Assembly: GCA_950097015.1 (NCBI GenBank)
Contig: CATNEN010000038.1
Span: 15,686,001-15,750,000, forward strand
DNA: 64,000 bases
Reading direction: 5' to 3'
Origin: Macrostomum hystrix
Taxonomy: Eukaryota > Animalia > Platyhelminthes
Made by a program: the position numbers and the translations under genes. The notes below the pieces were generated by a model. That model saw nothing but the letters and a program-made list of their open reading frames with translations, searched no databases and was not told where the DNA came from. Positions 1-64,000 of the stretch are shown piece after piece; the first letter of the stretch is position 1, and each line of letters starts with the position of its first letter.

Positions 1-589
1 TGGTAATCGACTCCTTATTATAGTAACTTATTTGTAAAATGGTTTATAACTTCGAGTCTAAGATGAATTCCTGCTATAAATGTACTTTTTCCTCCTTTGC
101 CAGGGAAGTATAACGATTATGCTTGACCTTTCAAATATGAAAAAATAACATCTTACTAAATAACATCTTACTAAATAACATCTTCGTGCCGAAAGATTGT
201 TCGTAGAATCCAACGGACCGCGGCAGGCATGGTTAAAAGTTATCGTAAAATAAGTTTATTACAATTGTACGATCAGCGGGTCCACGGAATTGATATATTA
301 GTTCCAGCTGCTTCCTTGCTGACGTCAATGATAGAAATTCTTAGCTTTGGAAACCATGTGATTTGCCGTAACTTAAGTTAGATAAAATTCTGTAATAGAC
401 AAACCTAGCTTGATACATAATCATAGATGGAAACCGGAAGACAAACAATTCAAAAATTCATTTAGTACAGGTTTTCACAATCACAGTCGCGTCACACTCT
501 ATTGGGACTTGTGATATGACTGAAAATTGCGTGCGTCAGAGAAATTTTGCTGCCAAATTGTATAGACATCCGAAATAATGGGGAGAAAA

Positions 590-3500
590 GACACAGTAGA
601 GATGAGACTGGTGAGACATGGGACAGTAGATAGATGAGACAGTGGATAGATGAGACAGTGGATAGATGAGACAGTGGATAGATGAGACAGTAGATAGATG
701 AGACAGTAGATAGATGAGACAGTAGATAGATGAGACAGTAGATAGATGAGCCAGTAGATAGATGACACAGTGGATAGATGAGACAGTGGATAGATGAGAC
801 AGTAGATAGATGAGCCAGTAGATAGATGAGACAGTGGATAGATGAGACAGTAGATAGATGAGACAGTGGATAGATGAGACAGTGGAGAGATGAGACAGTG
901 GATAGATGAGACAGTAGATGGATCAGAAAGTGGATAGATGAGACAGTAGATAGATGAGACACTAGATAGATGAGACAGTGGATAGATGAGACAGTGAATA
1001 GATGAGACAGTAGATAGATGAGACAATGGATAGATGAGACAGTGGAGAGACGAGACAGCGGAGAGATGAGACAGTGGAGAGATGAGACAGTGGAGAGATG
1101 AGACAGTGGAGAGATGAGACAGTGGAGAGATGAGACAGTGGAGAGATGAGACAGTGGAGAGATGAGACAGTGGAGAGATGAGACAGTGGAGAGATGAGAC
1201 AGTGGAGAGATGAGACAGTGGAGAGATGACACAGTGGAGAGATGAGACAGTGGAGAGATGAGATAGTGGAGAGATGAGACAGTGGAGAGATGAGACAGTA
1301 GATAGATGAGACAGGTGGTGGATGAGACAGTGGAGAGATGAGACAGTGTATAGATGAGACAGTGGATAGATGAGACAGTGGAGAGATGAGACAGTGGAGA
1401 GATGAGACAGTGGAGAGATGAGACAGTGGAGAGATGAGACAGTGGAGAGATGAGACAGTGGAGAGATGAGACAGTGGAGAGATGAGACAGTGGAGAGATG
1501 AGACAGTGGAGAGATGAGACAGTGGAGAGATGAGACAGTGGAGAGATGAGACAGTGGAGAGATGAGACAGTGGAGAGATGAGACAGTGGAGAGATGACAC
1601 AGTGGAGAGATGAGACAGTGGAGAGATGAGATAGTGGAGAGATGAGACAGTGGAGAGATGAGACAGTAGATAGATGAGACAGTGGATAGATGAGACAGTG
1701 GATAGATGAGACAGTGGATAGATGAGACAGTAGATAGATGAGACAGTAGATAGATGAGACAGTAGATAGATGAGACAGTAGATAGATGAGCCAGTAGATA
1801 GATGACACAGTGGATAGATGAGACAGTGGATAGATGAGACAGTAGATAGATGAGCCAGTAGATAGATGAGACAGTGGATAGATGAGACAGTAGATAGATG
1901 AGACAGTGGATAGATGAGACAGTGGAGAGATGAGACAGTGGATAGATGAGACAGTAGATGGATCAGAAAGTGGATAGATGAGAGAGTAGATAGATGAGAC
2001 ACTAGATAGATGAGACAGTGGATAGATGAGACAGTGAATAGATGAGACAGTAGATAGATGAGACAATGGATAGATGAGACAGTGGAGAGACGAGACAGCG
2101 GAGAGATGAGACAGTGGAGAGATGAGACAGTGGAGAGATGAGACAGTGGAGAGATGAGACAGTGGAGAGATGAGACAGTGGAGAGATGAGACAGTGGAGA
2201 GATGAGACAGTGGAGAGATGAGACAGTGGAGAGATGAGACAGTGGAGAGATGAGACAGTGGAGAGATGAGACAGTGGAGAGATGACACAGTGGAGAGATG
2301 AGACAGTGGAGAGATGAGATAGTGGAGAGATGAGACAGTGGAGAGATGAGACAGTAGATAGATGAGACAGGTGGTGGATGAGACAGTGGAGAGATGAGAC
2401 AGTGGATAGATGAGACAGTGGATAGATGAGACAGTGGAGAGATGAGACAGTGGAGAGATGAGACAGTGGAGAGATGAGACAGTGGAGAGATGAGACAGTG
2501 GAGAGATGAGACAGTGGAGAGATGAGACAGTGGAGAGATGAGACAGTGGAGAGATGAGACAGTGGAGAGATGAGACAGTGGAGAGATGAGACAGTGGAGA
2601 GATGAGACAGTGGAGAGATGAGACAGTGGAGAGATGAGACAGTGGAGAGATGAGACAGTGGAGAGATGAGACAGTGGAGAGATGACACAGTGGAGAGATG
2701 AGACAGTGGAGAGATGAGATAGTGGAGAGATGAGACAGTGGAGAGATGAGACAGTAGATAGATGAGACAGGTGGTGGATGAGACAGTGGAGAGATGAGAC
2801 AGTGGATAGATGAGACAGTGGATAGATGAGACAGTGGAGAGATGAGACAGTGGAGAGATGAGACAGTGGAGAGATGAGACAGTAGATGGATGAGACAGTG
2901 GAGAGATGAGACAGTGGAGAGATGAGACAGTGGATAGATGAGAAAGTAGATAGATAACACAGTGGATAGATGAGACAGTGGATAGATGAGACAGTGGATA
3001 GATGAGACAGTGGATAGATGAGACAGTATACAGATGAGACAGTAGATAGATAAGACAGTAGATGGATGAGACAGTAGATAGATGAGACAGTAGATAGATG
3101 AGACAGTAGATAGATGAGCCAGTAGATAGATGACACAGTGGATAGATGAGACAGTGGATAGATGAGACAGTAGATAGATGAGCCAGTAGATAGATGAGAC
3201 AGTGGATAGATGAGACAGTAGATAGATGAGACAGTGGATAGATGAGACAGTGGAGAGATGAGACAGTGGATAGATGAGACAGTAGATGGATCAGAAAGTG
3301 GATAGATGAGACAGTAGATAGATGAGACACTAGATAGATGAGACAGTGGATAGATGAGACAGTGAATAGATGAGACAGTAGATAGATGAGACAATGGATA
3401 GATGAGACAGTGGAGAGACGAGACAGCGGAGAGATGAGACAGTGGAGAGATGAGACAGTGGAGAGATGAGACAGTGGAGAGATGAGACAGTGGAGAGATG

Positions 3501-6500
3501 AGACAGTGGAGAGATGAGACAGTGGAGAGATGAGACAGTGGAGAGATGAGACAGTGGAGAGATGAGACAGTGGAGAGATGAGACAGTGGAGAGATGACAC
3601 AGTGGAGAGATGAGACAGTGGAGAGATGAGATAGTGGAGAGATGAGACAGTGGAGAGATGAGACAGTAGATAGATGAGACAGGTGGTGGATGAGACAGTG
3701 GAGAGATGAGACAGTGGATAGATGAGACAGTGGATAGATGAGACAGTGGAGAGATGAGACAGTGGAGAGATGAGACAGTGGAGAGATGAGACAGTGGAGA
3801 GATGAGACAGTGGAGAGATGAGACAGTGGAGAGATGAGACAGTGGAGAGATGAGACAGTGGAGAGATGAGACAGTGGAGAGATGAGACAGTGGAGAGATG
3901 AGACAGTGGAGAGATGAGACAGTGGAGAGATGAGACAGTGGAGAGATGAGACAGTGGAGAGATGACACAGTGGAGAGATGAGACAGTGGAGAGATGAGAC
4001 AGTGGAGAGATGAGACAGTGGAGAGATGAGACAGTAGATAGATGAGACAGTGGATAGATGAGACAGTGGATAGATGAGACAGTGGATAGATGAGACAGTA
4101 GATAGATGAGACAGTAGATAGATGAGACAGTAGATAGATGAGACAGTAGATAGATGAGCCAGTAGATAGATGACACAGTGGATAGATGAGACAGTGGATA
4201 GATGAGACAGTAGATAGATGAGCCAGTAGATAGATGAGACAGTGGATAGATGAGACAGTAGATAGATGAGACAGTGGATAGATGAGACAGTGGAGAGATG
4301 AGACAGTGGATAGATGAGACAGTAGATGGATCAGAAAGTGGATAGATGAGAGAGTAGATAGATGAGACACTAGATAGATGAGACAGTGGATAGATGAGAC
4401 AGTGAATAGATGAGACAGTAGATAGATGAGACAATGGATAGATGAGACAGTGGAGAGACGAGACAGCGGAGAGATGAGACAGTGGAGAGATGAGACAGTG
4501 GAGAGATGAGACAGTGGAGAGATGAGACAGTGGAGAGATGAGACAGTGGAGAGATGAGACAGTGGAGAGATGAGACAGTGGAGAGATGAGACAGTGGAGA
4601 GATGAGACAGTGGAGAGATGAGACAGTGGAGAGATGAGACAGTGGAGAGATGACACAGTGGAGAGATGAGACAGTGGAGAGATGAGATAGTGGAGAGATG
4701 AGACAGTGGAGAGATGAGACAGTAGATAGATGAGACAGGTGGTGGATGAGACAGTGGAGAGATGAGACAGTGGATAGATGAGACAGTGGATAGATGAGAC
4801 AGTGGAGAGATGAGACAGTGGAGAGATGAGACAGTGGAGAGATGAGACAGTGGAGAGATGAGACAGTGGAGAGATGAGACAGTGGAGAGATGAGACAGTG
4901 GAGAGATGAGACAGTGGAGAGATGAGACAGTGGAGAGATGAGACAGTGGAGAGATGAGACAGTGGAGAGATGAGACAGTGGAGAGATGAGACAGTGGAGA
5001 GATGAGACAGTGGAGAGATGAGACAGTGGAGAGATGACACAGTGGAGAGATGAGACAGTGGAGAGATGAGATAGTGGAGAGATGAGACAGTGGAGAGATG
5101 AGACAGTAGATAGATGAGACAGGTGGTGGATGAGACAGTGGAGAGATGAGACAGTGGATAGATGAGACAGTGGATAGATGAGACAGTGGAGAGATGAGAC
5201 AGTGGAGAGATGAGACAGTGGAGAGATGAGACAGTGGAGAGATGAGACAGTGGAGAGATGAGACAGTGGAGAGATGAGACAGTGGAGAGATGAGACAGTG
5301 GAGAGATGAGACAGTGGAGAGATGAGACAGTGGAGAGATGAGACAGTGGAGAGATGAGACAGTGGAGAGATGAGACAGTGGAGAGATGAGACAGTGGAGA
5401 GATGACACAGTGGAGAGATGAGACAGTGGAGAGATGAGACAGTGGAGAGATGAGACAGTGGAGAGATGAGACAGTAGATAGATGAGACAGTGGATAGATG
5501 AGACAGTGGATAGATGAGACAGTGGATAGATGAGACAGTAGATAGATGAGACAGTAGATAGATGAGACAGTAGATAGATGAGACAGTAGATAGATGAGCC
5601 AGTAGATAGATGACACAGTGGATAGATGAGACAGTGGATAGATGAGACAGTAGATAGATGAGCCAGTAGATAGATGAGACAGTGGATAGATGAGACAGTA
5701 GATAGATGAGACAGTGGATAGATGAGACAGTGGAGAGATGAGACAGTGGATAGATGAGACAGTAGATGGATCAGAAAGTGGATAGATGAGAGAGTAGATA
5801 GATGAGACACTAGATAGATGAGACAGTGGATAGATGAGACAGTGAATAGATGAGACAGTAGATAGATGAGACAATGGATAGATGAGACAGTGGAGAGACG
5901 AGACAGCGGAGAGATGAGACAGTGGAGAGATGAGACAGTGGAGAGATGAGACAGTGGAGAGATGAGACAGTGGAGAGATGAGACAGTGGAGAGATGAGAC
6001 AGTGGAGAGATGAGACAGTGGAGAGATGAGACAGTGGAGAGATGAGACAGTGGAGAGATGAGACAGTGGAGAGATGAGACAGTGGAGAGATGACACAGTG
6101 GAGAGATGAGACAGTGGAGAGATGAGATAGTGGAGAGATGAGACAGTGGAGAGATGAGACAGTAGATAGATGAGACAGGTGGTGGATGAGACAGTGGAGA
6201 GATGAGACAGTGGATAGATGAGACAGTGGATAGATGAGACAGTGGAGAGATGAGACAGTGGAGAGATGAGACAGTGGAGAGATGAGACAGTGGAGAGATG
6301 AGACAGTGGAGAGATGAGACAGTGGAGAGATGAGACAGTGGAGAGATGAGACAGTGGAGAGATGAGACAGTGGAGAGATGAGACAGTGGAGAGATGAGAC
6401 AGTGGAGAGATGAGACAGTGGAGAGATGAGACAGTGGAGAGATGAGACAGTGGAGAGATGAGACAGTGGAGAGATGACACAGTGGAGAGATGAGACAGTG

Positions 6501-9500
6501 GAGAGATGAGATAGTGGAGAGATGAGACAGTGGAGAGATGAGACAGTAGATAGATGAGACAGGTGGTGGATGAGACAGTGGAGAGATGAGACAGTGGATA
6601 GATGAGACAGTGGATAGATGAGACAGTGGAGAGATGAGACAGTGGAGAGATGAGACAGTGGAGAGATGAGACAGTAGATGGATGAGACAGTGGAGAGATG
6701 AGACAGTGGAGAGATGAGACAGTGGATAGATGAGAAAGTAGATAGATAACACAGTGGATAGATGAGACAGTGGATAGATGAGACAGTGGATAGATGAGAC
6801 AGTGGATAGATGAGACAGTGGAGAGATGAGACAGTAGATAGATGAGACAGTAGATAGATGAGACCGTGGATAGATGAGACAGTAGATAGATGAGACACTA
6901 GATAGATGAGACAGTGGATAGATGAGACAGTGGATAGATGAGACAGTAGATAGATGAGACAGTAGATTGATGAGACAGTGGAGAGATGAGACAGTAGATA
7001 GATGAGCCAGTAGATGGATCAGACAGTGGATAGATGAGACAGTAGATAGATGAGACACTAGATAGATGAGACAGTGGATAGATGAGACAGTGGAAAGATG
7101 AGACAGTAGATAGATGAGACAGTGGATAGATGAGACAGTGGAGAGATGAGACAGTGGATAGATGAGACAGTAGATGGATCAGACAGTGGATAGATGAGAC
7201 AGTAGATAGATGAGACAGTGGATAGATGAGACAGTGGAGAGATGAGACAGTGGAGAGATGAGACAGTGGATAGATGAGACAGTGGATAGATGAGACAGTA
7301 GATAGATGAGACAGTAGATAGATGAGACAGTGGAGAGATGAGACAGTAGATAGATGAGCCAGAAGATGGATCAGACAGTGGATAGATGAGACAGTAGATA
7401 GATGAGACACTAGATAGATGAGACAGTGGATAGATGAGACAGTGGAAAGATGAGACAGTAGATAGATGAGACAGTGGATAGATGAGACAGTGGAGAGATG
7501 AGACAGTGGATAGATGAGACAGTAGATGGATCAGACAGTGGATAGATGAGACAGTAGATAGATGAGACACTAGATAGATGAGACAGTGGATAGATGAGAC
7601 AGTGGATAGATGAGACAGTAGATAGATGAGACAATGGATAGATGAGACAGTGGATAGATGAGACAGTGGATAGATGAGACAGTGGATAGATAAGACAGTA
7701 GATAGATGAGACAGTAGATAGATGAGACAGTAGATAGATGAGACAGTAGATAGATGAGCCAGTAGATAGATGACACAGTGGACAGATGAGACAGTGGATA
7801 GATGAGACAGTAGATAGATGAGCCAGTAGATAGATGAGACAGTGGATAGATGAGACAGTAGATGGATGAGACAGTGGATAGATGAGACAGTGGAGAGATG
7901 AGACAGTGGATAGATGAGACAGTGGAGAGATGAGACAGTGGAGAGATGAGACAGTAGATAGATGAGACAGTAGATGGATGAGACAGTGGATAGATGAGAC
8001 AGTAGATGGATGAGACAGTGGAGAGATGAGACAGTGGATAGATGAGACAGTGGATAGATGAGACAGTGGAGAGATGAGACAATGGAGAGATGAGACAGTG
8101 GAGAGATGAGACAGTGGAGCGATGAGACAGTAGATAGATGAGACAGTAGATGGATGAGACAGTGGATAGATGAGACAGTGGATAGATGAGACAGTGGAGA
8201 GATGAGACAGTAGATAGATGAGACAGTAGATAGATGAGACAGTGGATAGATGAGACAGTGGAGAGATGAGACAGTGGATAGATGAGACAGTGGATAGATG
8301 AGACAGTGGATAGATGAGACAGTGGAGAGATGAGACAGTGGAGAGATGAGACAGTGGAGAGATGAGACAGTGGAGAGATGAGATAGTGGAGAGATGAGAC
8401 AGTAGATAGATGAGACAGTGGAGAGATGAGACAGTGGATAGATGAGACAGTGGATAGATAAGACAGTAGATAGATGAGACCGTGGATAGATGAGACAGTA
8501 GATGGATGAGACAGTGGAGAGATGAGACAGTGGATAGATAAGACAGTAGATTGATGAGACCGTGGATAGATGAGACAGTAGATGGATGAGACAGTGGAGA
8601 GATGAGACAGTGGAGAGATGAGACAGTGGAGAGATGAGACAGTGGAGAGATGAGACAGTGGAGAGATGAGACAGTGGAGAGATGAGACAGTGGAGAGATG
8701 AGACAGTGGAGAGATGCAACAGTAGATAGATGAGACAGTAGGTGGATTAGACAGTGGAGAGATGAGACAGTGGATAGATGAGACAGTGGATAGATGAGAC
8801 AGTGGAGAGATGAGACAGTGGAGAGATGAGACAGTGGAGAGATGAGACAGTAGATGGATGAGACAGTGGAGAGATGAGACAGTGGAGAGATGCAACAGTG
8901 GATAGATGAGACAGTAGATAGATGACACAGTGGATAGATGAGACAGTGGATAGATGAGACAGTGGATAGATGAGACAGTGGAGAGATGAGACAGTGGATA
9001 GATGAGACAGTGGATAGATGAGACAGTGGATAGATGAGACAGTATACAGATGAGACAATAGATAGATAAGACAGTAGATGGATGAGACAGTAGATAGATG
9101 AGACAGTAGATAGATGAGACCGTGGATAGATGAGACAGTAGATAGATGAGACAGTAGATAGATGAGACCGTGGATAGATGAGACAGTAGATGGATGAGAC
9201 AGTGGAGAGATGAGACAGTGGAGAGATGAGACAGTGGAGAGATGAGACAGTGGAGAGATGAGACAGTGGAGAGATGAGACAGTGGAGAGATGAGACAGTG
9301 GATAGATGAGACAGTGGATAGATGAGACAGTGGAGAGATGAGACAGTGGATAGATGAGACAGTAGATGGATCAGACAGTGGATAGATGAGACAGTAGATA
9401 GATGAGACACTAGATAGATGAGACAGTGGATAGATGAGACAGTGGATAGATGAGACAGTGGAGAGATGAGACAATGGAGAGATGAGACAGTGGATAGATG

Positions 9501-12500
9501 AGACAGTAGATGGATGAGACAGTGGATAGATGAGACAGTGGATAGATGAGACAGTGGAGAGATGAGACAGTAGATAGATGAGACAGTAGATAGATGAGAC
9601 AGTGGATAGATGAGACAGTGGAGAGATGAGACAGTGGATAGATGAGACAGTGGATAGATGAGACAGTGGATAGATGAGACAGTGGAGAGATGAGACAGTG
9701 GAGAGATGAGACAGTGGAGAGATGAGACAGTGGAGAGATGAGATAGTGGAGAGATGAGACAGTAGATAGATGAGACAGTGGAGAGATGAGACAGTGGATA
9801 GATGAGACAGTGGATAGATAAGACAGTAGATAGATGAGACCGTGGATAGATGAGACAGTAGATGGATGAGACAGTGGAGAGATGAGACAGTGGATAGATA
9901 AGACAGTAGATTGATGAGACCGTGGATAGATGAGACAGTAGATGGATGAGACAGTGGAGAGATGAGACAGTGGAGAGATGAGACAGTGGAGAGATGAGAC
10001 AGTGGAGAGATGAGACACTAGATAGATGAGACAGTGGAGAGATGAGACAGTGGAGAGATGAGACAGTGGAGAGATGCAACAGTAGATAGATGAGACAGTA
10101 GGTGGATTAGACAGTGGAGAGATGAGACAGTGGATAGATGAGACACTAGATAGATGAGACAGTGGATAGATGAGACAGTGGATAGATGAGACAGTGGAGA
10201 GATGAGACAGTGGATAGATGAGACAGTGGAGAGATGAGACAGTGGATAGATGAGACAGTAGATGGATCAGACAGTGGATAGATGACACAGTGGATAGATG
10301 AGACACTAGATAGATGAGACAGTGGATAGATGAGACAGTGGATAGATGAGACAGTGGATAGATGAGACAGTGGATAGATGAGACACTAGATAGATGAGAC
10401 AGTGGATAGATGAGACAGTGGATAGATGAGACAGTAGATAGATGAGACCGTGGATAGATGAGACAGTAGATGGATGAGACAGTGGAGAGATGAGACAGTG
10501 GAGAGATGAGACAGTGGAGAGATGAGACAGTGGAGAGATGAGACAGTGGAGAGATGAGACAGTGGAGAGATGAGACAGTGGAGAGATGAGACAGTGGAGA
10601 GATGAGACAGTGGAGAGATGAGCCAGTAGATAGATGACACAGTGGATAGATGAGACAGTGGATAGATGAGACAGTGGATAGATGAGACAGTGGATAGATG
10701 AGACAGTAGATAGATGAGACAGTAGATAGATGAGACAGTGGATAGATGAGACAGTAGATAGATGAGACAGTGGATAGATGAGACAGTGGAGAGATGAGAC
10801 AGTGGATAGAAGAGACAGTAGATAGATGAGACAATGGATAGATGAGACAGTGGATAGATGAGACAGTGGATAGATGAGACAGTGGATAGATGAGACAGTA
10901 GATAGATGAGACAGTAGATAGATGAGACAGTAGATAGATGAGACAGTAGATAGATGAGCCAGTAGATAGATGACACAGTGGATAGATGAGACAGTGGATA
11001 GATGAGACAGTAGATAGATGAGCCAGTAGATAGATGAGACAGTGGATAGATGAGACAGTAGATAGATGAGACAGTGGATAGATGAGACAGTGGAGAGATG
11101 AGACAGTGGAGAGATGAGACAGTAGATGGATCAGACAGTGGATAGATGAGACAGTAGATAGATGAGACACTAGATAGATGAGACAGTGGATAGATGAGAC
11201 AGTGGATAGATGAGACAGTGGAGAGATGAGACAGTGGATAGATGAGACAGTGGAGAGATGAGACAGTGGATAGATGAGACAGTAGATGGATCAGACAGTG
11301 GATAGATGAGACAGTAGATAGATGAGACACTAGATAGATGAGACAGTGGATAGATGAGACAGTAGATAGATGAGACACTAGATAGATGAGACAGTGGATA
11401 GATGAGACAGTGGATAGATGAGACAGTGGAGAGATGAGACAGTGGATAGATGAGACAGTGGAGAGATGAGACAGTGGATAGATGAGACAGTAGATGGATC
11501 AGACAGTGGATAGATGAGACAGTAGATAGATGAGACACTAGATAGATGAGACAGTGGATAGATGAGACAGTGGATAGATGAGACAGTGGATAGATGAGAC
11601 AGTGGATAGATGAGACACTAGATAGATGAGACAGTGGATAGATGAGACAGTGGATAGATGAGACAGTAGATAGATGAGACCGTGGATAGATGAGACAGTA
11701 GATGGATGAGACAGTGGAGAGATGAGACAGTGGAGAGATGAGACAGTGGAGAGATGAGACAGTGGAGAGATGAGACAGTGGAGAGATGAGACAGTGGAGA
11801 GATGAGACAGTGGAGAGATGAGACAGTGGAGAGATGAGACAGTGGAGAGATGAGCCAGTAGATAGATGACACAGTGGATAGATGAGACAGTGGATAGATG
11901 AGACAGTGGATAGATGAGACAGTGGATAGATGAGACAGTAGATAGATGAGACAGTAGATAGATGAGACAGTGGATAGATGAGACAGTAGATAGATGAGAC
12001 AGTGGATAGATGAGACAGTGGAGAGATGAGACAGTGGATAGAAGAGACAGTAGATAGATGAGACAATGGATAGATGAGACAGTGGATAGATGAGACAGTG
12101 GATAGATGAGACAGTGGATAGATGAGACAGTAGATAGATGAGACAGTAGATAGATGAGACAGTAGATAGATGAGACAGTAGATAGATGAGCCAGTAGATA
12201 GATGACACAGTGGATAGATGAGACAGTGGATAGATGAGACAGTAGATAGATGAGCCAGTAGATAGATGAGACAGTGGATAGATGAGACAGTAGATAGATG
12301 AGACAGTGGATAGATGAGACAGTGGAGAGATGAGACAGTGGAGAGATGAGACAGTAGATGGATCAGACAGTGGATAGATGAGACAGTAGATAGATGAGAC
12401 ACTAGATAGATGAGACAGTGGATAGATGAGACAGTGGATAGATGAGACAGTGGAGAGATGAGACAGTGGATAGATGAGACAGTGGAGAGATGAGACAGTG

Positions 12501-14515
12501 GATAGATGAGACAGTAGATGGATCAGACAGTGGATAGATGAGACAGTAGATAGATGAGACACTAGATAGATGAGACAGTGGATAGATGAGACAGTGGATA
12601 GATGAGACAGTGGATAGATGAGACAGTGGATAGATGAGACACTAGATTGATGAGACAGTGGATAGATGAGACAGTGGATAGATGAGACAGTAGATAGATG
12701 AGACCGTGGATAGATGAGACAGTAGATGGATGAGACAGTGGAGAGATGAGACAGTGGAGAGATGAGACAGTGGAGAGATGAGACAGTGGAGAGATGAGAC
12801 AGTGGAGAGATGAGACAGTGGAGAGATGAGACAGTGGAGAGATGAGACAGTGGAGAGATGAGACAGTGGAGAGATGAGCCAGTAGATAGATGACACAGTG
12901 GATAGATGAGACAGTGGATAGATGAGACAGTGGATAGATGAGACAGTGGATAGATGAGACAGTAGATAGATGAGACAGTAGATAGATGAGACAGTGGATA
13001 GATGAGACAGTAGATAGATGAGACAGTGGATAGATGAGACAGTGGAGAGATGAGACAGTGGATAGATGAGACAGTAGATGGATGAGACAGTGGATAGATG
13101 AGACAGTAGATAGATGAGACACTAGATAGATGAGACAGTGGATAGATGAGACAGTGGTTAGATGAGACAGTGGATAGATGAGACAGTGGAGAGATGAGAC
13201 AGTGGAGAGATGAGACAGTAGATAGATGAGACAGTAGATGGATGAGACAGTGGAGAGATGAGCCAGTAGATAGATGAGACAGTAGATAGATGAGACAATG
13301 GATAGATGAGACAGTGGATAGATGAGACAGTGGATAGATGAGACAGTGGATAGATGAGACAGTAGATAGATGAGACAGTAGATAGATGAGACAGTAGATA
13401 GATGAGACAGTAGATAGATGAGCCAGTAGATAGATGACACAGTGGATAGATGAGACAGTGGATAGATGAGACAGTAGATAGATGAGCCAGTAGATAGATG
13501 AGACAGTGGATAGATGAGACAGTAGATAGATGAGACAGTGGATAGATGAGACAGTGGAGAGATGAGACAGTGGAGAGATGAGACAGTAGATGGATCAGAC
13601 AGTGGATAGATGAGACAGTAGATAGATGAGACACTAGATAGATGAGACAGTGGATAGATGAGACAGTGGATAGATGAGACAGTGGAGAGATGAGACAGTG
13701 GATAGATGAGACAGTGGAGAGATGAGACAGTGGATAGATGAGACAGTAGATGGATCAGACAGTGGATAGATGAGACAGTAGATAGATGAGACACTAGATA
13801 GATGAGACAGTGGATAGATGAGACAGTAGATAGATGAGACAGTGGATAGATGAGACAGTGGAGAGATGAGACAGTGGATAGATGAGACAGTAGATGGATG
13901 AGACAGTGGATAGATGAGACAGTAGATAGATGAGACACTAGATAGATGAGACAGTGGATAGATGAGACAGTGGATAGATGAGACAGTGGATAGATGAGAC
14001 AGTGGAGAGATGAGACAGTGGAGAGATGAGACAGTAGATAGATGAGACAGTGGAGAGATGAGACAGTGGAGAGATGAGACAGTGGAGAGATGAGACAGTG
14101 GAGAGATGAGACAGTGGAGAGATGAGACAGTAGATAGATGAGACAGTAGATAGATGAGACAGTGGATAGATGAGACCGTGGATAGATGAGACCGTGGATA
14201 GATGAGACAGTAGATGGATTAGACAGTGGAGAGATGAGACCGTGGATAGATGAGACAGTGGAGAGATGAGACAGTGGAGGGATGAGACAGTGGAGAGATG
14301 AGACAGTGGAGAGATGAGACAGTGGAGAGATGAAACAGTGGAGAGATGAGACAGTAGATAGATGAGACCGTGGATAGATGAGACCGTGGATAGATGAGAC
14401 AGTAGATGGATTAGACAGTGGAGAGATGAGACAGTGGAGAGATGAGACAGTGGAGAGATGAGACAGTGGAGAGATGAGACAGTGGAGAGATGAGACAGTG
14501 GAGAGATGAGACAGG
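590..14515. repeat. 13.9-kb tandem satellite, 16-nt unit GATGAGACAGT(G/A)GA(G/T)A, with higher-order structure
   Basis: Unit is directly visible. GATGAGAC starts at 633 and at 14457/14505, all in the same mod-16 phase (about 867 monomers). Rare marker variants recur at multiples of 16. Confidence 0.99.
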
Positions 14516-14954
14516 GTAGATATGAGCAGGAGAAATATGGTGCAGGGTTGTTATTTACTGCTGTCCTGCTCCACAGCTTTGGCAATCAAACCCTGGTCTC
14601 ACAGAGCTGTTCATGAAAGCCATGAACTCTTCATCATCTGTCAATGGCACAGTCGGTTGGAGGCAAAGACAAAATAATGGGCTCAAAATGAGCTGCTCAT
14701 TTGGAAACTGAGAACAGCTGTCTCAATATGTGCCTGCGGTTGGTCTCAATTACAATACGAGTAAGCTGCAACTCTCCGATGGAGTTCGCTACTGGCGTCG
14801 ATTTCAATAGAACTAAAGGCGCCATACGCTGTGGTAATCTGGCAGTAATTTACGTTGCAAATATATTGCACAAAGCGATACAACTGCTTCAACAAAAAAC
14901 TGCTTTTTCTCTCTGATTGTTTTGACTCTGCTTACATTGGGTCGGCTAAGTGCG

Positions 14955-14988
14955 GCCAATAAGACTTATCACGTGATCTCTTAGTTCG
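14955..14988 (+). promoter_or_regulatory. Conserved upstream motif AATAAG(A/G)CTTATCACGTGATCTCTTAGTTC (GATA-like CTTATC overlapping E-box CACGTG)
   Basis: Lies about 150 nt upstream of the ATG at 15125. It is nearly identical in the inverted duplicate at about 24856-24888, whereas the flanks have diverged. Function is inferred. Confidence 0.45.
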
Positions 14989-15124
14989 AAATTCGCCTGC
15001 CGCCGTGGCCAACCCACCCCCAGACAACAAGGTTGTTAGAATACGGCTTATTGCCTAATAAAAGGCTCACGAAGGCAATTGTAGAGGTGCCATCTAGTTG
15101 TTAGAGTTGCTTGCTAAGAACACT

Positions 15125-18100
15125 ATGAATAGTAACGGCATGGATAGTAACGGCATGAATAGTAACGGCATTATTATTTACGAGAAGCCATTTCGGAGGC
15201 CGCGACGTTGGGCTAGAAGAAGTAGATGCACTAGCGAGAAACTCTGTGTACTTCAAAAAGTTTTATATTCGATTTTACTAATAGTTGCTGTTATAGACAT
15301 TGCGGTCATCTACAAGCTGTTGCTGTCTTGTCAGCAAGAAATCGTGAGTTCATTTTAGATGCTTTTCGATTTTCAGTTTGCGTGCGCAATATGATAACTG
15401 ATTGTTTCTGTGTGTGAAATCTGGAATCGAATCCCGGACCTTTAAGTGGTGATTCCGACGCTCAACCTCTTTTTATACATAACAATTAATATATATATAT
15501 TACTTACAATCCACTGTTAGCAGTCATTCTAAAATTTTTGTCGAATAATCTTACTGCCTGCTAAGTGACGTATTAAAGACAGAGGAGACATGACGGGAGA
15601 GATGAGACATGCGAGAAATACTGGGAGAGATGAGACATGAGAGAAATAATGGGAGAGACGAGACATGCGAGAAACAATGGGAGAGATGAGACATGGGAGA
15701 AATAATGGGAGAGATGAGACATGCGAGAAACAATGGGAGAGATGAGACATGGGAGAAACAATGGGAGAGATGAGACATGGGAGAAATAATGGGAGAGATG
15801 AGACATGCGAGAAACAATGGGAGAGATGAGACATGCGAGAAACAATGGGAGAGATGAGACATGGGAGAAATAATGGGAGAGATGAGACATGCGAGAAACA
15901 ATGGGAGAGATGAGACATGGGAGAAATAATGGGAGAGATGAGACATGCGAGAAACAATGGGAGAGATGAGACATGGGAGAAATACTGGGAGAGATGAGAC
16001 ATGGGAGAAATAATGGGAGAGATGAGACATGGGAGAAATAATGGGAGAGATGAGACATGCGAGAAATACTGGGAGAGATGAGACATGAGAGAAATAATGG
16101 GAGAGACGAGACATGCGAGAAACAATGGGAGAGATGAGACATGGGAGAAATAATGGGAGAGATGAGACATGCGAGAAACAATGGGAGAGATGAGACATGG
16201 GAGAAATAATGGGAGAGATGAGACATGGGAGAAATAATGTGAGAGACGACGGGAGAGATGATACATAGGAGAGAGGAGAAATTGAGAGACGAGATGTAAA
16301 GTGTAGAGATGTGACATAAAAGAGATGAGACAAAGGAGAGACGAGACAGTTGAGAGATTAGATTGTGGAGAGATAAGACATTTAAGTTAAGAACCAAATG
16401 TAAAATTCGTATGAGTTAAAATTCTTAGAATTGTCTGACAGCTAATTTCGTGAGTTAGCTCGTAATACTAACGACTATGTCTTTGAGCTGCTCAAACCGA
16501 GCTCAACTTGGTACTCTGAATACTCGCAGTTCACATTCACGAGTCGCACAAGAAAAAATTACAATGCCCAGCAGAGAGACTTTGCTTTTGGCTTGTCACA
16601 CCACAACCCTATTTAACTTAAGGCTAAAAAGTGGCGTCGCAAACTGTTTAACCATATTAGGTAAGACGCCCGTTTGACAAGTAGAATTAAAAAACTTGAC
16701 ATTGTACTAAGTACTGAGTTATTAAAATTTTATTTACCACGGAGTACTTACTTTTTGCAGTTTTTTAGAATTAAAAGCATTTTTTACGGCTTGCAAATGT
16801 AGTTGGTAATAGCAATGTGTAATAGAAATTACCAATATTACCAATTACCAATTACCAATTACCAATTACCAATTACCAATTACCAATTACCAAATACCAA
16901 TCTTACCAATTACCAATTACCAATTACCAATTACCAATTACCAATTACCAATTACCAATATTACCAATTACCAATATTACCAATTACTAATTACCAATAT
17001 TACCAATATTACCAATTACCAATTACCAATTACCAATTACCAGTTACCAATATTACCAATTACCAATTACCAATTACCCACATTTTCTCTTTTTCTTCTG
17101 TATCTTCTAAAATATTCTGCTCATCGACATAAATATCCAAAACACAGGCTAAAACTTTCCACTCTATACCATGAGAAAGCTTCCACAGTCACAAACAATC
17201 GGCATCGTCAGATATTCAAGGATTTTCGTCGGGGTGTCTTGTGGCGAAAAACCTCAAAATAGATATAATGTAGGCTTTATTGTTGATTATACTGCTGAGC
17301 CAATGTTGGAACTCGGTAAAAATTTCGCTAACTCTTTCATAGGTCAGTAATGAGACTGTTGTGCACCGAAAATGTGACGCGAATTGTTCCATTCCAATGA
17401 CTCCCCGCACTTGCAACGTGTCCTAGGTACAGCTGCGCTTGAATAGCCGAAATATGACCGATTGTCCGAGTGAAACGAAGGAAAACTGCAAGACCGAGAA
17501 AAATATGATCAAATATCATGGCAAAGGAAACCGTAGGTTATTATTTCTCTTCTTCTTTCACTGATTCCCTACTCATAGAACATTGTAACTAGCGCAAGCA
17601 AAGCTTGTAGAAACCGACGTTCGCATCGGCCCGTTCATCTGCGAGCCGCAGGAAGAATGCAACAAGATGATTGTTCTCAGCTCTGATGGATCTGCTGTGC
17701 GCGTGACAAAAGCGATGGAGCTGAGAATTTGGGGCATGGTAAAACTATAATGATCATTTTTGTTTTCACTGCATTCCAGTCTCCTTTTACTCAGAAGTAT
17801 GGGCTGTGATTAGGGGGGGGGGTGGCAGAGCGGTCTGACGTGTTTGCCTCTCGCACCAACGTCCCTAAGCTCGATTCCGCGGCGAGGCCACATTTATTTG
17901 GGTGCAGTCGCAGAGTGATGGTTTGATTTACGCCCTTGAGGGCCAGCCTCCAAGGCACAGTGGCAGTGTACACTGACGGACGATGAGAAAGTCAAGGCAG
18001 ATGAAGACACCTGTGAGAGCGTATGCCTGCGTACAGTATCTGTGAGCGCGTGTGCTCAGGAGTCAGCGAAATGGGCAGAAATGCCTCCACGCTGGCTGCG

Positions 18101-18678
18101 GGTCTATAGTGTGTCATCAAATGATGCTCCATTGCCCGCAGCCCTCCTGCAGTTATTATTATTATTAAGGGCTGTGATTTGGCAGTGGTTCCATTCCACG
18201 GCGATTGTCGTGCGATTTGCGCTCATAAGGACCAACCTCCCCAGAGGCACAAAAGTAGCATGTCAGTCGTACTTTAGTTAATCCAATCTATCCAACCAGT
18301 GATAGCTGGTCTAGAAGGTCTCGTGCCCCAGTCCCTGGACTGTATAGCTGAGCGCCTTTTAGGTACGTCGATGAGTGATTCAAAGACTGCAGACGGCCTT
18401 CCACTGAATTTGATTAGCAACCTCACGTGCCACCTTTGTAGGTGCGATTTGTTAGCAAAAACAGTCAAAGATTTACAGTCAAACTAAAGGCTAATAATGG
18501 CACCTTTAACGAAAGCCATTGGAAGATGAGCGAAGGAGATAATGCAACTTTTCCGGTAGTCGCCATCGCCTCACTAAAAGAAGGCGACATTTTATCAATG
18601 GAGCTGAATATGAAAGATGGGTACAATTTGGACGCATCGGCCGATGAGACTGAAATTAAGATTGACTTTAGGTATTAA
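15125..18678 (+). CDS. TNF-superfamily-like type II membrane protein, paralog 1 (spliced, about 229 aa)
   Basis: Exons 15125-15343 (TM VLYSILLIVAVIDIAVIYKLLL, donor ATC|gtgagt), 17427-17532, 17611-17738 and 18442-18678. All introns are GT-AG with compatible phases 0/1/0. A possible extra exon lies at 17189-17269. The C-terminus IASLKEGDILSMEL resembles TNF-family strands F-G (BAFF IAKLEEGDELQL). Exons align one-to-one with the gene at 27558. Confidence 0.75.
15420..15470 (-). mobile_element. SINE family A, tRNA-head fragment
   Basis: Reverse complement matches the head of the copy at 24976 (GCGTCGGA.TCAC.ACTT.AAGGTC...TTCGATTCC). Confidence 0.65.
15585..16375. repeat. Minisatellite, 28-nt unit GGGAGAGATGAGACATG(G/C)GAGAAA(T/C)AAT, degenerate at the right end; intronic
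   Basis: Unit is directly visible and shares the GAGAGATGAGACA core with the 16-mer arrays. Confidence 0.97.
16826..17078. repeat. Microsatellite (TTACCAA)n with 9-nt TATTACCAA variants; intronic
   Basis: Directly visible. Confidence 0.97.
17811..18168 (+). mobile_element. SINE family B (tRNA-derived), full-length copy in the last intron of TNF-like paralog 1
   Basis: A-box-like TGGCAGAGCGG, B-box-like GCTCGATTCC, a body shared with four other copies in the window, and a (TTA)n tail. Confidence 0.8.
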
Positions 18679-18744
18679 TAATACCATCAGATTTGAGTTG
18701 TGCGACTTCAGAAGGTTGACTCAATTTAACGCCCTGCGAGCTAA

Positions 18745-20160
18745 AGGGAGATGAGATCAGACAGGAGAGATGAGAACAGTGGACAGATGAGACTGGGGAG
18801 AGATAAGTCTGGGAGAGATGAGACAGGGGAGAGAAGAGACAGTGGACAGATGAGACAGAGGAGAGATGAGACAGGGGAGGGAGAGATGAGACAGGGGAGA
18901 GATGAGACATTGGAGAGATGAGACATTGGAGAGATGAGACAGGGGAGAGATGAGAAATTGGAGAGATGAGACATTGGAGAGATGAGACAGGGGAGAGATG
19001 AGACAGGGGAGAGATGAGACATTGGAGAGATGAGACATTGGAGAGATGAGACAGGGGAGAGATGAGACAGGGGAGAGATGAGACATTAGAGAGATGAGAC
19101 AGGGGAGAGATGAGACATTGGAGAGATGAGACATTGGAGAGATGAGACAGGGGAGAGATGAGACATTGGAGAGATGAGACAGGGGAGGGAGAGATGAGAC
19201 AGGGGAGAGATGAGACAGGGGAGAGATGAGACATTAGAGAGATGAGACAAGGGAGAGATGAGACATTAGAGAGATGAGACAGGGGAGAGATGAGACATTG
19301 GAGAGATGAGACATTGGAGAGATGAGACAGGGGAGAGATGAGACATTGGAGAGATGAGACAGGGGAGGGAGAGATGAGACAGGGGAGAGATGAGACATTG
19401 GAGAGATGAGACATTGGAGAGATGAGACAGGGGAGAGATGAGACAGGGGAGAGATGAGACAGGGGAGAGATGAGACAGGGGAGAGATGAGACAGGGGAGA
19501 GATGAGACAGGGGAGAGATGAGACAGGGGAGAGATGAGACAGGGGAGGGAGAGATGAGACAGGGGAGAGATGAGACATTGGAGAGATGAGACATTGGAGA
19601 GATGAGACATTGGAGAGATGAGACAGGGGAGAGATGAGACATTGGAGAGATGAGACATTGGAGAGATGAGACATTGGAGAGATGAGACAGGGGAGAGATG
19701 AGACATTGGAGAGATGAGACATTGGAGAGATCAGACAGGGGAGAGATGAGACATTGGAGAGATGAGACAGGGGAGGGAGAGATGAGACAGGGGAGAGATG
19801 AGACATTGGAGAGATGAGACATTGGAGAGATGAGACAGGGGAGAGATGAGACATTGGAGAGATGAGACATTGGAGAGATGAGACATTGGAGAGATGAGAC
19901 ATTGGAGAGATGAGACAGGGGAGAGATGAGACAGGGGAGAGATGAGACAGGGGAGAGATGAGACAGGGGAGAGATGAGACATTGGAGAGATGAGACATTG
20001 GAGAGATGAGACAGGGGAGAGATGAGACAGGGGAGAGATGAGACAGGGGAGAGATGAGACAGGGGAGAGATGAGACATTGGAGAGATGAGACAGGGGAGA
20101 GATGAGACAGGGGAGAGATGAGACAGGGGAGAGATGAGACAGGGGAGAGATGAGACAGGG
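18745..20160. repeat. Satellite, 16-nt unit GAGAGATGAGACA(GGG/TTG) with occasional 20-nt variants
   Basis: Directly visible; starts about 65 nt after the paralog 1 stop codon. Confidence 0.98.
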
Positions 20161-20702
20161 CAGAAAGTGTCCATACGTTCGGCTTAGTTACTCTCTCAAG
20201 AAATACACCTATTTATCATTTGAAATAGTTTTTCGCATATTGTTTCCCTTGTTGCAAATAATTAACTAGCTGTGTGTGGTGTATATTTGGTTTTTATAAA
20301 TAAGATTTAGTTTTATTTTTCGTTTATAGAATTTATAGTTTTGCTATCACTTGCACCCAGAACATTTTCAGCAAAGATAAAAGATTTGTTTTTCTAAATT
20401 ATTGTTTCTACAGATAATTTCATTTCTTGCCATGTACTCAGAGCATATACTTAAGCTGCTAGACATTAATTTTCTTGTTAGATTAGTCGCGATAGTGTAC
20501 ACCATGTCATCAAGCCACTGCTGCAACTATTGACTTGTCGCTTTAGTATTGATATTGTGTAAAAGTAATATGAGTTACATAAATATAAATTTGCCTACAT
20601 GCATCGTTGTACATGTAAATTTTTTTTTAATACAAAAAACAAGAAGGACAACTGTCATTATCTTCTACAAGCGTATAATCACGTTATTTAGTATGCTCTT
20701 CA

Positions 20703-21452
20703 AAGGCTCCTCCGAGGATTTGAGAGGCTCCACCGAGGATTTGGGAGGCTCCACTGAGGATTTGGGGCATAATTGAGGATTTGGGAGGCTCCACCGAGGA
20801 TTTGGGGGCTCCACTGAGGATTTGGGAGGCTCCACTGAGGATTTGGGGCACAATCGAGGATTTGGGGCACAATCGAGGATTTGGGGCACAATCGAGGATT
20901 TGGGGCACAATCGAGGATTTGGGGCACAATCGATCGAGGATTTGGGGCACAATCGATCGAGGATTTGGGGCACAATCGATCGAGGATTTGGGGCACAATC
21001 GATCGAGGATTTGGGGCACAATCGAGGATTTGGGGCACAATCGATCGAGGATTTGGGGCACAATCGAGGATTTGGGGCACAATCGAGGATTTGGGGCACA
21101 ATCGAGGATTTGGGGCACAATCGAGGATTTGGGGCACAATCGATCGAGGATTTGGGGCACAATCGAGGATTTGGGGCACAATCGATCGAGGATTTGGGGC
21201 ACAATCGAGGATTTGGGGCACAATCGAGGATTTGGGGCACAATCGAGGATTTGGGGCACAATCGAGGATTTGGGGCACAATCGATCGAGGATTTGGGGCA
21301 CAATCGAGGATTTGGGGCACAATCGAGGATTTGGGAGGCTCCACTGAGGATTTAAGAGGCTCCACCGAGGATTTGGAAGGCTACAGCGTGGATTTGGGGC
21401 ACAATCGAGGATTTGAGAGGCTCCAGCGAGGATTTGGGAGGCTTCTCTGAGG
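20703..21452. repeat. Minisatellite, 19/23-nt unit GAGGATTTGGGGCACAATC(GATC), flanked on both sides by 21-nt GAGGATTTGGGAGGCTCCACT units
   Basis: Directly visible. Confidence 0.97.
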
Positions 21453-22033
21453 ATCAGCTGGGGTTATTGTGGGTTGGTGTGGCGTATTTTCAGTCCATGG
21501 ACTCGGGTGTGAGTAATATAATTTACTTGGCTACAACCATTTTTAGAATGGCGCTGCTAAATTGTCTGTCTGTCTACGGGAGGACTCCCATTGAGGTTGG
21601 TCAGGCCTGCACACAGCGCTGCTTCTGGTGCATTAGACCTTAAAACCCAGTGGCACTGTTATTGACTCACCGCGCGCCTCGCCATGATGTGAATACTGTC
21701 ATAAAAACTTTCATGAAAATAAAACTTGTTTGCGTTTTTCACTCGCCACGCAGCTCGTATTTCATTTCTCGAGGCACCCCGGGTTTCGTCTGTGAAAGCT
21801 TTTATTTCGTATGGAGTTATTAGAACCTAATTTTGAATGGCATTTTGAAGGGTCGGCTAAGGGAAACAAGGTAATGAGGCAGTTTTAATATGAACACTGC
21901 TCACTTATTTTATTATACTCGTGGTATAAAAATTAATGAAGCAGAGAAGTATGTGCTATTGTCTGTACAGGAGTATAGTGGCTGGTTATAACGTCATTCG
22001 AACAGGCAAGGCAATTGTGCTCATTTCGTTAAG

Positions 22034-22130
22034 TCCTGAGCGCACAGGTGTGTACATCTGCACCGACTTTCTCATCGTCAGGCAGTGTACACTGTCACTG
22101 CGTTGGAGATCGGCCCTCAAGGGCGTAAAT
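22034..22130 (-). mobile_element. SINE family B internal fragment
   Basis: CACAGGTGTGTACATCTGC...GACTTTCTCATCGTCAGGCAGTGTACAC...GGGCGTAAA is shared with 26905-27000 and 28705-28790. Confidence 0.75.
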
Positions 22131-22152
22131 TGCGTAAATTGTAAAGGGCGTA

Positions 22153-23097
22153 AGTGCTGGGGGAACAGGGAGTAGAGCTGGTGCTGGGGAACAGGGGGTA
22201 GACCTGGTGCTGGGGGAACAGGGGGTAGAGCTGGTGCTGGGGGAACAGGGAGTAGAGCTGGTGCTGGGGAACAGGGGGTAGACCTGGTGCTGGGGGAACA
22301 GGGGGTAGAGCTGGTGCTGGGGGAACTGGGGGTAGAGCTGGTGCTGAAGGAACAGGTGGTGCTGGGGGAACAGGGGGTAGAGCTGGTGCTGGGGGAACAG
22401 GGAGTAGAGCTGGTGCTGGGGAACAGGGGGTAGACCTGGTGCTGGGGGAACAGGGGGTAGAGCTGGTGCTGGGGGAACAGGGGGTAGAGCTGGTGCTGAA
22501 GGAACAGGTGGTGCTGGGGGAACAGGGAGTAGAGCTGGTGCTGGGGGAACAGGGGGTAGACCTGGTGCTGGGGGAACAGGGGGTAGAGCTGGTGCTGGGG
22601 GAACAGGGGGTAGAGCTGGTGCTGAAGGAACAGGTGGTGCTGGGGGAACAGGGAGTAGAGCTGGTGCTGGGGGAACAGGGGGTAGAGCTGGTGCTGGGGG
22701 AACAGGGGGTAGAGCTGGTGCTGGGGGAACAGGGGGTAGAGCTGGTGCTGGGGGAACAGGGGGTAGAGCTGGTGCTGGGGGAACAGGGGGTAGAGCTGGT
22801 GCTGGGGGAACAGGGGGTAGAGCTGGTGCTGGGGGAACTGGGGGTAGAGCTGGTGCTGAAGGAACAGGTGGTGCTGGGGGAACAGGGGGTAGAGCTGGTG
22901 CTGGGGGAACAGGGGGTAGAGCTGGTGCTGGGGGAACAGGGGGTAGAGCTGGTGCTGGGGGAACAGGGGGTAGAGCTGGTGCTGGGGGAACAGGGGGTAG
23001 AGCTGGTGCTGGGGGAACAGGGGGTAGAGCTGGTGCTGGGGGAACAGGGGGTAGAGCTGGTGCTGGGGGAACAGGGAGTAGGGTTGGTGCTGGAGAA
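22153..23097. repeat. G-rich minisatellite, 27-nt unit GTGCTGGGGGAACAGGGGGTAGAGCTG
   Basis: Directly visible; explains the [12 protein letters not shown]. Confidence 0.98.
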
Positions 23098-23504
23098 ATA
23101 AGAGACAGGACAGTTGTCTTCTGTAGTTACTTGCTAGACCTTAAGTCGAAGACTAACCAGTGCGAGCGTATCCAACGAGTACGAGCTATCCAACTCTGAC
23201 TATGACTCATACAGCTTCTGATAACTTGGTATTGTTTACCAGGCTGTCTTGAGCTGTTGTAACGGTGCAAGTCGTACTAACAATAGTATGGAATTTAGAG
23301 CATCTCACAAATATGAGAAACTTTAAGAAACATCGCCCTCATTTTAAGTTAAGAGACATTTTATGCACCTTACTTATATTGTACTCGTAAGTTGTTTACG
23401 TCATTAGGCAAACAGACGAATACTACTCACTGCGAATATGCACATACAAATAAAACAAAAAAATAAATTAAAATCTTACTATATACCGTGCTCTCAGCAT
23501 GTCC

Positions 23505-23640
23505 TTCAGCCAGTTCAGCCACAGCAGTTAAAGTTGCTTCAGACAAATCAGCAGCGGAACCAGGACACCTAGAGGGTCATAGATCTGGTGGCATAAACTT
23601 TAGCGCAAACATGTCCGTGCCGGTTTCCCATCGCGATCCG
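23505..23640 (-). mobile_element. Degenerate BEL/Pao LTR-retrotransposon pol fragment
   Basis: The minus strand reads GSRWETGTDMF and then, after a frameshift, QIYDPLGVLVPLLICLKQL*LLW. These match the BEL/Pao motifs LGxxWxxxxDxF and IYDPLGxxxP...KxLxQxLW. Confidence 0.55.
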
Positions 23641-23839
23641 CGTATATCTCTTTGGAAAATTTGTCAACGAATTGTGCGTTTTGCTCTCGGTGAGAAGCAA
23701 GATGGTAACAAATATACAATTTTAACCACAAAGAGCAAATATGCACCAGACAGGCACCTGCGAAAAACCAAAGCAATTAGAAATGATTGATAGGTAGACA
23801 AAACTAAGCAACACTTAAGGACAACTTCCTGACATTTTC

Positions 23840-24177
23840 TGCCCTGTCTCATCCTCCAATGTCTCATCTCTCACCGGTTTATCTCATCTGTCCACGGACC
23901 ACTGTCTCATCTTTCAACTGTTCTCATCTCTCCCCTGTCTCATCTCTCCCCTGTCTCATCTCTCCCCTGTCTCATCTCTCCCCTGTCTCATCTCTCCCAG
24001 ACTTATCTCTCCCCTGTCTCATCTCTCCCCTGTCTCATCTCTCCCCTGTCTCATCTCTCCCCTGTCTCATCTGTCCACTGTCTCTTCTCTCCCCTGTCTC
24101 ATCTCTCCCAGACTTATCTCTCCCCAGTCTCATCTGTCCACTGTTCTCATCTCTCCCGTCTGATCTCATCTCCCTTT
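23840..24177. repeat. 16-nt satellite, reverse complement of the 18745-20160 array (short version)
   Basis: CTGTCTCATCTCTCCC units with the same diagnostic boundary variants as 18745-18860. Confidence 0.95.
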
Positions 24178-24241
24178 AGCTCGCAGGGCGTTAAATTGAG
24201 TCAACCTTCTGAAGTCGCACAACTCAAATCGGATGGTATTA

Positions 24242-24477
24242 TTAATACCTAAAGTCAATCTTAATTTCACTCTCATCGGCCGATGCGTCCAAATTGTACC
24301 CATCTTCCATATTCAGCTCCATTGATAAAATGTCGCCTTCTTTTAGTGAGGCGATGGCGACTACCGGAAAGTTGCATTATCTCCTTCGCTCATCTTCCAA
24401 TGGCTTTCGTTAAAGGTGCCATTATTAGCCTTTAGTTTGACTGTAAATCTTTGACTGTTTTCGCTCGCAAATAGCAC
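24242..24477 (-). pseudogene. Inverted, frameshifted copy of the last exon of TNF-like paralog 1
   Basis: Near-identical reverse complement of 18442-18678 but 236 vs 237 nt. The T-run of 3 instead of 4 at about 24368-24370 gives ACT TTC CGG TAG. No copies of the upstream coding exons were seen. Confidence 0.8.
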
Positions 24478-24975
24478 CTACAAAGGTGGCACGGAGGTAC
24501 AAATGTAGCACGTGAGGTTGCTAATCAAATTCAGTGGAAGGCCGTCTGCAGTCTTCCATCTTCCATCCAGTCAGCAACTGGATGGAAATGACGCAATCGC
24601 TTCAACAGCGGCTGTTAGAAAAATCAAATAGAAAGGACAACCGGAACGCTGCGGCCTCCGCAATCGCTTCTCCTGAAAGGTTATGCTTGTAAACTTCATA
24701 GCGTTCTGTGCAAGCACCGCTATGAACTTTCACTGTTTGCAGCACTCGATCAGTGGCCCCTCTACAACTGTCTGCGTCAGCATTTTTATCGGGCAAGAAG
24801 CTGCATTCTGACAGCCCTGTACTCGTAGTCTGTTGTGGGTTGGCATGCGAAACGGGAACTAAGAGATCACGTGATAAGCCTTATTAGCCACAGCATGCAG
24901 TTGGCAGACCCTAACACGGTCAAAACAACGAGGGAAATGTATTTTTAGATTGATAGATTTTATATTTAGAAGACA

Positions 24976-25278
24976 GAGGTTGTAGCCTAGTGGTTAGGGC
25001 GTCGGACTCACGACTTGAAGGTCGGGGGTTCGATTCCCGACTCCACTGGAACAATTTGCGTCCTTTAGCAAGACACTTAACTCTGCATTGCTTCAGTTCA
25101 CCCAGCTGTTAAATGGGTACCAGCATCAGCTGGGATAATTGAAGGTGGGTGTGGCGTCCCCCCAGTCCATGGACTGAACAGCTGTACGCAGCCTTCAGAT
25201 GCGCCGCGCATTAGCTGCGGCTGTGCTGTCGGCTGCACATCTGACCCAATTGGGGCAGGTGTAATCAATTAATTTATT
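24976..25278 (+). mobile_element. SINE family A, full-length tRNA-derived CORE-like SINE
   Basis: A box TAGCCTAGTGG, B box GGTTCGATTCC, a central segment resembling the MIR/CORE domain, an AT-rich tail, and a 13-bp TSD TATTTAGAAGACA (24963-24975 and 25279-25291). Confidence 0.9.
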
Positions 25279-26062
25279 TATTTAGAAGACACTTCCCTTC
25301 CCGCTGCGGGAAGTGTCTTGCTCCCGAACAGCTCACGGCTGGTGGATTGTACCTGCTTCCACCAAGCGCTACTTCAGCTGTCTTACGATAGGTCATGCAC
25401 TAAATCTTGCTATCACGAGAAGCAGTGTAACTTTTCCGCGATTCTATTCGCGGATGGAGAGAAGACCTTAAAGTCCACGATCAGCGAACGGGATGAAGGA
25501 CGAATGAAACCTGAGCAGTCGGTCGCAAAGGGTTTCAAGAATCAAGAAGTAATGACAATGGCGATGGTGTAAAAAGACTCAAGCACTGATTCTTCACTGC
25601 TTCTGGAGCTTCTGGAGCCTGTGGTAGCCGTCAGACATGGGTTCGAATCCTCTTAGACTCTGCCAGCAACCGATCATTCATTTTAACCAGTTCGGCTGAG
25701 CGGATGGGTCTCGGTGTCATTGGCAAGGAGACAATGGAGGTGACTACATCTGGCGAGACAGAATCTAGAGTACTGCAGATCGAGAAGGACTTGAATTTCA
25801 ACTTCGGAGGCTCTGTGACGGCGCCCTGTTTAACTTGCAGGCCAACACGGTGCCCCACATTTGCGCCACTTCTAGAGACTGTGATTCAACATATAGAATT
25901 TAGTGCCCATTGTCACTTTCCACTTGTTGCCAGTGTATGTGCTGCGCAGTCGCAGATTTAAAAGTTATTTTTTTCTGCTTGTTTCGAAAGAGATTTTAAT
26001 TTCTTGCCATGTACTCAAAGTAAATACTAAAAGTCAAGCTACTCATTCATTTTCTGAGCACA

Positions 26063-26838
26063 GCAGTCAGATGTCGTGCAGGCAGTTGTCGAGCAGGCAG
26101 TTGTCGTGCTGGCAGTTGTCGTGCATTCAGTTGTCGTGCTGGCAGTTGTCGTGCATTCAGTTGTCGTGCTGGCAGTTGTCGTGCATTCAGTTGTCGTGCT
26201 GGCAGTTGTCGTGCATTCAGTTGTCGTGCTGGCAGTTGTCGTGGATTCAGTTGTCGTGCTGGCAGTTGTCGTGCAGGCAGTTGTCGTGCAGGCAGTTGTC
26301 GTGCTGGCAGTTGTGGTGCAGTCAGTTGTGGTGCTGGCAGTTGTGGTGCAGTCAGTTGTGGTGCTGGCAGTTGTCGTGCATTCAGTTGTCGTGCTGGCAG
26401 TTGTCGTGCATTCAGTTGTCGTGCTGGCAGTTGTCGTGCAGGCAGTTGTCGTGCATTCAGTTGTCGTGCTGGCAGTTGTGGTGCAGGCAGTTGTCGTGCA
26501 TTCAGTTGTCGTGCTGGCAGTTGTGGTGCAGGCAGTTGTCGTGCTGGCAGTTGTGGTGCAGTCAGTTGTCGTGCTGGCAGTTGTGGTGCAGGCAGTTGTG
26601 GTGCAGTCAGTTGTGGTGCTGGCAGTTGTGGTGCAGTCAGCTGTGGTGCAGGCAGTTGTCGTGCAGGCAGTTGTGGTGCAGGCAGTTGTGGTGCAGGCAG
26701 TTGTGGTGCAGGCAGTTGTGGTGCAGGCAGTTGTGGTGCAGGCAGTTGTGGTGCAGGCAGTTGTGGTGCAGGCAGTTGTGGTGCAGGCAGTTGTGGTGCA
26801 GGCAGTTGTGGTGCAGGCAGTTGTGGTGCAGGCAGTTG
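26063..26838. repeat. Minisatellite, 15-nt unit CAGTTGT(C/G)GTGC(AGG/TGG/ATT/AGT)
   Basis: Directly visible; variants change in a gradient along the array. Confidence 0.97.
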
Positions 26839-26845
26839 GTAGCAG

Positions 26846-27110
26846 GTAGACCCGCAGCCAGCGAGGACGCAATTCTGACCATTACGCTGACTCCTGAGAA
26901 CACGCTTACACAGGTGTGTACATCTGCCCTGACTTTCTCATTGTCAGGCAGTGTACACTTTACTGTGCCTTGGAGGTTGGCCACTAAGGGCGTAAATTGC
27001 CTTCTCTCAAGCCTTCTCTCCGCGGCTGCGCCCCAATTTAACGTGGCCTCGCCGTGGAATCGTTGCGAGAGGCAAACGCGTTAGCTGCTCTGCCACTTGA
27101 CCCCCTAGGC
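26846..27110 (-). mobile_element. SINE family B copy, 3' tail replaced by minisatellite
   Basis: Reverse complement matches the head and body of 17811-18107. Confidence 0.8.
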
Positions 27111-27557
27111 GACACCGTATCCTTGGAGTCGAATTCGGAAGATGGATATAATTTTACTAGAATTCAGATGAAGGACGAGGTATGAAAAAAAGAAATAAAA
27201 ATGAAAAATGCACTGGCTCCAACCCTTTAACTTTCTTGTATAGAAAATTCCATTATACAGTTTGAGTCGCTTTTCAACCTTATGAGCACGTACATGTTTA
27301 GCTCACGCTTTTCTAATTTTGGGTAAGCACGGTTTCGAAGGCGTACAGTTTTACAACAAGGTACTTACGTCGATATTATTGGCGAATGTACACATACAGA
27401 CAAATGTACAGATGTACATGGGTATTCTCTAGTCAGGAATATGTACGAGCTCGCTCCGAACATGGAACTATGAGCTTGACTGACGCAAGCAGTATAAGCA
27501 AAGCAATAAATACAAACAAAAGTTTCATTCTAGAAGTCTAGAAGTCTCAAACCGAAC

Positions 27558-29124
27558 ATGGAGCTAAGTACTGTCTCCGACACGCTCCATAGACCCGTAT
27601 CTAAAGCCGCGGATGACGAGCAAACGGAAATATTACCCTTAAATCAAACAGAGACTACTGACAAAGAGCAAAATGAAAATCAACTTTTAGACAATGAAGA
27701 CCAACTGGGACAATCTACTGCTGAGCGCGCACTCTCTGGAGAAGATAGAATACATATTTTTCGTTCGACAGTGGTCCTGATCGGTATTGTTGTCATTGTA
27801 TTACTCGCTTTAATCTTGTGGCTATTATTCAGCCGTCTACCTGAGCAACAGCTGGCAGCTTCAGCAACAGTACCATCGACTAACACGACGGCCAACGATC
27901 CAACAGCCGGCACTCCGACTGGGAAACCCGACCCGATACCGAACGACGGCCAAAATCAGGTAAAAATGACGTCCATAGATCGTATACGAGCTCGTAATAA
28001 CGCTAAGAATGACTGTTAACAACATATTCGTATTTTCCAATCGAATGCAAATCCGTAGCGTATAATTTTTTGTTCACACCTAATATGCATGACAATATTT
28101 TATTTTCTTTTGTGAGAGTAAACACGTGAGGAATTTAACAAAATTGGCATTGCAGGCAGCCTTCTCCCTCGTGATTGATAAAAATCGCTTGCCCGATTGC
28201 CCTAAAAATGATGCCATCACTGAGACCTGTGCTAATCCAAAAAGCACTTTGATCACTATGAAAGGAGACAGCCAGCGTAAGCTTGTGACTATATATACTT
28301 ACTCTACTACAGAATAGCTTGATTAAAACAGTGGCTGGATTATTTGATTTCATTTCGCATTGCAGACCGTCTGATCCTGGGCCCTTTCGCTTGCCAATCG
28401 GACAGCAGAAATATATGCGATAGGATGCTAAGCGTTGGCAACCAAGTGTTCGTTAAACAAACCATGAGGTGCAAAATTTCAGCTCAGGTAATTAAATTTA
28501 TTGCAAGTCGATTCTAAGAAGCCATGCTTTATTGCGATGAACGGCTGTGCGACCCGCAACCAGCGAGTAGGCGAATGGACTTAATCCACCAGCCTACACT
28601 GGTCCGGAAATGGGGGTTTGGCTGGGATTTGTCTCACCAGTTTCTAGATTCAGAGCTCAATGCCTGAGCACAAGCGCACACAGATACCGTACGCAGGCAC
28701 ACACTCACAGGTGTGTACATCTGGCCATACTTTCTCATCGTCAGGCAGTGTACACACCCACTGTGCCTTGGAGGTTGGCCCATGTGCGCCCTAAATGAAT
28801 GCGGATTCGAGCTCAGGCACTTCGCCACTCTATCCTACATACAAAGTGCTTTTTCTCAATTCACAGGTAACGCTTAGGTCGAGGAGTAAGCATCGGCTAC
28901 CGATTGCGCTGCAGCTGAAAGTGAACAAAAATCGATTCCAGGGGGTCCGTGCCGTACTGGACGAAGATCCGGTGACTCTGCTCATTAGCGTCATTGCAGA
29001 TCGTCAACTGATGAAGGGCGACACAGTGTCCCTGGAGCTAATCTCCAACTCGGAAATGGCCACGGATGTAGATGTGGACAGGATGGAGTCCGTCACTCAT
29101 ATCGGACTGTCCTGCTTCTTTTGA
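27558..29124 (+). CDS. TNF-superfamily-like type II membrane protein, paralog 2 (spliced, 300 aa)
   Basis: Exons 27558-27959 (TM STVVLIGIVVIVLLALILWLLFS plus a Ser/Thr/Pro stalk, donor CAG|gtaaaa), 28156-28276, 28366-28487 and 28867-29124. Introns are GT-AG with phases 0/1/0, joining into one open frame. MLSVGNQVFVKQTMRCKISAQ|VTLR parallels TNF [37 protein letters not shown] parallels QLEKGDRLSAEI, and THIGL parallels VYFGI. Confidence 0.82.
28551..28830 (-). mobile_element. SINE family B copy in the last intron of TNF-like paralog 2
   Basis: Reverse complement of the family B body, with a contracted head (GAGTGGCGAAG...GAGCTCGAATCC). Confidence 0.75.
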
Positions 29125-29857
29125 TTATTTAACTGCAGTTAGTCTTGTGAACAGATTATTTTCTGAAAAAAAAATAATGTGCCATAAAAGCCATCCAAAT
29201 TAGAAATTTTTTTTCGATTTGATCAACACAAAAATCGGATAGAAAGAATTGTTACATTGTTAATTGTTATTGAAAAATACTTCAAAATCAATCAATAAAG
29301 CGTCACAATCGTGAATTAAAAACTGGCTTATTGTATCGTCTTGATTTGACCAATCGAATAGCAGATTTTGTGACTTTTATTAAAACACAAGATGTTTTAA
29401 TAAAAGTGGCAGATTGTGGCAGATTGTGGCAGATAATCAATCTGCGTGGCAGATTGACAACTCGAAACATAAAATAAACAGCGAATAAAATTTTTATTGA
29501 ACATAGACGCTAATGAAAGCAAAATTAATTTTTCATTTAAAAAACATTAATTGTTCGATTTTTAATTTATAAATCTACTACTGAGAGTAAGCATCATCGC
29601 TTGTTGTTGACAGTTTTTTATCCAAAATCGTAAAAAGACACAAAACTTCTAATAAATCAAAACCAGATTGAACAGAAAAGACAATATGCCAAATCGTCTG
29701 TATCTTTATTGTAAAAAATTAGTCTCGACTATAAAATATTGCATAAAAAAGGTTTCACTAAGTCTAAACCTATGTAGAATCTGTTTATTAACCTCAAACT
29801 AAATCCTCTTGTGGACAAACGTAAGTAGTCTTCCAGACAGTTTAATTCGATAAAAAA

Positions 29858-30706
29858 TCAATCGGCACCCGTTGGTTTTGGCACGGTGCTGTGATGCCGG
29901 TGAGATTTCACGCCACCGCTGCCGCTGCGGCCAAGAGACGACGTTGAAAACGACGTAGCCGCATCCTCCGCAGCCACTTCGTTATCGTCGCCGCGATCGA
30001 GGGAAGCTTCGACTTCGTGACTAGCGGCGGTACCGGCGGTGGCCGCGGCGGCGGCGGCGCTGTCAGCGGCGGTGACTCGACTGTGCTGACGACTGTGCTG
30101 CCGCATTTGCTGTTGCTGCTGCTGCTTGGCAGATGCTGCCTGGTGCTGCTTCTGCGAACGAATAGCCGTTGAACCGTCGCCAATTGCCGTAGAAGACGAG
30201 GCACTGCGGCGAGACAGCACCAAAGAGTGAATGCCAAACGCCAAGAAGGCTAGGAGAAGGACACCATCGACAGCGTACACCAGAGTGATCTGGGACAGGT
30301 AGGACGGCATGCTGTACACCTTGAGTGTGGCACTGGCATTGAACTGTCTGCCAGGCACTGAGCAGGTGTATTCGCCTGAATCGTGTGGAGTCAAATGAAT
30401 CGCAGTCAATGTGCCATTAACGGCGCTAATATTGGACTCCAGCCAGTTCCAGTATTCAATCTGGGTGCCATTGGGAAAGTACCAGATTAATTCGCTAGAG
30501 GTGTAATTGGCAGCCAAATGCTGGGACAGGTGGCAAGCTACGGTGGTGTTGCTGCCAGTAAGGAGTGACTGCTGATACGGCTCGGTGGACAGGGGCGGCT
30601 GCTCTTCCTCGGGTACGCTAGCCACGGTGGCAAACCGCTGAGCTAGAAACAGGACGCACATCAGCAGCGGCAGCAGCTGCCGGGTCAGCTGGCAAGCGAA
30701 GATCAT
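29858..30706 (-). CDS. Single Ig-domain type I membrane protein, paralog 1 (282 aa)
   Basis: ATG at 30706 follows the acceptor TTTTCCAG. The protein has a signal peptide, an Ig domain (VAC...LIWY...DSGEYTC), the TM ITLVYAVDGVLLLAFLAFGI and a low-complexity Q/A/S cytoplasmic tail. Confidence 0.88.
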   Translation of the reverse strand: MIFACQLTRQLLPLLMCVLFLAQRFATVASVPEEEQPPLSTEPYQQSLLTGSNTTVACHLSQHLAANYTSSELIWYFPNGTQIEYWNWLESNISAVNGTLTAIHLTPHDSGEYTCSVPGRQFNASATLKVYSMPSYLSQITLVYAVDGVLLLAFLAFGIHSLVLSRRSASSSTAIGDGSTAIRSQKQHQAASAKQQQQQQMRQHSRQHSRVTAADSAAAAAATAGTAASHEVEASLDRGDDNEVAAEDAATSFSTSSLGRSGSGGVKSHRHHSTVPKPTGAD

Positions 30707-30776
30707 CGGAGCTGGAAAACAATATTCAATAAAATGATGATAAAATGAATGAGTTGCGATCGTGTTGGAAGCCCAC

Positions 30777-31090
30777 ATAGGGTGAGTGGCAGAGCAGTCT
30801 AACGCGTTTGCCACTCGCACCAGGTCACTGAGCTCGATTCCGCGTCAAGGCCATGCACATTCATTTGGGAGATAAGGCTTGCGGGCTCGTCGTGCGCCCA
30901 TGAGAAAGTCAGGGCAGACGTACACACATCTGTGAGTGTGCGCCCGCGTACGGACGGTATCTGTGTGCGTGTGTTCTGAGGAGTCAGCGGAATGGGCAGA
31001 ATTGCCTCCTCGCTGGCTGCGGGTCTACAGTCACCAAATGATGTGCCATTGCATGGACACAACCATTCTGCTTATATTATTAATTATTAG
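30777..31090 (+). mobile_element. SINE family B copy
   Basis: Head GTGGCAGAGCAGTCTAACGCGTTTGCC...GAGCTCGATTCC, shared body and an ATT-rich tail. Confidence 0.8.
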
Positions 31091-31119
31091 AAGCGCGCAA
31101 TTATTTACTATTTTAAATG

Positions 31120-31385
31120 AGGTCTTAGTCATCACGGAGCCTGGCCTGCAGGTTGGGAGTTCGAATCTCAGCCTAGGAGAAACCACGTGTGTCCTGAAGC
31201 AAAGCAGAAAAAATTCCCACCCCATTAGTTCACTTAATCATTAAACAGCTGTCAGCATTGGCTGGGGTAGCTCGGGTGGGTGTGGTGCCCTCCTGCACAG
31301 TCCGCGGACTGAACGGGTGTACACAGCGCCACGTAGTAGCTGCGACTGGGCCACTGGCTGTACAAGTGGTCCAATTGGGTTAGGG
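31120..31385 (+). mobile_element. Diverged SINE family A copy
   Basis: B-box GAGTTCGAATCT; GGTGGGTGTGG...CAGTCC.(T/C)GGACTGAAC...CCAATTGGG is shared with 25145-25255. Confidence 0.65.
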
Positions 31386-31682
31386 GTGAAATTTCTTATC
31401 TTATCAAAAGCTAGAGAAATGTAAAGAGTAAGCGATAGTCTAGGAAAAAAAGAATTTTGAAACCGGACAAACACAGGCCAGTCAGATCATAAATCAATCA
31501 AATTTATTACTATTTTATATTTCTATCGACTGCTTAGAGGAATCAACTCAAAAAAAGTTTCTGGCTATAGGTTTTATGAGCTCATTAGTTTCCGTCAGCT
31601 TTTAATTGTGCCTCGAAACTTCAAATTTTATTAAATGAACTGTTTTAAAATATACTTTTGTTGTTTACAAATGTGCAAAAAA

Positions 31683-32625
31683 CTCCCTCTCAGATTCTCA
31701 GGTAGGATCGCCTCCCTCTCAGATCCTCAGGTAGGGTCGCCTCCCTCTCATATCCTCAGGTAGGGTCGCCTCCCTCTCAGATCCTCAGGTAGGGTCACCT
31801 CCCTCTCATATCCTCAGGTAGGGTCGCCTCCCTCTCAGATCCTCAGGTAGGGTCACCTCCCTCTCATATCCTCAGGTAGGGTCGCCTCCCTCTCATATCC
31901 TCAGGTAGGGTCACCTCCCTCTCAGATCCTCAGGTAGGATCGCCTCCTTCTCAGATCCTCAGGTAGGGTCACCTCCCTCTCAGATCCTCAGGTAGGATCG
32001 CCTCCCTCTCAGATCCTCGGGTAGGATCGCCTCCCTCTCAGATCCTCGGGTAGGGTCGCCTCCCTCTCAGATCCTCGGGTAGGATCGCCTCCCTCTCAGA
32101 TCCTGAGGGTAGGGTCGCCTCCCTCAGATCCTGAGGGTAGGATCGCCTCCCTCTTAGATCCTGAGGGTAGGATCGCCTCTCAGATCCTCAGGTAGGGTCG
32201 CCTCCCTCTCAGATTCTCAGGTAGGATCGCCTCCCTCTCAGATCCTCATGTAGGGTCGCCTCCCTCTCAGATCCTGAGGGTAGGGTCGCCTCCCTCTCAG
32301 ATCCTCGGGTAGGGTCGCCTCCCTCTCAGATCCTCGGGTAGGATCGCCTCCCTCTCAGATCCTGAGGGTAGGGTCGCCTCCCTCAGATCCTGAGGGTAGG
32401 ATCGCCTCCCTCTTAGATCCTGAGGGTAGGATCGCCTCTCAGATCCTCAGGTAGGGTCGCCTCCCTCTCAGATTCTCAGGTAGGATCGCCTCCCTCTCAG
32501 ATCCTCATGTAGGGTCGCCTCCCTCTCAGATCCTGAGGGTAGGGTCGCCTCCCTCAGATCCTGAGGGTAGGATCGCCTCCCTCTCAGATCCTCAGGTAGG
32601 ACGCCCAATCTGTCAGATCCTCAGA
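31683..32625. repeat. Minisatellite, 29-nt unit CCTCCCTCTCAGATCCTCAGGTAGG(G/A)TCG
   Basis: Directly visible; inverted partner at 33735-34596. Confidence 0.97.
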
Positions 32626-33734
32626 TCATTGACAGTGTTTTGACCTCTCGACTGTCGACTTTTCAGGGTTACAACTTACAAGCATCCTGAATAGTCAGAA
32701 AAGTGAATAGAAAACAACTTTAACGATGACGTCATACTCGAAGATTTCCCTAGGTAGAATATCAAGCCCGCTTATTAGTGTTGTTTCTTCAGAAGACTGT
32801 CAACACGCGATGCAGAAAATGATCACATGCGAGCTAGCTAGTGCATGTTGTTGCGTTGTCTAAAATGTATTCTCCTTTACAGCAATTTAGGCCTTAGCGA
32901 CAAGGTAAAAATCAGCGGACAAAGTTAAAACTATGATCACAGGCCAGGGATATCAGGTGGCAATTAGAAACAGGTCCAACAAGTTGCTATAGGCCAAAAG
33001 ACAATGAAAAATAGACAGCCGACAGAAAAAGTCTTGTCTAACATGCCAGATATTTTAAATTCTAAATTTCTCTTCATCATCCTTTGCCGCATCCTGTCTT
33101 GCGATCGAGGTTGTGTGAGGTGGGTGCAGCTTGCTTGCAGCAACGCCCCCGCTACCGTGCGGGCGAGGCGAAGGCATTCTGCATCTTTTGTAACTGGAAA
33201 ACAAGAGAGAGAGTGAAAGACTCCGGCGACAGAAAAAGCTGAGTAGGGTAGGCGGGGCCCGGTGCCGTATCCATCTAATCACAGGAAATGGGAGAGGCCA
33301 ACTAGCAAGGGGTGGGGAGAAATTATCAGGAAGGATGAGACGGCGGTGCCGGCAGAAGGCGCACGCCAGAGCTATAACTGACGAAGCAAAAGAGAAGCGG
33401 CAACCGAGTATCATCATCATTATCAGTATCATCATCATCAACGATGGCTTCATTTTTCTTATCCTTTTCTTCTTTGTCAACTGACTCACAACTCACAGGG
33501 AACATCTTTCACTATATCTATGTTAGACCAAGCATCAATCAACGCCAACTCATAGAGACTAGATTCTAACATTTCACTAATTGGCACTACACGGGACAGG
33601 ACTAGACAGGTGAGGCTTAGGTAAGAGAATACATTTGTAAGCGAAATTAAAGCTGCCTGTAATTTATTGACTAGAACTGGAGAATTCTCGCTTTCAGGGG
33701 ATAGGAGAAAATAAATAAACAAGATAGAGGGGGA

Positions 33735-34596
33735 GAGAAGGAGGCGATCCAACCTGAGGATCTGAGAGGGAGGCGATCCTACCTGAGGATCTGAGAAGGA
33801 GGCGATCCTACCTGAGGATCTGAGAGGGAGGCGGCCATATCTGAGGATCTGAGAAGGAGGCGATCCAACCTGAGGATCTGAGAAGGAGGCGATCCAACCT
33901 GAGGATCTGAGAAGGAGGCGATCCTACCTGAGGATCTGAGAGGGAGGCGATCCTACCTGAGGATCTGAGAGGGAGGCGACCCAACCTGAGGATCTGAGAG
34001 GGAGGCGGCCCAACCTGAGGATCTGAGAGGGAGGCGGCCCAACCTGAGGATCTGAGAGGGAGGCGGCCCAACCTGAGGATCTGAGAGGGAGGCGGCCCAA
34101 CCTGAGGATCTGAGAGGGAGGCGGCCCAATCTGAGGATCTGAGAGGGAGGCGGCCCAACCTGAGGATCTACCTGAGGATAGGCGATCCTATCTGAGGATA
34201 GGCGATCCTACCTGAGGATCTGAGAGGGAGGCGGCCCAACCTGAGGATCTGAGAGGGAGGCGACCCTACCTGAGGATCTGAGAGGGAGGCGGCCCAATCT
34301 GAGGATCTGAGAGGGAGGCGGCCCAACCTGAGGATCTGAGAGGGAGGCGGCCCAACCTGAGGATCTGAGAGGGAGGCGGCCCAACCTGAGGATCTGAGAG
34401 GGAGGCGACCCTACCTGAGGATCTGAGAGGGAGGCGGCCCAATCTGAGGATCTGAGAGGGAGGCGGCCCAACCTGAGGATCTACCTGAGGATAGGCGATC
34501 CTACCTGAGGATAGGCGATCCTACCTGAGGATCTGAGATGCAGTCGGCCCAACCTGGGGATCTGAGAGGCAGACGCCCTACCTGAGGACCCTACCT
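33735..34596. repeat. Minisatellite, 29-nt unit CCTGAGGATCTGAGAGGGAGGCG(GCCCAA/ATCCTA), inverted relative to 31683-32625
   Basis: Reverse complement of the left-hand array unit. Confidence 0.97.
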
Positions 34597-35989
34597 AGGT
34601 GAAATGTGCTTGAACTGCTATTATTGATCAAGCTGACACTAGCGAGTTAACACAGCTGTCACGCAGCAAGCTCATTCACAAAACCGCATAGCACCCACCC
34701 ACACAAAAACCGCTTCCATGGAACTGCAAAAGCAAATAGATGCGAACCCGGATGGCGAACGCAAAAGAAGGAATAGAAAAAGGTAGTGCTCAATGCTACT
34801 GCTGAACAAAAGGCGTCACAAAATGCCCCAGCAGCTTCCGACAGAAAAGAAAAGGAACCCCGCCAAAGCTGAGAACAAATCTATTGGATTCTTCCTACGC
34901 TTTTCTATTCCTGTAAAAGTGCCTTACTTCATTGAGTGCAACGTTTTTTGTTTGCTTTCTATTATGCTTAGTCACGACTCTAGATAGTATATCCTAGTGA
35001 GAACACAAATGTATGATAAATACCTGGTTCTTAGAAAAGAAAGCAAAGTAGAAAGGCTTTTGATGAATTCATCATTTAAGCAAGCACCACGACTCGGCTG
35101 AAAACAATCGCCAGTATATTATTGATTTATCAAAGATCTGTTGACTAGGTCACCGCCTTGGTAGGCACAGCAAAATTACTTAATATTAGAAATTACGCTT
35201 TAAATACAATTAAAGCCTATTTGCAAAAACTGCAAATATATATATAGGTCACAGCAAATGTAATACAACCAATGAATGATATAATCTATGATTTTCAATA
35301 GTAAACCATGAGCTATTCTGTAACTAATAAAATAGAGAATTTCATAACAGACTGCAATTTAAAAAAATTTGAACATTTTTAACGAAACTCAAAATGAAAA
35401 AAGTCCAACACCACATCTGATTCAGGCTGCAAAAAATAATATCTTCAAAAATGAAGGGAACCGCATTACTCTATAAAATCACGTTGGATTTGGCTGTAGA
35501 CTTACATTCTCGATAAGCATGCAGTTGAGCATGTCTTTTGAAACCGAATACGAGCTGCATCCAAAAGCCTTAGGTTAGGGATCAGATAAGGGAAAGTAAA
35601 TCCTGAAGCCTGATTCTACATGGCCCAATGGATGCCTGAACACTCACAGAATTCAAGAATGTCAAAGAAGATTTGCGCCGGAGATTAAAGAAAAAAACAG
35701 ATCGATGACGTGTGGGCGGATGGTGCGAGATTTGTGCGTTGAGGGGAAAATATTTTTTCAGGGATTAAATATCCCACGATAGCATGGCACTATAGTTCGT
35801 TGGGGATTGATTGATGCCCAGATCTGGCGCAGCAAATAAACAGAATAATATTTTCCTGTTGTAAAACTTACGCGAGGAAAACCTGATAACACTGAAAACA
35901 GTGGCCTACAGTCTGCACTGAGCTCAGTCTAGCTAATCAGAAGTACAAAATAAAAGCATGCCTTATTATATGTTCTTATAAATACGAGT

Positions 35990-36230
35990 TAATCGGGCCA
36001 GATATGCAGAAGACAGCATAGCCGCAGCAATGCGCATTACAAGCCTGCATACGGCTGTTCAGTCCGTGGACTGGAGAGGGGTGCCATACCTAACCTAAAT
36101 TACCGGGTGAGCTGATGCAATGCAGAGTTCAGTGGCTTGCTGTGTCTTGCTTCAGTGTCTACAGTCGGAAATTGAACCCCGACCTTTAAGCCGTGAGTCC
36201 GACGCTATAACCCTACAGGGCTAGAAACTC
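35990..36230 (-). mobile_element. SINE family A copy
   Basis: Reverse complement matches 24976-25255 (head GCGTCGGACTCACGGCTTAAAGGTCGGGGTTCAATTTCC; body CAGTCCACGGACTGAACAGCCGTATGCAG). Confidence 0.8.
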
Positions 36231-36403
36231 CTATTATAAAAATGTTATAAAAATGCACTAAAATAAGCGACAAATAAAGCTTCCGTTCACCAAAAGAAGA
36301 AAAATGCACCACAAGACTAACTGCAAGCTAAATAAACATAATCGAATATCAACAGGAATTTTGAGCTGCGAAAGCCACAAGTCTAACGTTTTTCTTACTC
36401 GAC

Positions 36404-36916
36404 TCAGACAACGCCACTGGTTGAAGGCTTAAAAGCAACCATAAGCGACATCGCACAGAAGACGCCAGCAATGACAGTGAGGACGCCGTCAATGGTGTAA
36501 ACAAGTGCTAAACTAAAAGCGTAGGATGGCATCTTATAAACAACCACATCAACACGGGCGGTCATATTGCAAGGAGCCAGACGGCACTGATAAGTGCCAG
36601 CATCGCTTGGTCGAGCCTTTGAGCACATCAAGACGCCATCGATTGATCGAATTCGCGCCAAACTAGAGTCGCTAATATGAATCCCACCGGGCGAGTACCA
36701 TTCCAAAGCGCTCGAGTTATATAGGCCTACACAAGCGCCAGTCGGGTATTTGTTTGGCAGGCGACAAGTGACACTAAAGCTGGCGTCAATCTCTGCTGAC
36801 GTCTGATTGCGCGACAAAATTAACCGATTGGCAGTTTGAATACGAGTAGCACACTGACTGGCTGATATTAGAAGCAGAAGAAACGTCACAACAATGAAAT
36901 TTGCCTTGGATTGCAT
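36404..36916 (-). CDS. Single Ig-domain type I membrane protein, paralog 2 (170 aa)
   Basis: Signal peptide, Ig domain (VTC...LEWY...DAGTYQC), TM LALVYTIDGVLTVIAGVFCAM and a very short tail. Shares VY.MPSY....LVY..DGVL with the 29858 gene. Confidence 0.88.
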   Translation of the reverse strand: MQSKANFIVVTFLLLLISASQCATRIQTANRLILSRNQTSAEIDASFSVTCRLPNKYPTGACVGLYNSSALEWYSPGGIHISDSSLARIRSIDGVLMCSKARPSDAGTYQCRLAPCNMTARVDVVVYKMPSYAFSLALVYTIDGVLTVIAGVFCAMSLMVAFKPSTSGVV

Positions 36917-39042
36917 TCTTTGACATAGGCTGCAAGGATTTTGTTAAAAGGTTCGCACTAGTATTTGGGGGGAGATCAAATTAAATTTGATTTGCGAAAA
37001 AATACGCTTGTAGAATGCACCAAAAAACGTATCAAATTTAAATCTCTATAACAATATTTTAATCATTGTTAAGCCACGATAATAAACGTTTCGTCTTGTT
37101 CTGATTCGCTGCTGCGTTAAAATTTATACTTTATAAAACTAAATTATACTAATTCACCCAGGCGACTCTAGTTCGGTTTACTTTACTTTTACTTTAGTTT
37201 AAGCAAGAATCTAATGAATGTATGCGTGCATTATATGCTTCATATGTGCTCAGAATACAATTTCTGCATTTTTCAGTTTATCTAGGCGCTGCACTGCATC
37301 CATGGTTGCATGCATCGGAATGTAGATGCGTTTGGCCCAGACAAGAGGCCACTCTGATAGGAAATGTGTCCGAAAACGAGGAGATGAAAATGGACGGAGC
37401 TAACAAAAAATTCATTTGCTTAACTGCCTCATCTGCAAGTCAGTAAATAATTGCGTTCACCTTCCAGCACTGACCTGTGAGGATGCTGCTATCACTTAAC
37501 CAGATGGACCGATGAATTTCTCTGATGAAAAATACTGCTCAAATCGCCTTACTAAGTCCATCAGTGTGACGAAAATCAATCCATCAAACATGAAATTTTA
37601 AAAGCACGAAATATCAGGGCAGGTAAAGCTGATAGGTGAGCGCAAACAAAAGTATTATAAAACTTAATCTGACACTTGAAATCTGAAGATAAAAAACGTC
37701 AAAGAATTTCACACGACACGCTCTTTATTGTTAAAGCTTTTGATAAGCCCTTGTGTGACGCGGAATAGATGAATAGACACCATATTTGGATAATGCCGAC
37801 ATGCTAGCATCTGTAATACAGAATGATTGACAAATAGGTGATTAGCTACTAGATTATGTCAGCAATTGGGATTATTTTTCAGGTACGATCGCGAATTATT
37901 TTATCTATTACAAAGTGAACACCCTGCGCATTGCACTGGATGTAGCTTAAATGCTTACAGTTGTTAGTGCAATGCTTTTCTATTTATCCATAAATGTAAT
38001 CTACAAATTGCGTGCTGTTTTTTTTCATTTCGACTTTTTTCACAGGCACAAACTAATTTCATATGGACTGATTCGAAACAATTTGGCCAAGTAAATTCAG
38101 TAGGCTACAGACAATGGAGAGCTGAAGAAACTGACGTCTTTTATTTCAGTGCTAATCTACCAATTCTTAAACGGCAGTTCGACACATTAAAAGCCAGGGA
38201 TTTGGCAATTAGCAGTAGAAAGCCCACGAGAGGTATCTCAAATACCTACATTTTTCTGCATCTCGTAAAACATTCAACCAATCGCCACTAAAATCCAGAA
38301 CACACGCTAAGATTTTCCGCTTTATACGATGAAACAACTTCCAGGTTCTAAACATATCGGAATAGTCGAGATATTAAACGTTTCTCGTCGGGGTCTGGTC
38401 ATTTTTTTGGTCACAAAATATTATCATGTCTGCTATTATTGTGGAATTTATTTCATGGTTAGTTGGTTAGTTCATGGTAAAGGCCGGACAATTTTGATCT
38501 ATATCATGATGGAATTTCACGAAAATCAGTCATTTGGTTTGCGAGCCATCGTGAAGAAGGCATTGTTTTTTCAACCGACTGTTAAAAAGTTTTCTACTGT
38601 TAAAGGGTCAATAAATGACCCAAAGAAATGAATAAATGCTCAGCAACTTACCACAGAGTTACAATCTAACACTTTCTTTAGTTTGCCAGCAACAACAATT
38701 GAGGAGACAGGGCGCGACTCAACATGTTGGAGCATTCGCCTGATATTTAACTCATTTATTTATCTGGGAGCCCAGCGAATTTTTAGTAATACAATCAGGT
38801 GGGAAAATAGAAAAAAACACTGGCTTGGGAATGCAACGGAGCTGAGGCTTCGAGCAAAAAAAATAATAGAGGACCGAAAATTGAAGCATAAAGCGCTACA
38901 GCCAATGGCCTTACTCGCGACAAAATAAACCGTTTTTTATATCGTCGCAGTTAATTAAAGTTTCTGTAATTTAAAAGTTTTATCAATTGGTAGGAAACGA
39001 ACACCAACTAGACTTTAATTCTCGGTTTGTTGTTCGATTAGT

Positions 39043-39342
39043 TCAGGGCTGCTCGAACAGCGGCATCTTCATTAGAGACCCAATGTCCAGCTGGTCAATG
39101 TCGCTAGCGGCTTTGTGATGACGATCGCTAGTAGCAACAGCATCAGCGGCGAATGGCTGACGATGCTGCGGCTGATGCTGCGGCTGCTGCATGGTGTCCA
39201 TGAAGCGCTCCCAAAGAGTCTCCCACTGTTGATCGTTGAGTAGCGGCGCAGCGCGAGCACCGCCACTAGCTGGCATAGCCGGAGCTCCGTAAGCGGCCAC
39301 AACAACGGTAGCCAGTAGGCAGAAAGCGATGCTATTATGCAT
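39043..39342 (-). CDS. Small secreted protein / possible peptide precursor (99 aa)
   Basis: ATG start and a clear signal peptide (MHNSIAFCLLATVVVAAYG|AP). It forms a GC-rich coding island in AT-rich flanks, with a TATA box about 110 nt upstream. Confidence 0.72.
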   Translation of the reverse strand: MHNSIAFCLLATVVVAAYGAPAMPASGGARAAPLLNDQQWETLWERFMDTMQQPQHQPQHRQPFAADAVATSDRHHKAASDIDQLDIGSLMKMPLFEQP

Positions 39343-39451
39343 AGTTTCTCAAAGTCTTCGATAGTTTTATATCTTTTATTAATTTAATGTAAGCTTAGCT
39401 TAGGGTTGACTTGGTGGACTAAAATCTAACCTGGGCAACCGCTGCATGCTC

Positions 39452-39460
39452 TTTTTTATA
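39452..39460 (-). promoter_or_regulatory. TATA box (TATAAAAAA) of the secreted-protein gene
   Basis: The minus strand reads GAGTATAAAAAAGAG, 110 nt upstream of the ATG at 39342. Confidence 0.6.
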
Positions 39461-40054
39461 CTCGCGCTTACAAACTGTCCAGCCAACTAGGAGAGGGAAT
39501 GACAAACTACTGACTTCTTTAATCAACCAACCAATCTAGACTGGACTCTAAGAGGGCAGGAACAGTCTGGATGCGGATTGGATGGGCCAGACCTAGTATC
39601 AAGCTATCGTTACCAGAGAATTGGGCTCTTTCAAAAGCCCCTTCTTTAAATTATCATACAGATGCATATGATTGTGCATAAAATTTAATTTGTTTGTACG
39701 CTTGGGAATAGTCTTGAGGTGTTTAACTAGTTTTTCAGTACCCCATTAAAATGTGAAACTTCTTACAGTAATGACAGTACACTACTTAACATAAGTAGTA
39801 AGGAGAGTTTATCTTCTAGATATTTCTGCAAATTGTTGGTAAATACTAATCAGACCATTAATAATAATTTAACACTATCATTTGAAGGATAGGCCAGTCC
39901 CAGATAGCAAGTTAGGAAGTTAGTTTCATATATATGGTCTCAATTTTAGTTTACAGCTTGCAATAATTTTTTCTGCATTTGCAGAAAGGATTGGCAAGTA
40001 GCAACTTTAGTTGAGACTTGTGGTTCAAGTCTATTACAGAGACATACTCAAGAG

Positions 40055-40304
40055 CATACATGCGCAACCTCCCAAATCTTAGCCAGCCGTGCGACTTAGT
40101 TTTTGCTCTATTTACGAATTAGTTTGCTCTTATTTGCTCTCTTTTTCTCTCCCCTTTTTCCTTTTCTTCAAGCCTTCCTTTTTTGCCCCTTGGTCCCCCC
40201 TTTGATTTTTTGTGCTTGGTTGATTGGTTTTTGCGACTTACCTTGCTTGGCCCTCATTTCACCTGGCCAGTTCGGCCAGGTCAGCCGGGTGTTGCGCATG
40301 TATG
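40055..40304. mobile_element. hAT-type MITE (250 bp)
   Basis: Perfect 14-bp TIR CATACATGCGCAAC and an 8-bp TSD CTCAAGAG (40047-40054 and 40305-40312). Confidence 0.85.
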
Positions 40305-42228
40305 CTCAAGAGCTAGCCAAACACATCAATAACCACAGGGACTATCTACTAGAAGCAACAACTATAAAGACATATATAACTATAACTATAAGCCAACAAA
40401 CTTTTGCTTGTACTCATACAAACTTGTACACAAAACTGGCCTCTGCAAGTTTCTAAGTATAATTAAAACCAGTGTTTATTTTTAGTGCTATACATGAAAT
40501 AATAATTTGAAGGTGACTGTGCAAAAAAACTAAATTTCTCTAAGGTTAGGCCCTAGGCCTATTGCTGTTTACATTATACACAGCTTACTTTCTGTTTTCC
40601 TACTTAAATCTGTCTAAGTCATTGTCACCTGTGAAGGTTTTTAGCTTACTTTTAGCAATTAGAAATTCATTTACTAAGTGACTCGTTTTTAGATAGACCT
40701 TTAGACTATTCTACAGAACTATCATAGCAACTTTAATTAAAACATATCTAGAAATACAGCTCTGATGAGAATAAAAACCACCAGCTATAATACAGATTGA
40801 ATAATGATTTATTTGTCAACATACTTTTATTACACATAAGAGAATCTCCTAGACTGCCTAGATAGGCATACTTTAACTGGTATGATAACATAGACCAACT
40901 ATTGATCTAGGCCTCCTAATGTGTATCTGACTAGCATACATTAGACCTAATCTTAACATTGCTGCTATAATTATAATACTTAACATAGCAAGCATAGCTA
41001 ACCTGCAATTATAAAGAAAAATAAAAAACTTATCTTAATAGAGGGGCATTCTATATATGTATATCAAGTAAAGAAATGTTTATACCTGACAAAAACATTT
41101 TTAAAGTCAATAAATTAATCAACAAAACAAAGTCAACCATACTTTAGAAATGCAATATGATAGTTGATATGTATGCCCTACCAAAATTAATGAAGTCAAT
41201 GGTAGGGACTCAAGTGAGCAAAAAAACAGGAAAATGAAAAAAGATAAAAAAGCATGTTCTGATGAAAAAAAGAACACAAATTTTATGTTAAGAAAATAGA
41301 GCCTACTATCAATAGAAAGAAGAAAAAATTTACTTTACAACAAGTGTTTATATGCTACAATTAGTGCAAAAACAAAAAATGTTAATAGAAGTGTTAACCT
41401 AACCTCAGTGTTAACCTGAGTGTTAATAGAAGATATATATATTCCATAGTATACTTGTAGATAATGAAAAAATGAACTATGAGTATATGCTTTTAGAATT
41501 TTTTAAATCCATTAAAAAAACAAAAAAGTTATTGCAATTTTTATGTTTTCCAAGTCAAATCTATCCCATCATCTGGATCACAGCCCCTAATGGGAAAAAT
41601 ACATTGTGAAAACAACTAAGATGTTGATCAAAAATTGTTATAACTTTTTTATTACTTGACCAATTTTGATGAGTGAGGTGTCTTTTAACTCAGACAAGCA
41701 AGATCTGTAACACAAGAAAACCAAAAATATGGATTTTTTTAAATTTCTCACTTAAGCCCCTATTAATGGAGAAGATCTATAGTTAGGAACTGAGATTTAG
41801 ATTGAAGGTTGATTTCTCCACCTTAAATAGAGAAATGAACCAGAGTGAGGAAAGAGACTGCAGCCAGTGATGCTCACTTGTGAAAGCAAGTAATTACTTG
41901 TCTCTATATTTGGATGGCTTAGAATAATATAGAATTAGTAAAAGATAGGGCCTAACCAGGTTATGTAATAGGGGCAAACAAGGACAACACAATGACAAAG
42001 GGTAATGAGGGTAGAATTGGGAGAGTAAGCTAAAACTAGATTGAAAAGTAAGTCCTCAACCAGTAAAAGTCAGGGAACAGAGCCAACGAATTGAGAAAGA
42101 CAAGAATCCCACTAGTCGAATGCCTATAAATAAGAATAGCAATAGGCTTCCACAAAGCTAAAAAACACTTAAGGCCTAATATGAAACTGTCCTAGGACAA
42201 CTAAAAATTGTTTTTGAATACATACATA

Positions 42229-42871
42229 GGGTAATACATCATCAACCAAACAATGAATGTGTATTTTTTAACTTCACACCTAAGCTACAGATTTTCTATT
42301 TAAGATATGATGATAAATCAAAAGCCAAGTTATAGAAAACAGTTACATCTTTCTAAAAAGTATCTGCTTTTGCTATTTTATCAAATAGAAAAAAAGTTAT
42401 TCCTGCTTTTTATCTAAAACCGAACAATGATTTTCATGTATCTTCAAACCAAACAGAGAATTTGATGTTTGGTTTTACAATTTGAGTGAGTGGTTTAATC
42501 TTATTTTAAGGAGTGAACTATCATGAATTATATAATTTGAAAGCATTTTTAATGCTCTATAAATAACTACATTTATGGTCATTTAATTGGTAAGCAACCA
42601 TATACAATCTTTGTCTAAAGTACATACTGAAAAAATGTTGTTAAAAAGTATGCTTTTGCAATAAAAATTTCTACTGAAACATCAATATCTTTCTTTCCTC
42701 TTAATGCTTCATTGCACATCATGCCTCAGCTTGTAGATAATTTCTTCAACTTTCAAATTAGTTGTTCTGTGAAACACAATAGCTTGTTTCTGTTTTGCAC
42801 GAGACCAAGGAAAAAGTCAAAATTCTTGTTCGGTTTTGAAGATACACTGTTCGGTTGATGATACATTACCC
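42229..42871. mobile_element. MITE with 27-bp imperfect TIRs
   Basis: GGGTAATACATCATCAACCAAACAATG versus reverse-complemented GGGTAATGTATCATCAACCGAACAGTG, flanked by TA on both sides. Superfamily uncertain. Confidence 0.75.
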
Positions 42872-44104
42872 TAATAATGGCCAGTTAAGTCTAACAGAAA
42901 GTTGTCAAAACTCTAGTCAACTAGTCCTAGAGCCCTCATAATAAGTATTTGTGTCAGTGCCTATTTACAATTACATAAAATATATAACTACATATACTAA
43001 AATACTATGTGCATTATTATTACTGGCTACCTACCAGATAACAAATATAAGTGTGATAATTATGAAAATAAACTAACGGAAAAATCATTCCATATAATTT
43101 TTACAATTTTAATTAGTAATATTTTAATAAATTGATTATTTTAATAGGCCTATTTTAATTAAACTAGGGTAGGCCTATACAAATTCTTAATTAAGTATAG
43201 CCTATGGCTATAGTATAGGCCTAGTAAAATATTTAGTTAGCAGCTATGAGTATGAACATGACAATAGCAAAATCACAATTGTCGCGGAAGAGGTTGTCGC
43301 CAAAGTGATTACTCGATGAAGCAAACCGGATTCTAAAAAACACCGAAGCTAGGATAGGTAGGCCTCATTAAAATTTTGTGAATTGCTTCTTTGCTTGCAA
43401 TTGCAAAGAAAATGTGCTGGATTGTTAAACTAACTAATAAATTGCTAATTCGATTTTTAGTTTCTCCAAAAGTCAAGATTAAACACTCTAAGTAGACATG
43501 TACGATGTAGCTAGCTTACTTTTCTGTTATGTTACGAATGAGCACAGAGAGTTAATATGTGGAGCAGCGGGCGGGTGGTGGAGCGATTTTTTTCCTAGAA
43601 AGAAATCACACTTTTCAAAAAGTATGAAAATCTGATTTTTTGTACGAGACATAAAAATATTGCGTTTAAGCGTAATTTCGACGCTTCCTAGTTTTGGAAG
43701 TGGCCAGAGTCGTAAAATTATATTTTTATTGTAAATGCTTGTTAATATTTATATTTTTTTTCAAAATGCTTCTTACTACACTTAAGAGTTAAGACCCAGG
43801 TACTGGTCTTGTCCGGCCTGACTGAACACTTCTGAAGAACACTTTTTATTGTGGTCCCTTTCTTGAGAAAACATGATAATTATCAAGCCATACAGGCCTA
43901 GCCTTTTACAATATTCAAGAGAATAATCCCATTTCATGGCAAGAATAATTCCGATTCTAAAATAAAAGCTACGAGGAATTTTTATAAAGTTAGGCCTAAT
44001 GTTTATATTTTTTCAGATTTTTTTAACACGTACAGTCACAATTTTTTTGCTTATCTTATGTTATGAACAGGGTTTCAACTTTCAAACCTATATCTATTGT
44101 TGAC

Positions 44105-45326
44105 GGTAACAGGAAAATTCGGTAACAGACAATTCGGTAACAGACAGTTCGGTAGGCCTAACACCACAGGACAGTTCGGTAACACCACAGGACAGTTCGG
44201 TAACATATCAAGGGACAGTTCGGTAACAATTGATTAAACTGGATCGGAAGGGTTTTTTGCGAAATTATTTTATATTTAGTTCGGTAAAGTTACAAAGTAA
44301 AGTCAATAGCACTTCGAACCATATTTAGCTTTTCGAAATATGAGTATGAGGTTGCATTTTGCATGTTACATATTTCACATTTGGGCGTCAAATAAAAAAT
44401 AAAACGTTAAAACTAAAAACTAAAACTGAAACTTGCGAGTCAAGCAACAAGTCAAGCATCAACTGCAGTTGCTGCAGTTCATGTTGATGCTGATGCGGTT
44501 GCTGTTGCTGTTGCTGATGCTGAGGCTGTGGTTGTGGTTGCCGGCAGTTGTTGCATCTCCATTGAAAGCAATCAAGTTGCTGAAGGGCACGGTACTCCAG
44601 CTGGCTGATGCCACTGCCACAAGTGGGGTGTTGCCAGCAGTGACACTCATCACATTGTAGACCTTGTTGTAGCCTACGTACATCGTTGAAACAAACGATG
44701 CAGGCCGCGTGGTTCATGGTTCAACAATGTTACAATGTTTCTGATTCATGTTGACTGTTGAGGTATTTAATTGTGCTTTGTGACTGTCTACACTGTACTT
44801 CCCAACACTGTACTTGCCAATGCACATTACGTTCTTGCATTAGTCATATTTTAGCCCCATGTTCACCGTGCGGCTGTCCCCACAACCCTATTTTGCTCAC
44901 CCTCTGCCATCTTGTATATTCTTGTATATTGATATCAATGCTACAATAAATCGTATTTCAGCAGCCAACTAGCACACTTAAGGCCCATTCATACAGTCAT
45001 CAAGTGAGGCCAAATTTCGTGTTATCACACAATTTGCACTAATTTTTCATCCCTTTGTACATCCCTTTGAACAAGCCTTTACCCTACTTGCACACTCTAA
45101 ATGACGTGTCAGTTTCAGATACATCAGTAACATCAGTCAGTTGTGTCCTAGCAACGATAGTAGATACATTGTTAGAACAAACCTAGATTGATTTTATTGA
45201 CTTTCAATTGTTACCGAACTGTCCCCGGTGTGTTACCGAACTGTCTCCTGTATGTTACCAAACTGTCCTTGAGTGTTACCGAACTGTCTGTTACCAAACT
45301 GTCTGTTACCGAACTGTCCTGTATTC
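44105..45326. mobile_element. Non-autonomous Mutator-like (MULE, foldback-type TIR) element
   Basis: 9-bp TSD ATTGTTGAC (44096-44104 and 45327-45335). The roughly 120-bp ends are built from tandem GGACAGTTCGGTAACA subrepeats in inverted orientation. Confidence 0.88.
44388..44717 (-). CDS. PHD-finger ORF carried by the MULE-like element (probably a truncated transposase N-terminus)
   Basis: CIVC...GLQCDECHCWQHPTC...WRCNNC fits the C4HC3 PHD pattern and is followed by a poly-Q stretch. No transposase catalytic domain was seen. Confidence 0.65.
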   Translation of the reverse strand: MNHAACIVCFNDVRRLQQGLQCDECHCWQHPTCGSGISQLEYRALQQLDCFQWRCNNCRQPQPQPQHQQQQQQPHQHQHELQQLQLMLDLLLDSQVSVLVFSFNVLFFI

Positions 45327-45751
45327 ATTGTTGACTGCTTATGCATCGGCCTAGCTAACTATTATTTTACAAGCCAGCTAGGGCCTATTTGAAATATTTA
45401 TGATAGTTACTTTACTTATTTTGTATGCAAAAAACGAACACATGGCAGATTGAGAGAATTGACAACCTGACCCTTTACTTTATTGCTAATTGTTCCAAAC
45501 TCTGGGGCTTGCAACTGGGCAGCCATCCATTACTTATAGGCTTGTCTCAGACAGTCCCAATGTCAACAACTTTTTGCACTAGGGCCTATATTGCCTACTG
45601 TCTAATTGAAATTCAAAGACAGCCTTGCTGCCTTTCCCATTTTTAACATTTTCATTTTTTAATTATACTTCAAAGTTTAAAAAAAATTGTGTAATTTGTT
45701 TGAATAAGAGAAACAATAGGCCTAACTATACTTATTTCTATCAATGTCATA

Positions 45752-47123
45752 TTCCGGGTGTCCGGAAAGTTATGAGAAAACTACAAAAGGTTAATTATAA
45801 AAACGCGCAGAACAGTGAAACTTTACTAATCAGTAATGTAATTTCCCCTGAAGTCAATCACAGCTTGGCAGTGCTCCACGAGCCGTAGAACCTCGCGTTT
45901 CAAGCAGTTTGCATCCAGACCCCTCGCCCACTGCAACGCGGCCTCGCGGACCTCATCGTGGCTGCTGAACTCCCACTTCGAGAAGTCCGATTTCAGCCAA
46001 TTGAAGAAAAAACGGTCGCATAAATTGAAATCAGGGCTGTAGGGACTCTGAAAAAGCAGTTGAACTCCACGAGTCTCCATGTACTGCTGCACAGGCTGGG
46101 CCACATGAGGTCGTGCGTTGTCCCACTGCCACAAGACTTCGGACAGATGAATTGGCTGTGATCTGAGGCTCCGCCATAGGTCACCTGTGTGTCGAACGAA
46201 TTCAACGATGCGATTGGCATCAACAGTCTGCTTTGGCGCCGTTGACATGATAGAGAATCGCTTGCTTGGGGTGAAAGCGACTACCAGCATTGTCTTTGGG
46301 TCCCCGACTGAGTGTCTCAGAACTTGAGGTCGATGGTCGCCTTGACCCAGCCAGCACCGGTTGTTCTGCCGTGTACCAGTGTTTTTAAGGTACACCCACG
46401 TCTCATCCTCCACCACGTACTTGTTGCAGAAGCTGGTCATGCCCTCGGTATGAAAAATCCGACGTATTTGCTTGGCACAATTGACGCGAGCAACCTTGTT
46501 CTCCTCAGAGAGAACATGCGGGACCCACACAGCAGACACATTGCGAAGTTGCAGGTCTGCAGTCAATATTTCATGCACTGTTGATTTCCCAACCTCCATG
46601 AAGTCAGCAAGATCTCTGACATTCACTTTTGGGTCTTCTTTCACGAGATTTCTGCAGGTCTCGATCAGCTCTGGTGTTCTCGTCGATCTCGGCCGGCCAG
46701 TACGGGCAGCTTGGGCCAGTGGGTACAACTCGTCACGGAACCTTGTGTACCATTGGTACACTGACGACAGACCAGGCGCCACATCTCCATGCACTTTCAG
46801 CAGTTCTCCATGGCAATCAGGAGCAGATATACCAAGCTTATACCTGGTATAAGCATAAGCTTGAAACTCGTCCATCTCAAAGCAGCAGCAAGGATCAATG
46901 AAGAAAAAAGTAAAGATAGATGCTTGCTTTGCCTCTGCGTTGCAGTGGCCTAGACTTCTAAGTTATAACCATCAGCCTTACCCCCAAATTTGAAGCAAGA
47001 ATCTAGCTCTTTCAGCCATAGACATATATTAAGTCAAGTGTTAGAATGGTACAGTATCTTGTCAATAGCTTGTGTCTAAGTAGTTAGAATAACACATTCT
47101 CATGACTTTCCGGACACCCGAAG
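45752..47123 (-). mobile_element. Mariner (Tc1/mariner) DNA transposon, full length
   Basis: 27-bp TIRs TTCCGGGTGTCCGGAAAGTTATGAGAA / CTTCGGGTGTCCGGAAAGTCATGAGAA, TA TSD on both sides, and an internal transposase ORF. Confidence 0.95.
45826..46875 (-). CDS. Mariner DD34D transposase (349 aa)
   Basis: GRPR, WVPHVL, DETW, DNARPH and YSPDFNLCD motifs; 34 residues between the second and third catalytic Asp; uninterrupted ORF. Confidence 0.96.
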   Translation of the reverse strand: MDEFQAYAYTRYKLGISAPDCHGELLKVHGDVAPGLSSVYQWYTRFRDELYPLAQAARTGRPRSTRTPELIETCRNLVKEDPKVNVRDLADFMEVGKSTVHEILTADLQLRNVSAVWVPHVLSEENKVARVNCAKQIRRIFHTEGMTSFCNKYVVEDETWVYLKNTGTRQNNRCWLGQGDHRPQVLRHSVGDPKTMLVVAFTPSKRFSIMSTAPKQTVDANRIVEFVRHTGDLWRSLRSQPIHLSEVLWQWDNARPHVAQPVQQYMETRGVQLLFQSPYSPDFNLCDRFFFNWLKSDFSKWEFSSHDEVREAALQWARGLDANCLKREVLRLVEHCQAVIDFRGNYITD

Positions 47124-47311
47124 TATATAAATAGGCAGCATATATATTGGTATAACTTATTAAAAAGGTTGTTGTGGTAAATAGTTTTTATTATATCTTT
47201 TTCTACTTCCTACTATATAGTTTTCAATTCAGTGATTTAAAAAATTATGTATTAATTCTAGTTTGGATTCTTTGAAAGTGTTGCTTCAAATCTGAAACCA
47301 AAGGATTTTCA

Positions 47312-47735
47312 GCAAACTCTTAGTTTGCTTCGTTAAATTATTTTTACACTTAAAACCTTTTAAAAGTTAAAATAGTGAGCATAAATGTTAAAATGACAGG
47401 ATTAAAAGTTTTATAAAGGATGTAGTCAACAATCAATAGTAACTAATACCATTGAGGGATCGTGGGCACAAGTGAATTACAAGTTCCGAAGAAAGCATGG
47501 CACAAGTGACGCACTGTTCTAGACTCACTCACCTGAACAAGTAGGCCTATTTCTGGCGCTGCCTCTTCCCGGAGAAGACGTTTGGCAACTTCCTCTACTG
47601 GGTTGCCCATTACTATTGATTATTGTCTACATCCTTTTAAAACTTTTAACTCATTTTAACTTCCATGCGTGCCATTTCAAAATTTAGAAGGTTTTAAGTG
47701 TAAAAATTATTTAATGCAGCTAACTAGGAGTTTCC
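47312..47735. mobile_element. MULE-type MITE with long imperfect TIRs
   Basis: About 130-bp imperfect inverted repeats (TTTTTACACTTAAAACCTT...AAAGGATGTAG.CAA.AATCAATAGTAA) and a 10-bp TSD AGGATTTTCA (47302-47311 and 47736-47745). Confidence 0.82.
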
Positions 47736-48992
47736 AGGATTTTCAAGAGGCAAAAATGTATTTTTGGTGATTTTTTACTTTTGCACATTTAATTCTTTTC
47801 TTGGAAGTAACAAAAATCTGTTTATCATTATTAGGTCTATTGTATTCTTAGTTAATAAAAAATCAAGAAAATAGCTTGATGAAATGTGAACCATAGTGAC
47901 AGTTTCATGCCTATGTTCCATAGACTAAAATTGGCAAAAAGTGCTTTCATAGAGCTATCTTGTTTTGCCAACTGAGTGACTCAAATCCCCATTTTGTACC
48001 ATAGACTAGTTGTCAACTCTAACTTGTTTGTATCTTTGCTTAATAAAAATGGAGTGGTATATTGCTATAAGAATGGCTCAGGATTGAGATACAGCATGGG
48101 GTGTCTATATAAAAATGTTAGATGGTAAGGGTGAAGGGACATGTATAAATTTGACTTAAAGGCACTTATGACTTATGATAATTTTGTACAAAGCTAAGGC
48201 ATGTTATCTAGTGTTTCATCTAGCTGTTTTCTTTCTTGTTTGTTAAAATGTTGGGAAATTTTTTTGAGAAAAAAATGCTATATTTTTGTGAATATCTATG
48301 AGTGTACAAGTATTCTGTTTTAGCAACGCGAATTATCACTTTAAAAAAATGAGTGGCATTTTTTGTACATTCTGTGACTTCTTTTTACAGTTTTCTTTTT
48401 GTAGCTACTTTAAAACTGGGGCTGCAATCATGAGTCATTTCACTATGGAACTCATCTTTGCTTGTGTTACACTTACAGTTTTTGGACAAATGGTACAAAC
48501 ACTTTGTATGCAAAGTATTACACTCTACACATCTACAGTTGTTTTAACTTATACTATATTAAAACTCTTGAACCACTTACAATTGTGTTTTGTTTCTTTG
48601 ACTAGCACCAAGCAGTAACTAAAAGAAACTGTTGACATTTGCTGCAAAGGTTTAACTGGTGGTTCATATAGCCATTTGTTTGCATTTGTGGTTGGAACTG
48701 CATAGGGAATGTATATTTTACTTGGACCATGTTTTGGACATTAGCAACTAACTGCTTCTGGTGTAGGTTGAGTATGTTTTATGAGGCTCCTTGTTGGTAC
48801 AAATAGTATGGAGCCAAAGAAACTCTGTACACTAGAGTTCTCAATAATCCTCCAGCTTCATAGAATAGCCAATATTTACCCAATCTTTCCGACCATGACA
48901 AGCATCTCAATGCACCTAAATTTCTACCCAACCTAATACTACGAAGCCCTAAACATTTATAAGTAAATCTTGTGTCTTGCTAGATTGATAAA

Positions 48993-49211
48993 CAGGGGCA
49001 GGGGGGCTTTGAAAGAAACTAAAAGATGCTATTCATGGATTTATGGCGCTCCTGAAGCAATGACTGGTGCCCCTAATAGGATCATTCGCGCCTCTAATGT
49101 GGTTGTTGGCACCCCTGATGGGGTGGTTGGCGCGCCTGATGAGGTGGGGGCACCCTATTGGCGCCCCCCTGACAATCCGCCACCCAAACTGAATTCCTGT
49201 ATCCGCCACTG
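48993..49211. mobile_element. Degenerate hAT-like MITE
   Basis: Ends CAGGGGC...GTATCCGCCACTG, flanks TTGATAAA/TTGACAAG (6/8 match) and internal GGCGCCCCTGA repeats. Confidence 0.45.
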
Positions 49212-49860
49212 TTGACAAGGTTTCTACATAGTAAAATTTATAGGGATCCTCATCGGGTTATAGTACAATACTATACGGGTAATGTGTGCCTACTCATTGT
49301 GTCTAGCTGTTGCTTGGGTATAAAAACCCGCTAAAAAATAGGGATGTTTCTTTGGGTGATTCCAGTTGGAATCTGCGGTGTTTCCAGAAAAAGAAACAGC
49401 CGAACGCTGGAAACATACCAATCGGATGATTCCATGCTTAGAATCTACCCAACTAGGCGTTTTCTCGGTGCTTCTTGGTGGCGAAATGGAATCACCCAAA
49501 GAATCCTCCAGTTCGGAAGATTCCATGCTCAGAAACCGCAGAGGAATCGGCCGTAAATAATTCTCTGGTTGTCCCATGGGCCACTGGTTCGGGTGATTCT
49601 TCGGCGGTTTCCGCACAATTTACGGTTACATCGGCTGCTTCCTGGGTGGTTTCTTTAACTCTTGCGAGATAAGAGGGGGTTGGTAGATTCCACTCCTATT
49701 TTGCACAAAAAACCCGCCGAAGAAGTAGCCGAATTTTTTTACAGAGAAATGCTATTAAATAAAACACTTGGCTAAAATAAAAAGCAATCCTGCAATTATT
49801 AATATTGATGAAAAAAAGTATTTTGTCTCTCATTTCAGCCAGATAGTCACTCCGTCTAAA

Positions 49861-50256
49861 ATGGCCAGCTCAGCTTTGCAGTGGGAGTTGATTAAGCACA
49901 CTAGCAGCTTTGTGGTGAAGCGCGGCAAGAAGCAATTCTCAACTGAGCCGGGTAATTTAAAATCGCGCAATAGTTTCAATTCAAACGGTTTGATTCATCA
50001 GCGAACTGTTGGCATCGAGGCCGGCGCATCTGGCCAAGGTGTCACTCTGGTGCTGCGCAATCCCAAACGCTCCAACAAGCCGTCGCGCAGTCACACTCGC
50101 ATTGTCATTAAGAAACAGGGTCCTAGGCCAACGCTGACTACTGTTAAGAAAATTCTGCGCAAGAAGGGCTATCGTCGGGATCTGGAATTGGCCGCCCTGC
50201 GTCGCGCTTCAGCCCTGCTGAGATCGCAGGGTCGCGGCAAGGCAGTCGGAAAGTAA
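49861..50256 (+). CDS. RPL28: 60S ribosomal protein L28 (eL28), 131 aa, intronless CDS
   Basis: MASSALQWELIKHTSSFVVKR...FSTEPGNLKSRNSF..NGLIH..TVGI...YRRDLELAALRRASALLRSQ are diagnostic eL28 motifs. Confidence 0.95.
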   Translation: MASSALQWELIKHTSSFVVKRGKKQFSTEPGNLKSRNSFNSNGLIHQRTVGIEAGASGQGVTLVLRNPKRSNKPSRSHTRIVIKKQGPRPTLTTVKKILRKKGYRRDLELAALRRASALLRSQGRGKAVGK

Positions 50257-50584
50257 AAAAGGACACCAATCTTTATCTCGAGATCTTAAAATCTGCGATC
50301 ATATCTGTGGCGCGTACGATGTGCTGCTAACTACTGAATTCCTATTTAAGTAGTCAGCTGCGAATGTGACTGTTTTTCCACTCAATTCTTGATTGGTTTA
50401 TTATTAAGAAAGAAAAATGAAGCGAGGTTCTAGCCGGAATAGAAAAAAACTAAAAAGGGCGCTTTGTGTTTCGCATGACGCCAATTAGAAGTGTCTGAAC
50501 TTGGAAATCAATTATTTCTTGACTGCTGTTTTCGATCTTTTGTCATTTAAATTTTTATTATGTATTGGATTGTGCTCGTCGCTT

Positions 50585-51670
50585 GGATTTCTCCCACTCT
50601 CTACAATTAGGGATTTCGATTTTTCCCACTCTCTATAGTTGAGGATTTGGATTTCTCCCACCCTCTACAGTTGGGGATTTGTATTTCTCCCACCATCTAC
50701 AGTTGAGGATTTGGATTTCTCCCACCCTCTACAGTTAGGGATTTGTATTTCTCCCACCCTCTAGACAGTTGGGGAATTGTATTTCTCCCACCCTCTACAG
50801 TCGAGGATTTGTATTTCTCCCACCCTCTACAGTTAGGGATTTGTATTTCTCCCACCCTCTACAGTTAGGGATTTGTATTTCTCCCACCCTCTAGACAGTT
50901 GGGGAATTGTATTTCTCCCACCCTCTACAGTCGAGGATTTGGATTTCTCCCACCATCTAGACAGTTGGGGATTTGGATTTCTCCCACCATCTACAGTTAG
51001 GGATTTGTATTTCTCCCACCCTCTAGACAGTTGGGGAATTGTATTTCTCCCACCCTCTACAGTCGAGGATTTGTATTTCTCCCACCCTCTACAGTTAGGG
51101 ATTTGTATTTCTCCCACCCTCTACAGTTAGGGATTTGTATTTCTCCCACCCTCTAGACAGTTGGGGAATTGTATTTCTCCCACCCTCTACAGTCGAGGAT
51201 TTGGATTTCTCCCACCATCTAGACAGTTGGGGATTTGGATTTCTCCCACCATCTACAGTTGAGGATTTGTATTTCTCCCACCCTCTAGACAGTTGGGGAT
51301 TTGGATTTCTCCCACCATCTACAGTTGAGGATTTGTATTTCTCCCACCCTCTAGACAGTTGGGGATTTAGATTTCTCCCACCCTCTACAGTTAGGGATTT
51401 GTATTTCTCCCACCCTCTAGACAGTTGGGGAATTGTATTTCTCCCACCCTCTACAGTCGAGGATTTGTATTTCTCCCACCCTCTAGACAGTTGGGGAATT
51501 GTATTTCTCCCACCCTCTACAGTCGAGGATTTGGATTTCTCCCACCATCTACAGTTGAGGATTTGTATTTCTCCCACCCTCTAGACAGTTGGGGATTTGG
51601 ATTTCTCCCACCATCTACATTTGGGGATTTGGATTTCTCCCACTGTCTAAAGATAAGGATTTAGATTTCT
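50585..51670. repeat. Minisatellite, 32/34-nt unit GGATTTGTATTTCTCCCACCCTCT(AG)ACAGTT(A/G)G
   Basis: Directly visible. Confidence 0.96.
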
Positions 51671-52724
51671 TCCATAAATATTATTGATCGGGCCCAATGC
51701 CAAGATGTTAGTTTCACGGATTCCAATCGAGAACTGTTCCAACCAGCCGACAAATCAAGAAAAAGTCTGCTACAGTGGCTATAAACTGTAGCTGTAATAG
51801 TATATAAAATTAGTGTAGCCCAGATCGGATTGGGAAGAATGATGGCCTGTTGGTGTGTGAGTGTGCCACATCAGCGCGCTAATTGGATCATGGTTGCGGA
51901 GGGCGCCGTCGTATTGGGTCTCGGCAGCGCCAACCAACGCTTCTCATCATTCCTCATCGGGTCGGGATATGGGGAGAATGAGGGGGGCCCTGCCTAATGA
52001 GGTGAACAAATCTCTGGCGGAATGGCCTTCCCCAACCCCTCATCAACCCATTCTATGGCCTTGGCTTGTGTCTCTATTTCAGCGACTTGCCCCTGGGGCG
52101 GCCTCTGATAAGCTCAACTCAACAATTTCTTCTCCCATGCCATCCCATCCGCTAGTCTCGTAACTGGCCTTAATCTTGCTTCAAATCCCAGGCCTGAAAG
52201 TATATATATACAGATCTCGCGGTCGTGTCTGTCATCTCTATCAGATTTCTCTTTCTTTCACATCAGAGCTTTAAAGTAACATAAATAATCAACTGCTTCG
52301 ACCGTTAAGAGTTGAGCGCCCAGCTTGCGTGCCGGTGATTAAAGCACACCTGTTGTTGAGTCGGTAAGTTCCGAATGTGTGATGATTTGTCACGTGTGAA
52401 TCAAAATTATCATTACTAAACGGCTATTACTTGTAGAGTGCATTGCTAGTTTAGCTTTATGCGCGAACTCAAATCTCATTAGGGAATAACTGATAACAGT
52501 TCACTTCATTGGCTATGGCTGTGTCCTGGCTTCGGGTGAAGATATCATATATGCTAACACACTAAAATAATATGCTGTAATTATTTATACATATATATAT
52601 CATTATCATACACCTAAACCGAAGTCAACTACATATTTCACTCAAGGACAACTTAACTAGGTTGTTTATATATGTAATTCCTAGTGGTCCTTGATTTCAC
52701 TTTTTGTCACAGTTTTCGTGATTG

Positions 52725-53170
52725 CCTAGCCTTTTCACGAATTCCGCCCTCTACTCGCCCAGCCTTCTCACGAATTCCGCCCTCTACTCGCCCAGCCTTC
52801 TCACGAATTCCGCCCTCTACTCGCCCAGCCTTCTCACGAATTCCGCCCTCTACTCGCCCAGCCTTCTCACGAATTCCGCCCTCTACTCGCCCAGCCTTCT
52901 CACGAATTCCGCCCTCTACTCGCCCAGCCTTCTCAGGAATTCCGCCCTCTACTCCACTAGCCTTCTCAGGAATTCCGCCCTCTACTCCACTAGCCTTCTC
53001 AGGAATTCCGCCCTCTACTCCACTAGCCTTCTCAGGAATTCTGCTCTCTACTCCACTAGCCTTCTTAGGAATTCTGCTCTCTACTCCACTAGCCTTCTTA
53101 GGAATTCTGCCCTCTACTCCACTAGCCTTCTCATGAATTCCGCCCTCTACTCCACTAGCCTACTCTACTA
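52725..53170. repeat. Minisatellite, 33-nt unit TTCTCACGAATTCCGCCCTCTACTCGCCCAGCC grading to TTCTCAGGAATTCTGCTCTCTACTCCACTAGCC
   Basis: Directly visible. Confidence 0.96.
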
Positions 53171-54089
53171 GTTGTTCCAATAGTTGCATTAAAATAAAAA
53201 GTTTTTAAGCCTTTGTTTTGTCAGCTAAGCATTCCCGTTGGTTTCTTCAATTTTGCGGCACGCATAAAATGTCGTAGATCGATGATTATCTACAGTGAAA
53301 TAATCCAAAAGGATCATCCTTAATCCCTCTGTCCAGTCCAGTGTTATCCTCATGAGGCACCGTATCGCTACATTGCAGCCTTAGCTATTCTAACTAATAA
53401 AAGCTATAAGATTGTCATTTCTTCTGTTATCGTCTTATAAATATTGCTCAGCTGCATGAGCTACGTGTATGATAATATTGGAACATTTCTACTTGAATAT
53501 TATTTACGATCTTAATATCCATAATAAAATATGACATTTTCATATTCCCTTCTAAAGCCAATAAGAGAGGCTTTTGAATATGCATTATTTAGGGCCACTA
53601 GGGGCAGCGCACTTCCGCCTGTGTCCAACTCTATTTGCGGCCAAAAAAATTATCTTCTTGGTAAAAAACTGAGACGTAATAATAAGAATCATACTATTGT
53701 AGATTGACCAGTATAAAGCTATAGAATTGGTGGGGCTCGCATGAGCTTCAGCTGAGCTGGATGAATTTTACAAGAAAAGACAATTAGTCAGCCCCACTAC
53801 TAGCTTGTACCTGCCAGATGTGTACCCTCGTTTCCTAAGTTCCTTGTCTTGATCTTCAAAGCGATTTCTCTAAATGAAAATTCTCAACCCCGGCCAGTGT
53901 TTCCGGTCGATCATTTCCTCTACAATATTCCTTTCATAGCGGTAACAAATTGCATGATTGTCTTTAGTTCTCGGCAGCCTTGTCATCAACACGGATGCGC
54001 GAAGTCAACAATAAAAACTCGACTGACTTGGCCATTAACAATGCCAGACTATAGAGGAAGAATGATGGAAAAATCTCCCAGTGCAATCC

Positions 54090-56520
54090 TCTACTCACCT
54101 AGCCTACTCATCAACTCTGCTGTCTACTCACCTAGCCTACTCATCAACTCTGCTGTCTACTCACCTAGCCTACTCATCAACTCTGCTGTCTACTCACCTA
54201 GCCTACTCATTAATTCTGCTGTCTACTCACCTAGCCTACTCATCAACTCTGCTGTCTACTCACCTAGCCTACTCATTAATTCTGCTCTCTACTCACCTAG
54301 CCTACTCATCAATTCTGCTGTCTACTCACCTAGCCTACTCATCAATTCTGCTGTCTAGTCACCTAGCCTACTCATCAATTCTGCTGTCTACTCACCTAGC
54401 CTACTCATCAATTCTGCTGTCTACTCACCTAGCCTACTCATTAATTCTGCTGTCTACTCACCTAGCCTACTCATCAATTCTGCTGTCTACTCACCTAGCC
54501 TACTCATCAATTCTGCTGTCTACTCACCTAGCCTACTCATCAATTCTGCTGTCTACTCACCTAGCCTACTCATCAATTCTGCTGTCTACTCACCTAGCCT
54601 ACTCATCAATTCTGCTGTCTACTCACCTAGCCTACTCATCAATTCTGCTGTCTACTCACCTGGCCTACTCATCAATTCTGCTGTCTACTCACCTAGCCTA
54701 CTCATCAATTCTGCTGTCAACTCACCTAGCCTACTCATCAATTCTGCTGTCTACTCACCTAGCCTACTCATCAATTCTGCTGTCTACTCACCTAGCCTAC
54801 TCATCAATTCTGCTGTCTAGTCACCTAGCCTACTCATCAATTCTGCTGTCTACTCACCTAGCCTACTCATCAATTCTGCTGTCTACTCACCTAGCCTACT
54901 CATCAATTCTGCTGTCTACTCACCTAGCCTACTCATCAATTCTGCTGTCTAGTCACCTAGCCTACTCATCAATTCTGCTGTCTACTCACCTAGCCTACTC
55001 ATCAATTCTGCTGTCTACTCACCTAGCCTACTCATCAATTCTGCTGTCTACTCACCTAGCCTACTCATCAATTCTGCTGTCTACTCACCTAGCCTACTCA
55101 TCAATTCTGCTGTCTACTCACCTAGCCTACTCATTAATTCTGCTGTCTACTCACCTAGCCTACTCATCAATTCTGCTGTCTACTCACCTAGCCTACTCAT
55201 CAATTCTGCTGTCTACTCACCTAGCCTACTCATCAATTCTGCTGTCTACTCACCTAGCCTACTCATCAATTCTGCTGTCTACTCACCTGGCCTACTCATC
55301 AATTCTGCTGTCTACTCACCTAGCCTACTCATCAATTCTGCTGTCTACTCACCTAGCCTACTCATCAATTCTGCTGTCTACTCCCCTAGCCTACTCATCA
55401 ATTCTGCTGTCTACTCACCTAGCCTACTCATCAATTCTGCTGTCTACTCACCTAGCCTACTCATCAATTCTGCTGTCTAGTCACCTAGCCTACTCATCAA
55501 TTCTGCTGTCTACTCACCTAGCCTACTCATCAATTCTGCTGTCTACTCACCTAGCCTACTCATCAATTCTGCTGTCTACTCACCTAGCCTACTCATCAAT
55601 TCTGCTGTCTACTCACCTAGCCTACTCATCAATTCTGCTGTCTAGTCACCTAGCCTACTCATCAATTCTGCTGTCTACTCACCTAGCCTACTCATCAATT
55701 CTGCTGTCTACTCACCTAGCCTACTCATCAATTCTGCTGTCTACTCACCTAGCCTACTCATCAACTCTGCTGTCTACTCACCTAGCCTACTCATTAATTC
55801 TGCTGTCTACTCCCCTAGCCTACTCATCAATTCTGCTGTCTAGTCACCTAGCCTACTCATTAATTCTGCTGTCTACTCCCCTAGCCTACTCATCAATTCT
55901 GCTGTCTAGTCACCTAGCCTACTCATCAACTCTGCTGTCTACTCACCTAGCCTACTCATCAACTCTGCTGTCTACTCACCTAGCCTACTCATCAACTCTG
56001 CTGTCTACTCACCTAGCCTACTCATCAATTCTGCTGTCTACTCACCTAGCCTACTCATCAATTCTGCTCTCTACTCACCTAGCCTACTCATCAATTCTGC
56101 TGTCTACTCACCTAGCCTACTCATCAATTCTGCTGTCTACTCACCTAGCCTACTCATCAATTCTGCTGTCTACTCACCTAGCCTACTCATCAATTCTGCT
56201 GTCTACTCACCTAGCCTACTCATCAATTCTGCTGTCTACTCACCTAGCCTACTCATCAATTCTGCTGTCTTCTCACCTAGCCTACTCATCAATTCTGCTG
56301 TCTACTCACCTAGCCTACTCATCAATTCTGCTGTCTACTCACCTAGCCTACTCATCAATTCTGCTGTCTACTCACCTAGCCTACTCATCAATTCTGCTGT
56401 CTACTCACCTAGCCTACTCATCAATTCTGCTGTCTACTCACCTAGCCTACTTATCAACTCTGCTGTCTACTCACCTAGCCTACTCATCAATTCTGCTGTC
56501 TACTCACCTAGACTACTCAT
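54090..56520. repeat. Minisatellite, 33-nt unit CTACTCACCTAGCCTACTCATCAATTCTGCTGT
   Basis: Directly visible, highly homogeneous; explains the 813-aa ORF. Confidence 0.98.
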
Positions 56521-57409
56521 AATCAGTCGAAAATCCTTGAGAAATACTAGTTTTTAGTTAATAAAAAGGAATTTTAATTGGAGCTTGGTAGGGGTTGGAA
56601 GGTGCAATGATGAGCACAATAAAATAGTTTCTGCTTTACTCAACTTGAAGATCGGGTTAAAACGGAAGTTGTTCAACTGGGCAACCTACAGACCTAACAT
56701 CGCCTGATCAGACACTGAATCACTCGCACACAATGCGCTGAAAAATTGTCGGCCTCATTTTTTCCCCACGTTTTTTAAACGACTTCACTTCCCATTTTGC
56801 ATCTCTGGACTATTCTATGCTGAAATTTTCCCTCAGGAGAGCAATCTCGTTAAGGAGCAATTTTTGCCACCTCACTAAGCTTCTATAACTGTTTAGAGTG
56901 CCGGCCGCAAGAGAAGATTTGGACATGTTTTGATCAACGCCAGTATAAATAGTACAATGCTATTTTTGTGTCACAATTTTTAACTAAACAGATTCAGCCT
57001 CTGTTAGTCTATTAGGACACTCTCCGTAAGCTGAATTGAATTAATTCTATAATAATGCCGCATTTAACGCGGCCTACTTAAACAACACTTTCTTTTTCTA
57101 TTTATATAAATAAATGCCGCTTTTAACAACGCTGACTGCTAATAGAACTGCAGGCACAATGCTCTATTGTTAATGCCTGATTGGCGAACATCGCGTGCCA
57201 AATATATAAAAAATATAGTTTTTTAGGGCAAAAATAACTCACAACAGCATTGCCAGCATCAGCGACTGACGAATCTTTGAAGTTGGCGGCGTCAAGTTTG
57301 TCCAATGCTTTGCATTTAATTAGTTAATTGTGTCACGCATACTGCCATTGACTTCAATCAGTTGAACTGAGTGGCTTAACGAGGCCCTCTTTATTTCATT
57401 GAATGCTTT

Positions 57410-58345
57410 GCCTATTTCTCACATCTCTTGTCTTCTCATTTCTCACGCCTCTTGTCTTCTCATTTCTCACGTCTCACGTCTTCTCATTTCACACGCCTCT
57501 TGTCTTCTCATTTCTCACGCCTCTTGTCTTCTCATTTCTCACGCCTCTTGTCTTCTCATTTCTAACGCCTCTCGTCTTCTCATTTCTCACACCTCTCGTC
57601 TTCTCATTTCTCACACCTCTCGTCTTCTCATTTCTCACGTTTATTGTCTTCTCATTTCTCACGTCTCTCGTCTTCTCATTTCTCACGTCTCTCGTCTTCT
57701 CATTTCTCACGTCTCTCGTCTTCTCATTTCTCACGTCTCTCATCTTCTTATTTTTCCCATCTTTCGTCTTCTCATTTCTCACATCTCTTGTCTTCTCATT
57801 TCTCACGTCTCTCGTCTTCTCATTTCTCACGTTTATTGTCTTCTCATTTCTCACGTTTATTGTCTTCTCATTTTCCTACGTTTATTGTCTTCTCATTTTC
57901 CTACGTTTATTGTCTTCTCATTTCTCACGTTTATTGTCTTCTCATTTCCCACGTTTATTGTCTTCTCATTTCTCACGTTTATTGTCTTCTCATTTCCCAC
58001 GTTTATTGTCTTCTCATTTTCCCACGTTTATTGTCTTCTCAATCCCCACGTTTATTGTCTTCTCATTTTCCCACGTTTATTGTCTTCTCAATCCCCACGT
58101 TTATTGCCTTCTCATTTCCCACGTTTATTGTCTTCTCATTTCCCACGTTTATTGTCTTCTCATTTCCCACGTTTATTGCCTTCTCATTTCCCACGTTTAT
58201 TGTCTTCTCATTTCCCACGTTTATTGTCTTCTCATTTCCCACGTTTATTGCCTTCTCATTTCCCACGTTTATTGTCTTCTCATTTCCCACGTTTATTGTC
58301 TTCTCATTTCCCACGTTTATTGTCTTCTCATTTCTCACGCCTCTC
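57410..58345. repeat. Minisatellite, about 24-nt unit TCTTCTCATTTC(T/C)CACG(TTTATTG/CCTCTTG)
   Basis: Directly visible. Confidence 0.96.
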
Positions 58346-59224
58346 CTTTTTATCATCACCTCGCTTTTCTCATTACTTAGAAAAGAAATTTTCTTTGTTT
58401 CACTAGCCAAAGAATTCTAATGCCGTTAGGTAAATTTAAAGTAATTTGAATTTGATCGGAGATTTGTTTAACGAGGGAAGAGAAATGATTCATTAATTGT
58501 AGGGAAATTTTAGGATAACCAACGAGCCTGCCTCACAGACTTAACAAAGAAAGCCAGAGAGAGGGGAGCAGAGGGTGTGCCCCGTCTCAAATTGCTATAC
58601 TCGCTCCAGTGCAGCCTGCCCAGGACGGGTTGTTGGGTAGGGGGGGGGGTCATTGTTGGGTTAAAAATCCGAACCAAATGGTGGATTGAAGAAAGCGGAG
58701 AATAAACAAACAGGGAAACTTTATATTGGAATGGTTTTTTGAGGCCACAATGCAGGATTGGCATCTGTGTTGAACTCTCGTGCTTTAGTTTGCTCAGCAG
58801 CAGCAGCAGCAGCCTTTCTTAATCCTATACTCGCAACGAAAAAGGCCTCATTTCGCTTCGATCGACTGTCTGGTAAAGAATGATTGTGGCCTCATTGAGT
58901 CAATCATTTTTCGCTCAGACTCTGTTGCCGCTGTTGCTATTGGGTTTCAAATTTTGCTGCCTTACTTGCTTCCTCAGACACTGAGCACACAAATAGGCAT
59001 TTTTGACTGATGTAACACAATGCTATCTGGGTCTTGCAGCTTATACAAATCTATGCATTTCCTATCTGCATTCTCATTGCTTTTGCGACAGATTGTTTGA
59101 TGTGACATATTCTCGCATCTTTCAATAATTACAATACAAGCAGTACTAAATCTAATTGTACTCATAAATTTGCTTTTTTGAAGCGAATAAATGCAGCAAA
59201 GAAATGCAATAATATGATTTAAAC

Positions 59225-59815
59225 CCACTTTCATTTCCATCTACCCACTTCCATTTCTATCTAGCCACTTCCCTTTTCATCTACCCACTTCCGTTTCCAT
59301 CTACCCACTTCCCTTTTCATCTACCCACTTCCGTTTCCATCTACCCACTTCCGTTTCCATCTACCCACTTCCATTTCTATCTAGCCACTTCCCTTTTCAT
59401 CTACCCACTTCCGTTTCCGTCTACCCACTTCCCTTTTCATCTACCCACTTCCGTTTCCATCTACCCACTTCCGTTTCCATCTACCCACTTCCATTTCTAT
59501 CTAGCCACTTCCCTTTTCATCTACCCACTTCCGTTTCCATCTACACACTTCTGTTTTCATCTACCCACTTCCGTTTTCATCTACCCACTTCCGTTTCCAT
59601 CTACCCACTTCCATTTCTATCTAGCCACTTCCCTTTTCATCTACCCACTTCCATTTCTATCTAGCCACTTCCCTTTTCATCTACCCACTTCCGTTTCCAT
59701 CTACCCACTTCCATTTCCATCTACCCACTTCCGTTTCCATCTACTCACTTCCGTTTTCATCTACCCACTTCCGTTTCCATCTACTCACTTCCATTTCCAT
59801 CCACCCACTCCCTCT
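59225..59815. repeat. Minisatellite, 20-nt unit CTACCCACTTCCGTTTCCAT
   Basis: Directly visible. Confidence 0.97.
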
Positions 59816-61048
59816 CCCATCAACTCCCAATTCTATCAACTCCCGATTCCATTAACTCCCAATTCCATTAACTCCCAATTCCATCAACTCCCACTGCATT
59901 CAACTTCCAATTCCATCAACTCCCAATTCCATTAACTCCCAATCCATCAACTCCCACTGCCATCAACTTCCAATTCCATCAACTCCCAATTCCATTAACT
60001 CCCAATCCATCAACTCCCACTGCCATCAACTCCCAATTCCATTAACTCCCAATTCCAACAACTCCCAAATCCATCAACTCCCAATCCATCAAACCCCACT
60101 GCCATCAACTCCCAATTCCATCAACTCCCAATTCCATCAGCTCCCAATTCCATCAACTCCCAATTCCATCAAATCCTACTGCCATCAACTCCCAATTCCG
60201 ACAACTCCCAATTCCATCAACTCCCAATTCCATCAACTCCCAATTCCATCAACTCCCAATTCCATCAACTCCCAATTCCATCAACTCCCAATTCCATCAA
60301 CTCCCAATTCCATCAACTCCCAATTCCATCAAATCCTACTGCCATCAACTCCCAATTCCGACAACTTCCTATTCCATCAACTCACACAGCTATCAACTCC
60401 AAATTCCATCAACTCCCAATTCCAAGAACTCCCAATTCCATCAACTCCCAAATCCATCAACTCCCAATTCCATCAACTCCCACTGCCTTCAACTCCCAAT
60501 TCCATCAACTCCAAATTCCATCAACTCCCAATTCCATCAACTCCCAATTCCATCAACTCCCAATTCCGACAACTTCCTACTCCATCAACTCACACAGCTA
60601 TCAACTCCAAATTCCATCAACTCCCAATTCCAAGAACTCCCAATTCCATCAACTCCCAAATCCATCAACTCCCAATTCCATCAACTCCCACTGCCTTCAA
60701 CTCCCAATTCCATCAACTCCAAATTCCATCAACTCCCAATTCCATCAACTCCCAATTCCATCAACTCCCAATTCCGACAACTTCCTACTCCATCAACTCA
60801 CACAGCTATCAACTCCAAATTCCATCAACTCCCAATTCCATCAACTCCCAATTCCGACAACTTCCTACTCCATCAACTCACACAGCTATCAACTCCAAAT
60901 TCCATCAACTCCCAATTCCAAGAACTCCCAATTCCATCAACTCCCAATTCCATCAACTCCCAATTCCAAGAACTCCCAATTCCATCAACTCCCAATTCCA
61001 TCAACTCCCAATTCCATCAACTCCCAATTCCAAGAACTCCCAATTCCA
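59816..61048. repeat. Minisatellite, 16-nt unit CCATCAACTCCCAATT
   Basis: Directly visible; abuts the 20-mer array. Confidence 0.97.
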
Positions 61049-61928
61049 TGAGTCCATTCTTCCCCAAGCGAAGAGCAGCAACAAAGTGAAAGCTCAGTCT
61101 GCAGGCTGCAGGGTGTGCTCATCTGTAATCACTCAACCCGGAGCACTTTCTAATCTGGTGGGCCAGAGTGAGATAAATCGAATCGGGGAGGGGATGGGAA
61201 AGAAGTCGCGCTAATCACTTTGGCGATTCCCAATGCAGCCGCCCCCCCACCAGTGGAGCAACCGCAAAGAGTCAATCTAATCTCTGGTTGTATCCAGGCA
61301 TCGATTGACAAACTGCTAGAAATGGCAGACATTCAGCAAAGTCGATCTGTTTATTATCGATCTCATCAATCCCGTTGTAACAAAAAAACTTCCAATCGTT
61401 TCTCTATTTATATAGAATTAAAAAAATGATGTTGCAAATTTTGTCTAATATTAGAACCGCTTATCATAATCTTACTTGAGTTGGCATTCAATTCATCAAG
61501 TCCAATGGCTATAGGCCCGCCCTGTCTCATTCGGTTGGGCGATATGTGGCTACTGAAAATCGCCTACAGCTTCCCATGGCCTCATCAACTCGTCTCCGCC
61601 TGGGGGGGTATAGTCCGGTTAGAAAAGGGAAAGGGGCAGAGACGGATTGAGCAAGCCACATTTTGGGATTTTCTAGCCGTTGATTTTTCGCTCAGAGCGA
61701 AGGCCTGGGTTGGTAGGGTTGGACTTATGGAAATCCCACAAGACTGAACTATCTGGGAGATAATCCGCAGAGTTGTCCCAAATGACGCGCCCGATTTAGC
61801 TTTGGCTATAATAAGGACACATTCTTCCGATTAGAAGTTAGGGAATTGGGTATTACCGATTGCCGATTCTGGTGCTAATTGCAGACTTAAATTAGGGAAT
61901 ATCTATTTGAAAAAGATACACGGAACTG

Positions 61929-64000
61929 CAGATCACTCAAGCTTCAGATCACACTCAAGCTTCAGATCACACTCAAGCTTCAGATCACACTCAAGCCTCA
62001 GATCACACTCGAACTTCAGATCACACTCAAGCTTCAGATCACACTCAAACTTCAGATCACACTCAAACTTCAGATCACACTCAAACTTCAGATCACACTC
62101 GAACTTCAGATCACACTCAAGCTTCAGATCACACTCAAACTTCAGATCACACTCAAACTTCAGATCACACTCAAACTTCAGATCACACTCAAGCTTCAGA
62201 TCACACTCAAGCTTCAGATCACACTCAAACTTCAGATCACACTCAAGCTTCAGATCACACTCAAGCTTCAGATCACACTCAAGCCTCAGATCACACTCAA
62301 GCTTCAGATCACACTCAAGCTTCAGATCACACTCAAGCTTCAGATCACACTCAAACTCAGATCACACTCAAACTTCAGATCACACTCAAACTCAGATCAC
62401 ACTCAAACTTCAGATCACACTCAAACTTCAGATCACACTCAAACTCAGATCACACTCAAGCTTCAGATCACACTCAAACTTCAGATCACACTCAAACTTC
62501 AGATCACACTCAAGCTTCAGATCACACTCAAGCCTCAGATCACACTCAAGCCTCAGATCACACTCAATTTCAGATCACACTCAAACTTCAGATCACACTC
62601 AAACTCAGATCACACTCAAACTTCAGATCACACTCAAGCTTCAGATCACACTCAAACTCAGATCACACTCAAGCTTCAGATCACACTCAAACTTCAGATC
62701 ACACTCAAACTTCAGATCACACTCAAACTTCAGATCACACTCAAACTCAGATCACACTCAAACTTCAGATCAGATTCACACTCAAGCCTCAGATCACACT
62801 CAAGCTTCAGATCACACTCAAGCTTCAGATCACACTCAAGCTTCAGATCACACTCAAACTTCAGATCACACTCAAACTTCAGATCACACTCAAACTCAGA
62901 TCACACTCAAACTTCAGATCACACTCAAACTTCAGATCACACTCAAACTTCAGATCACACTCAAGCTTCAGATCACACTCAAACTTCAGATCACACTCAA
63001 ACTTCAGATCACACTCAAAGCTTCAGATCACACTCAAGCCTCAGATCACACTCAAGCCTCAGATCACACTCAATCTTCAGATCACACTCAAACTTCAGAT
63101 CACACTCAAACTCAGATCACACTCAAACTTCAGATCACACTCAAGCTTCAGATCACACTCAAACTCAGATCACACTCAAGCTTCAGATCACACTCAAACT
63201 TCAGATCACACTCAAACTTCAGATCACACTCAAACTTCAGATCACACTCAAACTCAGATCACACTCAAACTTCAGATCACACTCAAGCCTCAGATCACAC
63301 TCAAGCCTCAGATCACACTCAAACTTCAGATCACACTCAAACTTCAGATCACACTCAAACTTCAGATCACACTCAAACTTCAGATCACACTCAAACTTCA
63401 GATCACACTCAAACTTCAGATCACACTCAAACTTCAGATCACACTCAAACTTCAGATCACACTCAAACTTCAGATCACACTCAAACTTCAGATCACACTC
63501 AAGCTTCAGATCACACTCAAGCTTCAGATCACACTCAAACTTCAGATCACACTCAAGCCTCAGATCACACTCAAGCTCAGATCACACTCAAGCCTTCAGA
63601 TCACACTCAAGCTTCAGATCACACTCAAACTTCAGATCACACTCAAACTTCAGATCACACTCAATTTCAGATCACACTCAAACTTCAGATCACACTCAAG
63701 CTTCAGATCACACTCAAGCTTCAGATCACACTCAAGCTTCAGATCACACTCAAGCCTCAGATCACACTCAAGCCTCAGATCACACTCAAGCCTCAGATCA
63801 CACTCAAGCCTCAGATCACACTCGAACTTCAGATCACACTCAAGCCTCAGATCACACTCAAGCTTCAGATCACACTCAAGCTTCAGATCACACTCAAGCT
63901 TCAGATCACACTCGAACTTCAGATCACACTCAAGCTTCAGATCACACTCAAGCTTCAGATCACACTCAAGCTTCAGATCACACTCAAACTCAGATCACAC
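61929..64000. repeat. Satellite, 18-nt unit CAGATCACACTCAA(G/A)CTT, running off the window end
   Basis: Directly visible. Confidence 0.98.

Follow-up and report, generated by a model that had tools for sequence, protein, structure and literature searches.

Introduction

To our knowledge, free-living flatworms are the only platyhelminths that retain TNF ligands of their own. Homologs of these ligands have been published for Macrostomum lignano, M. tuba and Microdalyellia (Bertevello et al. 2020, PMC7519573), and the M. lignano ligands form their own cluster in a preprint (10.1101/2024.07.27.603686). Since BLAST and the Pfam model were the means by which this published set was identified, it can hold only conservative members. 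Outside the flatworms, the closest solved relatives of the gene family treated here are the vertebrate ligands of the EDA/BAFF/APRIL group. Drosophila Eiger represents the invertebrate type II TNF ligands, and the globular heads of C1q and C1qTNF proteins share the same jelly-roll superfold. The LxxGD motif is found in both the TNF and the C1q families.

Here we report on two genes, G1 and G2, in a stretch of 64,000 nucleotides from Macrostomum hystrix (the window, meaning the whole of the DNA that was analysed). The predicted proteins share with the published flatworm ligands a type II anchor and a three-part ectodomain, in which a C...C pair follows the first strand and a GPxxC...C pair precedes the core strands. 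They also have the LxxGD motif in common with them, as well as a C-terminal strand that lies at the stop codon. Unlike the published ligands they are without GxY, TFWG and the last-exon cysteines, and they fall below the Pfam TNF model. We consider it probable that the tandem genes G1 and G2 are paralogs that diverged fast and belong to an expansion of the TNF ligand superfamily specific to flatworms. Judged by their sequences, they are two odd and very divergent additions to the already published TNF family of these worms.

Gene models and transcripts

The features of the locus are collected in Table 1. All six introns of the two genes begin with GT and end with AG, and recomputation returned the phases 0/1/0 in each, in agreement with the pair of four-exon genes set out in the original prediction. 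For G2 the splicing is also seen in RNA: all three junctions (27959/28156, 28276/28366 and 28487/28867) are present in intron-less contigs from four public runs (X1-X4, two studies). The cDNA contigs of G2 that come from a second organism differ by two synonymous and two replacement changes and by two 3-base insertions, and these changes are evidence for coding constraint on G2. In the 3' region the first AATAAA/ATTAAA occurs at 29294.

The four-exon model of G1, splice sites included, is computed from the sequence. Its exon 1 ends at the donor GTGAGT, and the predicted start of exon 2 is the sole AG acceptor within the open frame. For exon 3 an alternative acceptor in the same frame lies at 17611; it suits the spacing of the family better than 17593, the start given in Table 1. 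Exon 4 encodes three N-glycosylation sequons and zero cysteines.

Each exon 1 encodes one strongly hydrophobic stretch of 19 residues, with a Kyte-Doolittle mean of 2.5 in G1 (residues 49-67) and 3.5 in G2. Lys and Arg are commoner on the N-terminal side of this stretch in both proteins (in G1 as an Arg-rich flank), which argues for the type II topology that had been proposed for them. The stalk encoded by exon 1 of G2 is Pro/Thr-rich and about 40 residues long. At the other end of both proteins the last predicted strand ends no more than a few residues from the stop codon, which places the domain at the extreme C-terminus.

Table 1. Features of the G1/G2 locus, in positions of the window.
Feature	Position	Strand	Remark
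G1 gene, four exons (predicted)	15125-18678	+	
G1 exon 1 (start codon, predicted cytoplasmic tail and membrane anchor)	15125-15343	+	219 nt, 73 codons, phase 0 end
G1 exon 2 (DCP...C motif, one N-glycosylation sequon)	17433-17532	+	100 nt, phase 1 end
G1 exon 3 (GPxxC...C motif; strand bearing GxY elsewhere in the family)	17593-17738	+	146 nt
G1 exon 4 and stop codon (LxxGD motif, C-terminal strand)	18442-18678	+	
Inverted segmental duplication, left arm (G1 exon 4 and 3' flank)	18426-18882	not assigned	
Orphan copy of G1 exon 4, frameshifted	24245-24477	-	one base missing
G2 5' untranslated region, up to the contig limit	27487-27557	+	contig starts 27487, 27521, 27529
G2 gene, four exons	27558-29124	+	
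G2 exon 1, coding part (predicted acidic cytoplasmic tail, membrane anchor and stalk)	27558-27959	+	
G2 exon 2 (first domain strand, DCP...C motif)	28156-28276	+	both junctions in contigs
G2 exon 3 (GPxxC...C motif, then strands)	28366-28487	+	
G2 exon 4 and stop codon (LxxGD motif, C-terminal strand)	28867-29124	+	
G2 3' untranslated region	29125-29300	+	contigs extend about 1.4 kb beyond 29300

A family of paralogs

G1 and G2 are only about 30% identical, and both keep four N-terminal cysteines, LxxGD and the initial Thr of the last strand. The aligned motifs quoted earlier for the pair are present. In local alignments none of 2000 shuffles reached the score of exon 3 (z 6.8) or of exon 4 (z 7.6), and 42 of 2000 reached that of exon 2. 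The DCP...C and GPxxC...C motifs are not peculiar to the two genes; they characterize the flatworm TNF family as published. Nor is the pair of the original prediction an isolated one: a further gene of the same four-exon build, G0 (G000:C38:15680964-15684828), sits upstream of G1 at a distance of about 16 kb, just outside the window, and its phases are again 0/1/0. G0, G1 and G2 stand in tandem on one strand, and at least nine family loci beyond G0 are scattered in the genome, which holds a dozen or more relatives overall.

Among these relatives G3 (contig C32) is the ortholog of the M. lignano protein P0014 (BOX15_Mlig009154g1), which has the same exon boundaries and confirms the junctions of G3. 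P0014 scores 31.2 bits against the Pfam TNF model (cut-off 23), and in a phmmer search of the Protein Data Bank its 36 best matches were TNF ligands without exception (36/36); a word-based search with it returned nothing beyond P0014 itself. TNF was the sole Pfam match both for exon 3 of G0 (13.1 bits) and for exon 4 of G3 (11.9 bits). When a last-exon profile of seven paralogs, from which G1 and G2 were excluded, was run against the Protein Data Bank, its clear matches were all TNF ligands, in the order EDA (E 3e-5), BAFF, APRIL, RANKL and TWEAK; the first three of these lay at E 3e-5 to 0.02.

Relationship of G1 and G2 to TNF ligands

The link between G1/G2 and TNF is built on two-sequence profile-profile scores and on transitive homology through the paralogs, and two sets of alignments carry it. 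First, a G1+G2 profile of exon 4 matched seven paralogs in hhalign at P 9.8e-5 and one of exon 3 matched five paralogs at P 5.4e-5, scores that were reached by 0 of 300 column shuffles in either case. Secondly, exons 2, 3 and 4 of the two genes align in order to residues 44-72, 78-128 and 138-192 of P0014 (P 0.0014, 0.0014 and 0.014, respectively), and the profile matches stop at a common exon boundary. Single local alignments agree with these results, both for exon 4 of G1 against a Pfam-positive canonical TNF exon on contig C29 (z 5.0) and for exons 4 and 3 of G2 against those of G3 (z 4.7 and 4.4). Profiles of G0, G1 and G2 together recover G3 in the genome, a result that we do not count for G1 and G2 because G0 alone could drive it. 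By way of the paralog profiles, G1 and G2 thus show homology to accepted members of the TNF ligand superfamily. The earlier reading of them as TNF-like ligands is sustained by these ties to in-genome paralogs and to P0014, together with the match of the paralog profile to solved TNF ligands.

Direct searches gave a different picture. When the eight exons of G1 and G2 were scanned singly, Pfam returned no TNF match (PF00229) even at E 10, and HMMER with the two last exons against 1.84 billion representative proteins yielded no relative, no ortholog and no self match. HMMER gave 13 matches in that library; Pfam scans of five of them showed long proteins built of repeats (Ig, PKD, fn3 and B3) that sum weak scores, and these five are not taken as homologs. 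Leave-out HMMER profiles of the paralogs did not recover G1 or G2 genome-wide, and their best score within the window was 9 bits (E 0.14), at exon 4 of G2. The combined G0, G1 and G2 profiles had no match in the Protein Data Bank, and the ESM Atlas returned for exon 4 of G2 unnamed clusters only, with recognition under the useful level. The claim that the two genes are too divergent for standard annotation is borne out by the blank Pfam and HMMER scans.

These blank scans, along with structural scores that stay within the noise band, would also be expected if the TNF likeness had arisen by chance and G1 and G2 were an unrelated small family of membrane proteins. We find this hardly credible, since two separate exon profiles beat 300 of 300 shuffles with matches that are correctly ordered and end at the common exon boundary, the intron positions and phases are identical to those of G0 and G3, and the two genes form a tandem array with G0, all three sharing one strand.

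Predicted fold

Exon 4 of G2, modelled alone, is predicted to be all beta (pLDDT 65). Between 75 and 78 of its 85 residues can be aligned with BAFF, EDA and APRIL, in each case with the C-terminal half of the ligand and with Z within the noise band, and of the 50 best rows in VIA-align 19 are TNF or C1q jelly rolls (Z <= 5.2, the noise band of the tool). With this partial model Foldseek returned nothing at E <= 0.001. Eiger is a weak structural match (Z 4.4), whereas its match to G1 and G2 in sequence is undetectable. An AlphaFold2 model of P0014, made from a shallow alignment, had a pLDDT of 48 and was set aside as too poor for a structural search.

C1q-type heads fit the partial model about as well, with comparably weak scores (Z 4.3-4.9), and with LxxGD common to both families it could be argued that G1 and G2 are C1q-like proteins outside the TNF ligand family. 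Against this, the Pfam C1q model (PF00386) matched none of the G1 or G2 exons, and both the paralog profile and P0014 match TNF ligands and zero C1q proteins in the Protein Data Bank. Moreover, the two proteins are without the collagen stalk usual for C1q proteins, and a predicted type II membrane anchor replaces the signal peptide. We regard a C1q identity as very improbable. The C1q matches of this genome are located away from G1 and G2.

Lost residues and local duplications

The G and Y of GxY are invariant in the paralogs and missing from G1 and G2, and the aromatic C-terminal FWG/FFG (TFWG/TFFG) is absent in both. In exon 4 the paralogs have a pair of cysteines, both invariant across the seven sequences, which may correspond to the disulfide that marks the EDA/BAFF/APRIL group. 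G1 and G2 differ from that group in the loss of this pair; the only cysteine in exon 4 of G2 is located near the end of the exon. As for their four extra N-terminal cysteines, we know of no such residues in vertebrate EDA/BAFF/APRIL ligands.

Losses of this kind could mean that G1, G2 or both are copies of a TNF-ligand gene in decay, open and perhaps transcribed but no longer functional as ligands. The frameshifted orphan of G1 exon 4, which is unaccompanied by copies of exons 1-3, points to an unstable locus and is the only further copy of the G1/G2 type found in the genome; the search of the protein library likewise found no relative. Spliced-contig support, moreover, is for G2, the model of G1 being sequence-based. 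However, both genes have canonical splice sites and a frame that stays intact through all four exons. Splicing of G2 is seen in four runs, and the indels of G2 in the second organism are multiples of three. The four N-terminal cysteines and LxxGD have also been kept despite the low identity between the two proteins. We consider decay unlikely on this evidence, and favor diverged paralogs that are still ligands.

The orphan exon lies in the right arm (24038-24493) of the inverted duplication, the arms of which are 97-98% identical. An exon-4-like stretch at 27108-27155 was rejected as a relic of the family (E 0.13; part of it was read by eye as repeat sequence).

Discussion

When 17 published flatworm sequences were inspected by eye, none was of the G1/G2 type (0/17); their counterparts are G3, G0 and a third paralog. 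G1 and G2 thus extend the flatworm TNF repertoire to genes that are invisible to standard domain searches, one of which, G2, is seen to be spliced. As a consequence, counts of TNF ligands in free-living flatworms are underestimates. The two genes extend the known picture and are not a new kind of system. They offer a natural case of how far the TNF homology domain can drift while its arrangement of exons and a small number of anchor residues persist.

If G1 and G2 act as the paralogs suggest, each would be a type II membrane protein with a short cytoplasmic N-terminus and one anchor, joined to the ectodomain in G2 by the Pro/Thr-rich stalk. The ectodomain, about 160 residues from exons 2-4, would probably form a TNF-type beta jelly roll and, by analogy with known ligands, may be displayed at the cell surface or shed, and its partner on another cell may be a cysteine-rich receptor of the TNF-receptor type. 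Having lost GxY, TFWG at the C-terminus and both cysteines of exon 4, these proteins cannot be assumed to form the usual trimer. A more speculative reading, to which we give little weight, is that G1 and G2 are TNF-fold ligands without the canonical trimer core, perhaps of another oligomeric state, that co-evolve rapidly with a TNF-receptor-like family of the same genome and would make up a fast-evolving cell-recognition pair and not a classical cytokine. Matches to TNFR_c6 are present in the genome, and two of them, on contig C31 near 2.00 and 2.35 Mb, exceed the cut-off.

Gene structure and transcription

Two four-exon genes, G1 and G2, are present on the forward strand as originally predicted, with GT..AG borders at all six introns and phases 0/1/0. 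Position 17611 offers a second in-frame acceptor for G1 exon 3. Exon 1 of each gene encodes one strongly hydrophobic stretch whose N-terminal flank is the more basic one, which indicates type II membrane topology and agrees with the prediction. G2 has a Pro/Thr-rich stalk of ∼40 residues C-terminal to the anchor; G1 contains four N-glycosylation sequons, within exons 2 and 4. Identity between the two is ∼30%. In local alignment of G1 with G2, none of 2000 shuffles attained the score of exon 3 (z 6.8) or that of exon 4 (z 7.6), and the exon 2 score was reached by 42 of 2000.

Searching public sequencing runs with positions 27400-29300 returned five runs from two studies, none of the five recorded as RNA. 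Contigs from these runs cover G2 from 27487 to past 29300 and omit exactly its three predicted introns (27959 joined to 28156, 28276 to 28366 and 28487 to 28867, all GT..AG), bearing out every junction proposed for this gene. Since G2 exon 4 is single-copy in the genome, a retrocopy was ruled out as the source of the intron-less contigs, which are thus cDNA. One run, X1, represents a second, closely related organism in which G2 carries four substitutions, two of them synonymous and two replacements, along with two insertions; as both insertions are of 3 bases, the reading frame is preserved. At 2541 and 2551 bases, G2 transcript contigs extend ∼1.4 kb beyond 29300, toward the next gene (29858-36916); the extension may represent a long 3' UTR or belong to a shared transcript.

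Features in the window and related loci elsewhere in the genome (G000:contig:positions)
Feature	Position	Remark
G1 exons	15125-15343, 17433-17532, 17593-17738, 18442-18678	+ strand
G2 exons	27558-27959, 28156-28276, 28366-28487, 28867-29124	+ strand
14-kb array	598-14526	16-base unit, ∼870 copies; between G0 and G1
16-base family, further arrays	18753-20164, 23838-24172	beside G1 3' end; inverted beside orphan exon copy
G1 exon 4 + 3' flank	18426-18882	
Inverted copy of the same	24038-24493	orphan exon
Dispersed repeat, ∼120 bases	28663-28781(+), 17940-18060(-), 26909-26982(+), 22043-22116(+), 30900-30981(-)	
G0	G000:C38:15680964-15684828	same strand as G1; upstream, outside window; four exons, phases 0/1/0
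G3 + neighbour	G000:C32:283040-286867	TNF-ligand paralogs
Two paralog loci	G000:C38:22830036-22832985	near 22.83 Mb
Paralog	G000:C38:16889967-16890350	16.89 Mb
Paralog	G000:C29:6264584-6265559	
Paralog	G000:C39:20781261-20781488	
Weaker paralog matches	C39:13681362, C3:10805628, C7:300960	
Single-exon C-terminal TNF domain	G000:C29:1307181-1307438	26.1 bits, over Pfam threshold

A paralog family of TNF ligands

Profile and protein queries against the 220-Mb genome revealed that the predicted pair, although real, is not isolated: a third gene of like build, G0, lies upstream of it, and paralogs are spread through the genome. Some have exons 2 and 3, or 3 and 4, merged into one, and in two pairs they adjoin each other. 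No further copy of the G1/G2 type was found in this genome. Both GxY and TFWG are canonical in G0, whose Pfam TNF match stays below threshold, and by eye it appears to correspond to the 0005508-type protein published for M. lignano. The single-exon TNF domain on contig C29 is not obviously a member of the cysteine-signature family.

With the unspliced open frame of paralog G3 as query, a single database protein was retrieved: the 216-aa P0014 (BOX15_Mlig009154g1 of Macrostomum lignano), which is 74-77% identical to G3 over exons 3 and 4 and confirms the predicted G3 junctions. P0014 scores 31.2 bits against Pfam TNF (cut-off 23), and in the Protein Data Bank TNF ligands account for all 36 of its best matches, with BAFF, EDA and APRIL first. 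When the last exons of seven paralogs were combined into a profile, with G1 and G2 left out, it matched EDA (E 3e-5), then BAFF, APRIL, RANKL and TWEAK. From these sequence matches we conclude that the paralog family is part of the TNF ligand superfamily.

Placement of G1 and G2

The suggestion that standard annotation may miss these genes holds: Pfam gave no match in any exon of either, and a HMMER scan of 1.84 billion proteins yielded no relative, only repeat proteins that we dismissed as spurious. Leave-out HMMER profiles of the paralogs also recovered neither gene. Profile-profile comparison upheld the proposed TNF-superfamily reading. The G1+G2 profile matched seven paralogs in exon 4 (score 27.7, P 9.8e-5) and five in exon 3 (24.5, P 5.4e-5), the latter alignment stopping exactly at the common exon boundary; none of 300 query column shuffles for each exon scored as high (maxima 17.6 and 18.7, respectively). 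With P0014 as the sole target, exons 2, 3 and 4 align collinearly with residues 44-72, 78-128 and 138-192, cysteine opposite cysteine. Pairwise, G1 exon 4 matches a Pfam-positive TNF exon on C29 (z 5.0), and G2 matches G3 in exon 4 (z 4.7) and exon 3 (z 4.4). Given these scores, the introns at identical positions and the location in tandem with G0, G1 and G2 are very probably homologous to the TNF-ligand paralogs.

Both genes lack residues invariant in their relatives, namely the G and Y of GxY (an absence already noted), both last-exon cysteines and the aromatic TFWG strand. They keep four N-terminal cysteines, LxxGD and the Thr opening the last strand. A P0014 model from a shallow alignment was too poor for structure search (pLDDT 48), and an all-beta model (pLDDT 65) was obtained for G2 exon 4 by itself from an alignment that included nine related rows. 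With the latter, Foldseek found nothing significant, GITRL, BclA and FasL being among the top rows. VIA-align against 48,161 chains gave Z of at most 5.2, within the tool's own noise band; 19 of the best 50 rows were TNF ligands or C1q-type heads, and, at noise-band Z, 75-78 of 85 residues aligned with the C-terminal halves of BAFF, EDA and APRIL. These model-based matches are compatible with the TNF reading without proving a TNF fold.

A published set of TNF ligands (Bertevello et al. 2020, PMC7519573) comes from M. lignano, M. tuba and Microdalyellia. Among its 17 sequences the G3 type, the G0 type and one further type are represented, whereas by eye none of the 17 is of the G1/G2 type. A preprint (10.1101/2024.07.27.603686) places the M. 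lignano ligands in their own separate cluster. The original finding is real and correctly read, and G1 and G2 are two extreme additions to a known lineage-specific TNF-ligand expansion. The data demonstrate type II topology and TNF homology; as type II membrane proteins, the two would carry an ectodomain with a putative divergent TNF-type jelly roll. By analogy, this ectodomain may be displayed or perhaps shed, and might bind, as an oligomer, a cysteine-rich receptor. TNFR_c6 matches are present in the genome.

Repeats and duplication

Minisatellites are abundant, arrays of period 7-33 bases making up roughly 40-45% of the window. G1 exon 4 and its 3' flank are duplicated in inverted orientation (97-98% identity) without exons 1-3, and one missing base leaves this orphan exon frameshifted. 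Both G1 and G2 carry intronic copies of the ∼120-base dispersed repeat. Its depth in transcript contigs is very high (bins 28680-28807) and presumably stems from copies elsewhere.
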